From: Candidatus Saccharimonadota bacterium
GTDB lineage: Bacteria > Patescibacteriota > Saccharimonadia > Saccharimonadales > UBA4665
Assembly (NCBI GenBank): GCA_028286245.1
Contig: JAQBRY010000002.1
Span: 142,779 to 206,778 of the forward strand
Reading direction: 5' to 3'
Length of the DNA stretch: 64,000 nt
The notes beneath the pieces were generated by a model. That model ran no database searches. It worked only from the letters and a program-made list of their open reading frames with translations, and was not told the origin of the DNA. Shown piece by piece: positions 1 through 64,000 of this stretch. A program made the translations under genes and the position numbers. How positions within the stretch are numbered: the first letter of the stretch is position 1; each line of letters opens with the position of its first letter.

Positions 1-1014
1 GTGGGCACGTGCAGGCTAAAACGATATTTTTCGGCTACTGCCTGGAGTTTTTTCATATACCAGTTATCGACGTTAATGCGGTTATAGGGACGAATTGCGC
101 CCTCGGCAATTGTTAACTTGCCGTTAGGGATCACTAGTTCAGGATCAACTTCCAGCCGGTTGCCAAGTCCGGTACAAACCGGGCAAGCGCCGTGCGGACT
201 ATTAAAACTAAACGTCCGGGGTTCGAGCTCCGGAATAGCAATTTCCGGGTGATTTGGGCAGGCGTACATTAGGCTGTAGGTCCAGGTTTCGGCATTATCG
301 GCATCGAGTACCACCGCCTTGCCCTCGGCTACTTCCAGAGCCTGCTCCACCGACTGCACCAGGCGGCTGCGGCTGTCGGTGTCATTCACCAAGCGGTCCA
401 CCACAATCTCAATCCGGTGGCGGTAGCTTTTATCGAGCTCCGGGAATTCATCGAGCGCATACACCACGCCGTCCACGCGGGCACGCGCAAAGCCGGCGCG
501 CTGGAACTGCTCCGGAATGTGCTCAAAGGCACCCTTTTTATCAATAACGATTGGCGCCAGAATTAGTAGGCGTTTGTCGGCCGTAGTGGCAACAATTTGG
601 TCGATGATGGCAGTGGTAGTTTGGCGCATAACCGGCTCACCATCCACCGGACAGTGCGGCACACCTATACGAGCAAACAGTAAACGGAGGTAATCATAAA
701 TTTCGGTGACGGTAGCCACCGTACTGCGCGGGTTACGGCTGGTAGATTTTTGATCAATGCTAATAGCCGGGCTGAGGCCATCAATTTGGTCAACATCAGG
801 CTTTTCCATGAGCCCCAAGAATTGGCGGGCGTAGCTGCTCAGGCTCTCCACGTAGCGGCGCTGCCCTTCGGCGTAAATAGTATCAAAAGCCAGGCTGGAT
901 TTGCCTGACCCGCTAAGGCCGGTAATAACGACTAGTTTGTTACGGGGTATGGTAACATCAACGTTTTGTAAGTTGTGTTCTCGGGCACCTTTAACGACAA
1001 TTTCATCTGCCACA
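1..1014 (-). CDS. uvrA: excinuclease ABC subunit A, N-terminal part (gene continues past left edge)
   Basis: Not in the ORF track: it has a GTG start at 1012-1014 and runs off the edge. Minus-strand translation reads VADEIVVKGAREHNLQNVDVTIPRNKLVVITGLSGSGKSSLAFDTIYAEGQRRYVESLSSYARQFLG..., the UvrA N-terminal Walker A region. GGAGG lies 6 nt upstream of the GTG. Confidence 0.9.
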
Positions 1015-1089
1015 GTATTCCTCCATCAAGGCACCTAAGTATACAGAAAAAACCAGCTTTTATCTAGTAGCTTGGTTACTGCAAAATAA

Positions 1090-1914
1090 TTATGTTCGGA
1101 CCTGTTGCGTCCAGTTCAGACCATCCAATGCTATTTTGATACCTTGGTCGGGTATATTCTCAAAAACTTTTTCTTCCCACTCTTCGAGGAGATCTTCGGT
1201 TGAGTCACGCGGCAACCTCGCAAATGGAACGCCAACAACGAGTGGTTTATACGGATCGAGGATTTCGTTTCCAGCACCAAAAGAATTGATGGTATCGTAA
1301 ATGGCACGATTCATAACGGATAAAGCCTGCGTAACCGGATCATCTTCGTCAAAAACGAGAGCATATTCAAATGCTGGACTTCCCAGCTTAGGCACTGGTT
1401 GAACGGTTCTAATGCCATTGTCATCCGTCTCTTCATCTACCCTATCCGGTGGAGCAGATGGTTGTATGCGGACAAGATTTACGGCACGGGTCACTAGCCC
1501 TTCTCCTTCGTTATTTTTAGGTTCAATACCAAAGGCCGCTAGTGACGCTGATAATACTATAGGTAAAGGGTTAGGAACTTCTTTAGCCTCGGGCTCACGA
1601 TTTAACTTACCAGGAGCAGGCCACGTATCTGCAAGCATACGGGCAGCAACCTGCGGAAATTTACGGGCTCGTGGGTCGCCGGGTAACGCTCTTTGTTCAA
1701 AATGAGTGTAGCGATAATCTTCTGGCAAATACAATGCCGTCCTGCCGACCGGTCTATACATGCCGGGTTCGGTGCGTACTTCTGTTCTTTCGTAAAAAGG
1801 GATGACCCTATTACTCACGGCGGCAACCCTCTCGTAAAATTTGGACAACTGCCCAGACGGAGCTACATCACGGGTAGCTCGAATATAGGAATACTGGTTG
1901 GAACGAGGGGGCAT
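1090..1914 (-). CDS. hypothetical protein, 274 aa
   Basis: Long ORF with AAGGAG (1919-1924) just upstream of the ATG and TGGTATAAT (1939-1947) as an extended -10. No signal peptide or catalytic motif recognised. Confidence 0.6.
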   Translation of the reverse strand: MPPRSNQYSYIRATRDVAPSGQLSKFYERVAAVSNRVIPFYERTEVRTEPGMYRPVGRTALYLPEDYRYTHFEQRALPGDPRARKFPQVAARMLADTWPAPGKLNREPEAKEVPNPLPIVLSASLAAFGIEPKNNEGEGLVTRAVNLVRIQPSAPPDRVDEETDDNGIRTVQPVPKLGSPAFEYALVFDEDDPVTQALSVMNRAIYDTINSFGAGNEILDPYKPLVVGVPFARLPRDSTEDLLEEWEEKVFENIPDQGIKIALDGLNWTQQVRT

Positions 1915-1955
1915 ACAACTCCTTAGGCTAGCTAGGAGATTATACCATTAATTTG

Positions 1956-2903
1956 CTAAGCAGCCATAAGCATGTCTGCCCTAGGACTATGGAAGGCAAT
2001 AGGGTAAGGTGCGGCGGGCAAAATAGATGACGGCGGCATTTTGGCTTTGCTACGAGGGTCTAATGTTACAAATGCTACTTCGAACTGGGTCTCTTCGTCC
2101 TCTTCCTGAAGGAAGTGTGCAGGATTAAGTCTAAAGTGACTACACATACGACCTACTAATTCGTCACGCTCTATGTGCATCGCCCCAGCTTCGGTAATAA
2201 CAAACCCAAGCCCATGTGTGCCTACCGCTTCGGTTTCACCGGGATAAAAATCGCCCGGCTGCCAAAGAGATGCGGACCGTAGAAGCTCATCATCTTTTGC
2301 ATCAAACCGCAAACTCGTGGGTACGTCTGGAGCTGCCTGCCTGTCTTCCGCTAGCAAAGATAGTGTTGCATAGCCATGATTTTGTCCCATTGTACTGATA
2401 ATGTCATTAATCCCGCACGTAAATGCTCGAGCAGCTCTTTTCTGAGCCGCGCGGTCCGGACCTTTTGCAACTTTTGTATAGCGTTCGTTGAGCGCAGCGA
2501 CGATAGCATGTCTAGGGACATATTCAACCATCACGTCACGGAGGGGAATAGCTGTTACTCCCTCTAAAGGAGCGACTCTCCGCGACAACTCAGTATGAAA
2601 GTTGTTTATTCGGCTAGGAATTTTCTTAGCGAGCGGACGCCCGATACGCATTGCTGGCCATGGATAATACGGTGCAGGCTCACTTCGGTCGCGACTATGT
2701 TGCCTTTTTGCTCTAGAGACTGGCTTTACTTTTTGCTTTTCCACCCAGCCACCCTCAGGGCTTAAGTCATATGTAGATGCCATGTCGGCATAAAATCCAA
2801 CGCTCGGGCCTTGGATGGCGCGACTAGCAGGCCCGCCGACCGTTCTCCCATTCATAACACTAGCAGCACCAACTCTAGGCATTTCATGCGAGGCAAATCC
2901 CAT
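1956..2903 (-). CDS. hypothetical protein, 315 aa
   Basis: Long ORF with AAGGAG (2912-2917) 8 nt upstream of the ATG. No recognisable motif. Confidence 0.6.
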   Translation of the reverse strand: MGFASHEMPRVGAASVMNGRTVGGPASRAIQGPSVGFYADMASTYDLSPEGGWVEKQKVKPVSRAKRQHSRDRSEPAPYYPWPAMRIGRPLAKKIPSRINNFHTELSRRVAPLEGVTAIPLRDVMVEYVPRHAIVAALNERYTKVAKGPDRAAQKRAARAFTCGINDIISTMGQNHGYATLSLLAEDRQAAPDVPTSLRFDAKDDELLRSASLWQPGDFYPGETEAVGTHGLGFVITEAGAMHIERDELVGRMCSHFRLNPAHFLQEEDEETQFEVAFVTLDPRSKAKMPPSSILPAAPYPIAFHSPRADMLMAA

Positions 2904-3058
2904 ACAACAATCTCCTTGTTATGCTTTAATCATAGTTTTTAGTGTAGACGCTTATTAACATAAACACCACATGTAGCGTGCTGATAGGTACTGTAATATT
3001 AACAATTAGTTAACTTCTGTAAGATTAACTTTTACAGGGTGCCGTATAATAGCTCAAT

Positions 3059-3460
3059 ATGAAGATTAAACACCAGGCCAAACGAATCGCAACCGATGCT
3101 GCGGGTTATTTACTCATCGTGCTGGGTGTTGCACTAGGTTGGTTGCCTGGTCCGGGCGGTATTCCGCTTATAGTGGCCGGACTTGGGCTACTGTCTATTA
3201 ACAATGAATGGGCCGCTAAGCTCCGCGATTACCTGCTCAAACACGGTGGCGAGCTGGTACGGGTGCTCTTCCCGAGTAATAAGTACGTTCAGTGGCTATA
3301 CGATGCCGCCGTTGCCGCCCTGCTGGTGGTTGTTACTATCTTGGCCATCAGACACGCCGCCTTCTGGCAAATTTCTTTAAGTATTGCCCTGTTTTTTATT
3401 GCATTGTTTATTGCGGCCATGAATCGAGACCGCCTTGTCCGCCTTAAGCATAAGAAATAA
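3059..3460 (+). CDS. PGPGW-motif small membrane protein
   Basis: 133 aa with several hydrophobic helices and the motif WLPGPGGIPLIVAGLGLL, typical of the PGPGW transmembrane family. TATAAT (3045-3050) ends 8 nt before the ATG. Confidence 0.65.
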   Translation: MKIKHQAKRIATDAAGYLLIVLGVALGWLPGPGGIPLIVAGLGLLSINNEWAAKLRDYLLKHGGELVRVLFPSNKYVQWLYDAAVAALLVVVTILAIRHAAFWQISLSIALFFIALFIAAMNRDRLVRLKHKK

Positions 3461-3470
3461 CAATACATAC

Positions 3471-3498
3471 TTGACATAACTGCAATTTCCTGTATAAT
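3471..3498 (+). promoter_or_regulatory. sigma70-type promoter
   Basis: TTGACA (3471-3476), a 16-nt spacer ending in TG, then TATAAT (3493-3498). GAGG sits upstream of the ATG at 3522. Confidence 0.6.
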
Positions 3499-3521
3499 GC
3501 ATCACAAATCGTGAGGCACCA

Positions 3522-3719
3522 ATGGAAAAATTTATAGTACTCGGGCAAGTTCCCGGCACCGACATACAAATCACTTTTACGTTATGGCTTGAGCTCATGA
3601 CAGCCGTGATGCTGTTGGTTGTGCTGATGCTATTGTTCGTTAGTCACCGGCAGCAATTGGCCGGCGAAAATGACAGCGACCAGCGAGCACCCATGCACGC
3701 TAGGCAGTTACATCGCTAG
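3522..3719 (+). CDS. small membrane protein, 65 aa
   Basis: Preceded by a canonical promoter and a GAGG RBS. Has one clear TM helix (LWLELMTAVMLLVVLMLLFV). Its 3' end overlaps the sbcB stop region by 20 nt, convergently. Confidence 0.45.
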   Translation: MEKFIVLGQVPGTDIQITFTLWLELMTAVMLLVVLMLLFVSHRQQLAGENDSDQRAPMHARQLHR

Positions 3720-5145
3720 GCATAATAGCTTCGCCGTATAGTCGCAGCTCTTCCAATAAATACTTTTTGTTATCGTCCAAGTCGGGCTGTTGCTTAAGTT
3801 CATCGAGTCGGGCAAAATATTTTGCCAACCGGCTACTAGCACCGCCGTCAAATAATCGTTCAGCGCAGTGTACGTCCCAAGCTAACCGCTGTTCACTAGT
3901 GAGCGACTGAGGATAGTTACGTGCCACGTATAGCGGCAACAGCTCCTTAAGACGCCCATCATGGAACCGTGACTCAAACGACATGATATCAGTGGGTGGA
4001 GCCTGGCGGACAGATTTCATAACCATTTTGTCGGCATCACTAATAAACCCGCCGTCATATAGTTGGGAATCGACAGTAGTGGGCTCTTTAGGTGCCTCTG
4101 CCCGTTCCTTCTCGCTCAGTTTTTGGACCTGCAGCATCTTATCGGTCAGCTCTTTTTGGACTGCTTTGAGCTTATTGTAATTGCCTTGGATAGTCTCTAG
4201 CGGTAACTGTAAGCGTTCTTGGGCAGCGGCATCGAGGACGCCTATTGGGGCCACGGCTGGGCAGCGGTTGAACTTCATAGTCTTTACCGGGAGGCGAACC
4301 GCTTCTTTATCGGGGTTCCAGCGCCAGGCAGTCGCTAACTCCTCAATGCCCATCTTAGCAAACGGAACTGGGTCGTAACGCAGATCAAAGACGAAGGCGC
4401 TGCCGGACTGCGGATGGTCGGCCAGGTAGGCCACTGCCGTGGTGTGCTGCGTCTCACCGGGATATTTCCCAGAGGTATACACAAAGGGCTGGCCTTTGAG
4501 CACCAGTTCGGACACAACTTTTTTATTGCGAGCCTCAAACAGGTATTTAAATAGCCCAGGCTGTTTGTCACGGATGAGCTTGGCAACGGCGATGGTAGCG
4601 TAGACGTCGCTAAGGGCGTCATGCGCCTGGTAGTGATCAAGGCCGTTTAATTTGGTCATTAACTCCAGTCGGTTGGTCGGTTTACCCTCAGGGGTAAAGG
4701 GCCACTCAATTCCCTCTGGACGCAGGGCCCGGGTCATGCGGACCAGATCAAGAATATCCCAACGGGAGCAGCCGTCAGCCCATTGCCATTCGTACGGATC
4801 ATAAAAGTTACGGTAGTGCAGGTAGCGCATAAACTCATCGTCAAAGCGCACGCTGTTAAATCCTAGGAAAGTGGTATCTTTTTGCACGACTTCGTCGTAA
4901 AAGTATTTTAAAAATTCGGCCTCTGTTAAGCCCTCGCTAATAGTTTGTTGGGGGGTGATACCGGTAATTAATACGGCATCCGGTTCGGGTAAAACGTCGG
5001 CGGCTAACTTAATGTAAACATTGACTGGCTCACCGATGGGCTGTAGTGCCTCGTCGGTCCGAATACCGGCAAATTGCATAATACGAGCACCACTCGGACT
5101 AAAGCCAGACGTTTCCAGATCGTAAAAGAAATAACTTGCAGCCAT
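3700..5145 (-). CDS. sbcB: exodeoxyribonuclease I
   Basis: 481 aa. The N-terminus FFYDLETSGFSP...RIMQFAGIRTD and the later HDALSDV match the DEDDh exonuclease motifs and length of ExoI. Confidence 0.85.
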   Translation of the reverse strand: MAASYFFYDLETSGFSPSGARIMQFAGIRTDEALQPIGEPVNVYIKLAADVLPEPDAVLITGITPQQTISEGLTEAEFLKYFYDEVVQKDTTFLGFNSVRFDDEFMRYLHYRNFYDPYEWQWADGCSRWDILDLVRMTRALRPEGIEWPFTPEGKPTNRLELMTKLNGLDHYQAHDALSDVYATIAVAKLIRDKQPGLFKYLFEARNKKVVSELVLKGQPFVYTSGKYPGETQHTTAVAYLADHPQSGSAFVFDLRYDPVPFAKMGIEELATAWRWNPDKEAVRLPVKTMKFNRCPAVAPIGVLDAAAQERLQLPLETIQGNYNKLKAVQKELTDKMLQVQKLSEKERAEAPKEPTTVDSQLYDGGFISDADKMVMKSVRQAPPTDIMSFESRFHDGRLKELLPLYVARNYPQSLTSEQRLAWDVHCAERLFDGGASSRLAKYFARLDELKQQPDLDDNKKYLLEELRLYGEAIMPSDVTA

Positions 5146-5240
5146 ATGTGCTACAAGTTTATCATGCTCATCTGATAAGGCGACTTTTAAGGGCTACAAA
5201 GTAGTACTATTTAAGAATTATTTAAGGTTGTTTAAGTTGT

Positions 5241-6524
5241 TTAGTAAGGGAAGTGATGCTCCGGTCGGCCAACCACAATCTTTTGGCCTGGCTCAACACC
5301 GCGCCGAACAAGTTCGTGCAGGATGCCCATCTTTTTCATAATGTCACGCAGGCGACGAACGCCTTCTTCTTGCTCAAAATCAGTCCGGCGAGCAAACTTC
5401 TCAATTTTTTCGCCGGTGACCACAAAATGGTCACCCTCAACAACAACGTCCCACTTTTTGCTGGTGTCTTCGAGCCGCAGCACTGGAATGGCGTTTAGAT
5501 CCACGGCAGCGGCTTCTTCGACACGTGACCGCACTTCCACAACCTTATCTTTAACAGCAAACAGCATCTCCTTTAGTCCAAGACCCGAAAGAGCCGAGAT
5601 AGCTAGAATAGTGGCATCTTTTGGCGCTGCTCGACGTAGCTGATTAGTGAGGTCCTTTACGATTTCATCATCGAGGCCATCGATCTTACTCAGTACAATT
5701 ACCTCTGGTCGTTCAGCCAGCTCAGGCTGATAGGCGGCCAGCTCGGCTTTAATGGTCAGATACGTTTCGGCCACGTTTTCTTGATAGGCCTCTACCAGGT
5801 GCAAGATAACTGCGGTGCGCTCAATGTGGCGTAAAAAGTCATGGCCCAGACCCTTGCCTTCGGCCGCACCTTCGATGAGCCCCGGAATATCAGCAAATAA
5901 GATACTGCTGGCACCATCAACGTCAACCATGCCAAGGTTTGGGCGCAGCGTGGTAAAGGCATAGTCGGCAATTTCTGGACGGGCATTACTGATTTTACTG
6001 AGCAGGGTCGACTTACCAGCATTAGGCAAACCAACTAGACCCACGTCGGCAATAACTTTTAATTCGAGTGTTAGGTCGGCGATTTCGCCAGCTTCGCCCT
6101 TTTCGGCAAACTTAGGTGTCTGGCGACGAGATGACTGAAAGTGAGCATTTCCAAAGCCACCCTTACCGCCCCTGGCGATCACGGCTTCTTGGCCGTCCTG
6201 CACTAGGTCGGCAATAACTTTGCCGGCCTCGTTTGTAGCCACTGTCCCCACGGGGACAGCTACTAGTAAGTTCTTGGCTCGCTTACCATGCATTTTGGTT
6301 TTGCCACCGGGCTTACCGGGCTGTGCCTTGAGCTCTTTTTGATAACGAAAGGCTGCAAGGGTATTTTGATTACGGCTGGCCACCAAGATTACGTAGCCGC
6401 CATCACCGCCATCACCGCCATCTGGGCCACCCTTATCAATAAACTTTTCGTGTCGAAAGCTCATCTTGCCGTTGCCACCGTCACCGGCAATCGCCGTTAC
6501 CTTAACCTTATCAATAAAACTCAT
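5241..6524 (-). CDS. obg: GTPase Obg
   Basis: Glycine-rich Obg fold (GDGGNGKMSFRHEKF...GGDGGDGG). G-domain motifs GLPNAGKST and DIPGLIEGA are present. C-terminal OCT-like domain (FVVTGEKIEKF...). Confidence 0.95.
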   Translation of the reverse strand: MSFIDKVKVTAIAGDGGNGKMSFRHEKFIDKGGPDGGDGGDGGYVILVASRNQNTLAAFRYQKELKAQPGKPGGKTKMHGKRAKNLLVAVPVGTVATNEAGKVIADLVQDGQEAVIARGGKGGFGNAHFQSSRRQTPKFAEKGEAGEIADLTLELKVIADVGLVGLPNAGKSTLLSKISNARPEIADYAFTTLRPNLGMVDVDGASSILFADIPGLIEGAAEGKGLGHDFLRHIERTAVILHLVEAYQENVAETYLTIKAELAAYQPELAERPEVIVLSKIDGLDDEIVKDLTNQLRRAAPKDATILAISALSGLGLKEMLFAVKDKVVEVRSRVEEAAAVDLNAIPVLRLEDTSKKWDVVVEGDHFVVTGEKIEKFARRTDFEQEEGVRRLRDIMKKMGILHELVRRGVEPGQKIVVGRPEHHFPY

Positions 6525-6736
6525 CTAAAACTCACCGAACCCTTTTACATTTCAAATACTAATAATAACATTCTTTACCCAAAACTTCAACGCCCCGCCC
6601 TCCAGGATGAGTATGATTCTCTAGATGACGTGCAGTGTGGTTTGGAATACGAGGAGCGGAAGTAATCGTACTAAAAGTACGATGAATGAGCACCGGAGGA
6701 TTCCAGGCCGCAATGTGTGTTAGCTAGAGGGTCACC

Positions 6737-7741
6737 CTACCTATAAATGAAGTGCTGGAATTTTGCGGCCGAAACCCAATCGCTATTGCCAACTCGTCCC
6801 CAACCAGCCAACCCATTCATATCAGAGTACTTAATCATAGTGCCGTCGTCCGATACTGCCTCAATGTAGGCCACATGACCTTCGCTACCCCGGTCGGTCT
6901 GGCCGATAGCACCGGCACGCGGCGTAGTGCTTACTGTCCAGCCATCAAGTGGAGCCAAGTTATCCCACGTGTTGGCGTTGCCCCAGTTGCTTGGCACACT
7001 AATACGGTTAGCGACGTACCAGGTACAGTAACCAAAGTCGTAACCGTTGTAGCCATAAATAGCTGAGCTGCCACCAAAGGCGTAACTAGTCACATTGCTA
7101 CTGGCAGCCACTCGTGCAGCTACGGCAGGCGCAGCCTGAACACCGTTAGGAATAATAATCTTTGTGCCGGCAACCAGACCGTTGATCTCGGCGTCGTTAT
7201 AGGCAATAATTTGGTCCTTGTTGGCCTTGAACTTAGCCGCTAGCGTATCGGGGGTATCGCCCGGCTTTACAGTGTAGACAATACCGTTAACAGGGGGGAT
7301 CGTGAGCGTTACGCTGGCAGCGACGGCATCACCGCTGAGGGCGTTTGACCAGCGGATACTATCCGAAGTAACACCAAACTTGCTGGCTACACTCGGAATA
7401 GTATCCCCGGCGACAGTGGTATATGACTGAATATCGGCTCGAGACTTAAGCGCCGTAGAGACAACTTGCGGCTTGGCAATCACATTGTTGCTGGTTGGAG
7501 CCATAGTCAACTCACTAGCCTGGGAATCGGCTTGGTTAGTGATGGCTGTTGCTTCTGGCAAGTTATTAAGACGAGCAATAGTAAGGGCGATATCGGTTGA
7601 TGATAATTGGTCGAGAGGATTGACTGCGCCAGCGGTGGCTTGACGCTGCGTTACGAGCGAATTAGCAGCAACGCTGGTATTTGGGCTATGCAGCACAAAT
7701 ACCGCCACAGCACCAAGTACGACGACGTTACCAACTAACAA
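6737..7741 (-). CDS. secreted LysM-LysM-CHAP peptidoglycan hydrolase (start uncertain, frame open to about 8005)
   Basis: Two LysM repeats (YTTVAGDTIPSVASKFGV..., YTVKPGDTPDTLAAKFKA...). C-terminal CHAP-like domain (FGYCTWYVANR...GHVAYIEAV). The track start is TTG; see the finding on the N-terminal extension. Confidence 0.8.
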   Translation of the reverse strand: MLVGNVVVLGAVAVFVLHSPNTSVAANSLVTQRQATAGAVNPLDQLSSTDIALTIARLNNLPEATAITNQADSQASELTMAPTSNNVIAKPQVVSTALKSRADIQSYTTVAGDTIPSVASKFGVTSDSIRWSNALSGDAVAASVTLTIPPVNGIVYTVKPGDTPDTLAAKFKANKDQIIAYNDAEINGLVAGTKIIIPNGVQAAPAVAARVAASSNVTSYAFGGSSAIYGYNGYDFGYCTWYVANRISVPSNWGNANTWDNLAPLDGWTVSTTPRAGAIGQTDRGSEGHVAYIEAVSDDGTMIKYSDMNGLAGWGRVGNSDWVSAAKFQHFIYR

Positions 7742-8037
7742 CGAAATACGCAGTGCGCGCTTGCGAACGGCTTTTCGGTGTGTTTTTAGGATGATTCTTT
7801 GATACCACTTAGACGATTGAATGGTACGAGGAAGCGCTAAGCGGCTCGCGATATCTGTAGAAGTAATGTTACTAATAAAGGCTCCGACGTCAAAAGACGT
7901 ACACCCTAAGCAGTTAAATAATATTGGTGAATCGTTAACAAAAGTGTAGCGATTGATAGTATTTGGCTTAGGAGCAACAAAGCCAGGTAATAAACTAATT
8001 GGAAGTCAACTAGCAAATATCTGGCAGTTACCGAACC

Positions 8038-8066
8038 ATTATAGCAAAAATACCGCTTATGTTCAA
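8038..8066 (-). promoter_or_regulatory. sigma70-type promoter upstream of the LysM-CHAP gene
   Basis: On the minus strand: TTGAAC (8061-8066), a 17-nt spacer, then TATAAT (8038-8043). Confidence 0.5.
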
Positions 8067-8108
8067 GTTTTAACAACTATTTTTAACTGTTTAACTTCTT
8101 AAAATAAA

Positions 8109-9167
8109 TTAATTGCCGCACAGAGTGTGACAGTGTTTGTTGGTTAAATCTTGATGTTCTTCGATGGTGTGAGAGAAGTAGGTGGTGCCGTCATCACCGG
8201 CAACAAAGAAGAGCCAGTCGGTGGCAGCCGGGGCAGCGGCCGCTTGGAGTGAACTAGCGCTCACCGAACTAATAGGGGTGGGCGGCAAGCCTTTCTCTAC
8301 CAGGGTGTTGTACGGTGAATCGTAGGTAAGGCTCGGCGCCTTGCCGGCCGCTATCGAACCATAGTAAGCCGTTACGTCCGATCCAAGCACCATATCAGAC
8401 TTGAGCCGCTTGTAGAACACCTGGGCAACCTGCGCCCGATCGGTTGGCTTAGAGGCTTCCTGCTCAACTATAGAGGCTAGGGTAAGCCCCTGGTAGGCAG
8501 TAAGACCCTGGGCGGCAAAGGCCGCCTGTAAATCTGGAGTTAATTTCTGGGCCATCTCTTCGAGTGATTGGCGAATAATTACCGACGGTTCGGTATTGGC
8601 ATCGCGTTGGTACGAGTCCGGCCAGAGCAAGCCTTCTAGGGTGGTGACGTCCGCTGGTTTATAGGCCAGTGTTGGCAGATCGGCATACTGTCCCGGCTCA
8701 AGGGCTTTATCGACGGCATTTGGATCAAAACCATCATTAATAAGGTCAGCTCTCACTTGGTCGATGCGCCGGCCGGGGAGGATGGTCACCAGCCGGGTAG
8801 TTACCTTACCCTTGGTGAGTACGGTGATAATTTTGGTGGTGCCTTGGCTTGGCGACAAGGCATAGGTACCGGCCTGAAGCTGGTCGCCAATCTGCTTGCT
8901 GTGCACATAGAGCTCCATGGCCCAGGCACTCTTAATGAGCTTTTTTTGCTGGAGCTGGCTGGCTACCTCTTTAAAGGTACTACCCTTTTCGACGGTAAAA
9001 ATCTGAGTCTGCTGATCACTACTGACAGGCTCGAGATTTGCAGTGTAGGTGTGACGGACCACGATGGTACTCACGATACCGATTATAATCAGCAAGATTA
9101 ATACAACCCAAATACGGAAAAAACGACCCTTTTTTGGCGATTTTAAACCGGAACGATATTGTAACAT
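8109..9167 (-). CDS. mltG: endolytic murein transglycosylase MltG (YceG-like)
   Basis: N-terminal TM helix. YceG-type motifs LTLASIVEQEA and GLPPTPISSVSASSLQAAAAP are present. Confidence 0.85.
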   Translation of the reverse strand: MLQYRSGLKSPKKGRFFRIWVVLILLIIIGIVSTIVVRHTYTANLEPVSSDQQTQIFTVEKGSTFKEVASQLQQKKLIKSAWAMELYVHSKQIGDQLQAGTYALSPSQGTTKIITVLTKGKVTTRLVTILPGRRIDQVRADLINDGFDPNAVDKALEPGQYADLPTLAYKPADVTTLEGLLWPDSYQRDANTEPSVIIRQSLEEMAQKLTPDLQAAFAAQGLTAYQGLTLASIVEQEASKPTDRAQVAQVFYKRLKSDMVLGSDVTAYYGSIAAGKAPSLTYDSPYNTLVEKGLPPTPISSVSASSLQAAAAPAATDWLFFVAGDDGTTYFSHTIEEHQDLTNKHCHTLCGN

Positions 9168-9593
9168 TTAGATCGTGCTCCCATGCTCTGCTAAATAATC
9201 TTCTAAAATATAGGTCGCCGCCAGCGCATCGACATCAGCCTTTACAAACAGTTTACCACGAGCGGTCAGCTCTTCTCTAGCTTTTACAGAGGTGAGAGCT
9301 TCGTCCTGAAAGTGTACGGGCACTGTAATATGGCTGGCTAAATGGGTTGCAAATGCCCGGGTAGACTGTGTTTGCTGCGTGTCATCTCCATTTAAATTTC
9401 TAGGGAGCCCTACCACCACATGCGCCGCACCCTCATCAGATAGTAACTGAACGATAGTATCAACGGCGTGCACGTCATTAGGAATAGTGGTGAGCGGATG
9501 CGGCATCCGGGCCGCATATGATGCGGTGGCGATACCAATGCGTACCGTCCCCACGTCCAGCGCAATAACAGACTTAGGGGTTGCTTGTGGCAT
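9168..9593 (-). CDS. ruvX: Holliday-junction-resolvase-like nuclease YqgF/RuvX
   Basis: 141 aa. VIALDVGTVRIGIATAS near the N-terminus and VVVGLPRNLNGD later on, the typical YqgF pattern. Abuts the mltG start. Confidence 0.85.
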   Translation of the reverse strand: MPQATPKSVIALDVGTVRIGIATASYAARMPHPLTTIPNDVHAVDTIVQLLSDEGAAHVVVGLPRNLNGDDTQQTQSTRAFATHLASHITVPVHFQDEALTSVKAREELTARGKLFVKADVDALAATYILEDYLAEHGSTI

Positions 9594-11307
9594 TGCTCTT
9601 AGTGGCTGCCGGCGTGGGATCAGCGATAGTAATACTTATTTTGGAAGCTTTCTTGGGTACCGAGGTAACAAAGAACGGACTCAGTTTAACCTGAACATCG
9701 GTAACTCCAGGGTTAGACTCTAGGAGGCTTTTAACTTCACCACCCTTTTTACCAGCCACCTGCTGTTTAAGTTGATCGACCGTTAGGTCGGGTCCGGCCG
9801 TTACTACCGTTTGCAGTCCAAGATCAGCTTTGTCGGCTGCGTTATCTATGACCGTAAACTGCGCATTATCGAGGCCACGGCTGAGAATGTTCTGCTTAGA
9901 ACTATCAATTTGGGATTTGGCTGCGTTATCGATGACCGCATTAATATCTGACTCTTTGGCACCAAACATAGTGTAGGTAACCGTTTGGGTGACCGTAACG
10001 GTATCGGCGGTCGTACCGGCTTCAACGCTGCTGGTGATTGCCGGTGTACCCGCCAAGAATGTATCAGTGACAGCATAAAGTCCCTGATCTTGCAGCTGGC
10101 GCAGCAGTTGCTGCTTAATGGAGCTGTCGGTGGCAGTTAGTTTTTGCTTGGCAGAATCGATGTCTGACTGTGTAACGACTTTGGTTATATCGTCGGTACC
10201 GCCATCAACTGGGTTATCGGCAGTTGCCTTAACGTCCGAGGAGTTGTAATCGGTGCCGCTCACCACGGTAAAGCTGGCGCCCGCCGCTAGGTTAGAGTCA
10301 GTACCAGCCTTGATGGCTACAATTTTTGTATCCTGGCTATAGATGTTTGAGAACTGGCTTGGATTACACTTATTACCCACTTTTACACTGGTAAGCGTAA
10401 CGGCACTCTGGGTGATATAGGTTTGGCCGTTTGAGCTGACACCACTGCCGCTGGGAATAGTAACCGTATCTTTGTTACAGCCGGTGAGCGCAATAGTAAC
10501 GCTACCGCTGGCCTTGAGGCCATTATTCTTTTGGCCGGTGGCAGGAGCTGCCTGAGTGGCAGTCTTTTGCTGGGAAACAACCTTAGCCGGCACTAAGCCA
10601 TCGCTGGCGCTCACGGTGGTAGCCGCTGTGCTTAGCGTAACATTGGAGCGCACGTTAAGACTGGTAGCATTAGTAGTAACCGAGATTTGTGCCTTAGGCA
10701 GTACGTTAAAGGCTAGGACCGCGCCGCCAATAAGCAGAATCAATACAACTGCGCCCAAAATAAGTAGGAGCCGAAAGCGCTCAAAGTTTGGTATTGCTAA
10801 TTTTTTATTCTTCTTGGGCTTTTTGGCATCGCCTTTTGAGGGGACTGCGGCGGCTACCGGCGCATCATCATCGAGTTGGACCGTTTCTACATCATCGGCC
10901 GATACTGGCGCTGCAGCCAGCGCTGCGGCGGCTACCGGCGCTACTGCGGCATCAGCGTCGGATAGTTGCACGGGCTCATCTTCGTCAATGGTCTCTTCGC
11001 GGTCAAAGTCAGTTTGCGGAGCCATGGGAATTTCCGGCTTGGACTGCGGCGTTTTGGCCACGTGCAGACCAACCGCACCGGCCAGTGGCAGCAGCCCGGC
11101 TTCGCTAGTGATAAGCACTAAATTCTTTTTACTCTCGTCGGCGCTGCGCTTAAGCAGCTTCATGTTAACAATGCTTTGGAGTACGCTGGCACGCTTTGGC
11201 AACACAAGGGCCACGACCTTACCGTCGCTGGCTCGTACCTTGTCGATGATACCGGTGATTTCTTCATCGATATCTATGTAGATAGTGTCTTTACTTGTCG
11301 CTGCCAT
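9574..11307 (-). CDS. conserved bitopic membrane protein, 577 aa, function unknown
   Basis: A ~95-aa cytoplasmic N-domain, an acidic Ala-rich linker, one TM helix (FRLLLILGAVVLILLIGGAVLAF), and a ~380-aa Thr/Ser-rich extracytoplasmic region. Overlaps the ruvX start by 20 nt. Confidence 0.7.
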   Translation of the reverse strand: MAATSKDTIYIDIDEEITGIIDKVRASDGKVVALVLPKRASVLQSIVNMKLLKRSADESKKNLVLITSEAGLLPLAGAVGLHVAKTPQSKPEIPMAPQTDFDREETIDEDEPVQLSDADAAVAPVAAAALAAAPVSADDVETVQLDDDAPVAAAVPSKGDAKKPKKNKKLAIPNFERFRLLLILGAVVLILLIGGAVLAFNVLPKAQISVTTNATSLNVRSNVTLSTAATTVSASDGLVPAKVVSQQKTATQAAPATGQKNNGLKASGSVTIALTGCNKDTVTIPSGSGVSSNGQTYITQSAVTLTSVKVGNKCNPSQFSNIYSQDTKIVAIKAGTDSNLAAGASFTVVSGTDYNSSDVKATADNPVDGGTDDITKVVTQSDIDSAKQKLTATDSSIKQQLLRQLQDQGLYAVTDTFLAGTPAITSSVEAGTTADTVTVTQTVTYTMFGAKESDINAVIDNAAKSQIDSSKQNILSRGLDNAQFTVIDNAADKADLGLQTVVTAGPDLTVDQLKQQVAGKKGGEVKSLLESNPGVTDVQVKLSPFFVTSVPKKASKISITIADPTPAATKSNATSNP

Positions 11308-11374
11308 AGCCTATGCTTCCTTAGCTGATAGATAATCGATTTGACCGTTTGGTGTTAGCCTTATCATACCGTAT

Positions 11375-12706
11375 TTATACGCTTAACATTTTATCAATTT
11401 TGTCACGGAACGATTTGCTGCCACCGCTAAACTGGAGTGTGTCCATACCAACGCGCAGCAGCCCCAGTGCCGTAATAAAAGTATGGTCAGTTACTTTGCC
11501 GGTGGTATCGGTGATCCCGGCGACCTGATCCGGGCGAATGTGATGGATGGTTGGCTTACGAGTAAACGGCAGGTTTTTATACCAAGCTGCTTGCTCAAGG
11601 CGGTCGGTAAGTAAATCAAGCGACGAACCGCCTCCACACAGGAACATCCGGTGCGGCAGGTGGTCAAGTTTTGTAAATTCGGCCAGTGCCAGTTCAATAC
11701 CGGTCACCCAGGTATCGGCAGTTTTACCGAGGGCGTCTTCTATGGGTTTGCGCTTAGCGGCCGCAACTTTGTTGGTGCTCAGGCCTAGTTTGAGGTTTTC
11801 GGCTTCTTCAAAATCAACACTCAGCTCGCGCTCAACAGCACGGGTGTAGGCCCGGCCACCGATACCGAACATCTTGGTACCCTGCACGCCACCGTCGTTA
11901 ATAACAGCAATGTCGGTGGTACCACCACCAACGTCCATAAGAATGGCGCTCAAGTTTTGGTTAGGATTATTACCAATGATCGCCCGGGCCACTGCAAACG
12001 GTTCGGCGGCAACGGCCAAAAGATCAAGGTCAAGTTCCTGGGCGGTTTTTTCGAGGGCACCGATGTGGATCAGCGGAGCAAAAGCCGTGTAGAGCTGCAC
12101 CACTACGTCCTTGCCCTGGAAGCCAATAGGGTTAGTAATTGGATAGCCGTCAATTTCGATACTAACGAGGGCGCTGTTTACTAGCCGCACGTCGACGCTC
12201 TTGCCGCCAAGTTCCCAGGCCAATTCCTGCTTGGCTCGAGTTTCGGCTCGCTCTTGCACGAGGGCAATAATTTTTTCCATCTCAACCACGTCAAGGGGTT
12301 TGGTGGGCGTCTTGCGAGCCACCCGGACAGTGGTAGTAGTACCTTTAACGAGCTCGCCGGCAATACCGATAATTGCCGTACGGACGCTAACCCCGGCCTG
12401 CGTCTCGGCTTCGTTGAGCGCCTGGTCGCAGTTATCCACCACGCTGGCGATGTCGGCAATGGCACCGGCTTGCATGTCGGTAAGGCTCTGATGGGCCCGG
12501 CCAACACCTACTACCTCAATGGTGGCATCTTCTTTTGATACCTTGCCAACCAGTGCTTTTACAAACTCAGTACCGATGTCGAGAGCGACAATATATTGGT
12601 CATCGGATTTACCGGCTCGCTTTTTAACATTGGCGGAAGCTTTATTAGCACTATCGAGGGCACGCTGGGCAGCCGTGAAGCCGGCAGCTTTAAATTTATC
12701 AAGCAT
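11375..12706 (-). CDS. ftsA: actin-like ATPase, FtsA-like cell division protein
   Basis: Contains ALDIGTEFVKALVG, DVGGGTTDIAV and LCGGGS, the phosphate-1, phosphate-2 and adenosine motifs of the actin/Hsp70 fold. TGGTAAAAT lies 7 nt upstream of the ATG at 12706. Alternative ATG at 12712. The track's extension to 12823 was rejected. Confidence 0.75.
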   Translation of the reverse strand: MLDKFKAAGFTAAQRALDSANKASANVKKRAGKSDDQYIVALDIGTEFVKALVGKVSKEDATIEVVGVGRAHQSLTDMQAGAIADIASVVDNCDQALNEAETQAGVSVRTAIIGIAGELVKGTTTTVRVARKTPTKPLDVVEMEKIIALVQERAETRAKQELAWELGGKSVDVRLVNSALVSIEIDGYPITNPIGFQGKDVVVQLYTAFAPLIHIGALEKTAQELDLDLLAVAAEPFAVARAIIGNNPNQNLSAILMDVGGGTTDIAVINDGGVQGTKMFGIGGRAYTRAVERELSVDFEEAENLKLGLSTNKVAAAKRKPIEDALGKTADTWVTGIELALAEFTKLDHLPHRMFLCGGGSSLDLLTDRLEQAAWYKNLPFTRKPTIHHIRPDQVAGITDTTGKVTDHTFITALGLLRVGMDTLQFSGGSKSFRDKIDKMLSV

Positions 12707-12798
12707 ATGCATTATTTTACCATAGCTCACCTGAGGAAGTAGTAATAATGCACAGACTGATTGACTAAGAATTAATAATATTTTAATATTTAGATAAT

Positions 12799-13959
12799 AT
12801 GGCTGCTCACGAATCCGGTCCACTACCTAGTATGGCAATGTTATCCGAGATGACTCCAGAGGAGCACGCATCACTAGAAGCTATCGAACTCTATGACACT
12901 GTAGCCGGACTACTCGGGACGGGTGATACCTACAATATGAAAACTGGGCTGCCAAATCCCGACATTGTGCTAATGTTTATAGAACAGTTTCATCAAGTCT
13001 GCCGTACCAAGGCGACAGGCAGTGTGGTGATCCCCGAAATCTATGGCCTACCAGAGGATATCGCGGAAAACTGGAACCGCAGTGAACTTATTTTTCCACA
13101 GGCACTAGTAGCTTCCGACGCTACCACCATCGAATATCTACTCGCCGAAAAGGGAGCGGCAATGATACCGGCTTATAGTTTGGACTTTGAAATTACGCAT
13201 AGCCAAATACCTAATCAACCATCGGAAGCAAGCATACATTTACGCGACAAATCGAGTGGCGTCGGCATTGTCATTACCAAGGACAACAGCCGGGAAAAAG
13301 TAAGTTTTGCCATCTGTAGTGAAGCAGGCGCACCGGTCGGTTACATGCAACTCCAAGATATGATATTGCTACTCAATACTTTGATACGCGACCCTGCCGG
13401 TGATCCGGTAACCGAAAAGCCTGATGATAAGACCATCGATGCCCTGTTCGAAGAACTTGGCAGTACCCATGGCGTCTCCCGGCGCCAGTATTTAATGACA
13501 CACGATCTATACCCGCAAGACGGTGAGGACGGTGCCGAGGTTTTTGGGGCCGTGCTCTATACAGAAACCGGATCCACTGCCGAATCAGAACGATCGATGA
13601 TTGTTGAGCGTCATCGGCGAGATCATGAGCGAGATGCCGACGTAGTATCAAGGTGGATGATCAACTCCCTAAGCAGCGATCTCCAGGCTGCTAAACCGCC
13701 TTCAACCCCTGCCACCATAGCCATGCACGAAGTCGTCTCACGCCCCGCCTCGTACAACGTAGAAATGATCGACTGCTCAAAAGTCCTACCGGGCACTGCT
13801 CACCTGCTCGAACCAGATACGGCACAGCTCAAGCGCTTTGTCTCTACGCTGCAAGAAGTTATAGCTTCGGCCTGCGAGCAATTCCCGCCTCCCGCGCACC
13901 TTGTACCAGACCCAAGTCCGCCGGATGACGGGCCTTTGCTGGTCATAAAACACTATTGA
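12799..13959 (+). CDS. hypothetical protein, 386 aa
   Basis: Long ORF, acidic, with no signal peptide or recognisable motif. Confidence 0.55.
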   Translation: MAAHESGPLPSMAMLSEMTPEEHASLEAIELYDTVAGLLGTGDTYNMKTGLPNPDIVLMFIEQFHQVCRTKATGSVVIPEIYGLPEDIAENWNRSELIFPQALVASDATTIEYLLAEKGAAMIPAYSLDFEITHSQIPNQPSEASIHLRDKSSGVGIVITKDNSREKVSFAICSEAGAPVGYMQLQDMILLLNTLIRDPAGDPVTEKPDDKTIDALFEELGSTHGVSRRQYLMTHDLYPQDGEDGAEVFGAVLYTETGSTAESERSMIVERHRRDHERDADVVSRWMINSLSSDLQAAKPPSTPATIAMHEVVSRPASYNVEMIDCSKVLPGTAHLLEPDTAQLKRFVSTLQEVIASACEQFPPPAHLVPDPSPPDDGPLLVIKHY

Positions 13960-13994
13960 TTTTTATATAATAAAGTTATATAACAGGAAGAGTT

Positions 13995-15041
13995 ATGTAC
14001 GAGCACCTTTCTCCTCCTACCCATATGGATGTTCCTGCTCAGCGGCAGAGCACTGGATATCCGTTGTATGCTCCCGGAGAGCAGGCTCCTGCGGCCCAAG
14101 ATTACGCCCCACCCGTTTCCGAAGATACTGAACCACGGTCTATAGGTCGTAGGCGCTTTCTAAAACTAGCCGTTGGCGGCGCAGCAGTCTGGGCTATGAA
14201 TGACATAGTTGGAGAAGTCGTCTGGTCTGATACGGATACTGCACTCACCACAATAAATAGAGAAACAATCCCCTACTCAACTGATGAAGGTTGGGTAGTT
14301 ATACCCGGATTTGGCAGTCGACATGGGGCCGGTATGGCAGCGTTACTCAGCCAAACGCTCAATCGTAAACAACCGATTGGCTATTTTAACTACGCTACTA
14401 GCGGTCTAAAAATGGATGATATTGTGAGAGAAATGAGCATTTTTGCTGAGCCTTTCGATACCGTGAGTCTTTACGGCCACAGTATGGGCGGTCCGACAGG
14501 GCTAGAGGCTGCTCGGCAAGTTGGGAAACCTCTCAATCGCGTCATCCTTAACTGTAGCCCTTTCTCTATGTTCGATGCCCGTGGCGGAGAAATGAAATAC
14601 CTTGCCGCGCAACTGGCCAAAAAGACACATTATGAAGGTGATTTCGCTAGCACGTACTTGGGAACAGTTAAAACTGATATTGATAGGCATGGATGGAGGA
14701 GCACATTTGGCAGTGTATGGGGCGGCATTGAGAAAACAGCCCACGGGCCTTCGCCTAAACTCGTTACCAGTCAGGGAAAAATGCTAGCAGGGTTCGATTT
14801 ACGCAGCCACCAGGAATCGTATGAGCGCATCATTACTCCTCAAACAGTAGTTCGTTTTGCAGCGCCAGAGAATTTTGGCCGCGATAAGACAGTGAACGAC
14901 TATAGCTCATACATTAACTATTACGATTTCTTTGGACGATTCGGTGTAGAGGTAGAACTGATACGGTATAAGAACGGCTCCCATGCTGATACGCGCCATG
15001 CGCTTGAGGCTTTAAAACCGTATCTTAGACAGCGCTACTAA
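13995..15041 (+). CDS. alpha/beta-fold serine hydrolase with twin-arginine-like signal
   Basis: SIGRRRFLKLAVGGAAVWA (RRRFLK at 14148-14165) matches the Tat consensus S/T-R-R-x-F-L-K. Nucleophile elbow YGHSMGG. Confidence 0.7.
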   Translation: MYEHLSPPTHMDVPAQRQSTGYPLYAPGEQAPAAQDYAPPVSEDTEPRSIGRRRFLKLAVGGAAVWAMNDIVGEVVWSDTDTALTTINRETIPYSTDEGWVVIPGFGSRHGAGMAALLSQTLNRKQPIGYFNYATSGLKMDDIVREMSIFAEPFDTVSLYGHSMGGPTGLEAARQVGKPLNRVILNCSPFSMFDARGGEMKYLAAQLAKKTHYEGDFASTYLGTVKTDIDRHGWRSTFGSVWGGIEKTAHGPSPKLVTSQGKMLAGFDLRSHQESYERIITPQTVVRFAAPENFGRDKTVNDYSSYINYYDFFGRFGVEVELIRYKNGSHADTRHALEALKPYLRQRY

Positions 15042-16085
15042 TTAGATGACAATGCCGCCGCCAACTACCACGTCGTCGTCATAGAGGACGGCTGACTGGC
15101 CTGGAGTAATGGCGCGCACATCGTCCTTAAGTAGCACCACAAACTGGCCGTCGCGGGTTTCTACGCTGCAGTCAACCAGCGCTGCGCGGTAGCGGGTGCG
15201 GACTTTGTAGGCGATTCCCTCGTTGGGAGGCTGGTTGATCCAGTGCAGCGAGGTTAGATTGAGCTCGCGGTGCCAGAGGCGGTCATCTTGCAGGTCGGTG
15301 GTTACAAACACTTCATTCTTGGCCATATCTTTGCCTACGACGTAGTACGGGAGGCCGCCGCCGACGTTCAGGCCATGCCGTTGGCCAATGGTATAAAACA
15401 GCGCGCCGTCATGCTCACCGACCAATTTGCCGTGCTGGTCAATAATTGGCCCATTGGGCTGTTCGCCGAGCTCGGCCAGTAAAAAGTCCTTAATACCGAC
15501 TTTGCCCACAAAGCAGATGCCCTGGCTATCCTTTTTGTCGGCCGTAGCAAGTCCCAGCTCCTTAGCCAGTGCCCGGACGGCTGGTTTTTCCAGCTCGCCA
15601 ATCGGCATTAAGCTGTGGCGGAGGGCTGATTCGGTCACCCGATACAAAAAGTACGACTGATCCTTATTGCCATCAATGCCGGTGAGTAGTTTGCCATCTT
15701 GGCTGCGTGAGTAATGCCCGGTGGCTATCATGTCGGCGCCGTCAGCTAGGGCCGTATCAAGAAAGAGCTTAAACTTTACCTCTTGGTTACACATAATGTC
15801 CGGATTAGGAGTAATGCCCGCCTGATAGCCGGCCACCATGTAATCAACCACGCGCTGGCGATACTCGGTTTCAAAGTCATACATTTTAAAATCAATGCCA
15901 AGCTGCACTGCCACCCGCTTAGCGTCTTGGTAGTCTTCTTGCCAGGGGCAGGTAAAGCCCGGCAGGTCCTGGCTCCAGTTCTTCATGTACACGCCCGTGA
16001 CGTCATAGCCTTGCTGTAGGAGCAAGGCGGCCGTGACCGAACTATCAACACCACCGGACATACCGACATAAACTTTTTTAGACAT
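15042..16085 (-). CDS. mnmA: tRNA 2-thiouridine(34) synthase MnmA
   Basis: PP-loop VGMSGGVDSSV at the N-terminus. Full-length collinear MnmA-like sequence, including CNQEVKF and GICFVG. Confidence 0.95.
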   Translation of the reverse strand: MSKKVYVGMSGGVDSSVTAALLLQQGYDVTGVYMKNWSQDLPGFTCPWQEDYQDAKRVAVQLGIDFKMYDFETEYRQRVVDYMVAGYQAGITPNPDIMCNQEVKFKLFLDTALADGADMIATGHYSRSQDGKLLTGIDGNKDQSYFLYRVTESALRHSLMPIGELEKPAVRALAKELGLATADKKDSQGICFVGKVGIKDFLLAELGEQPNGPIIDQHGKLVGEHDGALFYTIGQRHGLNVGGGLPYYVVGKDMAKNEVFVTTDLQDDRLWHRELNLTSLHWINQPPNEGIAYKVRTRYRAALVDCSVETRDGQFVVLLKDDVRAITPGQSAVLYDDDVVVGGGIVI

Positions 16086-16121
16086 AGTTACCCTATTTTA
16101 GCAAAAATTAGGCAGTTTAGC

Positions 16122-17036
16122 CTAGCTAGCTTTACTACGACTCTTCTCGAGCTGCCTTCGCAGCGTGTAGAGCTCGTGGCGGCGACCAATAAAAAATGCG
16201 GCCACAATCAGCGGCAGCATCAGGAATAATGGCCAAATAAGTATCTTGGCCTTAGGGGTTGTGCCGCCGCTAGGCGATGCAGACCCACTACCCGACTGGG
16301 TAACTTTGCCGTTAGAAATGCCCACTAGCTGTAAGTAGGCCGTGCCGCCGTTAGCGTCGGTGATTTTAATGATAATTTTGTAAACACCGGCGGATTTATA
16401 AGAGTGTTTAATGTCAAAACTGCCGGCAAACGACTGGCTTTGTAAGTCCGGAGCACTGCCGTCTCCCCAGTCAATGCTAACAGCGTACGGTCCGGCGCCG
16501 CCACTCAAAATAATTGGCCAGGTCAACACCTGGCCAGGGTCGGCACCGCGCTTTGCATAGATACTACTTAGTGACACATGGGTACCAAACTGAATAAACT
16601 GCTGGTCATTAAAGGTCACCGTGACCGAATTAGAATCGGGCCCCTGCTGGTCCAGCGAGTCGTAAATCCGGGCTACGATTTCGTTTTGGTTACTAAAAAG
16701 ATCCACTTGTATAGAGTAACTGCCGGTTTCACACTGCGCCGAGCCCACAAATACATTGTTAGCAAATATCTTTACCAGTAGGCCCTTAGGGCAGAGGCCG
16801 GAGACGGTAATAGGTACGCTCCCAAAAACCGCACCGTTTGTAGGCGACGATATGGAGGCTGCCTGCTTGGGAGGGTCAGAAGATATCTTGCCCTCAAGCC
16901 CAATTGAGCCGGTACCCGGGTTTACGGGCGGGGTTGCGGCCAATGAACTAAGGGGCGTAATGACGAGCACGAGGGCAAGCACGCACAAACTCAACCATAG
17001 CTGCAGGCGGGACGGAGCGGGAACCAGGCGTTTCAT
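16122..17036 (-). CDS. secreted PKD-like domain protein with C-terminal membrane anchor
   Basis: Signal peptide. PKD-like YAVSIDWGDGS...YKIIIKITDANG. C-terminal TM helix followed by a basic tail. Confidence 0.65.
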   Translation of the reverse strand: MKRLVPAPSRLQLWLSLCVLALVLVITPLSSLAATPPVNPGTGSIGLEGKISSDPPKQAASISSPTNGAVFGSVPITVSGLCPKGLLVKIFANNVFVGSAQCETGSYSIQVDLFSNQNEIVARIYDSLDQQGPDSNSVTVTFNDQQFIQFGTHVSLSSIYAKRGADPGQVLTWPIILSGGAGPYAVSIDWGDGSAPDLQSQSFAGSFDIKHSYKSAGVYKIIIKITDANGGTAYLQLVGISNGKVTQSGSGSASPSGGTTPKAKILIWPLFLMLPLIVAAFFIGRRHELYTLRRQLEKSRSKAS

Positions 17037-17071
17037 AGTCTAAGCATAACCTTATTGGTAGTTAGCAGCAA

Positions 17072-18061
17072 TTAGCGGCGGCGGCTGGCTTGGCGGATAA
17101 TCCGCTGGTTGTAGCGGCGGATTAAGCGTGGGAGGCCGAATATCAGGAAGACAATCAGGGCAGCCAAAACTATAAACAGGGCTATTAAGGCAGTTGGAAT
17201 AACATAAAAGGTAGTACTGGCACTCAACAACTGACCGTTTGAACCATAGCCAAAGTTACCTTCTAATTTGTAGATACCAAATGAGCCAACCTTGTTAAGA
17301 GGGATGGTAAACTTGCGAATACTGTCCGGCAAAACGTTGCCCCGGGGAGTAGTGTTATTGATTTCGTACTGATCAAGGATTTTACCCGAACGGTTCTTAA
17401 GTAAGATTTTGCCGAAAGGCTGCTCCTGGATGTTTCCCTCGTTACGGAAACGAACAACGGCATCAATACCCTTATTGCTTGTAAACAAGCTCTTGGCGTC
17501 GTCTTTGCGGCGGGTGTCAAAACTTGCAAGATTGAGCTGGCTTTTAACATCACCGGATACTCGAACCAAGATCAAAGAACCGACACTGCCTGCCAGGTAC
17601 ACATTCTTACCGGCCGGATCGGCGTCGGCTGGCGCAAAGAGCACAGAGCCGTAGTAACCACCACCGGCAGCGTTAGCCGGGATTTTGATGGTAACCGGTA
17701 TAGAGCGCTGTTCGCCGGGCTGTAAAGAAAATTTAGGAATAGCCTGTACGTACTGGCGAAGACTGTGCTTAAGAGAAGCCGAAGCCCCGTCACGCACAAT
17801 GGCCGGCTGGCCACTTTCGTCACTGCTGGCTGCAAAGTCGTTAACAACCGCTTGCAGGTCAGATTTAGCAGTCGTGACGTTTGTAACGGTGATGTTAACC
17901 ACCTCGGACTTGCCAGGATCAATAGTAAGTTCAGTTCGGACCGGAGAAACGCGAAGGCCATTGCCACCTGCTGCCTTGGCAGTGCCGGTTACGCCACTAC
18001 CCAGTACGACGGCTAGTGTCAGCAAGAGTGCCGTTGGCCGCCATATTTTATTAAACTGCAT
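17072..18061 (-). CDS. DUF916/DUF3324-like (CscA / WxL-interacting-protein-like) surface protein with C-terminal TM anchor
   Basis: Signal peptide and two Ig-like beta modules: LRVSPVRTELTIDPGKSEVVNITVTNVT...IPANAAGGGYYGSVLF, then VVRFRNEGNIQEQPFGKILLKNRSGK. Terminal TM helix plus an RRYNQRIIRQASRRR tail. AAGGGGA RBS. Confidence 0.6.
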   Translation of the reverse strand: MQFNKIWRPTALLLTLAVVLGSGVTGTAKAAGGNGLRVSPVRTELTIDPGKSEVVNITVTNVTTAKSDLQAVVNDFAASSDESGQPAIVRDGASASLKHSLRQYVQAIPKFSLQPGEQRSIPVTIKIPANAAGGGYYGSVLFAPADADPAGKNVYLAGSVGSLILVRVSGDVKSQLNLASFDTRRKDDAKSLFTSNKGIDAVVRFRNEGNIQEQPFGKILLKNRSGKILDQYEINNTTPRGNVLPDSIRKFTIPLNKVGSFGIYKLEGNFGYGSNGQLLSASTTFYVIPTALIALFIVLAALIVFLIFGLPRLIRRYNQRIIRQASRRR

Positions 18062-18166
18062 GTCTGTTTTCCCCTTATGTTTTGCTTAGCACTATAGTAT
18101 CAAATCAGTTACTCTTTGCCAATACAGAAACCTCATAAAACAGCTTCTAAGTGCGTATGTCAAACA

Positions 18167-19228
18167 TTAAAAGTTAGCTAGGCAGGTATAGGTAACGGTG
18201 CTCACATACACGCCCGGCGCCTGAGTTTTTGGAATATTTACGATGTAACTAGCCGTATAGCGGCGAATATCATCCGGTTTATTAACGCTCACCAGCGTAT
18301 CTCCCGGCGTAAACTTATAAAAATTTGGTTGGCCGTAATTTGTTACCGGCGATGCCAGGCCGGGGCCGCCCGGATCAGTACCGCCAGCCGGCGAGCTATT
18401 AGCCCGCAGATTTAAGCCAAACTGTGAATTCCCGCTCCGCGATACATCCGCCGTATCGAGCGGGCTAATAACGTTGTTACCACTGGTAAGGGTTGTCCCG
18501 CTCACAAAAATATTGTAGCCGTCGCGCGCGTTGGTAGCAGTCAATAGCTGAGAGGTTCCTTGATTAGCATGGGTGGACGACAGCTCGCCAAAATCAACAT
18601 AGTTACCATTGGCACTAGAACAATTTAAAGAGGCAATAGTGGCACCCACACAAAAAATAATATAGGGCGGTACTTCTGCGCTAATAGCCAGGTTGGCATT
18701 AATGGCAATAACAATAGCACCGTAATCGTTGGCTACTCCCGTGCCGTCGGCAGAAGCATAGGTTTGTAAACGCACAAAATACGATCCGGTGATAGAGGGG
18801 TTGTGAATAGCATCAAAGGTGTAGCTCACCGGTCCGGCAGTTGCTGTCGCCGGCGTACGTCCGATAACAATTTTATTGGCTGTAGAACCGCTAGTAACCG
18901 TAAACCCCGTTTGCCCCGATTGGGCAGACAGACTGGCAGCGCTAGCATCCAAGCCGGTAGGAGCGGTGCACGGGTCGGTCACAAACGGACTGTTTGTACA
19001 GTATTCAACTGCAACAGAACCGAGTACGCCAATTGATGTCAGGCGAAATGATAATTTTTGACTACCCACGCCGTCAACAATACTAGTGCTCAGTGTCATC
19101 GAGCGCTGACCTAATTGGGCACCATTAACAGGGGCTGAAAGCACCCTTACCGCCAGTAGTAATACTACGAGGGCGGTAAGGACTACAACAGGCTTATGCA
19201 GCAATGTTTTGGTGAGGGGTTGGCTCAT
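18167..19228 (-). CDS. secreted beta-rich WxL-like surface protein, 353 aa
   Basis: Signal peptide. Paralogous to the 19240-20478 product (shared C-x-N-x4-D-x-C-T-x-P-T, TY(A/S), FCVG). WxL-domain-like VDFGEL...NARDGYNIFVSG...QFGLNL. Ends in YVSTVTYTCLANF. Confidence 0.6.
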   Translation of the reverse strand: MSQPLTKTLLHKPVVVLTALVVLLLAVRVLSAPVNGAQLGQRSMTLSTSIVDGVGSQKLSFRLTSIGVLGSVAVEYCTNSPFVTDPCTAPTGLDASAASLSAQSGQTGFTVTSGSTANKIVIGRTPATATAGPVSYTFDAIHNPSITGSYFVRLQTYASADGTGVANDYGAIVIAINANLAISAEVPPYIIFCVGATIASLNCSSANGNYVDFGELSSTHANQGTSQLLTATNARDGYNIFVSGTTLTSGNNVISPLDTADVSRSGNSQFGLNLRANSSPAGGTDPGGPGLASPVTNYGQPNFYKFTPGDTLVSVNKPDDIRRYTASYIVNIPKTQAPGVYVSTVTYTCLANF

Positions 19229-19239
19229 TCATTCGTAGC

Positions 19240-20478
19240 CTAGAATTTGCCAGTAGCAATCAAGTCGATGTTGGCCGTGTAAATACCGGCTGGGGTCGTC
19301 AGTGAGGCGACAGCTGCAAAGGTGTAGGTGCTGTCCATACGGTAGAGCGGAGCGGTTGAAGAAGCCACTGGGTCTCCAAAGGTACCGATCACGCTGCCGG
19401 TATCACCAGTAGTTTCGGTATCCATCCCGTAAGTGTTAGCTCCTGTAGATTTGTAGTTTGCGTCTGCAGTCAGAGTTCCTGTGCCATTGGTGTCTGGTGT
19501 ACCGTCGCCAGTCGACATGCCAAATGCGGCCGTACCAATAACCATGGTACCTATTACATAGCCTCCGGTACCGATTGCCGGGATGTCACAGCTAGTACCA
19601 CCGTTGGCACTGAGGCCACCACAAGTAGTGTTACTGTTACGCATCGCAATGGTGGCGCCAGCCGTAGCGTTGGTAGAAATTTGGGAATATACGCTGCCGG
19701 TATCAATCGCCGTAGAGTCCAAGGTAGGGGTCGGGGTGCCATGACCGAGCGTCAAGGCGGGAGCATCTGCAGCCTGTGTAGAATCACAACCGTGCGTTGT
19801 CCATGAGCTGTGGATGGTGCCAGAGACACAGAACGTTAGTTGTTCCTGAACACGAGCCGTAATGGTAATGATTTGGTTAGTACTGAGGGCAATACCGCCA
19901 TAATCTTTGTAGTTACCAGGAGCGGTTGGCAGCGTATAGGCTGTAGTGCTAGAACCAAAAGTTGCATCTGAATAGGTATAAATACGAGCGTAGAAGGTAC
20001 CGAGGGTGCTGGTATTAGTTATGCCGGTCAGGTTAAATGACTGAACGCCTGCCGCCGCCGTAGAGCCTGAGCCCTTAGCGAGTTCGATGTGGCCGGCAGA
20101 TGCCGAAGTAGCTGCCCAACCCGGGCTGGTAATATCACCCGACACACCGGCTAAGCCTACGCCGGAAGTAACCATGGCAGTTGGGACGGTACAGGTATCA
20201 CCAATAATTGGGTTCTGGGAACAGAAGTCTATTATAAGGCTGTCGGCGGCCGTGGTAGTTGTAAACTTCACTTGGTAAGTAACGCCGGTACCACTACCGA
20301 CGCCGGTAGTAATAGTACCGCCACTTACGCCGGAGTCACTCAGCGTAATGCCGCGAAGGAGCAGCTGAGCAGCAGAGGCTGTCTTAGGCCGAAAGACCGG
20401 ATAGGCCACTCCTACCAAAAGTGCAACTGCGGCCATCGTGTAGCCGACCCGTTGCAATACACGAAACTTAGTTATCAT
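19240..20478 (-). CDS. secreted beta-rich WxL-like surface protein, 412 aa
   Basis: AAGGAG RBS and a signal peptide. Paralogous to the 18167-19228 product. Ends in YTANIDLIATGKF. Confidence 0.6.
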   Translation of the reverse strand: MITKFRVLQRVGYTMAAVALLVGVAYPVFRPKTASAAQLLLRGITLSDSGVSGGTITTGVGSGTGVTYQVKFTTTTAADSLIIDFCSQNPIIGDTCTVPTAMVTSGVGLAGVSGDITSPGWAATSASAGHIELAKGSGSTAAAGVQSFNLTGITNTSTLGTFYARIYTYSDATFGSSTTAYTLPTAPGNYKDYGGIALSTNQIITITARVQEQLTFCVSGTIHSSWTTHGCDSTQAADAPALTLGHGTPTPTLDSTAIDTGSVYSQISTNATAGATIAMRNSNTTCGGLSANGGTSCDIPAIGTGGYVIGTMVIGTAAFGMSTGDGTPDTNGTGTLTADANYKSTGANTYGMDTETTGDTGSVIGTFGDPVASSTAPLYRMDSTYTFAAVASLTTPAGIYTANIDLIATGKF

Positions 20479-20592
20479 TGAATTTCTCCTTGAGTATTTT
20501 TGTTTATTGTTTTTGGTTTTAGATATTTCTGAGGCTATCGTAACACGCTTATGTTAGGGCTGCAAGCAAAACATTAAAAAGTTATCCACAAG

Positions 20593-21330
20593 TTAATAGG
20601 TCGCGGTAGCAACGAGATCGTGTTCCAGCGAGTAGGTTCCGCCCGGCGTTACGTTACTAATATTAAATAAGTAGGAGATCGTGTAGTTAGTGTAGCTGCT
20701 GCTGGCAGTGGACAAGGCTATGGTGTCATCTTTTACGTACTTATATATGTTAGGACTACTGTAATCCACTGCCACCTGGCCAAAACCAAAGGACGTATCA
20801 GGGCCCTGCGTAGGATCGGCACCAAAGGTAGTTGGCAGGGTATTGGCCACTAGGTTAATACCGAACTGCTCGGTTCCCACCTGTGAGGCAGATGGAATGG
20901 TAATTGCCGCCATATGATAGGTGTTGTTCTTAGGAGTATCAGATGTAGAAGTAACCGTATAGCCATTTGACAGGTACGATTTAACGCTAAAGGTGGCCGT
21001 TGTCGTTTTGGTGGTAGTTGGTGTCATGGTTCCCAGGTCTACGTTTGTAGTACCAACGGTAAATTCGATGTAGGGTTCCCTATTTGTATTAAAGCCACCC
21101 TGGGCCTGAAAATTAGTGCTCGCCGTATTGCCTACCGCTGTTTCACCGGCCGACTGCTTAGAGCAGTAGCTTCCTGAACAGGCATTGAGCTCGCCGCCGC
21201 TACCAAAAAAGACCTCGTTCACTTGATACGAATTGGAGGATGACTGAGCAGCAAAAGTTATTGCTGGGGTGAGTACTACCACGAGCAATCCAAAAAAGGC
21301 TAGTTTTACTGTTTGTTTCCAGACACGCAT
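20593..21330 (-). CDS. secreted beta-rich WxL-like surface protein, about 245 aa
   Basis: Signal peptide MRVWKQTVKLAFFGLLVVVLTPAITFA from the ATG at 21330. Contains NGYTVTSTS...EQFGINLVANT. Ends in YSLEHDLVATATY. Confidence 0.6.
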   Translation of the reverse strand: MRVWKQTVKLAFFGLLVVVLTPAITFAAQSSSNSYQVNEVFFGSGGELNACSGSYCSKQSAGETAVGNTASTNFQAQGGFNTNREPYIEFTVGTTNVDLGTMTPTTTKTTTATFSVKSYLSNGYTVTSTSDTPKNNTYHMAAITIPSASQVGTEQFGINLVANTLPTTFGADPTQGPDTSFGFGQVAVDYSSPNIYKYVKDDTIALSTASSSYTNYTISYLFNISNVTPGGTYSLEHDLVATATY

Positions 21331-21431
21331 AATACTAGGTATATTTTGCCGTAAAACCAACAAAATGGCAATCCGTTTACGGTTACAAGGTTTTTAAAGT
21401 ATCATAAGACTACTTATAGACGCAGTAAATT

Positions 21432-22418
21432 ATGGACTCCACTAACCCAACACCACCAGAAGAAAGCCAAGCCGACCCCGATGCCGATGCCGACGCCCTA
21501 GAACGCACCGACACAGAAAATGCTGAGGCAGAAAAAGCTACAACACCGGTAGCACCCGTCGCGCCGCCAAAAAAAGGCGGTATTATGGGTATTGTTAAAC
21601 GATTTAACATTTACCTTATGCTGTTCCTTTTTGTACTGACTATCGCTGTGGCAGTTATTATTGTGGCTTACTTTCAGAGCCAAAAGGGCACCACAAAAGC
21701 TACCGTTACTACACAGGATCTTAATCAGGCGGCCCTCGATCAGCTGGCTAATAGCGACGCCTCTGTGGGCGATCCTAAACAGTTACTGAATGTTCAGTCT
21801 AATGCCGTTTTTGCCGGCCAGGTACTGGTGCGAGGCTCCGCGGAGATTGCCGGCGGCCTCCAAGTAACGGGTAGTACTGTTCTGGTAAACCTTACCACCT
21901 CCGGCCCCGCCGTGTTTGATCAAGCGCAGGTTAATAAAACGCTGAGCGTCGCCGGCGACACCACCATACAAGGAAGCCTGGCAATTCAAAAAGGCATTCA
22001 AGTAAATGGCGGCGGTAGCTTTAGCGGGCCGGTAACCGCCACCCAGATCACTACAAATGCCTTCCAGCTGGCAGGCGACCTGACACTGACTAGCCACGTG
22101 GTAGCCGGCGGCTCAACTCCTACTCGGGTCAATGGCCCGGCGCTCGGCAGCGGCGGCACTACCAGCGTAAGCGGCTCCGACACTAGCGGCACCCTAGCCG
22201 TGAATACCGGTAGCGGACCCTCAGCCGGTTGCTTTGCCACCATCACCTTTGCTCGTAAATATAACGCCGTTCCGCACATTACCGTCACGCCGGTTGGCTC
22301 AGATGCCGGCGGACTAGCCTACTATATTACCCGCACCGCAACCACCTTTAGTATCTGTTCCGCCTCCCCGGCGCCTGCCGGCTCATCCTTTGCTTTTGAT
22401 TACTTTGTCGTGGAATAA
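21432..22418 (+). CDS. membrane-anchored beta-helical repeat protein
   Basis: Acidic N-terminus, then one TM helix (IYLMLFLFVLTIAVAVIIVAYF). Degenerate G/T/V-rich repeats follow (VLVRGSAEIAGGLQVTGSTVLV...). The C-terminal ~90-aa beta domain may be lectin-like. Confidence 0.6.
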   Translation: MDSTNPTPPEESQADPDADADALERTDTENAEAEKATTPVAPVAPPKKGGIMGIVKRFNIYLMLFLFVLTIAVAVIIVAYFQSQKGTTKATVTTQDLNQAALDQLANSDASVGDPKQLLNVQSNAVFAGQVLVRGSAEIAGGLQVTGSTVLVNLTTSGPAVFDQAQVNKTLSVAGDTTIQGSLAIQKGIQVNGGGSFSGPVTATQITTNAFQLAGDLTLTSHVVAGGSTPTRVNGPALGSGGTTSVSGSDTSGTLAVNTGSGPSAGCFATITFARKYNAVPHITVTPVGSDAGGLAYYITRTATTFSICSASPAPAGSSFAFDYFVVE

Positions 22419-22457
22419 TACTGACCAGTAACATCAGATATGATATAATACATAGCC

Positions 22458-23993
22458 ATGACAACGCCTATAGCTACCAACACAAATGAAAAAATCGGCC
22501 AGTTAATCGCCCGTATCCGTCAGGATAGGGGCCTAACCCAAGCCGAGTTTGCCGACCGGCTTAAAACCTCCCAGTCAGCCGTAAACCGGATTGAACACGG
22601 CCGGCAAAACCTAAGTTTAGAGATGTTAGGACGCATTAGTGACGTCTTAAATAAGCAGCTGATCAGCGTGAGTGGTGGTGCAGTAAACCTAAGAATTGAA
22701 GGCGGCCACGAGCTGCACGGCGAAATTGACCTCAAAACCAGTAAGAATGCTGCCGTTTCACTATTATGCGCCAGCCTTCTCAACTATGGTGTTACCCGCT
22801 TTAAATCATTTCCACGTATCGAGGAGGTAAACCGCATTATTGAAGTGCTCGAAAGCATCGGCGTCCAGGTAAAATGGCTGCCCGGCAATGATCTGGAAAT
22901 CCGCCGTCCAGAAGTTTTACAACTCGACAAACTGGACGCCAAAGCGGCCCGTAAAACTCGTTCGGTCCTGATGTTGATTGGCCCGCTTATGCACGACCAC
23001 CAACTATTCAAAATTCCGTTTGCCGGTGGTTGTAAGCTCGGCACACGCACAGTGGCTCCCCACTTTTATGCGCTCGAAGAACTCGGCGTTAGCATTGTAG
23101 CTACCAAAGGCAATTACGAAGTAGCGGTTAATAAAAAATCAGCCGACAGAATTACCCTGTACGAACCGGGTGACACCGTTACCGAAAACGTTCTCATGGC
23201 TGCCGCCCGCACCACCGACCAGGTGTTTATAGAGTTTGCCAGTGCCAACTACATGGTGCAAGAAATGTGCTTTTTCCTGCAAAAACTCGGCGTCGAGATC
23301 AGCGGCATCGGTACCAGCAAGTTAACCGTAAAAGGCGTACCATTTATAAAAAAGAACATTACCTACGCCCCGAGCGAAGACCCCATTGAGGCCATGTTCT
23401 TTGTGTCGGCCGCGGTCACCACGAACTCTGAAATCACTATTAATCGTGTGCCAATCGAGTTTATGTCTATGGAGCTTCTTAAGCTCAAAAAAATGGGGCT
23501 TAGCTACGACGTAACACCTCGTTACAAAGCCCTCAACGGCCAAACCGATCTGGTAGACCTAACCGTTCATAAACACGACGGCAAACTACGTGCTGTGGCC
23601 GATAAAATCCACTCCCTGCCCTTCCCTGGCCTCAACGCCGACAACCTGCCCTACTTTGTGCCAATTGCCAGCGTCACCCGCGGCCGCACGCTTATCCACG
23701 ACTGGATGTATGAAAACCGGGCCATCTACTACACCGAAATGACTAAGATTGGTGCCCAAATTGAACTGGCCGACCCGCACCGTGTATTCATTACCGGCGC
23801 TACTAAATTTACTCCCGCCGATGTGGTTTGTCCGCCAGCCCTCCGGCCAGCTTCACTACTGCTCATAGGCATGCTCGCCGCCAACGGCATCAGCATCCTG
23901 CGTAACATCTACACTATTCAGCGCGGCTACGAAGACCTGGCCGAACGACTCAACAGCCTCGGCGCCGACATTACCGTCCTCCACGAGATCTAG
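22458..23993 (+). CDS. murA: XRE-type HTH domain fused to UDP-N-acetylglucosamine 1-carboxyvinyltransferase
   Basis: N-terminal IARIRQDRGLTQAEFADRLKTSQSAVNRIEHG (HTH_3-like). The rest is collinear with MurA/EPSP-synthase fold proteins (KTSKNAAVSLLCASLL, active-site-loop Cys in FAGGCKLGTRTV). TATAAT (22444-22449) ends 8 nt before the ATG. Confidence 0.85.
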   Translation: MTTPIATNTNEKIGQLIARIRQDRGLTQAEFADRLKTSQSAVNRIEHGRQNLSLEMLGRISDVLNKQLISVSGGAVNLRIEGGHELHGEIDLKTSKNAAVSLLCASLLNYGVTRFKSFPRIEEVNRIIEVLESIGVQVKWLPGNDLEIRRPEVLQLDKLDAKAARKTRSVLMLIGPLMHDHQLFKIPFAGGCKLGTRTVAPHFYALEELGVSIVATKGNYEVAVNKKSADRITLYEPGDTVTENVLMAAARTTDQVFIEFASANYMVQEMCFFLQKLGVEISGIGTSKLTVKGVPFIKKNITYAPSEDPIEAMFFVSAAVTTNSEITINRVPIEFMSMELLKLKKMGLSYDVTPRYKALNGQTDLVDLTVHKHDGKLRAVADKIHSLPFPGLNADNLPYFVPIASVTRGRTLIHDWMYENRAIYYTEMTKIGAQIELADPHRVFITGATKFTPADVVCPPALRPASLLLIGMLAANGISILRNIYTIQRGYEDLAERLNSLGADITVLHEI

Positions 23994-24016
23994 CATCCGG
24001 ACACTACCAGTTCTAT

Positions 24017-24034
24017 GGTATAATCACCTCTGTT
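24017..24034 (+). promoter_or_regulatory. conserved tRNA promoter block GGTATAATCACCTCTGTT
   Basis: TATAAT at 24019-24024, with TG at the extended -10 position. The identical 18-mer recurs at 34666-34683 upstream of tRNA-His. It abuts the tRNA-Gly 5' end. Confidence 0.65.
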
Positions 24035-24109
24035 GCGGGATTAGTACATCGGTTAGTATGTGAGTTTTCCAAACTCGAGAGACCAGTTCGACTCTGGTAT
24101 CCCGCACCA
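24035..24109 (+). tRNA. tRNA-Gly(UCC)
   Basis: Hand-folded cloverleaf. Acceptor GCGGGAT/ATCCCGC. Anticodon arm TGAGT-TTTCCAA-ACTCG. T-arm ACCAG-TTCGACT-CTGGT. CCA is encoded. Confidence 0.9.
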
Positions 24110-24121
24110 TCATTACGCCGC

Positions 24122-24198
24122 GCCCTGGTAGCTCAGTTGGATAGAGCAGGAGACTTCTAAGCTCAAGGTCATTGGTTCGAATCCAATCCGGGGCACCA
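24122..24198 (+). tRNA. tRNA-Arg(UCU)
   Basis: Acceptor GCCCTGG/CCGGGGC. D-arm GCTC-AGTTGGATA-GAGC. Anticodon loop CTTCTAA. T-arm ATTGG-TTCGAAT-CCAAT. CCA is encoded. The anticodon stem has only 3 Watson-Crick pairs (GGAGA/GCTCA). Confidence 0.8.
24181..24198 (+). repeat. attL-like direct repeat ATCCAATCCGGGGCACCA (3' end of tRNA-Arg)
   Basis: Perfect 18/18 match to 29509-29526 in the same orientation. Confidence 0.85.
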
Positions 24199-24475
24199 GA
24201 TAGAACAGGTGGTCAGTCTCACTGATTTTACCAATCATCTGGTACACGGCAGCGGTACGCAGTACCACCTGCTCGTCATAGATGTCTTCGGCAGCCATTA
24301 TGTACAACTGCTTTGCGGCTGTCTTCGCACCAGCCGTTTCATCGTAGGTCAGAATCACGTTCAGCCAATATATCGCTTCTCTGATGCGACCAATTTTTAT
24401 CTCCTTACGGAGCGAACTGATTACCTCAAAAAAGTCGTAAGCCCCAAGCTTCTTTTGATAATAGCCAGCACTCAT
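24199..24475 (-). pseudogene. RarA/MgsA C-terminal-domain-like fragment
   Basis: YDFFEVISSLRKEIKIGRIREAIYWLNVIL...AKQLYIMAAEDIYDEQVVLRTAAVYQMIG resembles the MgsA_C helical domain. There is no AAA+ part. The ORF has no stop of its own and runs into the antisense of tRNA-Arg (track end 24113). Confidence 0.45.
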
Positions 24476-24665
24476 ATTTGTAGTAAATCCATACTACTAA
24501 TTCTGACTTAGCCATGCTGCAAGTCAAGTTATTTGTATCTGTTAAGCACTACTGGTATGCAGGCTGTTAGAGCGTCTATTTCATATAAAGTGTGGGTTTG
24601 GATGTTTAGCCGGTGGGAACGCAGTGAGCGGCATATATGCAGGCTCCATCCTGTAATCCATATCC

Positions 24666-25304
24666 TCAGGAAGTTGCATATTCAATAAACTCTTTACCAA
24701 ATGCAGTTACTCGCACGAAGGGGGCAGGATAGCCCTCAGTGATACGGTTATCACTGAATTGGCTGAGTAATCCAAGATGAGTCAGGTTGTATATGTTGTC
24801 CTCGTTTTTATCGGTGCTGCCGTATATCTGGTAGCTTTTATCTTGCCTTGAAAGGTCAACGTCTTTGAGTGTTGCGACATCAATGTTGCTGAGTTGCTGT
24901 GAAGTCATGAGCAGCCTTTCCAGAGGGAACTCTTCATGGTCGCCAGTTGCCACATACCCAAGAAATACGTTCTTGATGTACTGCCTTTTTTCTTCGTTTC
25001 GCTCTGCAAGGTACTGCTCTACACAATAGACAAAGCCATCTTGGAATGTTTCAGTTGCAAGAACATCCTCTGTAAATATCTCTGGATTATCACGAATAAG
25101 TTCGACCCATTCAATGGCTCGTTTCTCACGAAGCTTCAAAGCATTACCAAAGATTGCCTTCGTAAGTCCCCAAGCCGTTCCTAGTCCGACTACGGAAAGG
25201 GCGATTTTATCGGCTCCACTCAAAGCGGTGCCAGCAGCAGAAACCGCCTGATCAGCGACAACCGCGGCGGAGGCTTTTAATAACTCTTTATCACTATCTT
25301 TCAT
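24666..25304 (-). CDS. hypothetical protein, 212 aa, with Gly/Ala-rich hydrophobic N-terminal segment
   Basis: ATG at 25304 with TATAAT (25311-25316) 6 nt upstream, 40 nt after the stop of the nuclease-fold gene. Hydrophobic segment AVSAAGTALSGADKIALSVVGLGTAWGLTKAIFG. The track's start at 25454 was rejected because it overlaps the upstream gene. Confidence 0.55.
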   Translation of the reverse strand: MKDSDKELLKASAAVVADQAVSAAGTALSGADKIALSVVGLGTAWGLTKAIFGNALKLREKRAIEWVELIRDNPEIFTEDVLATETFQDGFVYCVEQYLAERNEEKRQYIKNVFLGYVATGDHEEFPLERLLMTSQQLSNIDVATLKDVDLSRQDKSYQIYGSTDKNEDNIYNLTHLGLLSQFSDNRITEGYPAPFVRVTAFGKEFIEYATS

Positions 25305-25344
25305 AACACTATTATATGTCGTCTTTCTGCTTACGGCTCTTAGT

Positions 25345-26874
25345 TTATTGCTCTTCGTCAACAGTAACTGTGTATGCGTCCTGTAAGTCTCCCCCGAAGA
25401 CGTATTCGTAATGTTCCAGTTCATCACGGAAGTTGTTTCGTAAAAACGTCGCATACTCCCAGCCAGCGGTTAGGCGGTCACTGACGTATGGCTCAATCAG
25501 CTCTGATAGCGGATGCGACTTTGCTAGAAATGCCAGTTCTTCCATATCATCAATCGAAGCCACGACATACGGCGATTCATCAATGATTTCGACTGGCAGA
25601 CCTGCGTTGACGACCTTTTCCTTAACGATTTCGTGCAGCATACGGATTTGCTCACCCATCAAGTACCATTTCTCAAGAGTCGTCACACATATGTACGCCT
25701 TCTTTTCAGCCGCCAGCGTAAAGGTAGGGTTGCGATATGTGCCGTCACGATATGCCTTGAGACTCAGATATGCTTGAGTGACCGCATCTCCAAGCAAGCC
25801 CAGTTGCTCGAACAGTTCCTTATCGTCTAATAGCGATGTTTTTGCTCCCATCGTAAGACGCTTTGTCTTGCACTCATCGATTAAGCATTGGTCTGGCTGG
25901 TCGATAACCCAGTCGCAGCGGTTCGGGCTTGTAGCGGTATTCTGTTCGCCAGGGTAAATACCGATACCACTTCCATCGAATGTTTTGGCGAGCATGGAGC
26001 CGACATACTCCTCAAAAGCTTGACCAAATACATTGTCGAAGCCCTTTTCTCTGTATAAATCGTAGTAAAGTCCAGAGGTAAGACGCCAATAAAGTAATCT
26101 GGGCAACGGACAGACATGTGCTGGTCTGCCGTTGATTTCCGTAAAGATGATTGGGTAAGTGTACAGCGAATGATGCCCATAAAAGAACTGGTCGTCCAGA
26201 TGTCGCTCTGATGGATTTGTGAGCATCGCCTTAATTTCATCCAACGGCTTCGAGTACAAACTCATAAACTGGTCGTAGTCAGCCTGGGTTATGCCAGTAA
26301 GTGACAGGTCTTCGAGCGGATAGAACATGCCAATGTACTGGGAGTAATTACCAAACATTGAAGTACCGAGGGTGAATAACTGTTTTGGCTCCAAACCAAG
26401 CTTCCGTTTCACGATGGGAATCATTTGCGGATGACCGAATATCTTGGAATACCGAACCATGCTTTCATTGCTTGGTCTGTCGGTCTGATATTTGAATTGA
26501 CGATGGGCGAGCCGTACCGACACTTCATGCATGATGTTCTTCTGACCAATATGGTGCTTTGCGATGAACTCTTCAATAGCCTTCATTTTATTGATGACAC
26601 TACCCATGCTGTTTGCTCGCTTGAGCGTATTGCGTGGTGATGGGCTTGGCTCACATACGATTACCACTTCTCGTGCCAGTGTCTCCAACTCCCAGGGCAA
26701 AAACGCATTCGGTCTATCAATCCAGGGGTGAACTTCAATATCATTCGGCATTGCAGGTGCCGCTCGCAACGCATCGTGTACAGAATAAGCCCTGATAACG
26801 CCAAGAGTGTCGATAATATCGAGTGTATTCAGATAATTGCGAAGTGGCTTCCATGCGTCATAAACATCGGTCAT
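25345..26874 (-). CDS. PD-(D/E)xK nuclease-fold protein, about 509 aa
   Basis: GQAFEEYVGSML...RCDWVIDQPDQCLIDECKTKRL (D...ExK at 25867-25917). The first ~300 aa are unrecognised. CATACT (26881-26886) lies 6 nt upstream of the ATG at 26874. The track's TTG start at 26919 is less likely. Confidence 0.65.
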   Translation of the reverse strand: MTDVYDAWKPLRNYLNTLDIIDTLGVIRAYSVHDALRAAPAMPNDIEVHPWIDRPNAFLPWELETLAREVVIVCEPSPSPRNTLKRANSMGSVINKMKAIEEFIAKHHIGQKNIMHEVSVRLAHRQFKYQTDRPSNESMVRYSKIFGHPQMIPIVKRKLGLEPKQLFTLGTSMFGNYSQYIGMFYPLEDLSLTGITQADYDQFMSLYSKPLDEIKAMLTNPSERHLDDQFFYGHHSLYTYPIIFTEINGRPAHVCPLPRLLYWRLTSGLYYDLYREKGFDNVFGQAFEEYVGSMLAKTFDGSGIGIYPGEQNTATSPNRCDWVIDQPDQCLIDECKTKRLTMGAKTSLLDDKELFEQLGLLGDAVTQAYLSLKAYRDGTYRNPTFTLAAEKKAYICVTTLEKWYLMGEQIRMLHEIVKEKVVNAGLPVEIIDESPYVVASIDDMEELAFLAKSHPLSELIEPYVSDRLTAGWEYATFLRNNFRDELEHYEYVFGGDLQDAYTVTVDEEQ

Positions 26875-26955
26875 GTACATAGTATGCTCTTGGTGCTGTG
26901 ATGATGACAAAACTTCCAATATATATACAGTGCTACTCTGTTCTACAATAGCTGT

Positions 26956-27954
26956 ATGCAGGCATTACAAAAGAAAGTCATTCTACCAGTAAGCATTAGT
27001 ACCGTCCCCGAACTACTGGGAATGGAGTTTGATATTTCATTTCGGAAAATCAATGCCAAAATACACTTTCCAATATCAAGTAAGCACAATGACAAAGTCG
27101 GCATTAACGCTCCACTTTTACCGCCAGCACCTTATGATACAGGCGTATTGAAGATGATGGATAAAGGCTTGGCTGGCGGATGGCTCCAATGGGGTGCAAA
27201 CTCGTCTATTGAAAACGGCTCACTTTCTAGTGTAAGCGTTGGAGGCATCATTTTAACTCTCGATGGCGACTTTGAAACTAGAGATGAAGCTCGTACAACC
27301 CTTAACGCTATAGAGAGTAAGTTTCTGGAATGGTATCGAGTATTTGGAGCATGGCTAGACCTTCTTTCATGCCAAGACTTGAATACAGCTGAACCTGATA
27401 GCTTCATATCAAAAAATACGATGAACGATTTGTGGTCGGTACGAGTTGGCAAGGAATGGAGCAATGCAGGTCCAGACGTCATATACCTCACCACCGATAT
27501 AAAGTCGAAAAAGCTCATGATAAATGAAGCAATGGTCAGGGAGGCGATTAAGCGAGCCGATAAAGGCGACGATGTTAGCACAGAAAACAAACTCCTAATG
27601 GATGCGAGGCACCGTTTTAATCGTGAGGACTACAATGGCAGCTGCCTATATTACGGTCAGTACATCGAGGTGACCGCAAGGCGTAAGATTATTGATTACT
27701 TCGATAGCCAAGAGATTGGTGTCGAAATATCTAATGCTTTCCTTGAGAACAAAGCTATTTATGATTTACTCGATAGCTGTAAAAAGTTCTCAATCGACAT
27801 AAATCTCACCAATAAACAGCGAGGGGAGGTGTGTAAAATACGAAACCTTACGGCTCATGCTCGTCAGAGCTTAACTCTGCACTACGCACAGGAAATGGAG
27901 ACTTATGCTAACAAAGTATTTGAGGTTAGTCAGCCTGCTGACTTGTATGTATAG
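26956..27954 (+). CDS. HEPN-motif protein, 332 aa (putative RNase)
   Basis: The helical C-terminal region contains KIRNLTAHAR (R-N-x3-H at 27841-27858). The first ~190 aa are unrecognised. TACAAT (26944-26949) lies 6 nt upstream of the ATG. Confidence 0.6.
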   Translation: MQALQKKVILPVSISTVPELLGMEFDISFRKINAKIHFPISSKHNDKVGINAPLLPPAPYDTGVLKMMDKGLAGGWLQWGANSSIENGSLSSVSVGGIILTLDGDFETRDEARTTLNAIESKFLEWYRVFGAWLDLLSCQDLNTAEPDSFISKNTMNDLWSVRVGKEWSNAGPDVIYLTTDIKSKKLMINEAMVREAIKRADKGDDVSTENKLLMDARHRFNREDYNGSCLYYGQYIEVTARRKIIDYFDSQEIGVEISNAFLENKAIYDLLDSCKKFSIDINLTNKQRGEVCKIRNLTAHARQSLTLHYAQEMETYANKVFEVSQPADLYV

Positions 27955-28189
27955 TATGTAAAGGTTCTAATACAGCTGGGTAGTATTTATATAGAGTAGC
28001 CAACAGGTGCCGTAGTCATTTGACTGAACAGTTCGTCCCAACGCACCAGTTCAGACTTGATGCGGTTCCAATTAGCGACCTTGAAGCCGCACCATTCCTA
28101 CGAAATAACATTTGCAATCCGTACAAATAGTTTGATGCCGCAATATCCGCATTAGATGCTCAACCCAAATATACTGATATACTCAAACC

Positions 28190-28750
28190 ATGTCCACAGT
28201 AGTCTCGGTTGAATACGCACACATTTACACCAATCAACACATTTCGGACGAGCATCGGCTTTCCCTCAGTGTTTTAGGTGATGTCGTCAAACAGAACAGT
28301 GCAGACGGTAAACAAACATCTTTAGTGGTCATGGTAGATGATTATTCGTTTCCTGATCCAACATTTGATTACGAAAAATTTACAACCTGGCTCGATCATC
28401 AAGGCTTTAAGCCAGATCTAGTTTTCAGGGAGTCGCAGCTGATACCCGTCTGTGATCAAGTTTTAGGGCTCATAAATAATGCTAAACTACGGCAGCAATT
28501 AACAGACTACATTAAGGCTAAGAAGTATCCGTGCTCACTATTTATCGCCGCCTGGTATTTACTAAGGCTTGGTAAGCTTAAATCACCGCTATACCCAGAA
28601 GTATTACGTGCTGACCAGTTATACAACATACTCCCCGAAAGTTTTAAGCCATTTGAAGACAAGGGGCTAGAGATAATTGGAGCCACACTTTACCATGATA
28701 GTCTTGAGTCAATTAAATATAAGTTTGTGGCTGGTCGGCTGATAGCCTAA
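28190..28750 (+). CDS. hypothetical protein, 186 aa
   Basis: ORF with TATACT (28178-28183) 6 nt upstream of the ATG. No motif recognised. Confidence 0.5.
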   Translation: MSTVVSVEYAHIYTNQHISDEHRLSLSVLGDVVKQNSADGKQTSLVVMVDDYSFPDPTFDYEKFTTWLDHQGFKPDLVFRESQLIPVCDQVLGLINNAKLRQQLTDYIKAKKYPCSLFIAAWYLLRLGKLKSPLYPEVLRADQLYNILPESFKPFEDKGLEIIGATLYHDSLESIKYKFVAGRLIA

Positions 28751-29351
28751 ACACGAGCTCACTATATGAGTTGTCAAAATTCGAATTTTGGCCATCAATC
28801 GTAAAATTTATTTGTTTTTCGAGGGTAAACCCAAGTGCCTCAAAATACTTAATCTGCCTGGATGCAACTGGTACTTTTTTATCTTCACGAATGACGTGAA
28901 TCGCGCTATCAATCAGTAGCATGCCTGTGTCTGCAATCAAATGCCGTAGAGTCATCGCGTAATGTGGGCTTAGGGGATCGTCACCAAACCAGTTAAACGG
29001 TAGACTTGTGTATATATAGTCATATTTGTCGTCGAAAAACAGTTGTGTCATATCACCAAGCTTAGTTATTCCGACCCCAAGTCCTCGGGCCGTGAGTGAT
29101 GCCGCCTCTTCACTAGAAATTTTAAAGTTATTCGCATCAATGTCACAAGCATCAACTTGAGTAGCCCCGAGAGTTCTTAGCACGCGAGGAATGGTGTAAG
29201 CCCCACACGCCGGATCAAGGCCAAGTAAACCGTTATGGGTCAAATCATACTCATTAGCCATCCACATAACAACGCTATCAGGAACGATGGTGCGTGTATC
29301 ACCAGTGAAGCCGCGAGGAACATAAAAATCACCGGGAACATGAACAATCAT
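28713..29351 (-). CDS. class I SAM-methyltransferase-like protein with degenerate motifs
   Basis: LGLDPACGAYTIP (motif I-like), DACDID (acidic end of beta-2) and IYTSLPFNWF (a degenerate (D/N/S)PP(F/Y) motif IV). TGTATAGT lies 7 nt upstream of the ATG at 29351. The 3' end overlaps the convergent 186-aa ORF by 38 nt. Confidence 0.5.
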   Translation of the reverse strand: MIVHVPGDFYVPRGFTGDTRTIVPDSVVMWMANEYDLTHNGLLGLDPACGAYTIPRVLRTLGATQVDACDIDANNFKISSEEAASLTARGLGVGITKLGDMTQLFFDDKYDYIYTSLPFNWFGDDPLSPHYAMTLRHLIADTGMLLIDSAIHVIREDKKVPVASRQIKYFEALGFTLEKQINFTIDGQNSNFDNSYSELVFRLSADQPQTYI

Positions 29352-29508
29352 TATCATAACTATACAGTCTACTGATAATTAATAGTACTTAGCCTACAGG
29401 CAGCTCGGCAAAGCTGGGCTGTTTTTTGGTATTTCGTATTGGACTAACAGAACGTTCGGTCGTTAGTCACAGCCCCCAGCGTAGCGGGCGGCTGGATTAA
29501 CGTGCGCT

Positions 29509-29526
29509 ATCCAATCCGGGGCACCA
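29509..29526 (+). repeat. attR-like direct repeat ATCCAATCCGGGGCACCA
   Basis: Perfect copy of the tRNA-Arg 3' end with no tRNA body upstream. Confidence 0.85.
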
Positions 29527-29576
29527 CAATGCTTATACTTTACACTATAATCTTTTTGTGTTATAATCGGTTTGTT

Positions 29577-30173
29577 ATGAATTATTTGGGTAAATTCCAA
29601 CCTCCCTCCGCCGAAGATATAGCAACTCTCGACCCTGCTGAACGTGCAGATATGGCCGCGGCCTTATTAGAGGGTCTTGAGCCGGGTCGGCAGCCACTCA
29701 ACTTATTTAAACAGCTGGCTCGTTTGACTGTAGTTTCAACAGTTGAGGTAGTGCCCATTCGAACCGTCAAAAAACAACCAGAGATCTGGCTGGGTAAACG
29801 AAGCGAGAATGATCCATGGTGGCCTAATAAATGGGCGCTACCCGGTGTCGTAGTTCTACCGAGCGACACACATGATAATCAGAATACTCTCCTTGGGCCG
29901 GTAGCACGGTTGTTTGAATCTGAATTGCGCGGCATTCGGCAGATTGATGACCTATATCAACTACCGAGCCAGTTTCGTTTTGATGATCGAGGCAATGAAG
30001 TAACTACACAGTATTGGACTCATGTTGAGACGGACGAAGAGCAGTATGACGGACGCTTTTTTGCCCTCGATGATATACGAGACGCAGAACTTGATGGCAG
30101 CTTACTCAAGGAAGGTTTGATTACGATTGACCGCGCAATCGCCGACTACCAAATACGCCGCACTCAAGCGTAG
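29577..30173 (+). CDS. Nudix-fold protein with degenerate Nudix box
   Basis: KWALPGVVV...LLGPVARLFESELRGI resembles W-x-LPGG...G-x5-E-x7-REUXEEXGU, but the REXXEE is imperfect. The ATG at 29577 follows TATAAT-like hexamers. The track's GTG start at 29502 overlaps the att repeat and was rejected. Confidence 0.5.
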   Translation: MNYLGKFQPPSAEDIATLDPAERADMAAALLEGLEPGRQPLNLFKQLARLTVVSTVEVVPIRTVKKQPEIWLGKRSENDPWWPNKWALPGVVVLPSDTHDNQNTLLGPVARLFESELRGIRQIDDLYQLPSQFRFDDRGNEVTTQYWTHVETDEEQYDGRFFALDDIRDAELDGSLLKEGLITIDRAIADYQIRRTQA

Positions 30174-30202
30174 TAATTTTGCGGTTAATGAGTGATCAAA
30201 AC

Positions 30203-30220
30203 AGTTCGAACCTCAGCTGG
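30203..30220 (+). repeat. AGTTCGAACCTCAGCTGG motif, copy 1
   Basis: 17/18 identical to 30839-30856. Contains the 8-nt palindrome GTTCGAAC. Lies 30 nt after a stop codon. Confidence 0.6.
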
Positions 30221-30351
30221 CACCCTGTACCAAGGCAAGCAGCTTTACTTGCAGAAGTTCAAGCAATAGAAGAACTGTAGGCAGACATTTAAATGAACGC
30301 GGACACTGCTCGATAATACTATATACTAGACTGGTTCTCACTTAATTCACT

Positions 30352-30840
30352 ATGATAATAACCTTTGACGATTTAGCGGGCTTGCGGGCCCAGTATGCAG
30401 ACAAGAAGCTTGTCTTAAGTAGCGGCACGTTCGACTTACTGCATGTTAATCATCTTCACTATCTGAAAGCACTGCGAGATTACGGTGATATTGTCATTGT
30501 GATGGTCGCTGGTGATGCGAGAGTTGCCGCCTCGAAGGGCTCTGATCGACCCATCATTCCGGCTGCCGACCGTGCCGAACTGCTGGATGGGCTCAGAGCT
30601 ATCGACTACGTCTTTGTAGAGCCTGGCGCGAGCAAGCGTGGCGAGGTTGACCCTGTGTACGCCGATGTTTTTGCCCGCCTTCAACCCGACGTCTTCGTAA
30701 CCGCGAATGAAGACTGGAATAATTTTAAACAGATAATGGGCAACACAGAGCTCGTTATTTTACCGCGCATCACACTTGGTGCTTATGAGTCGACTTCCGC
30801 TATCATTGCACGAGCAAAATCTGTAGTCGACGATAAATAG
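30352..30840 (+). CDS. cytidylyl/adenylyltransferase-family nucleotidyltransferase
   Basis: SSGTFDLLHVNHLHYL matches the G-x-F-D-x-x-H-x-x-H signature of the cytidylyltransferase-like family. 162 aa. Confidence 0.75.
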   Translation: MIITFDDLAGLRAQYADKKLVLSSGTFDLLHVNHLHYLKALRDYGDIVIVMVAGDARVAASKGSDRPIIPAADRAELLDGLRAIDYVFVEPGASKRGEVDPVYADVFARLQPDVFVTANEDWNNFKQIMGNTELVILPRITLGAYESTSAIIARAKSVVDDK

Positions 30841-30856
30841 TTCGAACCTCAGCCGG
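30839..30856 (+). repeat. AGTTCGAACCTCAGCCGG motif, copy 2
   Basis: Overlaps the TAG stop of the nucleotidyltransferase gene. Confidence 0.6.
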
Positions 30857-30915
30857 AGCTCGGCACAAAACCGCTAAAGCTTGTAATTTTAAGATGAATA
30901 TGTTATTATCATACT

Positions 30916-31827
30916 ATGACATTTTCTGTAAATGGCCAAGAAACTCTACCCGTAGACCCGCAACGATTGTTAGGTGTGGAGCTGCCGGAGATTCAGACGC
31001 CACTCACGGTAACCTACTTAGCTGCCGTACATAAAGATCGGCGGGATTTTGATCCTAGTTGGGACAGAGTAATTGCAGAGGCAGACACAGTTCTGCACGA
31101 AGAAGCAGGTTGGCGTCCAGAGAATAGACTCGCCCTTAACCGAGTTGCAAATGGCACGAGCAAAGATGCCCGCATGTGGGCTCCAGATACAAAATCATAC
31201 TTTCGCCGGCGATTGGATGCTATCACCGGGACACGGGTTACACAAGGATTTTGGGATGTCTCCGCTTCTCAAATGCAGGAACTCGGGCTCAGTGACATGC
31301 TAAATAGCTACCATGCCAAATACGTAGAGGCCGAGGATTTACTAAAACAAGGTGATACAGACACCGCCTTAGATGTGATGGCTTCCGCACATATGCAATT
31401 AGCCACGTACGATACAGCTCGCGATTCAATCGGTCTGCAAACGGTGGCTGACACATTAAAAGACATAGGGCAGGACAAATCCGATGAGCCCGCTAAAATT
31501 GTAGTTATGGCAGGCTTAGCACACGTTTACCAAGCGGCGGCTCTAAGCCGAAAGCTTTCAGGCCAGGCACAAGACGTACGGGTTAAATCTTTGATAACTA
31601 ATCCATTCGGAGTAGGCCACATTAGCTACGCACGTTATCTGTCTCACGAAGATAGTACGCGCGAAGAAACCGCTAAACAATGGTTAATTAACTTGCTCCA
31701 TCAACATGAAGCAGCTAAGTCATCATACCTATCTGCAACTAACATTTTTAATGCAGTACAGGCTAAGGTCGAATCTATATCGGATGACGAGGCTGTAGCG
31801 ACATTATTGCGTACCGCAAAGCCTTAA
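30916..31827 (+). CDS. hypothetical protein, 303 aa
   Basis: Long ORF. TATTAT (30904-30909) lies 6 nt upstream of the ATG. KIVVMAGLAHVYQ is faintly reminiscent of TraB/GumN-type proteins (weak). Confidence 0.5.
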   Translation: MTFSVNGQETLPVDPQRLLGVELPEIQTPLTVTYLAAVHKDRRDFDPSWDRVIAEADTVLHEEAGWRPENRLALNRVANGTSKDARMWAPDTKSYFRRRLDAITGTRVTQGFWDVSASQMQELGLSDMLNSYHAKYVEAEDLLKQGDTDTALDVMASAHMQLATYDTARDSIGLQTVADTLKDIGQDKSDEPAKIVVMAGLAHVYQAAALSRKLSGQAQDVRVKSLITNPFGVGHISYARYLSHEDSTREETAKQWLINLLHQHEAAKSSYLSATNIFNAVQAKVESISDDEAVATLLRTAKP

Positions 31828-31869
31828 GCTGCAGCGTTAAATATACCTAGGATATGGTATAGTTTTGCA

Positions 31870-32655
31870 ATGATTACATTTGCTAAAGTGCAGGGTGCTA
31901 TTTACGATCTTGACGATACGCTGCTTGATAACGGGCCGGCGGATCAGCCGGCGCTGTGGCTTCACTCGCGTTCACGTCTTGCGGCCGTGCACCAAGCTGC
32001 TAAGATCCATAATATTCCGGAACTGCTTACCCTAACCGGCCAAGAAAACGGCCTGGCTTTTATGACCGCCACCGAACATTCCCTAAATGGCGCAATTTGG
32101 AATATTTTTTACCTTAAAGGGCTTACCCCGACTAACGAGGTCCAGCTTGATGGCACGCTCGTTGACCTAGCCCAAGAAATTGCTGAGCGCAAAAATGAAC
32201 TGCATGAAGTAATTTTGCGAGAATACGGCGTGGAATTTCCGGGCGCCTCGGATTTTATAAAACGGCTCGGCTCAAACGGTCTGTTTGGTAGGCAAGCCTT
32301 GGCGACTTCGGCCATTCAGCGCGACATTGACATCTTTTTAGATAAGTACAGCCTGCACGAGCAGCTGCCACCAGAACATATTATTTCTAACGAAAAGGTA
32401 ACCAAGCCTAAACCGGATCCAGAGTGTTTTGATCTAGCATTTCGGTCTTTAGGCCTGCCCGATTCGGCTCGTCGATCCGTACTGGCCTTTGAAGATAATC
32501 CTCGCGGTATGCAGTCCGCAAAAGAGGCCGGACTATTTCTATGCGCCATAACTACCCGGATGAGTGCTGATGATCCATTATTACTGGCACTAAAACCTGA
32601 CCTGGTAGCCGGTTCTTATGCAGAGTTTGCCCGATTGCTGGGCGTGCCCAACTGA
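31870..32655 (+). CDS. HAD-superfamily hydrolase (subfamily IA-like)
   Basis: Motif I IYDLDDTLLDN. Motif IV-like AFEDNPRGMQSAKEAG. TGGTATAGT lies 6 nt upstream of the ATG. Confidence 0.7.
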   Translation: MITFAKVQGAIYDLDDTLLDNGPADQPALWLHSRSRLAAVHQAAKIHNIPELLTLTGQENGLAFMTATEHSLNGAIWNIFYLKGLTPTNEVQLDGTLVDLAQEIAERKNELHEVILREYGVEFPGASDFIKRLGSNGLFGRQALATSAIQRDIDIFLDKYSLHEQLPPEHIISNEKVTKPKPDPECFDLAFRSLGLPDSARRSVLAFEDNPRGMQSAKEAGLFLCAITTRMSADDPLLLALKPDLVAGSYAEFARLLGVPN

Positions 32656-32667
32656 TCAGCTTGGCTA

Positions 32668-33027
32668 CTATTTAAGCGGCTCCAACCGCCCTTCATAGGT
32701 TCTAAAAACGAATAGGCCAAGCTGATACCGCGTCCAATACTCAGCAGCTTCCTGCCTGCCGGCTACCCAGAGGGCGTGCACAGCCTCAATGCCAGCCACG
32801 CCTATGGGCTCGTCAATGTCGCGTACCTCTCCAGTAAGTATGTCAGGGAATCGAACCGCCAGTCGGCCAATCTGCGATTGACGTACCGGCAGCGGCACGT
32901 CAACCCACTGCTGTTTGATGTGTTCAGGCGCCCCGCTCTCAGGAACCTGCGTAGGTGTAAAATGAGCCGCAACTGGGCCGTACTGTTCGTGTAAGATTCG
33001 TATGGCACTGATCGGAAAACTGTGCAT
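32668..33027 (-). CDS. hypothetical protein, 119 aa
   Basis: ORF only; no motif recognised. Confidence 0.4.
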   Translation of the reverse strand: MHSFPISAIRILHEQYGPVAAHFTPTQVPESGAPEHIKQQWVDVPLPVRQSQIGRLAVRFPDILTGEVRDIDEPIGVAGIEAVHALWVAGRQEAAEYWTRYQLGLFVFRTYEGRLEPLK

Positions 33028-33143
33028 ATATTACTCCTCTCAGTGTTGCAATGATACTGGGATTATAGCATGCACTTATCCAGGCAGTCGTTGAGATATA
33101 TCACTGTCGGCACTCGTAACACGTGGGTGTTGTATACGAAAGC

Positions 33144-34034
33144 TTATCTGCCGGCGAGGACAAGTCGTTCTAGGGCAACGGCAGCACCATTATAATGGTA
33201 AGCTGGGGCTATCAAGTCAGCTGCCTGCAAGGTTTTTGGGACAGCATTTTCGAGCGCCACACCAACGCCGGCAATTTTTAGCATGAGTTCGTCATTAGGC
33301 CCATCGCCAACGGCCATTACCTGCGCCGGGTTAAGGTTCTGCATTTGTAGCGCTTCAATTAATGCTGCCTTTTTGTTAGTGAGCAAGTTGGTAATAAATA
33401 CCTCAAGAGTTCCATCAACGTTCTCGTGCACGACGCGTGCAACAGTTGTTTCGGCTCCGTGATCAGCAACAATCTCCCGTACGTCAGGCAGGCGATCTTT
33501 GGGCACAGCATTCGTGGCTATAACAAATGGCTTCAGGGGGTTATAGGCAGCGGCTGATTCGTAGCCCAAGATTGGAAACCATATATTCTTAGGCGTGGCA
33601 TAGAGCGGTGACCCTTCTACCCATGTGTAGTCTCGCCCGTTATCTTGCACTGTGTGGGCTATATCCTCTGCACGGAGCACGCCGAGGAGTGTCTGGGTCT
33701 CATCCGTGCCAATGACCGTTTCACGGACCATAGATTCTGTTTTGGCGTCATAAAGCTGGGCCCCATCACTGAGGATTGATATACCCCGGGCACCAATGGC
33801 ATCCATAATGCGAGATGCTTTTTCTAGGGGGCGAGCCGTTGCTACTGCCAGTGTTACGTACTCGCCCGCGCGCTGAGCAGCTGCGCAAAAACGCTCAGTA
33901 GGAATGCCGGAGTTATTATTAGGAACGAGCGTATTATCAATATCAAAGTACACTGCTCGTATACCGTATTCAGCTTCGGCTTGGAGCACAGATGGAGGGA
34001 CGCACACACGATTCATCCCCTGTTTATACGACAT
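33144..34034 (-). CDS. HAD-superfamily phosphatase, Cof-type (IIB)
   Basis: Motif I VYFDIDNTLV. C-terminal AVGDGPNDELMLKIAGVGVALENA is typical of Cof-like phosphatases. Confidence 0.75.
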   Translation of the reverse strand: MSYKQGMNRVCVPPSVLQAEAEYGIRAVYFDIDNTLVPNNNSGIPTERFCAAAQRAGEYVTLAVATARPLEKASRIMDAIGARGISILSDGAQLYDAKTESMVRETVIGTDETQTLLGVLRAEDIAHTVQDNGRDYTWVEGSPLYATPKNIWFPILGYESAAAYNPLKPFVIATNAVPKDRLPDVREIVADHGAETTVARVVHENVDGTLEVFITNLLTNKKAALIEALQMQNLNPAQVMAVGDGPNDELMLKIAGVGVALENAVPKTLQAADLIAPAYHYNGAAVALERLVLAGR

Positions 34035-34104
34035 ATCGGTAAATTATTCAAGCAGTAGCGTCTTGGGTATTGCTGACCGACGGAAATCTGCCATACTATT
34101 TTGA

Positions 34105-34650
34105 ATGACAAAGTTTTACTTAGTAACGGGCAATGCCGGGAAACTTGCCCAGTATAAGCGGCTCTTGCCAAGCGACATAGAGTTTGAACCCATTGATTTG
34201 GACTTGCCCGAGATACAGAGTCTGGATAGTGAGGTACTTATTACAGACAAAGCTAAACGGGCCTATCAAATTGTACAAAAGCCAGTCGTCATAGAAGACG
34301 TGGCTGCCGGCCTAACGGCATTAAACGGCCTGCCCGGCCCCTTTATAAAATTCTTCGAACAGAGGCTTGGCGCTGATGCCCTAGCCCAATTAGCCACCAC
34401 ACAGCCTGCACAGGCCACCGTAAGCTGTACAATTGGCTTTTACGACGGTAGTTCACTCCTAATAGCCCGCGGCACCGTAAAGGGCACGGTAGTACCGGCC
34501 CGCGGTAGCAATGGCTTTGGGTTTGATAGTTGTTTTGTCCCTGATGGCCAGACTAAAACCTTCGCCGAGATGACTAACGGCGAAAAAGATGCCATCAGCC
34601 ATCGTTCCCTGGCAGTTTTAGACTTACTGGCACGACTAAAAGATTTGTAA
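34105..34650 (+). CDS. rdgB: non-canonical purine NTP pyrophosphatase (HAM1/RdgB family)
   Basis: FYLVTGNAGKLAQY...GLPGPFIKFF...GFGFDSCFVP...EKDAISHRSLA matches the ITPase signature order. Confidence 0.85.
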   Translation: MTKFYLVTGNAGKLAQYKRLLPSDIEFEPIDLDLPEIQSLDSEVLITDKAKRAYQIVQKPVVIEDVAAGLTALNGLPGPFIKFFEQRLGADALAQLATTQPAQATVSCTIGFYDGSSLLIARGTVKGTVVPARGSNGFGFDSCFVPDGQTKTFAEMTNGEKDAISHRSLAVLDLLARLKDL

Positions 34651-34665
34651 TACAGTGGTGTCTAC

Positions 34666-34683
34666 GGTATAATCACCTCTGTT
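34666..34683 (+). promoter_or_regulatory. conserved tRNA promoter block GGTATAATCACCTCTGTT
   Basis: Identical 18-mer to 24017-24034. TATAAT at 34668-34673. Lies 15 nt upstream of tRNA-His. Confidence 0.65.
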
Positions 34684-34697
34684 CTTTAGATAATTAT

Positions 34698-34775
34698 GGC
34701 GAGCTTAGCTCAGTTGGTTAGAGCGCCGGGTTGTGGTTCCGGAGGTCGTGGGTTCAATTCCCATAGTTCGCCCCA
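34698..34775 (+). tRNA. tRNA-His(GUG) with encoded G-1
   Basis: G-1 at 34698 pairs with C73. Acceptor GCGAGCT/AGTTCGC. Anticodon arm CCGGG-TTGTGGT-TCCGG. T-arm GTGGG-TTCAATT-CCCAT. CCA is encoded. Confidence 0.9.
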
Positions 34776-34792
34776 GGTCTTGAACACTATAA

Positions 34793-34818
34793 AGAGACCC
34801 AGCAATGGGTCTCTTTTG
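34793..34818 (+). terminator. rho-independent terminator after tRNA-His
   Basis: 8-bp stem AGAGACCC/GGGTCTCT, 6-nt loop, then a T-run. Confidence 0.7.
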
Positions 34819-34850
34819 CTATAATGGTAGTAAATGGTAAAACAAAAAAC

Positions 34851-35396
34851 ATGCTAGATCATTTCGTGACAGCGCAAATAGTTGGCATTGTTGCAGTAAC
34901 TGTCTCGTTACTCTTATTCCAGTTTAATGATCGCCGGAAAATGCTCAACATTGGCGTCTGCTCGGCATTATTATGGACGCTGCACTTTTACCTGCTCGGT
35001 GCATACACCGGATCCGCCATGAATGGCATTAGCGCCATACGCGATCTTACGTTAGCTAGGACCAAACCAACCAGTAATAACCTGTGGATTTTAGGAGCGA
35101 TTATGCTGCTAGCGACGGCCGCGACGATCATTACATGGCACGGTATAGTTTGTATTTTGCCGCTGATTGCCTGCGGACTAAATGCTGCATCATTCTGGAG
35201 CACTAATACTAAAAGAATCAGAAGATTTTATTTGCTAGTGCCGCCGCTATGGTTTACTTATAACTTTTTCTCACATTCATATCCAGGCATGGCTATTGAA
35301 CTCATACTTGTGATCTCAAATATTGTCGCTCAATTTAGATTTGACCGCAAAAAGACCTCAAGGCGCAAACTGGCGACTAAGCTGCAGACATCATAG
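34851..35396 (+). CDS. YgjV-like inner membrane protein
   Basis: About 180 aa with 5-6 TM helices in the YgjV family style. The ATG at 34851 follows TATAAT at 34820-34825. The track's ATG at 34824 overlaps that -10. Confidence 0.55.
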   Translation: MLDHFVTAQIVGIVAVTVSLLLFQFNDRRKMLNIGVCSALLWTLHFYLLGAYTGSAMNGISAIRDLTLARTKPTSNNLWILGAIMLLATAATIITWHGIVCILPLIACGLNAASFWSTNTKRIRRFYLLVPPLWFTYNFFSHSYPGMAIELILVISNIVAQFRFDRKKTSRRKLATKLQTS

Positions 35397-35400
35397 TTCC

Positions 35401-35409
35401 AGTTCGAAC
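35401..35409 (+). repeat. AGTTCGAAC motif, copy 3 (core only)
   Basis: Lies 5 nt after the TAG stop of the YgjV-like gene. Confidence 0.4.
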
Positions 35410-35445
35410 ATCGTCCACTACTGCGCCCCGAGCATTAGTACATTA

Positions 35446-35472
35446 GAGACTCCTAGGAGTCTCATTTATTTT
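35446..35472 (+). terminator. rho-independent terminator
   Basis: Perfect 8-bp stem GAGACTCC/GGAGTCTC, 2-nt loop, then ATTTATTTT. Confidence 0.7.
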
Positions 35473-35553
35473 GCCCACATGCTACGGTAGCTATCCAGTA
35501 TTAGTCGATCCATGGTATAAATAAGATTAACTATTTAATGCGAATGAAGATCT

Positions 35554-36057
35554 ATGACTGATAACGAACTTCGTGATGTGCTCAATGCTTCGTTTAAAGA
35601 CCTCAAGGTTGGTATACACATTTATCAGCTGCAGGATATTAGTGACGACAAATCCCTGCGCATTGTTTATGCCAACGAGCACTCACAAACGTTAATCGGT
35701 CAAAAAATAGATGAAATGGTCGGCAAAACTATTGATGAATGCTTTCCGTCTATCCGCAGTAAGGGCGTGCCGGAAAAATATGCGCTGGTAGCACTAGGCG
35801 GCGATGCTATAGAGCTAGAAGATGTTTCGTATGAGGATTCACACATTCAAGGAGCCTTGGCAATTAATGCCTACTCCCTTCCCCACACCTGCGTTTGTGT
35901 AATGTTTGCCAATATTACCGCTCGAGCCCAGACCCAAGACGATATAAAAAAGCGCAACGATGAGCTGACGGCCCTGAACGAAATTATGGTTAACCGCGAG
36001 CTAAAGATGATTGAGCTAAAAGACCAAATTAATAAGCTAAAAATGCAGCTCAAATAA
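35554..36057 (+). CDS. PAS-like domain protein ending in an MVNRELKMIELK coiled coil, no output domain
   Basis: 167 aa. PAS-like core (IVYANEHSQTLIGQKIDEMVGKTIDECFP...). C-terminal LNEIMVNRELKMIELKDQINKLKMQLK (motif at 35986-36021). Confidence 0.65.
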   Translation: MTDNELRDVLNASFKDLKVGIHIYQLQDISDDKSLRIVYANEHSQTLIGQKIDEMVGKTIDECFPSIRSKGVPEKYALVALGGDAIELEDVSYEDSHIQGALAINAYSLPHTCVCVMFANITARAQTQDDIKKRNDELTALNEIMVNRELKMIELKDQINKLKMQLK

Positions 36058-36088
36058 ATTACAGCAACACTCAGTAATAAGCTGGCGG

Positions 36089-36490
36089 CTAGCTCGTTGA
36101 AGGTACATCGTTACGAGTGTAACCGGCAGTAATTTCTTCTACCATGTCGGCGATCTGCTTTGGATCGTATTCACTCTTAATGATGTACTTTACGGCACCC
36201 TTGCTGAGCGCGGTTTCAATATCATTTTCACCGGCAAGGTTAGATAACATAATGACGGGGATTGCTTTGGTAGCGGGATCAAGTTTTAATTTTTCCAGGA
36301 CTTCGATACCATTCATGACTGGCATCATCACATCAAGCAAAATGATGGTAGGCGAAACGGTCCGAGCCAATTCCAGTCCCTCCTGGCCATTGGCAGCCAG
36401 TACTACTTCGAACTTCTCGAAAGTAAATATTTTTTCATACATTCTCTGTATGAGTTGATCATCTTCTATAATTAGTACTTTTTTAGACAT
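36089..36490 (-). CDS. single-domain response regulator (receiver only)
   Basis: KVLIIEDD, ILLDVMMPVMNG (phospho-acceptor Asp), PVIMLSN, and K in VKYIIKS. No output domain. Confidence 0.9.
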   Translation of the reverse strand: MSKKVLIIEDDQLIQRMYEKIFTFEKFEVVLAANGQEGLELARTVSPTIILLDVMMPVMNGIEVLEKLKLDPATKAIPVIMLSNLAGENDIETALSKGAVKYIIKSEYDPKQIADMVEEITAGYTRNDVPSTS

Positions 36491-36552
36491 ATTTGATCTC
36501 CATCTGTTTAGTTATTGTAGCACTCTTAGTAGCAATACATCTAGCATACCTC

Positions 36553-38448
36553 TTATGCAGCAGGTAGTACCAGACTAAATGTTGAACCTTTACCAAGCTC
36601 AGACTTTTCGAGCTGGACAGTTCCATTCATCTGCTCGGTCATGAGCTTAGTAATATACAGCCCGAGCCCCGTGCTCCGGCTATCATCACGAGTAAGGATG
36701 TTGTCTGTGGCCTGCTGAAATTTCTGGAACAGCAGATGCTGATTGTCTACACTCAAACCCTTGCCCGTATCGGTCACTCTAAAGGTGACGGTCTTGCCGG
36801 TATTTTCTGCCGAGACTACTACTGAGCCCTCGTCGGTATATTTGATGGCGTTCCCTATCAAGTTTGTCAGAACTCCCTGGAGACGGCTCTTATCGGCAGT
36901 GACTTTATGAATGTCTTTAGGAATAGCAAGCGAAAGTGCCAGCTTTTTGTCACTTGCCATCAATTCCATATCGCTTACGACGCCCTTGATGACATCGGCC
37001 GTATCAACTGCCGTAAACTCAAAGACCGTCTTCTTTTGCTCGAGCCGCGACGTCGTCAGGAATTGATTAACAATACTTATCAGCCGAATCACCGAGTCGG
37101 TAATATCATCCATCATTTCGCTGGTTTCCTTGTCCTTGAACTTGTCCGCATGGAAAAGGCGGAGGAGCGACAGGTTGCCTCGTATGGCCGTTAGCGGCGT
37201 CCTGAGCTCGTGAGAGGCAATAGAAACAAACTCGTCCTTGCTCCTTTCGAGCATTTTTGATTCTGACATATCTTCGACCAAGAGCACCACACCAAGCGAA
37301 GAATGATCTTTTCTCATTTGAATAGACGAACCAAGGATACGTATATACCTTCCATTTATCATGAGGTTGTCAATTGTAAAAGGGCTACCTGTTGCCAGAC
37401 ATTTTTTTACAGACGCTTTAAGGTTACATGATGCTTTTAATTGGTGGGCAAGTTGGCTAAACAGATCAGCATGACGATTGCCCGCCAGCTCTTCGAAGCC
37501 GCATATCTTTAGGAAGGCCGGGTTGGAGAGGATCGAGCTACCATCACTCAGTGTCATCAAGAAGCCGAGGTCCAAGGTATCAATAGAAGCCTGCAGGCGA
37601 GCCTGCTCTTCGGCCAGCTCGCGGGTTCGCACTTCAATCTTTTTTTCAACATTGGCCTTCTCGTGCTTGAGTTGCTCTTGCAGGTCGTTGCTATCTTCGA
37701 GAATATTGGTGAGTGCAAACCTAGAGTTTTGTAGAAACTTATTGTTTTCCTCAGTGTGCTTAATAGTATCCTGTAATTGGAGTGTTAGCTGCTCCTTGCT
37801 TTTGAGCTCTTCAACAATCTTTTTGTTAGTTGCTGCCAGCAGCAGGCTCTGCTCCCGTACCACTCTTTGCGAGGCCTGCAGCGCGGCATCAAAAATACTA
37901 AGCATTATTCCAGTCAGGATAACTATGAGGCCGCTCTGTGCAAGCATAGAAGGGTCAACACTGAGCTTTATATAACCTAAATGTGCTGCGCCATAAATAG
38001 TAAATGTGGTTATCAGCGTAATAATACTCCAGACAATGCCGCCCAACCGTCCGAGCAAAAAGTGTGCATAGATCAGAACTAGCGGAGCGGCCAGAATGGT
38101 CTGTTGTGCCGAGGGACCGATATAACCTAGAAAAATATTAACACTCATTGCTGCAACATCCACATGGAATATGAGCCGATATTTACCGGTTGAACGCGAA
38201 ACAATTATAAGCGTAATGAATACTACTAATAATAAGGAGTTCCCAAAGATCGAAAGCGTGTCATGCTTAGGGATATGAATGGTAAATAGGGTGACCGCGA
38301 TAGCCAGGACGACTGCAAATAGAATTGCGGTAACAAAACGAAGCTTGCCAATAGTTTCGGGCGTATTATCGGGGTGGCCTTTTTTTACGAGCAGATTCAT
38401 AACAGGACGAATGGCGCGCAGCAGCCGATTTTGCGTCTTTACTTTCAT
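36553..38448 (-). CDS. membrane sensor histidine kinase
   Basis: About 6 N-terminal TM helices, a long coiled coil and a PAS-like segment. H-box SHELRTPL. N-box NLIGNAIKYT. G1 DTGKGL. G2 GLGLYI. Confidence 0.9.
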   Translation of the reverse strand: MKVKTQNRLLRAIRPVMNLLVKKGHPDNTPETIGKLRFVTAILFAVVLAIAVTLFTIHIPKHDTLSIFGNSLLLVVFITLIIVSRSTGKYRLIFHVDVAAMSVNIFLGYIGPSAQQTILAAPLVLIYAHFLLGRLGGIVWSIITLITTFTIYGAAHLGYIKLSVDPSMLAQSGLIVILTGIMLSIFDAALQASQRVVREQSLLLAATNKKIVEELKSKEQLTLQLQDTIKHTEENNKFLQNSRFALTNILEDSNDLQEQLKHEKANVEKKIEVRTRELAEEQARLQASIDTLDLGFLMTLSDGSSILSNPAFLKICGFEELAGNRHADLFSQLAHQLKASCNLKASVKKCLATGSPFTIDNLMINGRYIRILGSSIQMRKDHSSLGVVLLVEDMSESKMLERSKDEFVSIASHELRTPLTAIRGNLSLLRLFHADKFKDKETSEMMDDITDSVIRLISIVNQFLTTSRLEQKKTVFEFTAVDTADVIKGVVSDMELMASDKKLALSLAIPKDIHKVTADKSRLQGVLTNLIGNAIKYTDEGSVVVSAENTGKTVTFRVTDTGKGLSVDNQHLLFQKFQQATDNILTRDDSRSTGLGLYITKLMTEQMNGTVQLEKSELGKGSTFSLVLPAA

Positions 38449-39620
38449 GGTTTGTCTCCTGCTAGTTTTGCTTTTAAATCCTTTATTTCTTGTTTGAGTT
38501 CGATCATGCGGAGTTCACGGTTTACCATCAGTTTGTTTATAGATTCGAGCTCATTGGTGCGTCGCTCTAGCGCCTTACGGGCATCGTCAGTTTGTTTTAC
38601 AGAACTTGAGAGCCAGGCCTTTTGTTGCTGAGCAGTCACCAGTAAGTTTGCTATTCTGCCAAACTCCGTCTGCTGTTTAAGCAGCTGCTTGAGCTGGGTG
38701 ACTCTGCCTGTAAGCAGTGCATCGTAGACACGTCCTAATGGCCGCAGTACCCTGAGGTAGATCAGACCAAATATCAGGATGCAGAGTAGGGCGAATGTTC
38801 CAATCAACACATACATCTGGATATAAACACTCTTAAAGACAGTGCTCTGCGCCGAGTTGTCATACCTAACATAGTACTGGCCTTGTAGCGTACCGTCATA
38901 GGACCGGAGATCCCTGTAGAACGCCACAACGCCCTGCTGGGGCGTAAACTGCGTAGGCAGACTGCCTGGAGTGGCCGTGCTCTCTAGTGTCACCTGGTTA
39001 CGAGTATCGGTGCTGAGCTGCGCAAGGTAATCCTTGTCGATAACTCTCCCCACCATAAAATAGCCATAGGGCGGCCGGCTGTGAGCAGCATCGCTTGGGG
39101 CGTACACCACAACGCCAAATACTTCTATTAATCCGGCGTCCGTCTGTTTGTAAAAATGGGTGTAACTACTTTTTGCAAATATCGCCTGCACGTCCGTTGG
39201 GCTTAAGCTAAGGTCAAGCTGTTTATTACCTTGGGTAAAGTCATTGGCATTGCTGATAAGTTTATAGGCGGTATTATAGGTCCAAATCGCGTCAGCATGA
39301 TTGGACCGTATAGTTGCGTCGAAAAGGTCCTTAATATAGGCGTCCGGTGGTTTTTGTATAAACCGGGCCATATCACCCGCATACATAGGTTCAATGGTTG
39401 CCACCTTTAGCTGCTCGCTTTCAAGCTGACTTATCGTGTCAAAACTGTGCTGGCGCGCAACCGTTCGATCCTCATAGAGTAAGCTGCTACTGCTTTTTGT
39501 TTGGTGCACCATCACCAAGTAGGTAGCAAATAGTACTGCCAAGATAAGCACTGAAGCTGACAGCGTTCTAAAATTTGCCGTCCGCCATAACGGAAGTTTT
39601 TTGTAGGAGGGTTCCTGCAT
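38445..39620 (-). CDS. bitopic membrane sensor-like protein ending in an MVNRELRMIELK coiled coil, no output domain
   Basis: TM helix, a ~240-aa extracytoplasmic domain, a second TM helix, then a cytoplasmic coiled coil ending INKLMVNRELRMIELKQEIKDLKAKL (motif at 38493-38528). ATGA overlap with the kinase gene. Confidence 0.65.
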   Translation of the reverse strand: MQEPSYKKLPLWRTANFRTLSASVLILAVLFATYLVMVHQTKSSSSLLYEDRTVARQHSFDTISQLESEQLKVATIEPMYAGDMARFIQKPPDAYIKDLFDATIRSNHADAIWTYNTAYKLISNANDFTQGNKQLDLSLSPTDVQAIFAKSSYTHFYKQTDAGLIEVFGVVVYAPSDAAHSRPPYGYFMVGRVIDKDYLAQLSTDTRNQVTLESTATPGSLPTQFTPQQGVVAFYRDLRSYDGTLQGQYYVRYDNSAQSTVFKSVYIQMYVLIGTFALLCILIFGLIYLRVLRPLGRVYDALLTGRVTQLKQLLKQQTEFGRIANLLVTAQQQKAWLSSSVKQTDDARKALERRTNELESINKLMVNRELRMIELKQEIKDLKAKLAGDKP

Positions 39621-41227
39621 TATTCGACCTGTCTGACAAGATTCCTGGTTACAAAGTATACTGGCACAATACTCACTATCAGCAGGGCCGCAGTTAAGAT
39701 TCGGGTAAGCTGTACCGACCTCCCTGCTGTTTCGAGCAGGGAACTTTCTGTTTTATCAACAGACAATATGGCTACCGGCACCCCATCCGGATCGAGGATT
39801 GGTACAAATGCGCCGACCAGCTCCTGGTTGGCAAATGCCAAGCTCCCGCTATATACCTTATCTTTATGAAGCACTTGATTAACGATAGTCTTATTTGTGA
39901 GCACGGCGCCTACGGCACTATTTTTACCATCCGCACTGGTGCGAGTGGTTGCCGCCAGAACGTCTCCGGCATACAGCGAACTATCCAGCCCGGTTGCCCG
40001 CTTAATACCGCCAACAAAGGCCGTATCAAGGTTAAGACTGGTCGTGACCGTGCCTAGCAGCGTTCCGTCAACGGCCCGCACCGCCGCTACACTTCGTACC
40101 TGCAGCACCGGAATCGTAATTCCGTGTTCTACGATCACACCAGACTTATCGATACCCAGGAGGGCGCGCTTAACCAGTGGGTCACTGGAAACCGAGTCGC
40201 CCCAGCGGTCTGTATCAATCGCACGCAACAGCACTTGGCCGGCGTCGTCGGTAATCATTAAATCGGATTGTTTTTTAGATACCAGGTAATTTTTAGTGAG
40301 CGCAACGAGCGCTTGATGGTCTTTGTTGGTAACAGCGGCAATAATTTGTGCCGATCCGGCAACTTGCTCGGCGGCGCCGGCCGCCTCAGATTGCTTAGCT
40401 TCAAAAGCATAGCCGAGCACCTGCGTAGAGACCTCGAGGTTTGCCTGCGCATTGTGATGGATATCCCGTAATAACAGAGAGGTAAAGCCAACACTTACTA
40501 TTAAAAATACTGTGCCAATCGCTAGGATAAATATCATGAGTAATTGGCTAAAGAAACGCTTGGTTAAGTACCCCCACACCCAGTTACCGAGTAAGATTGC
40601 CCCGGCTAAAAGCACTACTTGCTGAATAACCCAGATCGGCCCAAATATTCTCACCCAGCTGTAGAGCGTTGGGTTACTGGTATCGTGCAGGCTTGTTAGC
40701 AGCGCTAACGCGTCCGATACGGCAAAGGCGGCAAAGGCATAGGCCACTTTTTTATAGTGTCGTTCCAACCCCTTGGTAGCACGGTTGTAGTACAACCACG
40801 CAATGTATCCACAGACGATGGGTAAGAGCCACTTGGCGCCTAGGCTCAGCGGAGCATACCAGGCTGTAGATTTTTTGGGCACTTCGGTTTCTTGCGGGCC
40901 ATACAGGCCAGTGAGTTTTGGTACTGGTTGGAGAGGGTCTATAAGCTGTGCGGCAACGATAGCCAAAAAGCCTGCGGCGCGGAGTACGGAAGCAGCAGTA
41001 TCGTACGGGCCGCTGAGAAGATCTTGATTAACAATCAGGGCCTGTATCAGGAATGAAACACCGACGCCTGCAAAACCTGCCCACTTTAATAGTTCTTTGG
41101 GAGCTCGTTTGTTCGACCACGCATCAAAATATAACCAGCTAACAGCAAAGAAGACCAGTGCCACAAACATATACAGTGCAAAATGTATATTCTGTTCAAA
41201 AAATTGTAACCACATACCACCACCCAT
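39620..41227 (-). CDS. polytopic membrane protein with Cache-like extracytoplasmic domain, no output domain
   Basis: About 7 N-terminal TM helices, a ~270-aa extracytoplasmic alpha/beta region and a terminal TM helix. TAATG overlap with the downstream gene. Confidence 0.6.
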   Translation of the reverse strand: MGGGMWLQFFEQNIHFALYMFVALVFFAVSWLYFDAWSNKRAPKELLKWAGFAGVGVSFLIQALIVNQDLLSGPYDTAASVLRAAGFLAIVAAQLIDPLQPVPKLTGLYGPQETEVPKKSTAWYAPLSLGAKWLLPIVCGYIAWLYYNRATKGLERHYKKVAYAFAAFAVSDALALLTSLHDTSNPTLYSWVRIFGPIWVIQQVVLLAGAILLGNWVWGYLTKRFFSQLLMIFILAIGTVFLIVSVGFTSLLLRDIHHNAQANLEVSTQVLGYAFEAKQSEAAGAAEQVAGSAQIIAAVTNKDHQALVALTKNYLVSKKQSDLMITDDAGQVLLRAIDTDRWGDSVSSDPLVKRALLGIDKSGVIVEHGITIPVLQVRSVAAVRAVDGTLLGTVTTSLNLDTAFVGGIKRATGLDSSLYAGDVLAATTRTSADGKNSAVGAVLTNKTIVNQVLHKDKVYSGSLAFANQELVGAFVPILDPDGVPVAILSVDKTESSLLETAGRSVQLTRILTAALLIVSIVPVYFVTRNLVRQVE

Positions 41228-41236
41228 ATTTTTTAT

Positions 41237-43516
41237 TTAATTTTCCACATATTTTACAATTTCAGCTTCGGACAACACGCCAACGACTCTCTTAGTAATC
41301 AGCCCGCTTTTATTAACAAAGTAATGTGTCGGGAGATACGAAGCGCCCAGTTTATTCAAGAATTCATTGGTGGTATCGGTGGCAACAGGCACACTATAGC
41401 CAGCAATTGAACTTACCGCAACCAAGTGAGCTAAGCTTTCGCCTGAGCTAACTGGGATTACTTTAAGTTCCGGATAGTGCCGTGCAGTGTCAGCTAGAAT
41501 TGGCATCTGGTCCTGTGATGCCGGTGACCAAGTAGAGACCAGGCTGATAACCGTAGGGTGTCCGAAGGTATCCACCAGGCTTACCATGCCCCCGTTGGTA
41601 AGTTTAAGCGAGAAATTCGGCAGGCGGAGCGGTACAGGATCCGAGGCCCGGTGTGTTCCACTTGCCTTCTGGGCAAGGCTGATCTCGGTGGTGCCAAAGT
41701 GGGGCATAGCAATGTGCGCACCAGCAATAGAAATCTCGTGGGCTGGCTTCATGGGTATATCGCTGCTCACGGGGCCGGGCGTGCGCAGGGTAAAGCTCTG
41801 CGTCACTGCCTTTTGATAACCGGGTTTTTCAGCCTTTAGATAGTACGTGCCAGCCGGTAGGTATAAGCTGTACCCGCTATTAGTAGTCGAGGTGAGCGGG
41901 TTGGATTGCCCGTAGGCATCGGCTGCCCAGGCTTGCCAATTGAGCGTGGCTGGATCGCGGGCATAAACAGAAATTTTTGCAGCCACCGATTTGCCACTAC
42001 TCGTGTCGATAGTTTTGCCCTTATTGTTAACGTAGATTGTGCCAATTGCCCGCTTAGTCTGGTTGCCAGCTCCGTCGAACGCCTTAACACTGAGCTGATA
42101 AATGCCGCCATCAGTAAAGCTGAGAGCGCCTGTCCATAAGCCGGTAGAAGGCGACCTCGCTAGGACAAATGAGTGAACGGTTGTACCGACTGCCTGTTTA
42201 GCAGAAGCTTCGATAGTAATATTGAGCGGGCCGCCAACAGCGCTTAAAACAATTCGTTCATCCACACCGGCTAGAGCGTGCATAGTACCGTCTAAATCGG
42301 GTCGGATAATCTGTGAGCCAATACTAACAGTGCTGCCGCCGACCGTTGGTGGCAGCCGGTCGATTACAATTTCGCCCAGTACTTTTACCGCCTGGTTGCG
42401 TGAGGTATCAGAGACACGAACAAGGAGTTGGTAGTTACCGTCGTCAAGGTTCTTTGGTGTAAAACTAAAGCTAACAGCCTTGGTGCCGAGCCCGGTTGTT
42501 TTGTCGGCCAGCAGCCAGTCCTGTCCGGCATCGGTTGAGTATTCAACCAGCGCCACGCCGGTATTATCGGTAGCGGTACCGGCGATGGTGGGAGCATCTT
42601 TATATACCTTAGAAAGCGTCGTGGTTGCCCCGATCACCGGTGGAACAGTCTCGGTAGGCTTAGCCTGAAAAAAGACGCTATGAGCGGTTTTAGGCTCAAC
42701 GGTCGTAGACGATGAGTTAGAGGTGCCTGTTGATACATTATTTTGTATTGTAATGATTGTAGGTGCCAGCGGTGCCTCAGGCGTTACAAAGGTATTATCA
42801 TCAGAAAAATAATTATTGCCGTTCTCGTCCGAGCCGGCAACTTTATAATGGTATACCGTATTGGGTGTGAGCCCCGACAGTACCACGCTGTGGCCACTAT
42901 CAGTACCGGCTACCGTCACCGTTCGGCCGTAACTGGCATCAGTACCGTAGTACACATAGCTGGTGCTGGGAGCCACGCTCGTCCAACTAATAGTTGCCGT
43001 GGTGGCACTCAAGTGCGTCAGACCGACGTTTGATTCACCATTAGGTGAAGGCGGTGCCTGGGGATTAGCAATCGTGGTTGTAATCTGTCCTCCGCAAGAA
43101 ACGCTACCGCTGCCATCACCGGTTGAGGAGGTACTAATTCCCCAATCGGCAGCCGGTTCTTCGCTGGGCCCGGTTTGCATGGCCAGTTGCAATGAATAGG
43201 TATTGCCCGGTGCCAGGCTTGAACCGGTCAGCGTGGTACCCGTTTCGCTGGTAGCATCAACCCAATTATCCTGCGATATACCGTTAACACTGTAGTTGAC
43301 ATCGGGCTGGTTAATTTGTATCCAGTTAATTGCCTGTGAGCCAGTGTTCTGAATATCAAACTGCAGAACCACTTCGGTGCCTGGTGGGACGTTATCGGGG
43401 GACACCACAGCATTACAGCCAGTTGCGGCTAAGGCGGCATGCGGAAACACACTTATTATAAGCACCGCTGTAATAACATACGGCCCACACCGACGTAGCC
43501 ATGTAATCATTAGCAT
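41237..43516 (-). CDS. large secreted multidomain protein: FN3/Ig-like/carboxypeptidase-regulatory-like domains plus a Cys-less TlpA/thioredoxin-like C-terminal domain
   Basis: Signal peptide from the ATG at 43516. FN3-like ISWTSVAPSTSYVYYGTDASYGRTV...LTPNTVYHYKV. YSLYLPAGTYYLKAEKPGYQ. The C-terminal FSLKLTNGGMVSLVDTFGHPTVISLVSTWSPASQDQMPIL carries WSPAS (41516-41530) in place of WCxxC. Confidence 0.7.
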   Translation of the reverse strand: MLMITWLRRCGPYVITAVLIISVFPHAALAATGCNAVVSPDNVPPGTEVVLQFDIQNTGSQAINWIQINQPDVNYSVNGISQDNWVDATSETGTTLTGSSLAPGNTYSLQLAMQTGPSEEPAADWGISTSSTGDGSGSVSCGGQITTTIANPQAPPSPNGESNVGLTHLSATTATISWTSVAPSTSYVYYGTDASYGRTVTVAGTDSGHSVVLSGLTPNTVYHYKVAGSDENGNNYFSDDNTFVTPEAPLAPTIITIQNNVSTGTSNSSSTTVEPKTAHSVFFQAKPTETVPPVIGATTTLSKVYKDAPTIAGTATDNTGVALVEYSTDAGQDWLLADKTTGLGTKAVSFSFTPKNLDDGNYQLLVRVSDTSRNQAVKVLGEIVIDRLPPTVGGSTVSIGSQIIRPDLDGTMHALAGVDERIVLSAVGGPLNITIEASAKQAVGTTVHSFVLARSPSTGLWTGALSFTDGGIYQLSVKAFDGAGNQTKRAIGTIYVNNKGKTIDTSSGKSVAAKISVYARDPATLNWQAWAADAYGQSNPLTSTTNSGYSLYLPAGTYYLKAEKPGYQKAVTQSFTLRTPGPVSSDIPMKPAHEISIAGAHIAMPHFGTTEISLAQKASGTHRASDPVPLRLPNFSLKLTNGGMVSLVDTFGHPTVISLVSTWSPASQDQMPILADTARHYPELKVIPVSSGESLAHLVAVSSIAGYSVPVATDTTNEFLNKLGASYLPTHYFVNKSGLITKRVVGVLSEAEIVKYVEN

Positions 43517-43605
43517 AATGTTACCTTGAAAACAGGAGTGAAACAAGCATGTGAAACGGCACGTAACAGATTAACTAATGATTGTGTGATCTGCTTCACT
43601 AAAGT

Positions 43606-44055
43606 TTACTGATTACCTTCCAGCGGGGTTATTTCCACAGGGCCCACATCAACGATTTTATCAATACTTGGCCGGTAAATAATAACCCGGCTATTCTTCT
43701 GATATATCAATAATTTATCACCGGTTTGGGTCTTTTTTAAGAATTTTGTCGTAATTTTTGAAGGGTCGGTAATAGTCGCCAAAGCGGGATCTTCATCAGT
43801 CGGTAAGAGGTAGTGTTTACTGACAAGGTTGATGACCGTGTGTACATCATTCATGTTACCGGCTTTTTTATGCGTCAGTGTTACAACAGTGATTACAGTG
43901 ATAGCCAGCACGGCAATGACCGCCACAGTAAGGCCCAGCCGGCGATTAAACCGATGTTGTGGCTTAGGCTTTTGCGGTACCATGTTTGGCCTTGGGCTAG
44001 AGCCTTTAATATCCATACTGCGTGGTGCAGGCCGAGTACTAGGGAGCTGACTCAT
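43606..44055 (-). CDS. small bitopic membrane protein, 149 aa
   Basis: Basic N-terminus, one TM helix (LTVAVIAVLAITVITVVTL) and a ~85-aa external domain. ATGA overlap with the upstream fibre-like gene. Confidence 0.55.
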   Translation of the reverse strand: MSQLPSTRPAPRSMDIKGSSPRPNMVPQKPKPQHRFNRRLGLTVAVIAVLAITVITVVTLTHKKAGNMNDVHTVINLVSKHYLLPTDEDPALATITDPSKITTKFLKKTQTGDKLLIYQKNSRVIIYRPSIDKIVDVGPVEITPLEGNQ

Positions 44056-46316
44056 CGGTCAGACTCAACATACATGCGCTGGAACGAAAAGCTTCTGGCA
44101 GCGGCGCTAATTGGGGCAATAATTACCATGGGCTTCATGGCGACGGTAGCAGTAGGCAGGTTAGTAGTTTTAGAACCAGTGAGCGAAACAGTGCCGTCCG
44201 TGAGATTATCAATGCGGTAATACACCGTTGTGTCACGGGGTTTCATGTAAATATAAAAATCGTAAGTTTTGCTTGAGGCAAGCGTCAAGGTAGTGCTTGC
44301 CACTGTCTGGGTAGTACCGTCACGGGTTGTAAACTGCATAACGCCCCCATCGCGCGATGGAGCAAACTGGAAGCCGGCAAAGTTACCCGTTGGCGTGTTT
44401 GATGCGCCCATAACCGCCATTGTTTGGTCGGTCATTCCAAAGTACAGGCGGGCGCCTGTTGTGGTACTGGTGTAGTTCGCCAGCGTTGCATCAGACAGGT
44501 TAACGCGAGCAAAGTAAAAGAAGCCGTCAGCACCATTGGCCACAGAACCGCGGAAGTACTGGTTGTTTGCGCCGGCGAAACCAGCGGGCGTACCGGCAGT
44601 TGCGGCGCTGGTGTAGCTAGCCATGCCACCGGCCGCTTCGGTCCCGGCAATACTAGTACTAAGCGTACCGGTAGTGGTAGTTTGGCCGCCGGTAACGTTC
44701 AGAGTGGCTGCTGCCGTGCCGCCGGGCGTCACCAGCATGACATTTTGCTGGAAAAGACTTGGCTGAAAGGCATAACTCACTCCACTGCTGCTTAGTTGGC
44801 TTAGCATGGAACGTCCTGATACTACGCGGCTGTACACACGTAAGTTGCCTGCTGCTGGAGTTGTCGGATCGGTAGACATATCGGCCATCTGGATACCACC
44901 GGATTGCAAATCGAGACCTATATCCCAGCCGGTCGCAACTTCAACAGCTACCTCATTGCCCGCTCCCTGAGATGTGGGTCCTTCTAGCTTAATTCCGTAG
45001 CTATTCACACCGGCAACAGCGCCGGTTGCACCGGCGACAATCCGCATACCGCTCCAGGTACCACCGCTGGTTGTGCCAGGAGCATAATCAATCCGTACAC
45101 CGGCTGATTCTACGGCGGCAGCGCCACCCTTGTAGTTAACATTCAAAGCATTAACACCCGCCGTTGTAACACCGGATGAACTGTTATTTGCAATAGTTAC
45201 CTGGTCGGCAGTTGGGACATTGGTACCAGAGTTAATAGCGAGGCCACCAGGCGCAGAGGTAACCACGCCAAATTTACCGAGCGTGAGGGCATTGGCCGTT
45301 CCGGTTCCCAGGCTTAGGGTTGCTGCCGATGAGGTATCAACGAGTGGGGTAAGCACACTAGTTGACGCCGAGGAAGACCCGGTAACACTAGTGCCACCAG
45401 CCGTAACGATAAAGTAGCTTGTACCGCCGCCATTATTGGCCACCGAGAAAAGACTCCCCACCGTGCTGGCAGCGTCTTGAATTTCAAAGCCACCATTAGC
45501 AGCCGACAGAAGAATCTGTGGGCTAGTGACACCCGAACCGTTATAACTGGTCTGGAGCGTACTACAGGTACCAAATACCAGCAAACTCGCGGTGCTGGCG
45601 CCGGCTTGCAAACACTGATTTATGGTAGGGGCAGCTGTTGGCAAGGTTAGACTATAGCTGGCAGCCAGCGCTGCCACATTGAGCGTAACTGTACGGTTGT
45701 TGACGGTGCCATCCTGGAATAAAATAGCTCCCACATTTGTAGTGGAGCCCAGCGTGACTGCATTAGCGCCCTGCACCGCCAGCGTGCTGCCTGTAGTAAT
45801 TGAGCCGCTGACGTTAATGGTACCGGTCTGCTGGCTTCCTGGGGTGAGCTGCACCAGCTGCGCAGCGGTCAAGCCACCGACTTTTTCGGAGTTAAAGGCG
45901 TAGGGGCTGGCAGTAAATCGTACACGCGGCGTCATTTCTGCATCGGTAGTAACTTTTATACCCAAATAGAGCGCGCTGCTATTAAAATCTACGCTGCCGG
46001 GAAGTGCCGTAGTGTCGCCCAGTGCCGTCTGAAATATACCATCCGTGATGGTAACCGATTTGGTTTCTTCCCACTTACAGGTGTTAGCAGCACAGGTGTT
46101 TGTGGCGTCAGCCGTAGGGTCAGTATAGAGGCGGAAACGAATACTATAGCTGTTATTAGCGATGTTAGTGCCGTCGGGGTTCGTGATCTTGCCCTGGAAG
46201 CTGATTTGGGGGTTGATAGTAGCGCTGGCTTTGGCCGGTAAAACGTTGCTAAAAAAGACGAAAGTGAGTGCAAATAGCACCAAGCTTAAGAAACTTTTTT
46301 GCACCCCGTGTTTCAT
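44052..46316 (-). CDS. large secreted fibre-like protein, 754 aa
   Basis: Signal peptide. N-terminal module ISFQGKITNPDGTNIANNSYSIRFRLYTD...KWEETKSVTITDGIFQTALGD...LYLGIKV...SPYAFNSEKVGGLTAAQLVQL. Long Gly/Thr/Ser/Ala-rich beta region. C-terminal jelly-roll-like domain. Confidence 0.65.
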   Translation of the reverse strand: MKHGVQKSFLSLVLFALTFVFFSNVLPAKASATINPQISFQGKITNPDGTNIANNSYSIRFRLYTDPTADATNTCAANTCKWEETKSVTITDGIFQTALGDTTALPGSVDFNSSALYLGIKVTTDAEMTPRVRFTASPYAFNSEKVGGLTAAQLVQLTPGSQQTGTINVSGSITTGSTLAVQGANAVTLGSTTNVGAILFQDGTVNNRTVTLNVAALAASYSLTLPTAAPTINQCLQAGASTASLLVFGTCSTLQTSYNGSGVTSPQILLSAANGGFEIQDAASTVGSLFSVANNGGGTSYFIVTAGGTSVTGSSSASTSVLTPLVDTSSAATLSLGTGTANALTLGKFGVVTSAPGGLAINSGTNVPTADQVTIANNSSSGVTTAGVNALNVNYKGGAAAVESAGVRIDYAPGTTSGGTWSGMRIVAGATGAVAGVNSYGIKLEGPTSQGAGNEVAVEVATGWDIGLDLQSGGIQMADMSTDPTTPAAGNLRVYSRVVSGRSMLSQLSSSGVSYAFQPSLFQQNVMLVTPGGTAAATLNVTGGQTTTTGTLSTSIAGTEAAGGMASYTSAATAGTPAGFAGANNQYFRGSVANGADGFFYFARVNLSDATLANYTSTTTGARLYFGMTDQTMAVMGASNTPTGNFAGFQFAPSRDGGVMQFTTRDGTTQTVASTTLTLASSKTYDFYIYMKPRDTTVYYRIDNLTDGTVSLTGSKTTNLPTATVAMKPMVIIAPISAAARSFSFQRMYVESDR

Positions 46317-46407
46317 TTGATCTAAGTATACGTAATTTACGCATAATACTCAAGCTTATTCACGGTGTAATTACAGATTAGACAGTAGGGGATAGAATGT
46401 TTGTGAC

Positions 46408-47559
46408 TTACTTCACTTGCTGCCGCTTAGAGTCCGCCCGTACCGGCACCACATGGGCTGCTTGGTCTGCAGAATTTGTGCCGCTCACAGCTATCTTTTT
46501 AGCAGCCTTAGGAGTTCCCGAAATAGGGTTTTGCGATTGTACTTTTGTGGGTACCTTAGCTGCCTTTTTTATTGCTATTTTTGGTGCCTTTTGCAGGTGT
46601 ATTTTTATAATTCGGCGTCGTTTTGGATGCATGAGCCAGACTACAAAACACACAACAATCAAGGCAGCCAACAGGCCTATTTTTGGAACATACCAAAAAT
46701 ATACAGTCGTCGACTGAACCGTGTCCTGACCGTCATAACGATAAACAACGTGCAGTGAATATCTTCCTGGTAAAATTGGCTGTTTGTATTCGGTCAAATC
46801 GGTTTGCAATTTAATTTTTTCGGCAGGAAAAAGTGGAATAGACTGATTATTTATAACGCCCTGTGCATAGATGGTGCCTGCCTTTTTATTGTCAATGGTA
46901 ATAACACCGCGCGGTACGGAATAAACATTCCCGGGATTTGAAAATGTAACGTTTACGGCTTTGGGCAAGCTCAATAAACTTCGCCTTGGGCTGACGCTAG
47001 TTACTAACAAATTACGGACTGCGCCATCTTCTTTAATAACATATATCGTTGCACTAATAGCTGGTTCCAAGGACAGTTGGCCGGCGCTGCTTGCCGTGGT
47101 ACCGGTCTGCGTTAGTAACAATGATACGTAATGTCCGCCCGGCGAGAGACTGGCTGAGTTTTTTATGGTAACTGCCACATTTATTGAACGGCCGGCCGGG
47201 ATCGTAAATGCAGCCGGTGTAATAACGGTATTGGCAACCAAGGCAGCATCGGCTTTGGTAGACGGGGTGAGGCTGTTATTTTGGACGCTGAGTCCACTTA
47301 AAGCAGCGGTCATAGTAATAGACGCCGCGTAGTTATTACGAACGCCGACCGAAAAACTGGTTTGTGGCTGCAACGCACCAACCTGAGCCACTGAATAGGC
47401 CGGAGCCACGGTAATATTGCCGGCAATCTGAGCAGCCTGCGCTCCAGATACCGAGTGAGACTGCACTACTGCCACCAGGAGCACTGCTATTAAACCGAAC
47501 GCCCAGCCAGACTGAGCATAACCCCGTAGCCTTTTACTCACTACGCTTGCGGCGCCCAT
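46408..47559 (-). CDS. DUF916/DUF3324-like surface protein with C-terminal TM anchor and Lys-rich tail
   Basis: Signal peptide. FTIPAGRSINVAVTIKNSASLSPGGHYVSLLL, then VTFSNPGNVYSVPRGVITIDN...PGRYSLHVVYRYDG. TM helix, then a ~70-aa Lys-rich cytoplasmic tail. Confidence 0.55.
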   Translation of the reverse strand: MGAASVVSKRLRGYAQSGWAFGLIAVLLVAVVQSHSVSGAQAAQIAGNITVAPAYSVAQVGALQPQTSFSVGVRNNYAASITMTAALSGLSVQNNSLTPSTKADAALVANTVITPAAFTIPAGRSINVAVTIKNSASLSPGGHYVSLLLTQTGTTASSAGQLSLEPAISATIYVIKEDGAVRNLLVTSVSPRRSLLSLPKAVNVTFSNPGNVYSVPRGVITIDNKKAGTIYAQGVINNQSIPLFPAEKIKLQTDLTEYKQPILPGRYSLHVVYRYDGQDTVQSTTVYFWYVPKIGLLAALIVVCFVVWLMHPKRRRIIKIHLQKAPKIAIKKAAKVPTKVQSQNPISGTPKAAKKIAVSGTNSADQAAHVVPVRADSKRQQVK

Positions 47560-48586
47560 GTCGTGAATGCTTCCCTAAGCGGAAAAAGAATTTAATAGTG
47601 GCAACAATTCCTATCAACAGTATTATTAACGCCACCAGCAGACCAAGTACAATCTTCCAGGGGAATACCCAAAAGCTAATTTCTGTTTCCAGCGGCACAT
47701 CACGTTGCCCGTTATTGTAAATGACCACAACGCGTGCCACATACCGCCCGATTCTAAACTGTGAGTCACGCCAGTGCCATTCCAGGTGTTGCTTTGGGGC
47801 GGCATTTGCTACGTCTTGCGTAGAAACACGCACGGGCACGCCATCTGCCCAGCTGAGCGGATATTCTCGTGTTATACCGGGTAACAAATACAGCGAGCCG
47901 GGATTTACCGGTAATATGGTGAGCGGCTTATTACTATTTGATTTACGCTGGATATAGACATTGCCGGCTGGCAATAAGAGCGAGTTGCCGTTGTTACGAA
48001 GTTTGAGTGTAAAGGTGGCCGGTAAGTACTCGTATACTTTGTGTGCGGACGTCAGGCTGGTAATTTGCAGTGACTTTTTAGCACCTGGCCGATCAACATT
48101 CAGTAGTGTAAACGAAGCCACCGAGCCTTGAATTGCAGTTTGCCCCTTGACTATCTTGGGAGCGGTTTGCCGACTGATTACCATCGCAAAGGAGTAACTA
48201 AAACCGGCCGATGCTGGCGTATCCACATTTATAAGTTGCGTGGTACGCTCACCCGGTTTTATAGAAAAGGTTGGGTGCACAAAGCTTACCCAGCCGGCAA
48301 CCTCAGAGGGCTTACTCGGCTCAAGCGTCACCTTACCAGTGTCGCTGGCTACCTTAAAGCTTTGCACCTCTATCTTTAGGTTTTCCTGGGTAGTACCGCC
48401 GTTATACACCTTAAGTTCAAGGGTTTTATGTTCGCCCGGTTTTACCGTTTCGACTATGGGAGAGGGGCTAATTTCTAATGATATGCCTGGATCAGACGGC
48501 GTAGCGGCTTGAGCCAGTGGAATCATTAGCAGGTTTGCGGCTAGGATTCCCAGGCTAATAAGTGGAAGGAATTTTTTTGTAAGCAT
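47534..48586 (-). CDS. DUF916/DUF3324-like surface protein with C-terminal TM anchor
   Basis: The ATG at 48586 follows TGGTATACT. Signal peptide. ISLEISPSPIVETVKPGEHKTLELKVYNGG, then FTLKLRNNGNSLLLPAGNVYIQ. TM helix plus a basic tail. Confidence 0.6.
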   Translation of the reverse strand: MLTKKFLPLISLGILAANLLMIPLAQAATPSDPGISLEISPSPIVETVKPGEHKTLELKVYNGGTTQENLKIEVQSFKVASDTGKVTLEPSKPSEVAGWVSFVHPTFSIKPGERTTQLINVDTPASAGFSYSFAMVISRQTAPKIVKGQTAIQGSVASFTLLNVDRPGAKKSLQITSLTSAHKVYEYLPATFTLKLRNNGNSLLLPAGNVYIQRKSNSNKPLTILPVNPGSLYLLPGITREYPLSWADGVPVRVSTQDVANAAPKQHLEWHWRDSQFRIGRYVARVVVIYNNGQRDVPLETEISFWVFPWKIVLGLLVALIILLIGIVATIKFFFRLGKHSRHGRRKRSE

Positions 48587-48649
48587 CTTGTATTCGTAGT
48601 ATACCAGGCCCATAACTGTTACCAGCGGAGGACTTATGCCAACAAGCGG

Positions 48650-49681
48650 CTAGAAGGAGGCAGCGCCAACAACGGTAATAGTGTCCGTGTAGTCGGTGGC
48701 AGCTGGTGTTGCACCGGCGACAGCGGCGTTGGTAGTAAGCGACAAGACGTGGCCGGTAGCTGTTCCGTTAGCCGAAGCCATAGAGGCAAATGAGGTGTTA
48801 AGCCCACCGCCCTTGCCGGCTGAGCCGCCAACGAATGGTGCCGTAACGGTGATAACCCCAGTTCCACCACCGTTTGCCGATGTGACACCGGTGTTGTAGC
48901 CTTCGGTACCGGCTGAAAGCGTGCTGTTTGTGCCCGGAGTGGTAGAAGCGATTGTCTTGGTAGCGCTGGCGGAGAGCAAGCCAGTATTGACATCACGGGC
49001 CCAGAGGTTCCAGCCGCTGGCAGCGTTGGTGTTTATGGTTACCGTACGTGGTGTTGGGCTTGATGAGACTGCACCGCTGGCAAGTGCGCCAAGGTTATCT
49101 GTGTTGCCGCTAAGTGCAAAGCTGAATGCCTGCGGCACTGATGCGGTGACTACAATCTGGTCATCGGCAATACTAGCCGTGCTAAAAGGAGAAGAATCTA
49201 GCAGAGTTGGACCGGCTATATATGTTTCAACGGTACCGGTATTGTTGGCAGTAGCACTTGCTTTAACAGTTACAGCCACTGGGTTCACCCAGTTAAAGCA
49301 GTAGAGTACTCCTACGGTAAGGTCACCACTTGGAAAGGTTACAACCTGACCGGTAACATTAGTAGCGGTAGCAATACCGGGCCAGGCGGTACCACCGGTA
49401 GGCCAGGCGGTGTTAGTAGTGCCGACGGTAAAGGTCGAAGCGATTCCAAGCGTATAACCGGTTGGGAAAGTAACTAGAGTAGTTGCTTCCGTACCCGCGC
49501 TAGAAGGCTTAGCACAAACGGTGCCAGTGGTGGTGGTACTGATCTTCATACGATCAAAACGAACAGAAACTTGAGACAAAGAGGCAGCATTTGCTACGCT
49601 CGCGAGCACAACAGGAGCAATTATAGCGATGCCAAACACGGCCACCAGTGACCTTGCAATTAGTTTGCGATTGATTGGCAT
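48650..49681 (-). CDS. secreted beta-rich WxL-like surface protein, 343 aa
   Basis: CAGGAG RBS and a signal peptide. FSFALSGNTDNLGAL...TVTINTNAASGWNLWARD retains a literal W-x-L. Ends in YTDTITVVGAASF. Confidence 0.6.
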   Translation of the reverse strand: MPINRKLIARSLVAVFGIAIIAPVVLASVANAASLSQVSVRFDRMKISTTTTGTVCAKPSSAGTEATTLVTFPTGYTLGIASTFTVGTTNTAWPTGGTAWPGIATATNVTGQVVTFPSGDLTVGVLYCFNWVNPVAVTVKASATANNTGTVETYIAGPTLLDSSPFSTASIADDQIVVTASVPQAFSFALSGNTDNLGALASGAVSSSPTPRTVTINTNAASGWNLWARDVNTGLLSASATKTIASTTPGTNSTLSAGTEGYNTGVTSANGGGTGVITVTAPFVGGSAGKGGGLNTSFASMASANGTATGHVLSLTTNAAVAGATPAATDYTDTITVVGAASF

Positions 49682-49763
49682 TGTATGCTCCTGAAGAATG
49701 ATTCTTTTATTGTTTATATTGTGAACTAATGACAGTATGCATAACCATTATTAATTATGCAAA

Positions 49764-50819
49764 TCAAAATGACATGGCAGTGATAATAGTCACCTTATCG
49801 GAATAGTCAGTAGAGGCGGGTGTGATAGAAGTTGTCTTAGCCATAAAGGTAATTTGACCGCTGCCCGTAGTAACAGGGCCGGTCGTTCCAAATAATTGCT
49901 GCAGGCTGGTGCTCAGCGCTCCAACGTTATTAGCGGAGCCGTTATAAGGGCTGCTAGCGGTCAGAGGACCGCCGCTAGCCTGCGAAAGGCTGGTTATCTG
50001 ACCCCCGTAGCCGCTGGCGGCGGCAGTAAGGTCAGCAGTAGCAGAGCTTATAGTACTATTTTTGGCGGTACTAAATAATCCGTTACTGGTGTCTTTTATA
50101 TAGACCCCTCCGCCAAAAACGGCATTAGTACTAACGCTCACCAGCGCTCCAGCATTTGCCGAGAAGACGCTGTTTGGCGCTAAACTAGTAAAACCCACTG
50201 TAAAGGGCGGCGTTGCATTAGCGGTAGTTGCAACGGCAAAACTAACCGACGGTGCTGCCGTTGCTACCCCTGTTGAAACTGGACCAAAAGCCGAACCCGT
50301 AAAACCGCCCTGCAGGGCACTTACTTTTACGGTGTAGGTGGTGCTCGGCAAAAGACCCAGCACATCAATACCGGTAGAACTCCCCCACAAAGCATAGGTC
50401 TGATAATCCTCTATCCCGAGTACTGCCCCGACGCTATTGTCATTTTGAATATACTTAGTGGTCGCAAATCCGTCGGAACTAATAGCGATTGCAAATTTTG
50501 TATCGGTTGGATTACTACCATTATTAATAACTAGGTGCAGCTTATTATAGGTGTTAGCCGGGTTACTTAAGGTGGCTGCCGGCGGCACGTTCGCGGTCTG
50601 GCTCGACTGCTCACCAGGTTTCAAAATTGTTATACCGTTGGTTGCCGAGGCACCCGTCTGCGAACCGGACGTCCCGTTTAAGGCGTACGAGCTGCTTGAG
50701 CTGCTGCCACCGCCAGTACCAAAATCGTAATTCCTGAGCGTAAAGTTGGTACTTGCCGGTGATGCTGCAAATAGACTGATAAGCCCTGTGGCACTAAAAG
50801 CCATGAAGGTTTTAAACAT
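49764..50819 (-). CDS. secreted beta-rich WxL-like surface protein, about 351 aa
   Basis: Signal peptide from the ATG at 50819 (MFKTFMAFSATGLISLFAASPAST). Ends in YSDKVTIITAMSF. Confidence 0.6.
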   Translation of the reverse strand: MFKTFMAFSATGLISLFAASPASTNFTLRNYDFGTGGGSSSSSSYALNGTSGSQTGASATNGITILKPGEQSSQTANVPPAATLSNPANTYNKLHLVINNGSNPTDTKFAIAISSDGFATTKYIQNDNSVGAVLGIEDYQTYALWGSSTGIDVLGLLPSTTYTVKVSALQGGFTGSAFGPVSTGVATAAPSVSFAVATTANATPPFTVGFTSLAPNSVFSANAGALVSVSTNAVFGGGVYIKDTSNGLFSTAKNSTISSATADLTAAASGYGGQITSLSQASGGPLTASSPYNGSANNVGALSTSLQQLFGTTGPVTTGSGQITFMAKTTSITPASTDYSDKVTIITAMSF

Positions 50820-50924
50820 ATACACTAATACTACCATTTTCACGAGGATTCGAGGCGCAGCTTTATTGATGCCCCAGAGCAGTGCACACTGCTATACTGG
50901 TGAAAAGATAATTGGGAGAAGGTA

Positions 50925-52760
50925 ATGCAACGGATTTCGCACTTTTTGCGTGAGTATAAAATGTTTAGCTTGGCGGCAATTGCTGCACTCGTTGGACTGG
51001 GGCTACAGCTAAACGGCTATCACACCGCTGCCCGCTGGGTGGTCAGCGTCGTGGCTCTCCTGCAAGCAATGCCCCTTTTATGGGATATGATCCAAGAAGT
51101 CCGGGCCGGTAAATACGGTATCGACATTTTAGCCGTCACCGCCATTGTGGTATCGGTTATCCTCGGTGAATACTGGGCAGCAATCGTGGTCGTTATTATG
51201 CTTACCGGCGGCGAATCGTTAGAAGATTACGCCGAACACCGAGCCAAGCGCGAACTTAACAGTCTCCTCGAAAAAGCACCGCAAAAAGCCCACCTTATTA
51301 AAAGCCGTAAAGTTGTTGACGTTCCGGTAGCCAAATTGGTCATAGGCGACAAAATCCTGGTTAAACCCGGCGAGCTCGTTCCCGTGGACGGCATTATTAT
51401 CGAAGGTACCGCCAGTTTTGACGAGTCCAGCCTTACCGGCGAAAGCCTCCCGGCCGTCAAAGATATCAAGGATATGATTGTCAGCGGCAGCGTAAACCTG
51501 GATGGGGCGGTAACGATTCGCGCCACCGCCACTGCCGAAGATAGTCAGTATCAACAGATTGTAAAGTTGGTCAAGAGCGCCGCTGCCAGCCAAGCACCGT
51601 TTGTACGCTTGGCCGAACGCTACAGCGTTCCCTTTACGGTCTCAGCCTTTGCCATCGCTACCGCCGTCTGGGTGTTTAGTGGCGACCCGGTACGCTTTTT
51701 ACAGGTAATTATCGTAGCAACGCCTTGTCCGCTTCTCCTAGCCGCCCCAATTGCCCTCGTAAGCGGCATGAGCCGCGCCAGTAAGCAAGGCATTGTCGTC
51801 AAATCCGGTTCAGCGCTGGAGCGACTGGCCGAGGCCCGTACCATTGCTTTTGATAAAACGGGCACGCTTACTACCGGCGTACTGAGCGTGTCAGAAATTT
51901 TTGCCTACCATGGCCACAGCAAAGACTCGGTCCTTAAACTAGCAGCTAGCCTGGAGCAAAAGTCTAATCACGTTGTGGCGCATGCCATAACTACTGCGGC
52001 AATCTCTCAAAAATTGGCACTTACAAAAGTAAAGAATATCCAAGAAATCTCTGGACTTGGCTTAAGTACGAGCGTGGCCGGTAAGAACATCCTTGTGGGT
52101 CGACACAGTCTAATGAAGACCAACAATATTACTATGCCGAGTGCATTTAAACTCAGTGACATTAAGGGCACGGCTGTCTACATTGCTGATGGCCAAGAGC
52201 TGGCCGGCATTATTACCTTTAGCGATGACGTCCGACCGGAAAGCAAAGGCACGCTTGAGCGACTACGCAGCCTTGGTGTTCGCAAATTACTCCTCATTAC
52301 CGGTGACAATACGCTCACCGCCAATAGGGTTGCCAAGCAGCTCGGCATCACCGATATATACGCCGAACAACTGCCAGCAGATAAGCTCAGAGTTATAGAT
52401 GCCCTGCCCGATCGACCGGTTGCGTTTGTGGGCGATGGCGTTAATGATGCCCCCGTATTAACTGCCGCCGACATTGGTATTGCCCTGGGTGCTCGCGGCT
52501 CAACAGCCGCTAGTGAATCAGCCGACATGGTTATTTTGCAGGATGATGTCAGTAAAGTTGCGGTCGCTTATAGCATTGCCCGCCGAACCTTTTCTATTGC
52601 CCGTCAGAGTATTTTTGTGGGTATTGGCTTAAGTCTTGTATTGATGGCGGTGTATGCAACCGGCAAATTCTCGCCGCTGAGCGGCGCGCTACTGCAGGAA
52701 GTGGTTGATATCGTGGTTATCTTTAACGCTCTACGAGCGCTTTCGGGAAAAGACGTTTAA
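50925..52760 (+). CDS. P1B-type heavy-metal-translocating ATPase without N-terminal metal-binding domain
   Basis: DKTGTLT, TGDN, GDGVNDAP, and a transmembrane ATPCPLLLAAP (T-P-C motif). GGGAGAAGG RBS. Confidence 0.9.
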   Translation: MQRISHFLREYKMFSLAAIAALVGLGLQLNGYHTAARWVVSVVALLQAMPLLWDMIQEVRAGKYGIDILAVTAIVVSVILGEYWAAIVVVIMLTGGESLEDYAEHRAKRELNSLLEKAPQKAHLIKSRKVVDVPVAKLVIGDKILVKPGELVPVDGIIIEGTASFDESSLTGESLPAVKDIKDMIVSGSVNLDGAVTIRATATAEDSQYQQIVKLVKSAAASQAPFVRLAERYSVPFTVSAFAIATAVWVFSGDPVRFLQVIIVATPCPLLLAAPIALVSGMSRASKQGIVVKSGSALERLAEARTIAFDKTGTLTTGVLSVSEIFAYHGHSKDSVLKLAASLEQKSNHVVAHAITTAAISQKLALTKVKNIQEISGLGLSTSVAGKNILVGRHSLMKTNNITMPSAFKLSDIKGTAVYIADGQELAGIITFSDDVRPESKGTLERLRSLGVRKLLLITGDNTLTANRVAKQLGITDIYAEQLPADKLRVIDALPDRPVAFVGDGVNDAPVLTAADIGIALGARGSTAASESADMVILQDDVSKVAVAYSIARRTFSIARQSIFVGIGLSLVLMAVYATGKFSPLSGALLQEVVDIVVIFNALRALSGKDV

Positions 52761-53380
52761 TTTAGCACGAGCAGGCCGGCAACCAGGAGCGGAACAAGAA
52801 TATTGTCCATACCCTGCACACCGATATTTTCAATAAAGGTAGCGCTGAGTGCCGTCACAAGCAGCAGGCCAAAACCAATCGGCGTAGCCAGCATGTCGTA
52901 GCCGGCCAGTAGCACCACAGATACTACAAAAAAGGTCAGCGAGCCGGCCACACTTTTGGCCTGCCCAAACACGTAGTAGCGCTGACTCTTACCAAACTTG
53001 GTCCCCATAACTGCAGCCATGCCATCCGCCAGACTCATCTGGAGTAGCGCTACCGCATAGATGTATTTATCATGCGTTACGATGGCAATGAGCCCCACTG
53101 CTAAGGCAAAAAATACCTCTCCGTAGGTTGGTCGCTGCACGCTGTGGATAGCCTTAAAGAGTTTAAAATATTTAGAGACTGCCACCACCAGCAAAAAAGC
53201 GATGCTTAAAACACCAATCTGCACCCACGACAAAAAGAAGGGCCAAAAGGCCACAAAGCTGCCCACGGTAATGTGTATAAACTTACGACTGAACTCGCCA
53301 TGTTTGGCGTGCTTGCGCCAAAACAGCTCATTCACCACCAGCAAGGTGCCAATGGCTAGGATGGTCAGGATAAATGTCAT
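52757..53380 (-). CDS. CTP-dependent lipid kinase / CdsA-superfamily membrane protein (SEC59/DGK1/VTE5-like)
   Basis: 207 aa, polytopic. LADGMAAVMGTKFGK resembles the D-x-x-A-x3-G-x3-G-x-x-K signature. Its stop overlaps the ATPase stop (TTAA). Confidence 0.55.
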   Translation of the reverse strand: MTFILTILAIGTLLVVNELFWRKHAKHGEFSRKFIHITVGSFVAFWPFFLSWVQIGVLSIAFLLVVAVSKYFKLFKAIHSVQRPTYGEVFFALAVGLIAIVTHDKYIYAVALLQMSLADGMAAVMGTKFGKSQRYYVFGQAKSVAGSLTFFVVSVVLLAGYDMLATPIGFGLLLVTALSATFIENIGVQGMDNILVPLLVAGLLVLN

Positions 53381-53449
53381 CTCTAAATTGTACGCTACCG
53401 AGCATAATTTTTTACTGTCGTCTACATTAAAAGCCGCTATTATTTGGCA

Positions 53450-54556
53450 ATGCCCGCTACTGCAACTCCTACCAGTCAGACCCTGAGCGACCTTTATGCT
53501 GATCCCCTCAGCTGCGCAAAATCCATTGGCCTAGCATACATAGAATCCCCCACCAGCGGTGTCACCAGACAGCGCCGTGGCAAGGGTTTTCATTACGAAC
53601 ACATTGGCAGCAGCAAAGCAGTCGATGCCAAAACCAGGCAACGCATCGAAGCGCTGGTTATACCGCCGGCTTGGCAGGACGTTTGGATCCACCCAACCGG
53701 CAACGGCCACATCCTTGCTACTGGCGTCGATGAAAAAGGCCGTAAACAATATATCTACCACCCAAAATGGCGAGCCATGCGCGACGGCATTAAGTTTTAC
53801 CGAATGATTATGTTTGCTGGCGGTCTGCCTAAAATTCGCCGCGATATCAAAAAGAATTTACAGCTTAAAAAATTAAGCCAAGGCAAGGTCATGGCCATCA
53901 TGCTCTGGATACTGGACAGCGCTTACATTCGTATCGGCAACGACAGCTACTTTCAAGCTAACGAATCAGTCGGCCTCACCACGCTCACCGACCGAAATAT
54001 TGTTATTGCCGGGCCAGTGGTGACGCTTGCCTTTAAAGGCAAGTCCGGGAAAGACCAGCAAATCACCTTCGAAAATGCCGGCATCGCTAAGGTGCTCAAC
54101 CAACTGCGCCAGGTTAAAGGTGCCCGCCTGTTCCGGTATCAGGACGCTGCTAACGACTGGCATGAGATTGATTCGGACGAAATTAATAAATATCTCCACG
54201 AACTCACTGGCCTGCAGATCTCAGCCAAAGACTTTCGGACCTGGGGCGGCACGCTAATGGCCTTTATGCACTTGCTGAGCGAACGGGCTGCAGAGGAGGA
54301 CAAAAAATCAGAAAAGGTGATCATAGAAGCGGTCGACCAAGCCGCGGCCGTGCTAGGTAACACCCGCAGCGTCGCCCGCTCGTCGTATGTCCACCCTCAC
54401 ATGCTCGATATCTACGGTTCCAAGGACTTCGAAAAGTACTATGCCCGCAGCGTCAAAGCGCGCAAAGTCGCCGGCCTGGACAGAAACGAATCCGAGCTCC
54501 TCCACTTCCTGGAACAACTCTTCGAGCAGGAGTTCAGGACTATCAAAACCAACTAA
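53450..54556 (+). CDS. DNA topoisomerase IB
   Basis: KGFHYEH...IEALVIPPAWQDVWI, AKDFRTWGGT, and the C-terminal RSSYVHP with the catalytic Tyr. TATTAT (53438-53443) lies 6 nt upstream of the ATG at 53450. The track's TTG at 53444 is less likely. Confidence 0.85.
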   Translation: MPATATPTSQTLSDLYADPLSCAKSIGLAYIESPTSGVTRQRRGKGFHYEHIGSSKAVDAKTRQRIEALVIPPAWQDVWIHPTGNGHILATGVDEKGRKQYIYHPKWRAMRDGIKFYRMIMFAGGLPKIRRDIKKNLQLKKLSQGKVMAIMLWILDSAYIRIGNDSYFQANESVGLTTLTDRNIVIAGPVVTLAFKGKSGKDQQITFENAGIAKVLNQLRQVKGARLFRYQDAANDWHEIDSDEINKYLHELTGLQISAKDFRTWGGTLMAFMHLLSERAAEEDKKSEKVIIEAVDQAAAVLGNTRSVARSSYVHPHMLDIYGSKDFEKYYARSVKARKVAGLDRNESELLHFLEQLFEQEFRTIKTN

Positions 54557-54615
54557 CGATAACCGGCAGGGCGGTATGTTACTACCCCAGTATCATAAGA
54601 GGATGGCTGTAAATT

Positions 54616-54641
54616 AAAAAGAACCCGAAGGGGTTCTTTTT
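54616..54641. terminator. bidirectional rho-independent terminator
   Basis: AAAAA-GAACCC-GAAG-GGGTTC-TTTTT, between the convergent topoisomerase IB gene and tRNA-Pro. Confidence 0.75.
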
Positions 54642-54661
54642 AATTGGGTGATTTTCGATGC

Positions 54662-54738
<77 letters not shown>

Positions 54739-54849
54739 TTTTCTAAAAAACGGGTCCTACCAGGTTAATTAGGCCAACTAAGTTAACCGAGCTAACAGAT
54801 GATGATTATAGCTTAGTCTCGGGTAAAATTCCAGTAATAGCCCCTATAC

Positions 54850-55644
54850 CTACAAAATAATTCTGATTTGTTCAATGCTATCGGCCAAACCGGCTTGATT
54901 GGACTGCACGAGTACCGCGTTAAATTGGCGCGCGCCCTGCACTTCTAGGACGTTTCGGGTGAGTTTTCCATCGCGCCAGCGCGGGATCACACTGGTGTAC
55001 GACACGCCCAAACTGGCGTCCAGCGCCCCGCACATACCTACATCGCTAATGTGCGCCGTTCCAGCCGGTAGCACCCGGGCATCGGCTGTAGGAACATGCC
55101 AGTGGTCGCCGACCACCAGCGTAGCCCGGCCGTCCAGGTAGTGTCCGATTACCACCTTTTCACTGCTGTAGTCACCGTGAAAATTAACCACGGTGGCTAC
55201 TTTTTGCGTATCACGCTCACGCTTGAGGATGGTATCTATGACCTGCAGAGGGTTATCGACGGGTTTGTCGGCGTCCTTACCTACTATTTGGCCGAGCAAG
55301 CTTACAACCAGCACTGGGCCAGCACTGGTAATTACATACTTATACCCAGCGCCAGCTGTGCCCTCCGGGTAGTTGGCCGGGCGTATAACCGGTTGGTTAG
55401 GGTCGGCCAGAGCCGCAAAAATATCGGGATTATGGAGAGTCCAGTTGCCGCCGCTGCAAAAGTCGACACCCATTTTTCTAAGACGGGCAAAATCGGTTCT
55501 GTCCAGGCCTTTGCCGTCCGTGACGTTTTCTGCCTGGGCAATAACTAGGTCGATTGAGCGTTCGTTACGTAGTCTGGGCAGCAGCTCTTCGACCGTTTTT
55601 AGGCCCAGCTCGCCCATAATGTCGCCGATATATAAAATATTCAT
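54850..55644 (-). CDS. ymdB: YmdB-type metallophosphoesterase (2',3'-cyclic-nucleotide 2'-phosphodiesterase family)
   Basis: MNILYIGDIMGELG...AQAENVTDGKG...GNWTL...NFHGD..., the calcineurin-like motif order of the TIGR00282 family. Lies directly downstream of rny, as in Bacillus. Confidence 0.85.
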   Translation of the reverse strand: MNILYIGDIMGELGLKTVEELLPRLRNERSIDLVIAQAENVTDGKGLDRTDFARLRKMGVDFCSGGNWTLHNPDIFAALADPNQPVIRPANYPEGTAGAGYKYVITSAGPVLVVSLLGQIVGKDADKPVDNPLQVIDTILKRERDTQKVATVVNFHGDYSSEKVVIGHYLDGRATLVVGDHWHVPTADARVLPAGTAHISDVGMCGALDASLGVSYTSVIPRWRDGKLTRNVLEVQGARQFNAVLVQSNQAGLADSIEQIRIIL

Positions 55645-55659
55645 GCCTGGGTCATATCC

Positions 55660-57168
55660 CTATTTGGCAAATTCGACAGCGCGGGTTTCGCGGATGACAT
55701 TTACCTTAATGGTGCCGGGATATTGCATGGTCGATTCAATCTTAGTGGCGATGTCACGGGCCAGCTTGATGGCACTCAGGTCGTCAATGTGTTGCGGGCG
55801 TACAAACACCCGGACTTCGCGGCCGGCACTAATGGCATAGGATTTTTCGATGCCGGGGAAACCGTTGGCGACGTTTTCGAGGTCGCGCATGCGTTCCGAG
55901 AAGTTTTCGGCACTCACATTACGAGCACCCGGGCGTGAAGCACTGATGGCGTCCACGACGCGTACCACGAGCGCTTCTACGCTAGTTGCTTCCACGTCGT
56001 CATGATGCTGCTCAGCCGCCAGGGCAACCTCTTCCGGCGCGCCGTACTTGCGCAGCATCTCACCGCTAATGTGGTGGTGCTTGCCTTCCATCTTATGCGT
56101 CAGGGCCTTACCAAGGTCGTGGACCAAGGCAGCATATTTAGCCGTCTTTACGTTGGCACCAATTTCTTCGGCAATCATGCCGGCAATATGTGCCATTTCG
56201 GTGCTGTGCTTAAGCACATTTTGACCGTAACTTGTACGGTATTTGAGCTCTCCGAGCAGGTGCAGGATCTCTTTTGGAATACCAATAATACCAACTTCAC
56301 GGGCAGCGTCTTCACCGGCCCGAGCCACGTCTTTTTCGACGTTCTTTTGGGCTTTTTCGACGATTTCTTCAATGCGGCCCGGGTGGATACGGCCGTCCTT
56401 CATGAGCATCTCCATAGCTTGGCGGGCGACTTCGCGCCGTACCGGGTCAAAGCTGCTCAGTACCACGTAGCCTGGGGTATCATCAACCATGATGTCGACG
56501 CCGGTGGCGCGCTGCAGGGCCTGTATGTTGCGGCCCTCTTTACCGATGATGCGGCCTTTCATATCTTCGTCTTCCAGTTTCACGCTGGAAATGGTTCGTT
56601 CAGCCGTAACTTCGCTGGACATGCGCTCCATTGCCGACGTAATAATAAGCGCCGCCTGCTCCTCAGCCGTCTCGCGGGCTTCGTTTTGTAGCTTACTAAT
56701 AAGACCGGTCAGGTCATTACGGATATCGCGCTCCGTCATTTGCAGCAGCTTGTCGGCGGCATCAGCCTTAGACAGCTTGGCGATCTTTTCTAATTTTTCC
56801 TGTTGGCGGCCACGGATTTCGCGGATTTCGTTTTTGAGCTGCTCCAGCTCATCTTCGCCCTTGCGGAGGTTTTCGTTGCGCTTATCGAGTTCGTCGAGCT
56901 TGCGGTCGAGCGTTTCTTCGCGGGTAATTAACCGTCGCTCTAGGTCTTTGAGCTCATTGCGCCGGCTCTGCTCTTCTTTGCGGCCGGCGTCGATGGCCTT
57001 GTTTGATTCTTCTCGAGCTTTATCAATCAGCGCACTGGCTTCTTTTTTAGCTTTTTCTAATTCTTTTTGGGCTTTTACTTCGGCTGAACCTTGGCGCTGC
57101 TTCATGACAACCGTGTTAGCGCCAAATCCAATAAGTAGCCCAAATACAGCAATGACTGCCTCTATCAT
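55660..57168 (-). CDS. rny: ribonuclease Y
   Basis: N-terminal TM helix, a long coiled coil, a KH domain (GRIIGKEGRNIQAL) and an HD domain (HSTEMAHIAG...LVHDLGK). Confidence 0.95.
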   Translation of the reverse strand: MIEAVIAVFGLLIGFGANTVVMKQRQGSAEVKAQKELEKAKKEASALIDKAREESNKAIDAGRKEEQSRRNELKDLERRLITREETLDRKLDELDKRNENLRKGEDELEQLKNEIREIRGRQQEKLEKIAKLSKADAADKLLQMTERDIRNDLTGLISKLQNEARETAEEQAALIITSAMERMSSEVTAERTISSVKLEDEDMKGRIIGKEGRNIQALQRATGVDIMVDDTPGYVVLSSFDPVRREVARQAMEMLMKDGRIHPGRIEEIVEKAQKNVEKDVARAGEDAAREVGIIGIPKEILHLLGELKYRTSYGQNVLKHSTEMAHIAGMIAEEIGANVKTAKYAALVHDLGKALTHKMEGKHHHISGEMLRKYGAPEEVALAAEQHHDDVEATSVEALVVRVVDAISASRPGARNVSAENFSERMRDLENVANGFPGIEKSYAISAGREVRVFVRPQHIDDLSAIKLARDIATKIESTMQYPGTIKVNVIRETRAVEFAK

Positions 57169-57339
57169 GGGATATCCTTTCTGATGCGTTCAGGCTGGCC
57201 TAGCAATCGCTATCACTTCACTAGCTACGGAACAGTCTGTTTGCGAAATATTGTACGTTTAAGAAATGTAATTTTAGGAATAGTCGCATCTAAATGCAGT
57301 TAATCCTACCCTAAATATACGCCCAATGGTAATTGGCGG

Positions 57340-58365
57340 TCAAATTTGGACAGAGAAGACCATGGTTCGCATAGTGTATTCTCCGGCATTTTTGTCGTAC
57401 GGGCCGCCACAGGTAATCAAATTAAGACCGGGCACGCCCGGCTGTACTGATCGCAAACCAAGGCCCAGATCGAGTGTTTTGGCGTCATAATCTTGCACTT
57501 TGACTACTTTGTATTGGAAGACAGTGTCATCACCGCGGGTAATTTTTATGATGTCACCGGCTTTGAGTTTCTTAATTGCCACAAAAACACCGGGCAGAGT
57601 AGGTCCGTGAACGTGGCCGTCTATAAGTATGGCTCCATTCCCGGCCGAATCACCCGGCTTGGCGCTGGCGTTATACCAACCGGCGTCGTAAATACTGTAG
57701 GGTGCCTGCAATTCACCGTTTGCGGTAATTCCCATTGGCTTAATCCGGGCGTTATTAACACCTATCGAATTAATAGTAATTAGTTTTGGTGAACCTGGTG
57801 CAACTTGGTAGGGCGCACCATTGGCTGGCGGCTTTGCTTCTGAAGGTGGTTGCCCGGGACTTAGGGCCGTTACCTCACCGGTACTGTCTGCCTTTTTTGA
57901 GCTTAGAGCGGCCACTTGTGCCTTGGTACTACTATTCGTTTGCAAGGTAATTAAGCTAACTATGAGACCAACAAAAAAGATAAAGCCTGCCATACCTACC
58001 AAAGCTATTTGCGGCCGGGAATACCGCGACCAGCGGCTCTGGTGCTTCTGCTCTAATATCGGTGCCGTAACGGCTTGGCGCTGCAGAACGTGTGAGGTCT
58101 GCTGCTTGTGTTGGGCTGGCCGGGCATAGGCCTGGGGCTCAACAATTGCCAACGGCGCGCTTGGTACCGCTACTAAAGGAGGCGGAGCCACTGGCTTTGG
58201 CGCCATGTGCTTTTGTGGTGGTGAAACAAAACTCGGATCCCGCACAATCTGGGCACGACTGCGGTTCACAATAGGAGCACGTACGGAGCGCGCCGCCAAA
58301 TTTGGCTGGCGCAATCTCCCGTAAAATGCTGGATTATCGAGACCGATTCGTGCGCGGTCGGGCAT
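57340..58365 (-). CDS. membrane-anchored sortase
   Basis: Pro-rich N-terminal region and one TM helix. The catalytic domain has ILIDGHVHG (His), LNLITCGG (TLxTC-type Cys) and a downstream Arg (YTMRTMVF). Confidence 0.8.
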   Translation of the reverse strand: MPDRARIGLDNPAFYGRLRQPNLAARSVRAPIVNRSRAQIVRDPSFVSPPQKHMAPKPVAPPPLVAVPSAPLAIVEPQAYARPAQHKQQTSHVLQRQAVTAPILEQKHQSRWSRYSRPQIALVGMAGFIFFVGLIVSLITLQTNSSTKAQVAALSSKKADSTGEVTALSPGQPPSEAKPPANGAPYQVAPGSPKLITINSIGVNNARIKPMGITANGELQAPYSIYDAGWYNASAKPGDSAGNGAILIDGHVHGPTLPGVFVAIKKLKAGDIIKITRGDDTVFQYKVVKVQDYDAKTLDLGLGLRSVQPGVPGLNLITCGGPYDKNAGEYTMRTMVFSVQI

Positions 58366-58393
58366 GTTTGTTTCCTTTGTGTTTTGTACCGTT

Positions 58394-60031
58394 TTAACGG
58401 CGAGTTGCAGGCTTTAGGCGGCGGGCTGCAATCAGCAGGCCGAGGCCGGCAATGGCTGAGGCACCGAAGGCCATCATTGGGTGGGCAGCAATCAGCTGCA
58501 TACCAGTGTCAGGTGTTTTTGGAAGTATAGCTGCATCTACTGCTGCAGTCGTCAGGACAACATCGTTGCCATCTCCACCCTTGTAGGTAATGTTGTACGT
58601 AACACCGCCAAGCGTTACTGCGGCGCCTTCGTCAAGGCCCGTAAAGGTGCCGGTAACGGCATCACTGCCATCATTATCGATGATGGTGTAACTCTGGCCA
58701 GTTTTTGGTACAAAGCCATTGTAGAGACTAGGCGTTAGTGTACCGCCCGTAACATCAACCGTACCTGTTACCTTGACTTGGTCGTAGCCGGTACAAGGAT
58801 CGGTGCCGCCAATTTCTTCTTGAAGTGTACCAGACAGTGTAAAGTTGCCAGTCGTCAGACAGCCAGGGCTGTTACCGGGAGCAAGGATAGCACCAGCGCC
58901 AACGTAGAGTACACCAACTGTACCGTGGCCTTTCAGTGTACCACCGCTGCTAACACTGACATCACCACGCTTACCATCGATGGTAACCACGGCTTTGTCA
59001 TTAATTTGAACTGAAGTACTCGCCAAATCATCACTTAGTGTTGTAGTCGACGCTGTAGGGCTGTACGTACCATTAGCGATACCGGAGGTGTTGGCGCTAC
59101 TGTTAATTACCAAGTCACCGCCATAGGAGTCAGTAGGCATTAGGAATGTAAAGTTACCGGAAAGGGCACCCGTAATCGTGGTTACCTTTGAGACACCACC
59201 AAAGGTTACATCGGCGCCAAGCGCAATTGCGCCAGTAAGCGTGGTAGCATCGTCAGATGTACTATACACGCCGTACGTCACATCGGAGCCACCACCGCCG
59301 CCGCCAGCACATGTTGCGCCGGTCTCAAGCTTACGCTCAGAAGGAGCACCAGCGCCATTGAGGTTTAGGTTTTCGGCCACTGTCAGTGGGCCACTACAGC
59401 TACCAACATCGAGGGTGGCACCATCATTTACTGTTGTTGCGCCGGCAGTTGTTCCTAATGCAGTATTCGTGGAAGCAATGATTACACCAGCACTAAGTGT
59501 TAGGGAGCCAGTAAAGGTATTAGCCCCGGTCAAGTATAAATAACCAGCACCGGTTTTCGTGAGAGCCCCGCTACCGCTAAGTACACCACCGAGGGTAATG
59601 TAGTCATCCGTACCAACGTTAATCGTCTGGGCACCACTAAAGGCAATATTAACGTTAAGGCTAGCGCCGGCCGAGGTGCTGTCAACAATGCCGCCGGTCA
59701 AGGTGATGTCATTACCAGTTACCGAGTAATAGGTTGACTCGCTGACGCCTAGCGTACCCGAAAAGGTAACACTTGCAAAGCTAGTACCTGCGGTCAGGTC
59801 GTTGACAGCCGTTTTGTTGGTAACCGAAGCTCCGTACGGAAATACAAGATCAGAGCCCGCAGCAGGAGCGGTGCCACCGGACCAGTTTGCGCCGGTGCTA
59901 AAGTTTCCGTCGCTGCCGCCGCCGGTCCAGGTTTTGGTCGCGGCACTCGCCAAAGGAATGCTAAGCGTTAGTAGTGATGACACGCTGACTAGCGTGGCGA
60001 GGCCCATTCGAGCCAATTTTGTGATTTTCAT
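58394..60031 (-). CDS. secreted beta-helical repeat (autotransporter-associated beta-strand repeat-like) protein with C-terminal cell-wall sorting signal
   Basis: Signal peptide. Repeated G-x-L-T/L-x-G-x-N-T-F/Y-x-G units. C-terminus LPKTPDTG (58502-58525), a hydrophobic helix, then ARRLKPATRR. Confidence 0.7.
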   Translation of the reverse strand: MKITKLARMGLATLVSVSSLLTLSIPLASAATKTWTGGGSDGNFSTGANWSGGTAPAAGSDLVFPYGASVTNKTAVNDLTAGTSFASVTFSGTLGVSESTYYSVTGNDITLTGGIVDSTSAGASLNVNIAFSGAQTINVGTDDYITLGGVLSGSGALTKTGAGYLYLTGANTFTGSLTLSAGVIIASTNTALGTTAGATTVNDGATLDVGSCSGPLTVAENLNLNGAGAPSERKLETGATCAGGGGGGSDVTYGVYSTSDDATTLTGAIALGADVTFGGVSKVTTITGALSGNFTFLMPTDSYGGDLVINSSANTSGIANGTYSPTASTTTLSDDLASTSVQINDKAVVTIDGKRGDVSVSSGGTLKGHGTVGVLYVGAGAILAPGNSPGCLTTGNFTLSGTLQEEIGGTDPCTGYDQVKVTGTVDVTGGTLTPSLYNGFVPKTGQSYTIIDNDGSDAVTGTFTGLDEGAAVTLGGVTYNITYKGGDGNDVVLTTAAVDAAILPKTPDTGMQLIAAHPMMAFGASAIAGLGLLIAARRLKPATRR

Positions 60032-60142
60032 TGTTAACCTTTGTATGTATTTTTATTTGTTTACACGTTCTAGGAATAACTATAAGCAGAACCGTAGTAT
60101 TGTCAACAGCTTTTTGGTAGCACTACCATAAACTGTGGATAA

Positions 60143-60535
60143 CTACTTTCGTGGCGCGGTTATGTGAGGCAGCGCACCGTATTCAGGGGTGACTATCTCG
60201 TCACTCTGCTGGTTTAGTAACCGGTTGATGCCCTGCTCGACCCAATCATCGCCCATTGTGCCGACAATAGGGGTAGCCTGGCTTTCGGCCAGCGCATTGG
60301 CCACGGTCAGCCCAATTCTTAGCCCGGTAAAACTGCCCGGCCCCTTAAAAACCACAATGCCCTGTACGTCGTTAAGACTAAGGCTCTGCGCCTGCAGTTG
60401 TTCTTGTAGCGTTAGGTGCAGCGTTTCGGCAAGTTCGCGGTGGGCCTGCCAGGTGTAATATGTAAGTTGGGTGGCATCATTATATATGCCGATTTCCGCC
60501 GTAGGGTTATCGGTGCGAAGTGTCAAGATAATCAT
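60143..60535 (-). CDS. tsaB: short TsaB-like protein (t6A biosynthesis, N-terminal half only)
   Basis: 130 aa. GIVVFKGPGSFTGLRIGLTVANALA is the TsaB/YeaZ signature. Adjacent to tsaE. Confidence 0.7.
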   Translation of the reverse strand: MIILTLRTDNPTAEIGIYNDATQLTYYTWQAHRELAETLHLTLQEQLQAQSLSLNDVQGIVVFKGPGSFTGLRIGLTVANALAESQATPIVGTMGDDWVEQGINRLLNQQSDEIVTPEYGALPHITAPRK

Positions 60536-60554
60536 AGTTATAAGTATACCCGTT

Positions 60555-61022
60555 TTAGAGACCAGTGGGCAGCAAATAACTTAATTCGTCACTGGCCGTA
60601 AAGTCGTAGCTTCGACTGTTTTCGGACGAGGCCGTAATAGCTATCCGCAGACGATGCTCCGGCAGCACATCAGCTACAATTCCGGCCCATTCCACAATTA
60701 CGACACTCTTTGGGTCAGACAGTACGTCGAGTAGCTCCTGCTTCATAATCCCGGCATCCGGGAGACGATAAAAATCCATGTGGTGAATCGTTAACTCACC
60801 GGCACGATATTCGTTGCTAATAGTAAAGCTCGGACTGCTGACGTGCTCATTACTACCAGCCCCCCGAACGATGCCCTTAGTAAAGGTGGTCTTGCCACCA
60901 CCCAGGTCACTCGCCAGCTCAATTACTTCACCACCGCACAGCTTAGCTCCCAGCGTCTCCGCCACGTGTAAGCTTTGTTCTAAGTCGATTGAATCGATGT
61001 GCCAGGTCTGCTCGGTACTCAT
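60555..61022 (-). CDS. tsaE: tRNA threonylcarbamoyladenosine biosynthesis ATPase TsaE
   Basis: SDLGGGKTTFTKGI (Walker A), SPSFTI and HMDFYRL. The ATG at 61022 is preferred to the track start at 61061. Confidence 0.85.
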   Translation of the reverse strand: MSTEQTWHIDSIDLEQSLHVAETLGAKLCGGEVIELASDLGGGKTTFTKGIVRGAGSNEHVSSPSFTISNEYRAGELTIHHMDFYRLPDAGIMKQELLDVLSDPKSVVIVEWAGIVADVLPEHRLRIAITASSENSRSYDFTASDELSYLLPTGL

Positions 61023-62349
61023 ATACTCCGTATAGTAGCGCGCCAGAGGCAACCATGGCAACTACCCAACCGTGAATCGGCCTTACCGAAAGGCTGCTTT
61101 GGCTTGCTGGCAATTGTGCCGCCGGGCTGTTTGGTTTAGCGTTAGCTGTGGTGCCGGACTTACTCGTCTTGGCTGCTGTTTTTGATTTGCTGGTTGTAAT
61201 AGCTTGCTTAATTACGTTTGCCTTTGAGGGAGTGGGTGTGGTGGTCCAATACCAAGCGCCCTTTGCCAGCGCCCAGGCCTGCCCATCTTTTGCATTGCTG
61301 TAATTAGCCGTTGTATACATAACCGTACCCAGCGGATCGACCAGCCGTACTTGGCCGCCGGTGTTACTGAGGGTTAGGTTGGTGGCCTCAGAATAATACG
61401 TTACAAAACTTTTGGGCTGGATTACGACATCGGCCGCAAAAACATAACTGTGCGTAATGGTTGTGCCGGTTTTAAACGCATATCCGCCGAGTCGGAATGG
61501 AGCACTATTCGGATTATAGAGTTCGATGAATTCATCAGTTGCATCGGTGCCCGTGCCAATGGGGTTTGGCAACAGCTCAGTAATTTCCGGGCTCAGCAGC
61601 CCAATGTTAGTTGATGGAATACTGGGAGCAGGCGGATCAGTCGTTGCCGCAATGCTCACAATACTTGAAGGAGCCACGTCAGACTGCTGAGCAGGCGTAA
61701 CATCCACCGCTTGGCGAACGGTAGTGCTACCGCTGATAATTACCGCATTGATTTGGCACTGACCTGTACTACTCACTTCTGCCAGCTGCCATTTATAGCC
61801 TGCCGGCCCGGCGTAGCGATAATACAGCGCCTGCGGGCTCTTAGTGGATGAGGGTACATTCTGAATAACACCGCTCGCACCGCTGTTCCAGCTCACCTGA
61901 TCTTGGGGTGTTTGCTGAATGGCACCATTTTGGTCTTGCGTCATTTGGGTGAGCTGCAAAAAGCCACTACCATCCGTAAGGCTAACACCTAGGTTACCGG
62001 CAATCCCCGCACCGCATGTGGCCTTAGCGTCACTACTAAGCAGCAGCGTCTGCCCTGCCCTAAGTGGAGTAGGCGGCAGTTGCTGCGAGCTAGTAGTGAC
62101 CCCCTTGGCAAGCGGGCTGGTACTGTTAAAACTTTGGAGCCAGAAGCTGCTTAGATCATCTATATCGTTGCCGCTATTATTTTGGAGTACTAAAAATTCA
62201 TCACCAGTCATTTTTATTTGAGCAATCGCCAGTGTCTGGGGCGTAGCTATTGGCGGTGGTAGGCCGTCCGCACCAGCACTTACGGCCTGGCTCATTGCAA
62301 TAATTATTGTTAGCAACAGCCCGGAAATTGATTTGGAAATGTATTTCAT
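60943..62349 (-). CDS. secreted protein with two lamin-tail-like domains and C-terminal TM anchor
   Basis: Signal peptide from the ATG at 62349 (MKYISKSISGLLLTIIIAMSQAVSA). IAQIKMTGDEFLVLQNNSGNDIDL and ITELLPNPIGTGTDATDEFIELYNPNSAPFRLGGY (LTD signature). C-terminal TM helix. The 3' end overlaps tsaE by 80 nt. Confidence 0.65.
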   Translation of the reverse strand: MKYISKSISGLLLTIIIAMSQAVSAGADGLPPPIATPQTLAIAQIKMTGDEFLVLQNNSGNDIDDLSSFWLQSFNSTSPLAKGVTTSSQQLPPTPLRAGQTLLLSSDAKATCGAGIAGNLGVSLTDGSGFLQLTQMTQDQNGAIQQTPQDQVSWNSGASGVIQNVPSSTKSPQALYYRYAGPAGYKWQLAEVSSTGQCQINAVIISGSTTVRQAVDVTPAQQSDVAPSSIVSIAATTDPPAPSIPSTNIGLLSPEITELLPNPIGTGTDATDEFIELYNPNSAPFRLGGYAFKTGTTITHSYVFAADVVIQPKSFVTYYSEATNLTLSNTGGQVRLVDPLGTVMYTTANYSNAKDGQAWALAKGAWYWTTTPTPSKANVIKQAITTSKSKTAAKTSKSGTTANAKPNSPAAQLPASQSSLSVRPIHGWVVAMVASGALLYGVYEYRADLAHRFNRLRTKLTRGGDAGS

Positions 62350-62469
62350 AATGCCAGGATTGTAGGGGCAGCTGCGGCTACCGGCAAGCACCAGCACTTT
62401 GAATCTGCTCTAAACATTAATTTAGTTAATATTTGAGCGTAGATCCAGCCGCCGCGCTATACTAGGAGC

Positions 62470-62988
62470 ATGTTGCAACTCAGTGCTGCCTTACTCAATA
62501 AATCCGTTATGTCCCTGCGGACCGGTATGCCTATTGCTACCGTAACAGCTCCCATTTTTAATCCGGATAATCTCAAAATTGAAGGCTTTTATTGCCAAGA
62601 CCGCTTTGATAAAAAAGAATTGATACTACTGTATCAAGATATCCGTGAAACGCTCTCTCGGGGATACGTCGTGAATGATTATGAAGTTTTAGTGGAACCA
62701 ACTGAGCTCGTCCGGCTCAAAAAGATTCTGGAGCTCGACTACGAAATCATTGGCAAAAAGGTAGTAACCGTTAGCAAACAAAAGGTTGGTAAGGTGTCCG
62801 ACTATGCTACCGAAACCGAAACCATGTTTGTGCAAAAGATTTATGTGTCTCAGTCGATTCTAAAAAGTTTAACCGGTGGTAGTTTGAGCATAGATAGAAC
62901 GCAAATAAATGAGATTACCCCTAAAAATATCATCATCAACGAGCTTAGCAAAAAGGCTCCAGCCGGCGTACCGGCAGCTGTTGTCTGA
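62470..62988 (+). CDS. tandem PRC-barrel-like domain protein
   Basis: LLNKSVMSLRTGMPIATVTAPIFNPDNLKIEGFY and IIGKKVVTVSKQKVGKVSDY fit the PRC-barrel pattern twice. TATACT lies 6 nt upstream of the ATG. Confidence 0.55.
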   Translation: MLQLSAALLNKSVMSLRTGMPIATVTAPIFNPDNLKIEGFYCQDRFDKKELILLYQDIRETLSRGYVVNDYEVLVEPTELVRLKKILELDYEIIGKKVVTVSKQKVGKVSDYATETETMFVQKIYVSQSILKSLTGGSLSIDRTQINEITPKNIIINELSKKAPAGVPAAVV

Positions 62989-62991
62989 TGG

Positions 62992-63606
62992 CTAAGAGTC
63001 ATTATCGACGCTAAGCGCCGACTTAATATCATCGTAGCTAAAACCCTGACGTGCTAAGTACTGCATAAGCTTAGTGTCATCTTGGTATTTAGATTGGCGG
63101 CGTTTGCGCTCTATGAGCGTGGTCAGCGCTGTCCTGTCATCAGACTCGTCATCTCGCAGCGCCGCTTCTATGGCATCGTTGGCCACGCGCTTTTTGCGTA
63201 GTTCGGCCTGCAGCTTACGCCGCGAGGTTGCACGTAGCAAGCGCCGGTCGCGTACAAAAGTCTCGGCAAACTTGTAGTCATCCAGCAGGCCAATAGCTTT
63301 AAGCTTTTCTATACTCTGTTCTATAAAACCCGGGGCTGCTTCTTTGCGTTGCATGTAAAATTCGGTCTCCCAAACACTGCGCTGGCGCATGGCAACATAA
63401 CGGAGGACCTTGTTATAGAGCTTGTCGTCTGCCGAAAGTTTTTTATAATCCTCTACCTGGCGAGTGTCCAGCTCCTGGCCGGAAGTAATTTGCGTCTGAA
63501 TTAAAACACTTTCCGACAGCGAAAAGCTGTACTCCCCTTCTACGAATACTGAGTACCTACCGGCAGTTTTTATTTGCTGCTTGATACTAGTAATTTTCAT
63601 GGGCAC
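62992..63606 (-). CDS. recX: recombination regulator RecX
   Basis: 204 aa of helical repeats. Lies immediately downstream of recA. Typical RecX features (YSVFVEGEYSFSL..., LRYVAMRQRSVWE, YLARQGFSYDDI). Confidence 0.85.
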   Translation of the reverse strand: MPMKITSIKQQIKTAGRYSVFVEGEYSFSLSESVLIQTQITSGQELDTRQVEDYKKLSADDKLYNKVLRYVAMRQRSVWETEFYMQRKEAAPGFIEQSIEKLKAIGLLDDYKFAETFVRDRRLLRATSRRKLQAELRKKRVANDAIEAALRDDESDDRTALTTLIERKRRQSKYQDDTKLMQYLARQGFSYDDIKSALSVDNDS

Positions 63607-63684
63607 TCCCTGCTTTCACGCAGCCTATTGGCCCAGCTCAATGGGAGTCGGGCCAAAGGCTTAGTAAAAGCTGCAAACATGGAT

Positions 63685-64000
63685 CTAGACTTTTGCATCT
63701 CCAGCGACGGAAGCAAGTGGTTTAACTACTGGGGCCTCTTTGGAGGCCTTGCTATCTTCGGCAGCGGCAGCTTTTTTAGCCTTTTCGGCTTTATCGGCAG
63801 CAGCAACTTCTGCATCGCTTGGTTTCTTCTCGGTGTCCATCACCTTAACGGCAATTTCTTCCATAACATCAGGGTTTTCTTGTAAGTACGCCTTAGAAGC
63901 TTCGCGGCCTTGGCCAATCTTGGCACCATTGTAGGCGTACCAGGCACCGGCTTTTTCGACAATGCCACGGGCGGCTGCCAGGTCTAGGATGTCACCTGAC
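63685..64000 (-). CDS. recA: recombinase RecA, C-terminal part (gene continues past right edge)
   Basis: Not in the track. Minus-strand translation reads SGDILDLAAARGIVEKAGAWYAYNGAKIGQGREASKAYLQENPDVMEEIAVKVM..., followed by a Lys/Ala-rich tail and a TAG stop at 63685-63687. Confidence 0.9.
   Translation of the reverse strand, partial: SGDILDLAAARGIVEKAGAWYAYNGAKIGQGREASKAYLQENPDVMEEIAVKVMDTEKKPSDAEVAAADKAEKAKKAAAAEDSKASKEAPVVKPLASVAGDAKV

Follow-up and report, generated by a model that had tools for sequence, protein, structure and literature searches.

Within the window, which is the whole 64,000-nucleotide stretch of DNA that was analysed, two large ORFs encoding the proteins referred to here as A and B diverge from a short gap (Table 1), as the initial annotation had described. 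Both lie inside a 5.3-kb islet (24199-29526). The 18-mer at the 3' end of the tRNA-Arg gene, ATCCAATCCGGGGCACCA, occurs exactly twice in the window, while chance would give 3e-7 matches in 20 kb, and its second copy closes the islet. The GC content of the islet was 0.445 compared with 0.501 elsewhere, and no stretch of equal length in the window had a lower value, in agreement with its first description as AT-rich. A further description as tRNA-flanked held for the left side, with tRNA-Gly and tRNA-Arg, but the right border is the 18-nt repeat of the tRNA-Arg 3' end. Since a search for the empty site (with the right flank directly following the tRNA-Arg 3' end) gave 0 matches in metagenome contigs, it is the repeat by itself that points to a putative insertion of the islet at the tRNA-Arg 3' end in this Candidatus Saccharibacteria genome. 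None of the six islet ORFs matched an integrase or recombinase model in Pfam or NCBIfam, and the 92-nt cassette-like repeat of a relative locus (L003) was absent from the window.

Four further ORFs lie in the islet. The gene at the left border is truncated, its listed ORF extends only through the antisense strand of the tRNA, and this truncation suggests that the islet has decayed. The remnant had no Pfam match, and its product shared 69% identity with residues 3-89 of the protein encoded at L035:10487-11122, two genes downstream of the closest A homologue. The likely start of ORF C is the ATG near 25304 (MKDSDKELL), and its product matched nothing significantly in Pfam, PADLOC, NCBIfam or PHROGs; none of the A or B loci contained a homologue of it, and it was rejected as a conserved partner of A. 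Likewise, the 186-aa ORF matched nothing in these four collections and was observed only in the identical contig (L001). The 214-aa ORF gave a partial match to the PADLOC model mad2 (positions 273-427 of 492 in the model, E 3.1e-10) and Pfam Methyltransf_25 at E 0.005, with a score (17.8 bits) under the threshold of 27.

Table 1. Features of the islet and its left border, in window coordinates.
Feature	Position	Strand	Remarks
tRNA-Gly(tcc)	24035-24109		just upstream of tRNA-Arg; ARAGORN
tRNA-Arg(tct)	24122..24198	+	ARAGORN; last 18 nt are the attL-like repeat copy
Left repeat copy (attL-like)	24181-24198		tRNA-Arg 3' end
Truncated gene remnant	24200..24475	-	N-terminal 92 of 211 aa; cut at tRNA/att border
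ORF C	24666..25454	-	262 aa from first ATG; downstream of A, same strand
Protein A gene	25345..26874	-	509 aa; GapS1/GAPS1-like single polypeptide
PD-(D/E)xK nuclease core of A	25675..26040	-	residues ~279-400
Divergent intergenic region	26875..26955	.	81 bp; -10-like hexamers; no obvious Shine-Dalgarno
Protein B gene	26956..27954	+	332 aa; C-terminal HEPN domain
HEPN domain of B	27526..27930	+	residues ~191-325, all-helical
186-aa ORF	28190..28750	+	islet cargo; ORF list
214-aa ORF	28713..29357	-	islet cargo; SAM-methyltransferase-like domain (PADLOC, Pfam)
Right repeat copy (attR-like)	29509-29526	+	100% identity; closes islet

The minus-strand ORF opens at a TTG (25345..26919), and we took the ATG at 26874 (N-terminus MTDVY) as the start of protein A because the homologue alignment, in which M1 was nearly invariant, agrees with it. 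Two -10-like hexamers, CATACT at 26881-26886 on the minus strand (agtatg on the plus strand) and TACAAT at 26944-26949 on the plus strand, each lie 6 nt from the ATG of their gene, positions that had been reported correctly. A promoter scan paired CATACT with a TTGTCA -35 on the minus strand at 18-nt spacing, while TACAAT, without an acceptable -35, was absent from the output. A total of 17 promoter-like sites were found in 6 kb compared with 11.8 +/- 2.9 in shuffles, and with a site density so near the shuffle expectation the hexamers were rejected as meaningful signals. As the gap contains no obvious Shine-Dalgarno sequence, A and B may be translated from mRNAs with little or no leader. No Walker A motif was found in either protein, in keeping with the initial annotation, and the nuclease motifs that it had placed in A and B were located where it put them and exceeded chance, their residues being conserved in 73 A homologues and 47 B relatives.

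In protein A the motif CDWVIDQPDQCLIDECK (25867-25917) contains D321 (25912-25914), E334 and K336 (25867-25869), and the columns of these three residues and of Q367 were invariant in an alignment of 73 A sequences. Conservation extended to a helix, GxAF(E/Q)xYVG, at residues 284-292 and to the pair Q367/Y369. The AlphaFold2 model of A (pLDDT 94.2, pTM 0.92) displayed the alpha-beta-beta-beta-alpha-beta topology of a PD-(D/E)xK core with its D...(D/E)xK residues, composed of helix 279-298, strands 305-308, 322-325 and 329-336, helix 352-377 and strand 392-399. Foldseek searches with this model returned Upx as the best match (E 3.8e-6), with further matches including Nt.BspD6I, VC1899, Can2, Cdn1, Hjc, McrC, EcoT38I and NgoMIV. 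A profile of the A family also matched the nuclease core of Can2 (7bdv) at E 0.004, aligning G-FE-YV...D...IECKT. The PD-(D/E)xK fold first proposed for A from its motif is thus upheld by the invariant residues, the Can2 profile match and the Foldseek matches. The helical region N-terminal to this core (residues ~1-275) is presumed to be a sensor.

Neither protein gave a significant match in Pfam, PADLOC 2023 or PHROGs. The sole NCBIfam match of A was NF047931 (GapS1), at E 1.1e-9 and 37.7 bits, with residues 112-453 of A aligned to positions 84-426 of the 455-position profile. The same model was the sole NCBIfam match for 72 of 73 homologues, and A and all 73 family members (best E 3.2e-31) scored far under its curated cut-off of 320 bits. 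On this profile evidence A is a distant homologue of the single-protein anti-phage GAPS1/GapS1, and can be related to a named system where the initial annotation could assign none. Because all scores fall so far under the curated cut-off, the A clade is, by the same profile measure, separate and deeply diverged, falling outside NCBI's definition of the GapS1 family, and A may have changed in function as well. A renewed homologue search with the A profile yielded no new or named relatives and no bridge to annotated GapS1 proteins. The supplements of the GAPS1 paper gave no sign of the A clade in the authors' homologue set (10.1101/2023.03.28.534373).

GAPS1/GapS1 is a single-protein defence from Vibrio parahaemolyticus (WP_005477165.1), in which alanine substitutions of D313 and K328 abolish defence (Mahata et al., bioRxiv 10.1101/2023.03.28.534373). 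Protein A resembles it as a single polypeptide in the ~450-520 aa range whose PD-(D/E)xK site lies beyond the midpoint, in its significant and near full-length HMM homology to the GapS1 profile, and as a stand-alone gene that is spread patchily, by horizontal transfer, over islands and plasmids. The two also share D-x14-K geometry (D321/K336 in A, D313/K328 in GAPS1), with a D-to-K spacing of 15 in both when compared by spacing rather than residue by residue. They differ in that A reaches just 37.7 of the 320 bits and does not stand on a GMT island.

The restriction-endonuclease fold of A, with Nt.BspD6I, EcoT38I and NgoMIV among its structural matches, would also suit the endonuclease of a restriction-modification system, with the methyltransferase-like gene 1.8 kb away in the same islet as its partner and B and the other ORFs as unrelated cargo. 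We regard this as highly improbable. No homologue of the 214-aa protein was observed in any A or B locus (0 of 30 for A), and we rejected it as the partner of A on this absence of linkage; nor did the A homologues have any conserved partner, as the only neighbour shared among 27 genome loci was a serine recombinase (5 of 27). Moreover, the homology of A to GapS1, a protein that works without a methyltransferase, covers most of A, the methyltransferase-like protein is small and sub-threshold in Pfam, and two genes, B included, stand between it and A.

Two further groups of nucleases resemble A. Upx (PDB 9wuf), a single-protein defence activated by phage terminase (PMC13099982, PMC13601566), was the best structural match (prob 1.0) and shares with A a large sensor region, presumed in A, and a C-terminal PD-(D/E)xK ExK site. 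However, Upx has 1212 aa and two nuclease domains, the TM-score on the query was 0.32 with 13% identity, and no sequence-level homology between A and Upx was detected. Can2/Card1 and Cdn1 (7bdv, 8q3z, 9u49) carry the same GxxFExYV helix ... D ... (I/V)ECKT core, as seen in both the profile and Foldseek comparisons, but are switched on by cyclic oligoadenylates via a CARF domain, whereas A lacks a CARF domain and does not neighbour CRISPR or CBASS genes.

Protein B begins with a beta-rich N-terminal domain (~1-105) in which P39 and W79 are conserved; a long helix (109-138) and a low-confidence linker (147-181) come between this and the C-terminal HEPN domain. Its RNxxxH motif (RNLTAH) spans R296-H301 (27841-27858), and across 47 B relatives E238 (27667-27669), R296 and N297 were invariant and H301 was at least 90% conserved. 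We found 6 close and 43 distant homologues of B, and all 43 of the latter keep the ~320-340 aa architecture. The AlphaFold2 model (pLDDT 86.3, pTM 0.84) matched the HEPN structures 2hsb (prob 1.00, TMt 0.60, rmsd 3.3) and 2q00 (prob 1.00, TMt 0.70), with further Foldseek matches to Csm6', HepT toxins (6m6w, 7ae6), AbiA and ST0689 (1wol); whole-chain E-values were 0.04-0.1 despite a probability of 1.0 and target TM-scores of 0.6-0.7. A C-terminal HEPN domain in B, as proposed from the motif, is therefore supported by the modelled structure and by conservation of the motif in 47 relatives.

No Pfam, NCBIfam, PADLOC or PHROGs family model matched B. Curated HEPN models gave weak matches in a few relatives (HEPN_Swt1 in 3 of 47, best E 4e-4; HEPN in 1 of 47, E 0.0035), as did PADLOC Csx1 (3 of 47, 7e-5), while Abi_2 and other Abi HEPN models matched neither B nor its relatives. 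The earlier placement of B in the Abi2/AbiD or Cas13 type was not borne out, given this lack of a family match and the single HEPN domain in 332 aa, compared with two in the ~1000 aa of Cas13. The beta-rich N-terminal domain matched nothing, as had been observed at the outset, and a Foldseek search of B against viral structures also returned nothing. The B family is rare and undescribed, combining a beta-rich N-terminal domain with a HEPN RNase-like domain, and contains ~50 cluster representatives from Saccharibacteria to high-GC bacteria.

PDB sequence-profile searches with B found nothing significant, the best being HepS (E 0.51), with which the B-family profile aligns the xRNxxxH region. 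HepS (PDB 9oij) is a single-protein HEPN abortive-infection nuclease of the Gifsy-1 prophage (PMC13043305). Like B, it is one mobile-element-borne gene that has no antitoxin and combines a HEPN RNase with its own sensor, a putative one in B, but it has 212 aa and lacks the ~190-aa N-terminal region of B. The minimal HEPN proteins (AF_0298, 2hsb; SSO P95883, 2q00), HepT (6m6w/7ae6) and Csm6/Csx1 share with B the four-helix HEPN fold and an RxxxxH on the last long helix, with target TM-scores of 0.6-0.7. HepT-type toxins pair with MNT antitoxins and Csm6/Csx1 are CARF-regulated, whereas B has neither such partner nor a CARF domain. ApeA is another one-gene system in which, as in HepS, a HEPN RNase comes with its own sensor; it too is found on mobile elements and has no known antitoxin.

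The defence-type context first proposed for the locus is supported by the low-GC islet beside the tRNA and by the mobile or defence-rich neighbourhoods of homologues of both proteins. Neighbours of A homologues included serine recombinases, a phage integrase, HsdR and other R-M genes, a Cap17-like gene, a T5orf172-ResIII-Eco57I enzyme, an AAA_15/21 ATPase and TraG. B relatives adjoined tRNA-Glu att repeats, IS elements together with a Type ISP R-M enzyme and DUF3800, a T4SS element, and an AICE-like element close to Kiwa and to a caspase-WD40 gene; several of their neighbourhoods (e.g. loci L002 and L041) contained ordinary housekeeping genes. No copies of A or B were found in GenBank phages, and IMG/VR contained two contigs for the A family and none for B.

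The initial annotation had joined A and B into a gene pair and a candidate defence system, and had named a lack of linkage in other genomes as grounds against it. A survey of co-occurrence in about 38 loci, many on short contigs, found the genes unlinked elsewhere: no B-like ORF was present in the 30 loci with an A homologue (searched with a 19-sequence sub-alignment of the family), and no A-like ORF in the 8 independent loci with a B homologue. The two profiles co-occurred only in the window's own sequence (L001), and the orthologues of A (86% identity) and B (79-80%) had neighbours different from those in the window. The A-B pairing is not conserved, and on this ground we do not regard A and B as one two-gene system.

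A two-component system, in which the DNase fold of A and the RNase fold of B would share a divergent promoter region and act as sensor and effector or as dual effectors, is accordingly very unlikely in our estimate. Both genes do stand head-to-head, 81 bp apart, in one islet, and the two closest A orthologues each adjoin a HEPN gene, namely B in the window, the neighbour of the 86% orthologue (L035) being a Hypoth_Ymh protein with an RNxxxH motif encoded 13 nt downstream. A possible third case is the 335-aa protein with RHLFAH encoded upstream of the Ktedonosporobacter A homologue (L011), but this candidate has no HEPN Pfam match. The adjoining HEPN genes come from different families with no homology between them and lie in different positions and orientations, and two to three HEPN genes among ~125 neighbour genes is about what a defence island would be expected to hold, with the base rate being an estimate. 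In addition, the A relatives GAPS1 and Upx act as single proteins. The HEPN neighbours of the two closest A orthologues could nevertheless hint at a loose functional tie, of a kind that linkage tests by homology would overlook. More generally, two nuclease-fold genes adjoining in a defence islet are not evidence of a shared system, and linkage must be sought in other genomes.

Members of both families are associated with integrative, conjugative or IS elements and plasmids, and toxins of HEPN-MNT toxin-antitoxin pairs (6m6w, 7ae6) are among the structural matches of B. One or both genes could on this account serve the mobile element, B as a HEPN toxin, addiction module or RNA-processing factor and A as a nuclease for element maintenance or inter-element competition. 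We consider this unlikely, since no MNT or other conserved antitoxin-like partner was observed beside the B relatives, B keeps a large conserved N-terminal domain typical of sensor-effector fusions, and the tested homologues of the A family are genuine anti-phage proteins.

The explanation that we favour, with good though incomplete confidence, is that A and B are two autonomous single-gene defence candidates that became neighbours by chance in a decayed, integrase-less islet of 5.3 kb, and not a two-component system. Protection against phage by A or B would follow from analogy with their relatives, and we infer their triggers, substrates and oligomerisation in the same conditional sense. In A, by analogy with GAPS1 and Upx, the large helical N-terminal region would bind a phage structural or packaging protein; binding would free the D321/E334/K336 phosphodiesterase site, whose cleavage of nucleic acid would in turn arrest the infected cell. 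In B, by analogy with single-protein HEPN abortive-infection nucleases such as HepS, the N-terminal domain would hold the RNase off until a phage cue, upon which HEPN domains would pair into a composite RxxxxH site able to cut tRNA or mRNA.

Ultra-small episymbiotic CPR bacteria rarely carry CRISPR. We tentatively suggest, at somewhat below an even chance, that B is the founding member of a so far undescribed group of single-protein abortive-infection RNases in which a new beta-rich N-terminal sensor gates HEPN, and that B together with A shows CPR bacteria stocking tRNA-linked islets with one-gene sensor-effector immunity. In a weaker form of the gene-pair idea, GapS1-like nucleases may recruit interchangeable HEPN partners, such as B here and the Ymh-type protein beside the 86% orthologue. 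The finding matters mainly for the new HEPN family, here encoded by a Saccharibacteria genome: B would bring a new sensor domain to the HEPN abortive-infection nucleases and offer a way into the phage defence of Saccharibacteria, about whose immune repertoire little is known. If A protects against phage, the idea of a GAPS1-type capsid-sensing nuclease would reach a much wider and older clade spanning Patescibacteria, Chloroflexota and Proteobacteria.

Hosts of the A clade included Patescibacteria, Ktedonobacteria and alpha- and beta-proteobacteria, and its genes were annotated only as 'hypothetical protein'. The same held for the plasmid-borne members found by tblastn, all of them 'hypothetical' A-clade genes, and pseudogenised copies of the family were also observed.

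Homologues of protein A, the minus-strand PD-(D/E)xK nuclease-fold protein, were observed in 27 genome loci and 3 metagenome loci, the former spanning Saccharimonadales, Ktedonobacteria, Parcubacteria, Andersenbacteria, Doudnabacteria, and alpha- and beta-proteobacteria. None of these loci contained an ORF resembling protein B, the plus-strand HEPN protein, with either a narrow or a broad B profile, and all-against-all clustering of the neighbours gave no partner gene common to the A loci. The only recurrent neighbour was a large serine recombinase (five CPR loci). Pfam families among 94 A neighbours were mostly restriction-modification components, recombinases, a transposase, and a Cap17-like CBASS effector, while single upstream neighbours included a cupin, an AAA_14 ATPase, a phage integrase, and HsdR. 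Four B homologues likewise had no A-like gene in their surroundings. P0083 (79% identity) adjoins a histidine kinase gene and tRNA-Glu; P0082 (80%) has a Fic/Doc-like and a Cys-rich gene for company within a cargo region close to tRNA-Glu; P0086 points away from the gene of an 815-aa membrane protein; and P0085 follows a 171-aa ORF. Among further B relatives, one distant member was located between IS copies, adjoining a Type ISP restriction-modification enzyme and DUF3800, and another among unannotated genes; P0089 followed a trypsin-like serine protease after a 5-nt gap on a T4SS-bearing element, and P0099 was observed on an AICE-like element (RepSA, FtsK/SpoIIIE), 2.5 kb from Kiwa (KwaA/KwaB). 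In the other loci sampled the two genes are therefore not linked, the outcome that the initial annotation had itself named as refuting its proposal that the two genes make up an undescribed system. That proposal is not supported by the sampled loci, and A and B are not a pair.

The description of the locus itself was accurate when its coordinates were rechecked in the sequence, including the ORFs, the 81-bp gap with a hexamer 6 nt from each ATG, the motif positions in both proteins, and the absence of a Walker A motif from A and from B. Support was also obtained for the folds assigned to both proteins and for their setting in a defence islet. The ATG used for A agrees with the homologue consensus, M1 being nearly invariant. 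The hexamers are weak evidence: a consensus scan of 24-30 kb found 17 promoter-like sites (11.8 +/- 2.9 in shuffles), in which CATACT was partnered with a TTGTCA -35 and TACAAT was not reported.

Coordinates of features in the window, in protein B (residues) and in sampled loci (L numbers)
Feature	Position	Strand	Remark
A, ORF as listed	25345..26919	-	window ORF list
A, from ATG	25345-26874	-	509 aa; N-terminus MTDVYDAWKPLRN
A motif CDWVIDQPDQCLIDECK	25867-25917	-	
CATACT	26881-26886	-	
TACAAT	26944-26949	+	
B, ORF	26956..27954	+	window ORF list
B motif RNLTAH	27841-27858	+	
B beta-rich N-terminal domain	residues 1-105		predicted structure
B long helix	residues 109-138		predicted structure
B linker	between long helix and C-terminal domain		poorly predicted
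B all-helical C-terminal domain	residues 191-325		predicted structure
Direct repeat ATCCAATCCGGGGCACCA	24181-24198; 29509-29526		exact, 18 nt; first copy = tRNA-Arg 3' end
Islet	24199-29526		5.3 kb
Truncated 211-aa gene	24200-24475	-	first 92 aa; adjoins tRNA
ORF C	24666..25454	-	
Orphan 186-aa ORF	28190-28750	+	
SAM-methyltransferase-like gene	28713-29357	-	
Terminator-like hairpin	29398-29424		12-bp stem
23-nt repeat TCTAYGGTATAATCACCTCTGTT	24012-24034; 34661-34683		contains TATAAT
Hypoth_Ymh gene	L035:9576-10295	+	239 aa
Intact 211-aa gene	L035:10487-11122		
Ktedonobacter racemifer A homologue	L012:6194-9101		
Thermosporothrix hazakensis A homologue	L029:7992-8746		
P0010 cluster	L036:9613-16399		
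tRNA-Glu(ctc) 3'-end repeat	L002:7949-7967; 8034-8052		19 nt; 85 nt apart
~92-nt repeat	L003:2268-2359; 3014-3105; 5923-6014		66-85% identity
Protease and P0089	L039:6000-6995; 7001-7984	+; +	
P0099 neighbourhood	L040:10514-11963; 13630-14949	-; +	

Protein A had no match in Pfam, PADLOC, or PHROGs, and its sole NCBIfam match was NF047931 'antiphage_GapS1' (E 1.1e-9, A 112-453 against profile 84-426 of 455), with a score of 37.7 bits against a curated cut-off of 320 bits. Because this model was matched below the cut-off by A and was the only model matched by 72 of the 73 members of the family alignment (best E 3.2e-31), we place A in a sister clade that has diverged deeply from GapS1 and falls outside the NCBI-defined family. 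A is a new, divergent relative of GapS1. D321, E334, and K336 were invariant in the 73 sequences, the D-to-K spacing of 15 is the same as in GAPS1, and the family profile aligned GxxFExYV...D...IECKT with the Can2 nuclease domain (7bdv, E 0.004). The AlphaFold2 model was confident (pLDDT 94.2, pTM 0.92), and its top Foldseek match in the PDB was Upx (9wuf, E 3.8e-6, prob 1.0), followed by Nt.BspD6I, VC1899, Cdn1, and Can2.

An identical B sequence is on record from a 474-kb contig of a Candidatus Saccharibacteria MAG, where it is annotated as hypothetical. Only six close homologues were found in an index of 5.8 billion proteins. Searching 1.84 billion representatives exhaustively with a profile gave 43 relatives, nearly all of 310-350 aa and aligning over their full length. 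E238, R296, and N297 were invariant in the 47-sequence alignment, with P39, W79, and H301 at least 90% conserved. In the AlphaFold2 model (pLDDT 86.3, pTM 0.84) the C-terminal domain matched the HEPN proteins 2hsb (prob 1.00, TMt 0.60) and 2q00 (prob 1.00, TMt 0.70) by Foldseek, with further matches to Csm6', HepT toxins, AbiA, and ST0689; the N-terminal domain had no match in the PDB or BFVD. A few relatives weakly matched Pfam HEPN_Swt1 and HEPN and PADLOC Csx1 and CARF_HEPN, and the family profile aligned the RNxxxH region with HepS non-significantly (E 0.51). With these fold matches and no family model of its own, B is a HEPN protein of a family outside Pfam-A 2025, NCBIfam 2026, PADLOC 2023, and PHROGs, and its modelled structure predicts a HEPN nuclease that works as a single protein and whose N-terminal domain is novel.

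Single-protein systems of both kinds have been described. GAPS1 is an anti-phage protein of the PD-(D/E)xK superfamily that loses defence with D313A or K328A, is triggered by the T7 capsid protein Gp10, and leads to dormancy, not death; E. coli homologues at only 24-29% identity protect too (Mahata et al., bioRxiv 10.1101/2023.03.28.534373). Upx is a PD-(D/E)xK defence protein sensing phage terminase (PMC13099982, PMC13601566), and HepS, an anticodon nuclease of the HEPN type that responds to tail-tip proteins, acts by abortive infection (PMC13043305). By analogy with GAPS1 and Upx, a phage protein would bind the helical N-terminal region of A and activate the D321/E334/K336 site, and the resulting nucleic-acid cleavage would arrest growth. 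By analogy with HepS, a cue sensed by the N-terminal domain of B may pair the HEPN domains, which would cleave RNA, probably tRNA, and abort infection. Each protein would act alone.

The islet is bounded by a direct repeat with a chance expectation of 3e-7, and no other stretch of its size in the window has a GC content as low as its 0.445 (versus 0.501). It contains six ORFs, none of them an integrase, and so resembles a decayed integrative element. The locus L035 carries, in order, an A homologue (86%), a Hypoth_Ymh gene, and a 211-aa gene whose full-length product had no family assignment. Synteny with L035 extends over the A-side block of the islet apart from the central position, taken by ORF C in the window and by the Ymh HEPN gene in L035. 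The window copy of the 211-aa gene (69% identity) is cut precisely where the tRNA/att border lies, and its ORF reaches the listed 120 aa only by running on into the antisense strand of the tRNA. This truncation marks the islet as a decayed remnant.

Next to each of the two closest A orthologues is a HEPN gene, and these two HEPN genes belong to different families, B in the window and Ymh in L035. The Ymh protein (PF09509, E 2.5e-23) begins 13 nt after its A orthologue and carries LRNPSGH, an RNxxxH HEPN-type motif, so that a second GapS1-like gene has a HEPN neighbour, one not homologous to B; a third candidate, unconfirmed, was observed upstream of the Ktedonosporobacter A copy. HEPN genes are generally abundant in defence islands, and we judged these neighbours compatible with that abundance, the base rate being an estimate. 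A loose association of the nuclease with interchangeable HEPN genes has a small probability.

Neither family was observed in GenBank phages, and only two IMG/VR contigs carried an A relative. The A family was also observed on plasmids of Pseudomonas, Cupriavidus, Caballeronia, Sphingobium, and Sinorhizobium. In two Ktedonobacteria, Ktedonobacter racemifer and Thermosporothrix hazakensis, the A homologue is broken up over several frames or pieces and, judged from sequence, is probably a pseudogene. In L036 the A homologue P0010 comes just before the gene of a 1342-aa T5orf172-ResIII-Eco57I enzyme, which is accompanied by a 319-aa ORF and an AAA_15/AAA_21 ATPase; this cluster adjoins a TraG/TrwB-like coupling protein.

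B homologues share the islet lifestyle of the window copy, as observed in L002, where the tRNA-Glu repeats directly upstream of the 79% homologue resemble an att scar at another tRNA hotspot. Each of the three L003 repeat copies, in the tRNA-Glu-proximal region, was immediately upstream of a different cargo gene, the B homologue among them, and resembles a cassette-like promoter or 5'-UTR module; this repeat was not found in the window. The L039 arrangement may be a protease-HEPN operon in that B-family branch. P0099 was also near a caspase (Peptidase_C14)-WD40 protein, in a clear defence island.

Within the islet, the orphan ORF and the small SAM-methyltransferase-like gene (partial PADLOC mad2 match, E 3e-10) are convergent and share 38 nt, and the hairpin lies just inside the right att repeat. 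The 23-nt repeat, observed before the tRNA-Gly/Arg pair and again before tRNA-His, is probably a shared tRNA promoter.

Follow-up and report, generated by a model that had tools for sequence, protein, structure and literature searches.

The WxL/Csc surface-protein clusters of Lactobacillales encode a WxLIP (DUF916 and DUF3324 domains followed by a TM helix), small and large WxL proteins and a small LPXTG protein. Capture of extracellular polysaccharide was first proposed for the Csc clusters of Lactobacillus plantarum (Siezen et al., 2006, as cited in PMC10599100). In Bdellovibrio bacteriovorus, the N-terminal domain of the mosaic adhesive trimer (MAT) fibres was proposed to bind an element of the predator surface, presenting swappable tips (PMC10769870). 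In the cultivated Saccharibacterium Southlakia epibionticum, SEML1_0626 (DUF916-like) and SEML1_0627 (listed as "WxL-like by Foldseek") are neighbours, and a large surface protein is encoded beside them (PMC10633639, Table S2); these counterparts were non-essential in co-culture Tn-seq (PMC10633639). The locus described here, cluster 2, lies in a stretch of 64,000 nucleotides (the window) that also holds a related cluster 1, and its operon appears to be distantly related to the Lactobacillales clusters. The reading that we favour, with slightly better than even confidence, is that cluster 2 encodes a WxL/Csc-like, non-covalently assembled surface complex presenting a glycan-binding fibre on a monoderm Saccharibacterium.

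Gene content and conservation

Cluster 2 consists of five same-direction genes on the minus strand (44052-50843), listed here together with the adjoining c2_149:

49764-50843, minus strand: c2_359a, secreted, encoded by the leading gene, 359 aa from GTG
48650-49681, minus strand: c2_343, secreted protein of 343 aa with two beta-sandwich domains, core subunit
47534-48613, minus strand: c2_359b, WxLIP (DUF916)-like protein of 359 aa with signal peptide, two beta domains, TM segment and short basic tail
46408-47559, minus strand: c2_383, second WxLIP-like protein, 383 aa, with TM helix and Lys-rich cytoplasmic tail
44052-46316, minus strand: c2_754, MAT-like fibre adhesin of 754 aa with signal peptide, putative N-terminal docking domain, stalk and lectin-like tip
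43606-44055, minus strand: c2_149, small type-II-like membrane protein, one TM at 36-64

An N-terminal hydrophobic, signal-like segment can be found in all five cluster proteins. The probable start of c2_359a is an ATG at 50819, giving 351 aa, so that this protein and c2_343 are the two secreted beta-rich proteins of 343 and about 351 aa described in the initial annotation. Intergenic gaps are short or negative (82, 36, -26, 91 and -4 nt), with an overlap of 26 nt between c2_383 and c2_359b and a c2_149 start that overlaps the fibre stop codon (ATGA). Family searches with c2_149 gave no match, and a homologue lies downstream of the fibre gene in 14 of 30 fibre-bearing loci; it is probably a cluster member, with a role that no family match assigns. 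The GC content of cluster 2 (0.505) does not differ from that of cluster 1 (0.502) and of the whole window (0.496). Since each gene has many homologues (at least 1737 for c2_343) and the gene order is kept in 79 loci from Saccharibacteria genomes, the genes and their operon are real, and conservation of the operon extends across Saccharibacteria.

Co-occurrence was counted in 58 loci with enough flank. In 56 of these, c2_343 is followed by c2_359b. The genes for c2_359a, c2_383 and the fibre are all present in 25 loci and all missing in 32, with one exception, and c2_359a occurs only where c2_383 and the fibre also occur (25/58). Loci with the core pair only number 30, two have no partner genes and one is mixed; the large downstream proteins of core-only loci lack the MAT N-domain. 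Two modules can be distinguished, namely a core module (c2_343 and c2_359b) and an accessory module (c2_359a, c2_383 and the fibre).

The all-or-none co-occurrence of the accessory genes immediately beside the core pair points to a single functional unit. It also speaks against a structural envelope or S-layer-like lattice of c2_343 anchored by c2_359b, with fibre genes merely co-located, an explanation that we consider quite improbable. Such a lattice would suit the core pairs found without a fibre (30/58), the wide spread of c2_343 in Saccharibacteria and its unusual conservation with invariant Cys and Trp; conservation as high as this is no less expected of a structural lattice or polymer than of an adaptor. 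However, S-layer proteins are as a rule poorly conserved, unlike c2_343, and domain searches returned neither an S-layer-homology domain nor a known lattice domain.

The WxLIP-like anchored proteins

The two proteins annotated earlier as carrying C-terminal anchors are c2_359b and c2_383, each with a single C-terminal TM segment (at about 311-348 in c2_359b) and then a basic tail. The Lys-rich tail of ~70 aa is that of c2_383 (69 aa, 12 Lys and 4 Arg). Their designation as DUF916/DUF3324-like is borne out for the DUF916 half by Pfam, BLASTP, PDB and hhalign matches, but the DUF3324 (HBD) second domain was not detectable when searched alone. Regarding Pfam, it is the cluster-1 paralogue c1_329 that scores above the WxLIP_PGBD cutoff, and the best PDB match of a merged profile is EfmWxLIP1 (E=2.4e-4). 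Ectodomains alone were aligned by hhalign with 13 genuine WxLIPs, together with reversed controls, giving probabilities of 94-95% against controls of at most 0.7%; the c2_359b ectodomain reached 94.5% (E=8e-8) over the PGBD. For c2_383, the full-length protein reached 96.2% and the ectodomain alone 51.7% (E=1.5e-4; reversed control 0.3%), and the alignment of families A2 and A3 (99.7%, E=1.9e-26) is further evidence given for this protein. Genuine plasmid-borne WxLIPs were matched at 94-97%, with low reversed and unrelated-family controls. As judged by these comparisons, c2_359b and c2_383 share ancestry with the Firmicutes WxLIP (DUF916) proteins. The motif NQIDKxxxYFDLK, conserved in WxLIPs, is missing.

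The likeness to WxL/Csc clusters extends beyond the anchored protein with its two beta domains, of which the first (PGBD/DUF916) is the homologous one. The neighbours are beta-rich, carry signal peptides and share a domain at the extreme C-terminus; a large adhesin adjoins; the number of paralogous partners varies and the organism is monoderm. The order of true WxL clusters (small anchored protein, small secreted protein, WxLIP, large adhesin) is paralleled in cluster 2. In contrast, cluster 2 has two WxLIP paralogues in tandem and no LPXTG protein, its partners contain neither a recognisable WxL domain nor the two W-x-L motifs, and its adhesin, anchored by the N-terminal domain, is conserved at the N-terminus and variable at the C-terminus, a polarity opposite to that of large WxL proteins. 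The true WxL clusters belong to Bacilli, and cluster 2 to Saccharibacteria.

By published annotation (PMC10633639, Table S2), a counterpart can be found within the same lineage in SEML1_0625-0628 of Southlakia epibionticum, which combine Ig-like anchored, DUF916-like, small secreted and large surface proteins; the best Foldseek match of SEML1_0627 carries a WxL domain annotation. This arrangement supports the favoured reading independently, and the non-essentiality of the genes in co-culture speaks against it. The Southlakia locus is a minimal single cluster, nearer to cluster 1 of the window, and its large protein has RCC1 and fn3 repeats instead of a MAT-like fibre.

The secreted proteins

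The initial annotation considered the secreted proteins WxL-like and pointed to a literal W-x-L in one of them:

48992-49033, minus strand: NTNAASGWNLWARD, residues 217-230 of c2_343, read earlier as a WxL motif

The string is there, but it is not conserved and was rejected as a motif. The family consensus over this stretch is NGWxVWAKD, hence GWxVW, with W224 in at least 90% of members, W227 invariant and mostly V at position 226. Membership of the WxL domain family is likewise not supported, as Pfam WxL gave no match for the window proteins or 241 relatives, and hhalign comparison with 10 to 18 true WxL domains gave probabilities of at most 15%, with the last strand alone aligning.

Among the best 120 of at least 1737 homologues, c2_343 shows 60-87% identity; with a mean column identity of 68% it ranks among the most conserved proteins, and C56, C128, W93, W100, W131, W227 and F343 are invariant. 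The AF2 model (pLDDT 87) has two beta domains, and its Foldseek matches were all of a generic kind, to tandem Ig-like adhesins or pilin-type proteins (whole-chain TM at most 0.28). The C-terminal domain of c2_359a is paralogous to that of c2_343 (BLASTP 6e-13; domain-level hhalign 99.4%).

Such features bear on a monoderm pilus or fibril of donor-strand type, assembled with the help of chaperones, in which c2_343 would be the shaft polymer, c2_359a the adaptor and c2_754 the tip fibre, the WxLIP-like proteins acting as membrane-tethered PapD/Caf1M-like chaperones because of their two Ig-like domains. Extreme conservation of c2_343 resembles that of major pilins or shaft subunits; its conserved first strand lies directly behind the signal peptidase site, and its invariant C-terminal strand ends in Phe. 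CfaE and PapG are among its Foldseek matches, and weak Fimbrial_CS1 matches occur in 9 of 70 members, though under the cutoff and partly within the signal peptide. In Southlakia, the DUF916 protein matches the Caf1M chaperone in ECOD (e4b0mM4) and the small partner CsuE (e6fjyB1), and AlphaFold2 predicts a DUF916 strand inserting into WxL (PMC10599100). Nevertheless, an usher-like or polymerase component is absent, an incomplete Ig fold or polymerisation is not evidenced, the Foldseek TM scores are low, and c2_343, with two domains and about 310 mature residues, would be a large donor-strand pilin. We regard a pilus as rather unlikely.

Paralogy with cluster 1

The paralogy of the two clusters, as first annotated, is supported by BLASTP and by the profile-profile comparison proposed as a check. 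With BLASTP, c1_329 matches both WxLIP-like proteins at about 2e-9 (c2_359b 2.5e-9, c2_383 2e-9). The families of c2_343 and c1_353 align by hhalign at 93-95% (E=2.6e-7 to 1.5e-8; 335 columns in Viterbi mode; reversed control 0.4%), which identifies c2_343 as a full-length paralogue of c1_353. The N-terminal "SxN[FY]...FGxGGG...SxxY" region of c2_359a resembles c1_256 (hhalign with its family 50.6%, E=1.6e-4; reversed control 0.1%). The absence of long nucleotide identity was correctly noted, as blastn between the clusters found no match longer than ~21 nt, and the proposed old duplication agrees with each set having its own widely conserved orthologues.

The fibre protein

The description of the 754-aa protein as fibre-like also stands. 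Two of its domains are:

45897-46229, minus strand: MAT-like beta-rich N-terminal domain, about residues 30-140, right behind the signal peptide
44055-44876, minus strand: C-terminal ConA-like (SO2946-like) jelly-roll, about residues 481-754, putative glycan- or receptor-binding tip

NCBIfam Bdello_MAT_N is matched by 62 of 66 fibre family members (best 1e-13); c2_754 itself matches over residues 30-106 at 3.3e-7 and 30 bits, under the cutoff of 60. In the AF2 monomer model, pLDDT is about 85-94 for the N-terminal domain, below 50 over much of residues 140-360 and about 90 for the tip. As in Bdellovibrio MAT fibres, a conserved beta-rich domain directly behind the signal peptide is followed by a long stalk, for which the monomer model is poor, and by C-terminal adhesive tips that can be exchanged and in some cases resemble phage proteins or lectins, in an organism living on other bacteria. 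Unlike those fibres, c2_754 scores below the family cutoff, lacks an S74 protease domain and belongs to a monoderm envelope, its gene lying within an operon of WxLIP-like and secreted partners.

With Foldseek against the PDB, the tip matches legume lectins and SO2946 (2a5z, TM 0.63) at E about 1e-7 and TM 0.5-0.64. In BFVD it matches tailed-phage proteins (E down to 2e-24, rmsd 2.4-3.1 A, about 290-300 columns, 23-27% identity), including "Major tropism determinant N-terminal domain-containing" and "SO2946-like C-terminal domain-containing" proteins. The likeness to phage tail-fibre or receptor-binding proteins lies in the ConA-fold C-terminus, whereas the tip has no PHROG or Pfam sequence match and the fibre sits in a conserved cellular operon, not a prophage.

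Among 30 syntenic orthologues, the N-terminal domain is kept in 28 and the tip in only 15. Stalk and tip are often exchanged, and the variation of the cluster is concentrated here; the suggestion that the whole cluster is variable or host-specific does not fit the 68% mean column identity of c2_343.

The ConA-like lectin/glucanase fold of the tip could also serve a polysaccharide-capture or nutrient-acquisition complex instead of a host-attachment device, for which the Csc hypothesis for Lactobacillus plantarum, as cited in PMC10599100, is a precedent. Some related loci have glycosidase-like domains inside the cluster, with weak matches to glucuronidase/arabinofuranosidase and arabinosidase models (L071:11170-13563 and L015:14197-15771). 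In the window cluster, however, domain searches found no catalytic domain, the tip is structurally closest to phage receptor-binding proteins, and the fibre N-domain belongs to a prey-recognition family. Polysaccharide capture is the least probable of these explanations, and we think it very unlikely.

A candidate host-attachment apparatus

The favoured surface complex is proposed from the observed gene content, homologies, folds, synteny and co-occurrence. Both WxLIP-like proteins would be held in the membrane by their C-terminal helix, their two Ig-like domains reaching through the wall, and each would hold one secreted beta-sandwich partner. The pairing of c2_359b with c2_343 would form the core module of nearly all loci, and that of c2_383 with c2_359a the accessory module, which may dock the conserved N-terminal domain of c2_754. 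The fibre, possibly a trimer, would then bind a surface glycan, most plausibly on a host bacterium, through its interchangeable stalk and lectin-like, phage-tail-fibre-like tip. With its anchored WxLIP-like proteins, secreted partners and lectin-tipped fibre, cluster 2 is therefore a candidate host-attachment apparatus of the parasitic, ultrasmall Saccharibacteria.

Organization of Cluster 2

Cluster 2 consists of five head-to-tail open reading frames (ORFs) separated by intergenic gaps of 82, 36, -26, and 91 nt, and all of its products carry an N-terminal hydrophobic signal-like segment. Its genes, together with those of the paralogous cluster 1, are arranged as follows.

Genes of the two clusters
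49764-50843, minus strand: c2_359a, first gene of cluster 2, secreted beta-rich protein
48650-49681, minus strand: c2_343, second gene, secreted beta-rich protein of 343 aa
47534-48613, minus strand: c2_359b, third gene, anchored WxLIP/DUF916-like protein
46408-47559, minus strand: c2_383, fourth gene, anchored WxLIP/DUF916-like protein
44052-46316, minus strand: c2_754, fifth gene, fibre protein
43606-44055, minus strand: c2_149, sixth, small ORF (membrane protein) overlapping the stop codon of the fibre gene
16122-21363, minus strand: cluster 1 (c1_256, c1_412, c1_353, c1_329, c1_304)
21432-22418, plus strand: divergent neighbour of cluster 1, 328 aa

In this Candidatus Saccharibacteria MAG, c2_343 and c2_754 are 100% identical to JWM81_430 and JWM81_427, respectively, which lie on one 474-kb contig. 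The five ORFs, transmembrane (TM) anchors, and Lys-rich tail described in the initial annotation were recovered by ORF and hydrophobicity scans, and since the motif site and the nucleotide comparison are also as it stated, this part of it is accurate; no nucleotide similarity between the two clusters is longer than about 21 nt, in line with its remark that no long identity exists. The GC content of cluster 2 is unremarkable, and a horizontal transfer of the cluster, considered as a candidate, is without any GC-content signal. Promoter and terminator scans gave nothing informative.

Anchored WxLIP-Like Proteins

WxL-interacting proteins (WxLIPs) associate a PGBD (DUF916) and an HBD (DUF3324) with a TM helix. 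When the window proteins are scanned alone with the Pfam WxLIP_PGBD model, c2_359b is found at E=0.21, below the cutoff, and c2_383 has no match. The cluster-1 paralogue c1_329 exceeds the curated cutoff (30.6 bits vs. 27.3) and is linked by BLASTP to both c2_383 and c2_359b (about 2e-9 each), whose families are full-length paralogues of each other (hhalign 99.7%, E=1.9e-26). Among 177,635 PDB sequences, the best match of a profile merging the three families is the solved EfmWxLIP1 from E. faecium (9i25_C, 9i1y_A; E=2.4e-4), over the PGBD. An EfmWxLIP1 fragment served to retrieve genuine WxL clusters on plasmids of Lactobacillales and Bacillales for profile comparison. The Saccharibacteria families align with these genuine WxLIPs at 95-97.5% probability in full length and, after removal of signal peptides and TM helices, at 94.1% for c1_329, 94.5% for c2_359b, and 51.7% for c2_383. 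Against the PGBD of 13 true WxLIPs, ectodomains only, c2_359b reaches 95.5% (E=1.5e-8) and c2_383 68% (E=4.8e-5). The reversed-sequence controls, in which the full WxLIP ectodomain and not the PGBD alone was reversed, reach at most 0.7%, and unrelated families, in the ectodomain comparison with WxLIPs, at most 0.2%. The DUF916-like identity first proposed for the anchored proteins is thus borne out by the Pfam match of c1_329, BLASTP, the top PDB match, and hhalign.

A second beta-rich domain has the size and position expected for an HBD. Full-length alignments with WxLIPs extend across it (285-308 columns; 198 after realignment), the Pfam HBD model (PF11797) has no match in the WxLIP-like proteins, and hhalign to the HBD alone gives a non-significant 1.8-4% (E=0.01-0.03) vs. 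0.1-0.5% for reversed sequences. Both c2_359b and c2_383 have the WxLIP trait of a signal peptide, a single C-terminal TM helix, and a basic tail: the hydrophobicity scan places hydrophobic segments at 13-37 and 311-348 in c2_359b and at 13-40 and 285-314 in c2_383, followed by RLGKHSRHGRRKRSE in the former and by a 69-aa Lys-rich segment with 12 Lys and 4 Arg in the latter. A motif conserved near the PGBD N-terminus of WxLIPs, NQIDKxxxYFDLK (PMC10599100), occurs in the true WxLIPs fetched from plasmids, e.g., as ENQIDKEKTYFDLK; it was not found in the Saccharibacteria families, where the same place reads FSLQVTPSPLV or GITVSPA in the consensus of the families of the two cluster-2 proteins (A2 and A3, respectively). 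Homology to the first WxLIP domain and the overall WxLIP architecture hold for both anchored proteins.

Secreted Proteins and the WxL Question

A WxL domain (PF13731) is recognized by a profile match, by two W-x-L motifs about 70-106 residues apart, and by its placement at the very end of a secreted protein whose gene neighbours that of a WxLIP. The placement is found here: the domain common to c2_343, c2_359a, and the cluster-1 protein c1_353 reaches the last residue, and their genes adjoin WxLIP-like genes. The Pfam WxL model has no match at E up to 1 among the window proteins, none at E up to 0.1-0.5 among 241 relatives (70 of c2_343, 107 of c1_353, and 64 of c1_256), and none in the small (about 237-aa) proteins of loci having only the core genes; a search of the PDB for a solved WxL chain found none. 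In hhalign comparisons with 10 and 18 genuine WxL domains, covering local, global, and domain-trimmed alignment and using reversed sequences as controls, the c2_343 and c2_359a families reach at most 0.5% and the c1_353 family 1-15%, in an alignment limited to the last strand, GxYxTT[LI]T[YW]. The two strands corresponding to the W-x-L motifs are about 110 residues apart, a spacing similar to that of WxL domains. One literal WNL exists in c2_343, within NTNAASGWNLWARD at residues 217-230; it occurs in this genome only, the consensus of the family being GWxVW, and does not stand as the family motif for which it had been taken. A second W-x-L was not found in the c2_343 family, where its position reads DYTDTITVVGA, and c2_359a has no Trp at either position. 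With all Pfam, hhalign, and motif tests negative, the WxL identity initially suggested for the secreted proteins is not supported at the sequence level.

A WxL gene cluster is defined as one or more WxLIP genes and two or more genes for WxL proteins in a span of four genes (PMC10599100). Cluster 2 has two WxLIP-like genes in tandem, although the HBD alone reaches only 1.8-4%, and two secreted partners that are not recognizable as WxL proteins. The sole positive WxL lead is external: in Southlakia epibionticum, the best Foldseek match of SEML1_0627, the small neighbour of the DUF916-like SEML1_0626, is a model annotated "WxL domain-containing protein" (score 0.85), and ECOD maps the pair to CsuE and the Caf1M chaperone (PMC10633639, Table S2). 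The AlphaFold2 model of c2_343 (pLDDT 87) has two beta-sandwich domains (33-170 and 185-343), and its whole-chain Foldseek matches in the PDB are generic, tandem Ig-like adhesin or pilin-type structures at low TM (integrin legs, ClfA/SdrG, cohesin dyads, CfaE, and PapG). The c2_343, c1_353, and fibre profiles have no match among PDB sequences.

A domain of some 160 aa at the C-terminus is common to c2_343 and c2_359a (BLASTP 6e-13; hhalign 99.4%). The best 120 of at least 1737 matches of c2_343 are 60-87% identical, with C56, C128, and several Trp invariant in the family. With a c1_353 profile built on 106 representative clusters, out of 795 retrieved, c1_353 and c2_343 align at 93.3% (E=2.6e-7) and 95.5% (E=1.5e-8), reversed controls giving 0.4%, in a colinear Viterbi alignment of 335 columns. 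Restricted to the C-terminal halves, the comparison yields 51% (E=1.5e-4) vs. 0.2% in the control, and the signal is lost when the C-domain is trimmed too tightly; the homology is spread across the full length, each half alone being only marginal. c1_353 is further linked to c1_412 (3.9e-32) and c1_256 (3.6e-29). Direct comparison of c2_343 with c1_256 is not significant, their connection being only transitive via c1_353, and c2_359a weakly resembles c1_256 in its N-terminal "SxNY...FGxGGG" region (50.6%, E=1.6e-4, vs. 0.1% reversed). By these profile links the parts lists of the two clusters correspond, and the initial reading of the two clusters as paralogues is upheld by the profile-profile comparison proposed with it. 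The duplication is old, as also proposed, because each paralogue has its own widely conserved orthologues. On sequence evidence, the secreted proteins form a family of their own, paralogous between the clusters and not detectably WxL.

The first genes of both clusters (20593-21363 and 49764-50843, both minus) have a common N-terminal motif region, S-x-N-[YF]-x-[VL]-x-x-x-x-F-G-[ST]-G-G ... S-x-x-Y ... G-[EQ], in which the c1_256 family has two invariant Cys. c1_256 is 63-75% identical across Saccharibacteria and is without a Pfam family. A metagenome scan for c1_353 loci returned just 2, both short.

A MAT-Like Fibre With a Variable Tip

In Bdellovibrio, all 21 mosaic adhesive trimer (MAT) fibres carry the MAT N-domain directly after the signal peptide; this domain is proposed to attach to an unidentified element of the predator surface, the adhesive tips that it presents being exchangeable (PMC10769870). 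MAT fibres are characterized by a beta-rich, conserved N-domain (about 130 aa) next to the signal peptide, by an adhesive C-terminal tip that can be exchanged, and by a trimeric, intertwined stalk of beta-prism or beta-helix type. An N-domain of this kind follows the signal peptide of c2_754. The NCBIfam model Bdello_MAT_N aligns with residues 30-106 at 30 bits (E=3.3e-7), short of its subfamily cutoff of 60, and matches 62 of 66 members of the fibre family, at best with 1e-13. Confidently modelled in the AlphaFold2 monomer are the N-domain (35-135, pLDDT 85-94) and, at the C-terminus, a beta-sandwich of about residues 480-754 with a pLDDT near 90; the stalk between them is mostly below pLDDT 60 at 140-360 and without regular secondary structure at 255-478. 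Within the PDB, the tip resembles ConA-like legume lectins and SO2946 (Foldseek E about 1e-7, TM 0.5-0.64); matches to predicted proteins of tailed phages, with "Major tropism determinant N-terminal domain" and "SO2946-like C-terminal domain" proteins among them, are much stronger (E to 2e-24, rmsd 2.4-3.1 Å over about 290-300 columns, 23-27% identity). At the sequence level the fibre has neither a PHROG nor a Pfam match, and a prophage origin was ruled out because PHROGs gave no matches.

Among 30 syntenic orthologues of 345-1937 aa, the N-domain is kept in 28, the tip in 15, and the stalk in 10. On this retention, the MAT N-domain matches, and the tip folds, the fibre is MAT-like and mosaic, with an exchangeable C-terminal tip. 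Its polarity is the opposite of that of large WxL proteins, which are anchored via a C-terminal WxL domain, whereas here the N-terminus is conserved and the C-terminus varies. The variable surface structure proposed initially applies only to the stalk and tip of the fibre and not to the strongly conserved c2_343 core, whose mean column identity is 68%.

The MAT N-domain is absent from large proteins downstream of core-only loci and from the 328-aa neighbour of cluster 1, so that the "fibres" of the two clusters are not homologous. The N-terminus of this neighbour (21432-22418, plus) is cytoplasmic; the protein also has a single TM helix and a beta region rich in repeats, and its matches to bactofilin, H-type-lectin, and PHROG models are weak.

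Core and Accessory Modules

A scan with one genome per species, in which the best 80 of 101 c2_343 relatives yielded 79 loci, shows a conserved gene order in genomes nearly all labelled Saccharibacteria or Patescibacteria. Among the 58 loci with enough flank, 25 have c2_359a, c2_343, c2_359b-like, and c2_383-like genes together with the fibre, 30 have only c2_343 and one to three c2_359b-like genes, two have c2_343 and none of the four partner genes, and one is mixed. A core module of c2_343 and a WxLIP-like protein can thus be defined, as can an accessory module of c2_359a, a second WxLIP-like protein, and the fibre, often with c2_149. Such co-occurrence suggests specific partner pairings. 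A c1_304-like Ig/PKD membrane protein is usually encoded just upstream of the cluster in other genomes and is absent from cluster 2 here.

Other arrangements are seen in individual genomes. In one Saccharibacteria genome the cluster occurs twice, in opposite orientations and inside a 14-kb stretch (L025:15202-21000, minus; L025:7420-12145, plus), the second copy being diverged, with a c2_343-like protein at 39% identity and a 782-aa c2_359a-like protein. Tandem c2_343 duplicates exist at L042 and L063, and three consecutive WxLIP-like genes at L068. Inside or beside the cluster of some core-only loci, large proteins (L071:11170-13563 and L015:14197-15771) have Vgb-like beta-propeller and glycosidase-like regions, with weak NCBIfam matches to glucuronidase/arabinofuranosidase and arabinosidase models. 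At L006, L027, P0234, and P0393, labelled Nevskiaceae, Pristimantibacillus, and Polaromonas, these Saccharibacteria-specific genes occur at 62-73% identity; the contigs are probably mis-binned or mislabelled.

Genes Flanking Cluster 2

Directly downstream of cluster 2 lies a gene for a 769-aa exported protein (41237-43546, minus) with CARDB-like, fn3, Big_3, and CarboxypepD_reg-like domains and a C-terminal thioredoxin-like domain of the AhpC/TSA or ResA type, a homologue of which follows the cluster in only three related loci. The protein might act as an oxidase or isomerase on the invariant Cys pairs of the secreted proteins. Further along the same strand (36553-41227, minus) are genes for three sensory membrane proteins, one with a Cache domain (535 aa), one with a CHASE4 domain (391 aa), and one a histidine kinase of PAS-HisKA-HATPase architecture (631 aa); no response regulator was found in their vicinity. 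On the plus strand, 53444-54556 encodes a bacterial type IB topoisomerase (Topoisom_I and Top1B_N_bact, E=4e-31), an enzyme of sporadic occurrence in bacteria.

Functional Implications

On the observed homologies, folds, synteny, and co-occurrence, the best-supported reading is that cluster 2 would encode a WxL/Csc-like, non-covalently assembled surface complex presenting a glycan-binding fibre, its surface location, partner interactions, trimerisation, and ligand being predicted. In an epibiotic lineage, such a complex plausibly serves attachment to the host bacterium. Less likely rival explanations are a fibril of the donor-strand, chaperone type whose shaft would be c2_343, an envelope lattice, and a complex for polysaccharide capture. 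It can be further speculated, though this combined proposal is rather unlikely to hold as a whole, that the accessory pair c2_359a and c2_383 forms a surface docking platform for the MAT-type N-domain, and that a tip-swapping, phage-tail-fibre-like lectin fibre on the WxL/Csc-like complex determines to which host bacterium the cell attaches. If true, the accessory module would be the kind of "surface element" missing for Bdellovibrio MAT fibres, and epibiotic CPR bacteria and predatory Bdellovibrio would have, by descent or transfer, a common apparatus for recognizing bacteria.

Full-text literature searches returned no paper joining Saccharibacteria, Patescibacteria, or CPR with WxL or DUF916, the only trace being the automated annotation in a supplementary table on Southlakia epibionticum (PMC10633639, Table S2). 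New here are a WxLIP-based cluster outside Firmicutes, its unrecognized partner families, and a MAT-like, phage-like fibre. WxLIP/DUF916-based surface complexes are extended far outside Firmicutes, with partners missed by current WxL models, and large families without Pfam coverage are defined (c2_343, at least 1737 relatives; c1_353, 795 representative clusters; c1_256, 1814 relatives). To our knowledge, how Saccharibacteria and other Patescibacteria recognize and hold their hosts is largely unknown beyond type IV pili. The operon is a widely conserved candidate for host attachment, with a conserved docking domain, interchangeable lectin-like tips, and dedicated membrane anchors and partners, and exchange of the fibre tip offers a specific hypothesis for host-range variation. 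The MAT fibre N-domain is linked for the first time to a defined gene neighbourhood, which may help to find the anchor in Bdellovibrio.
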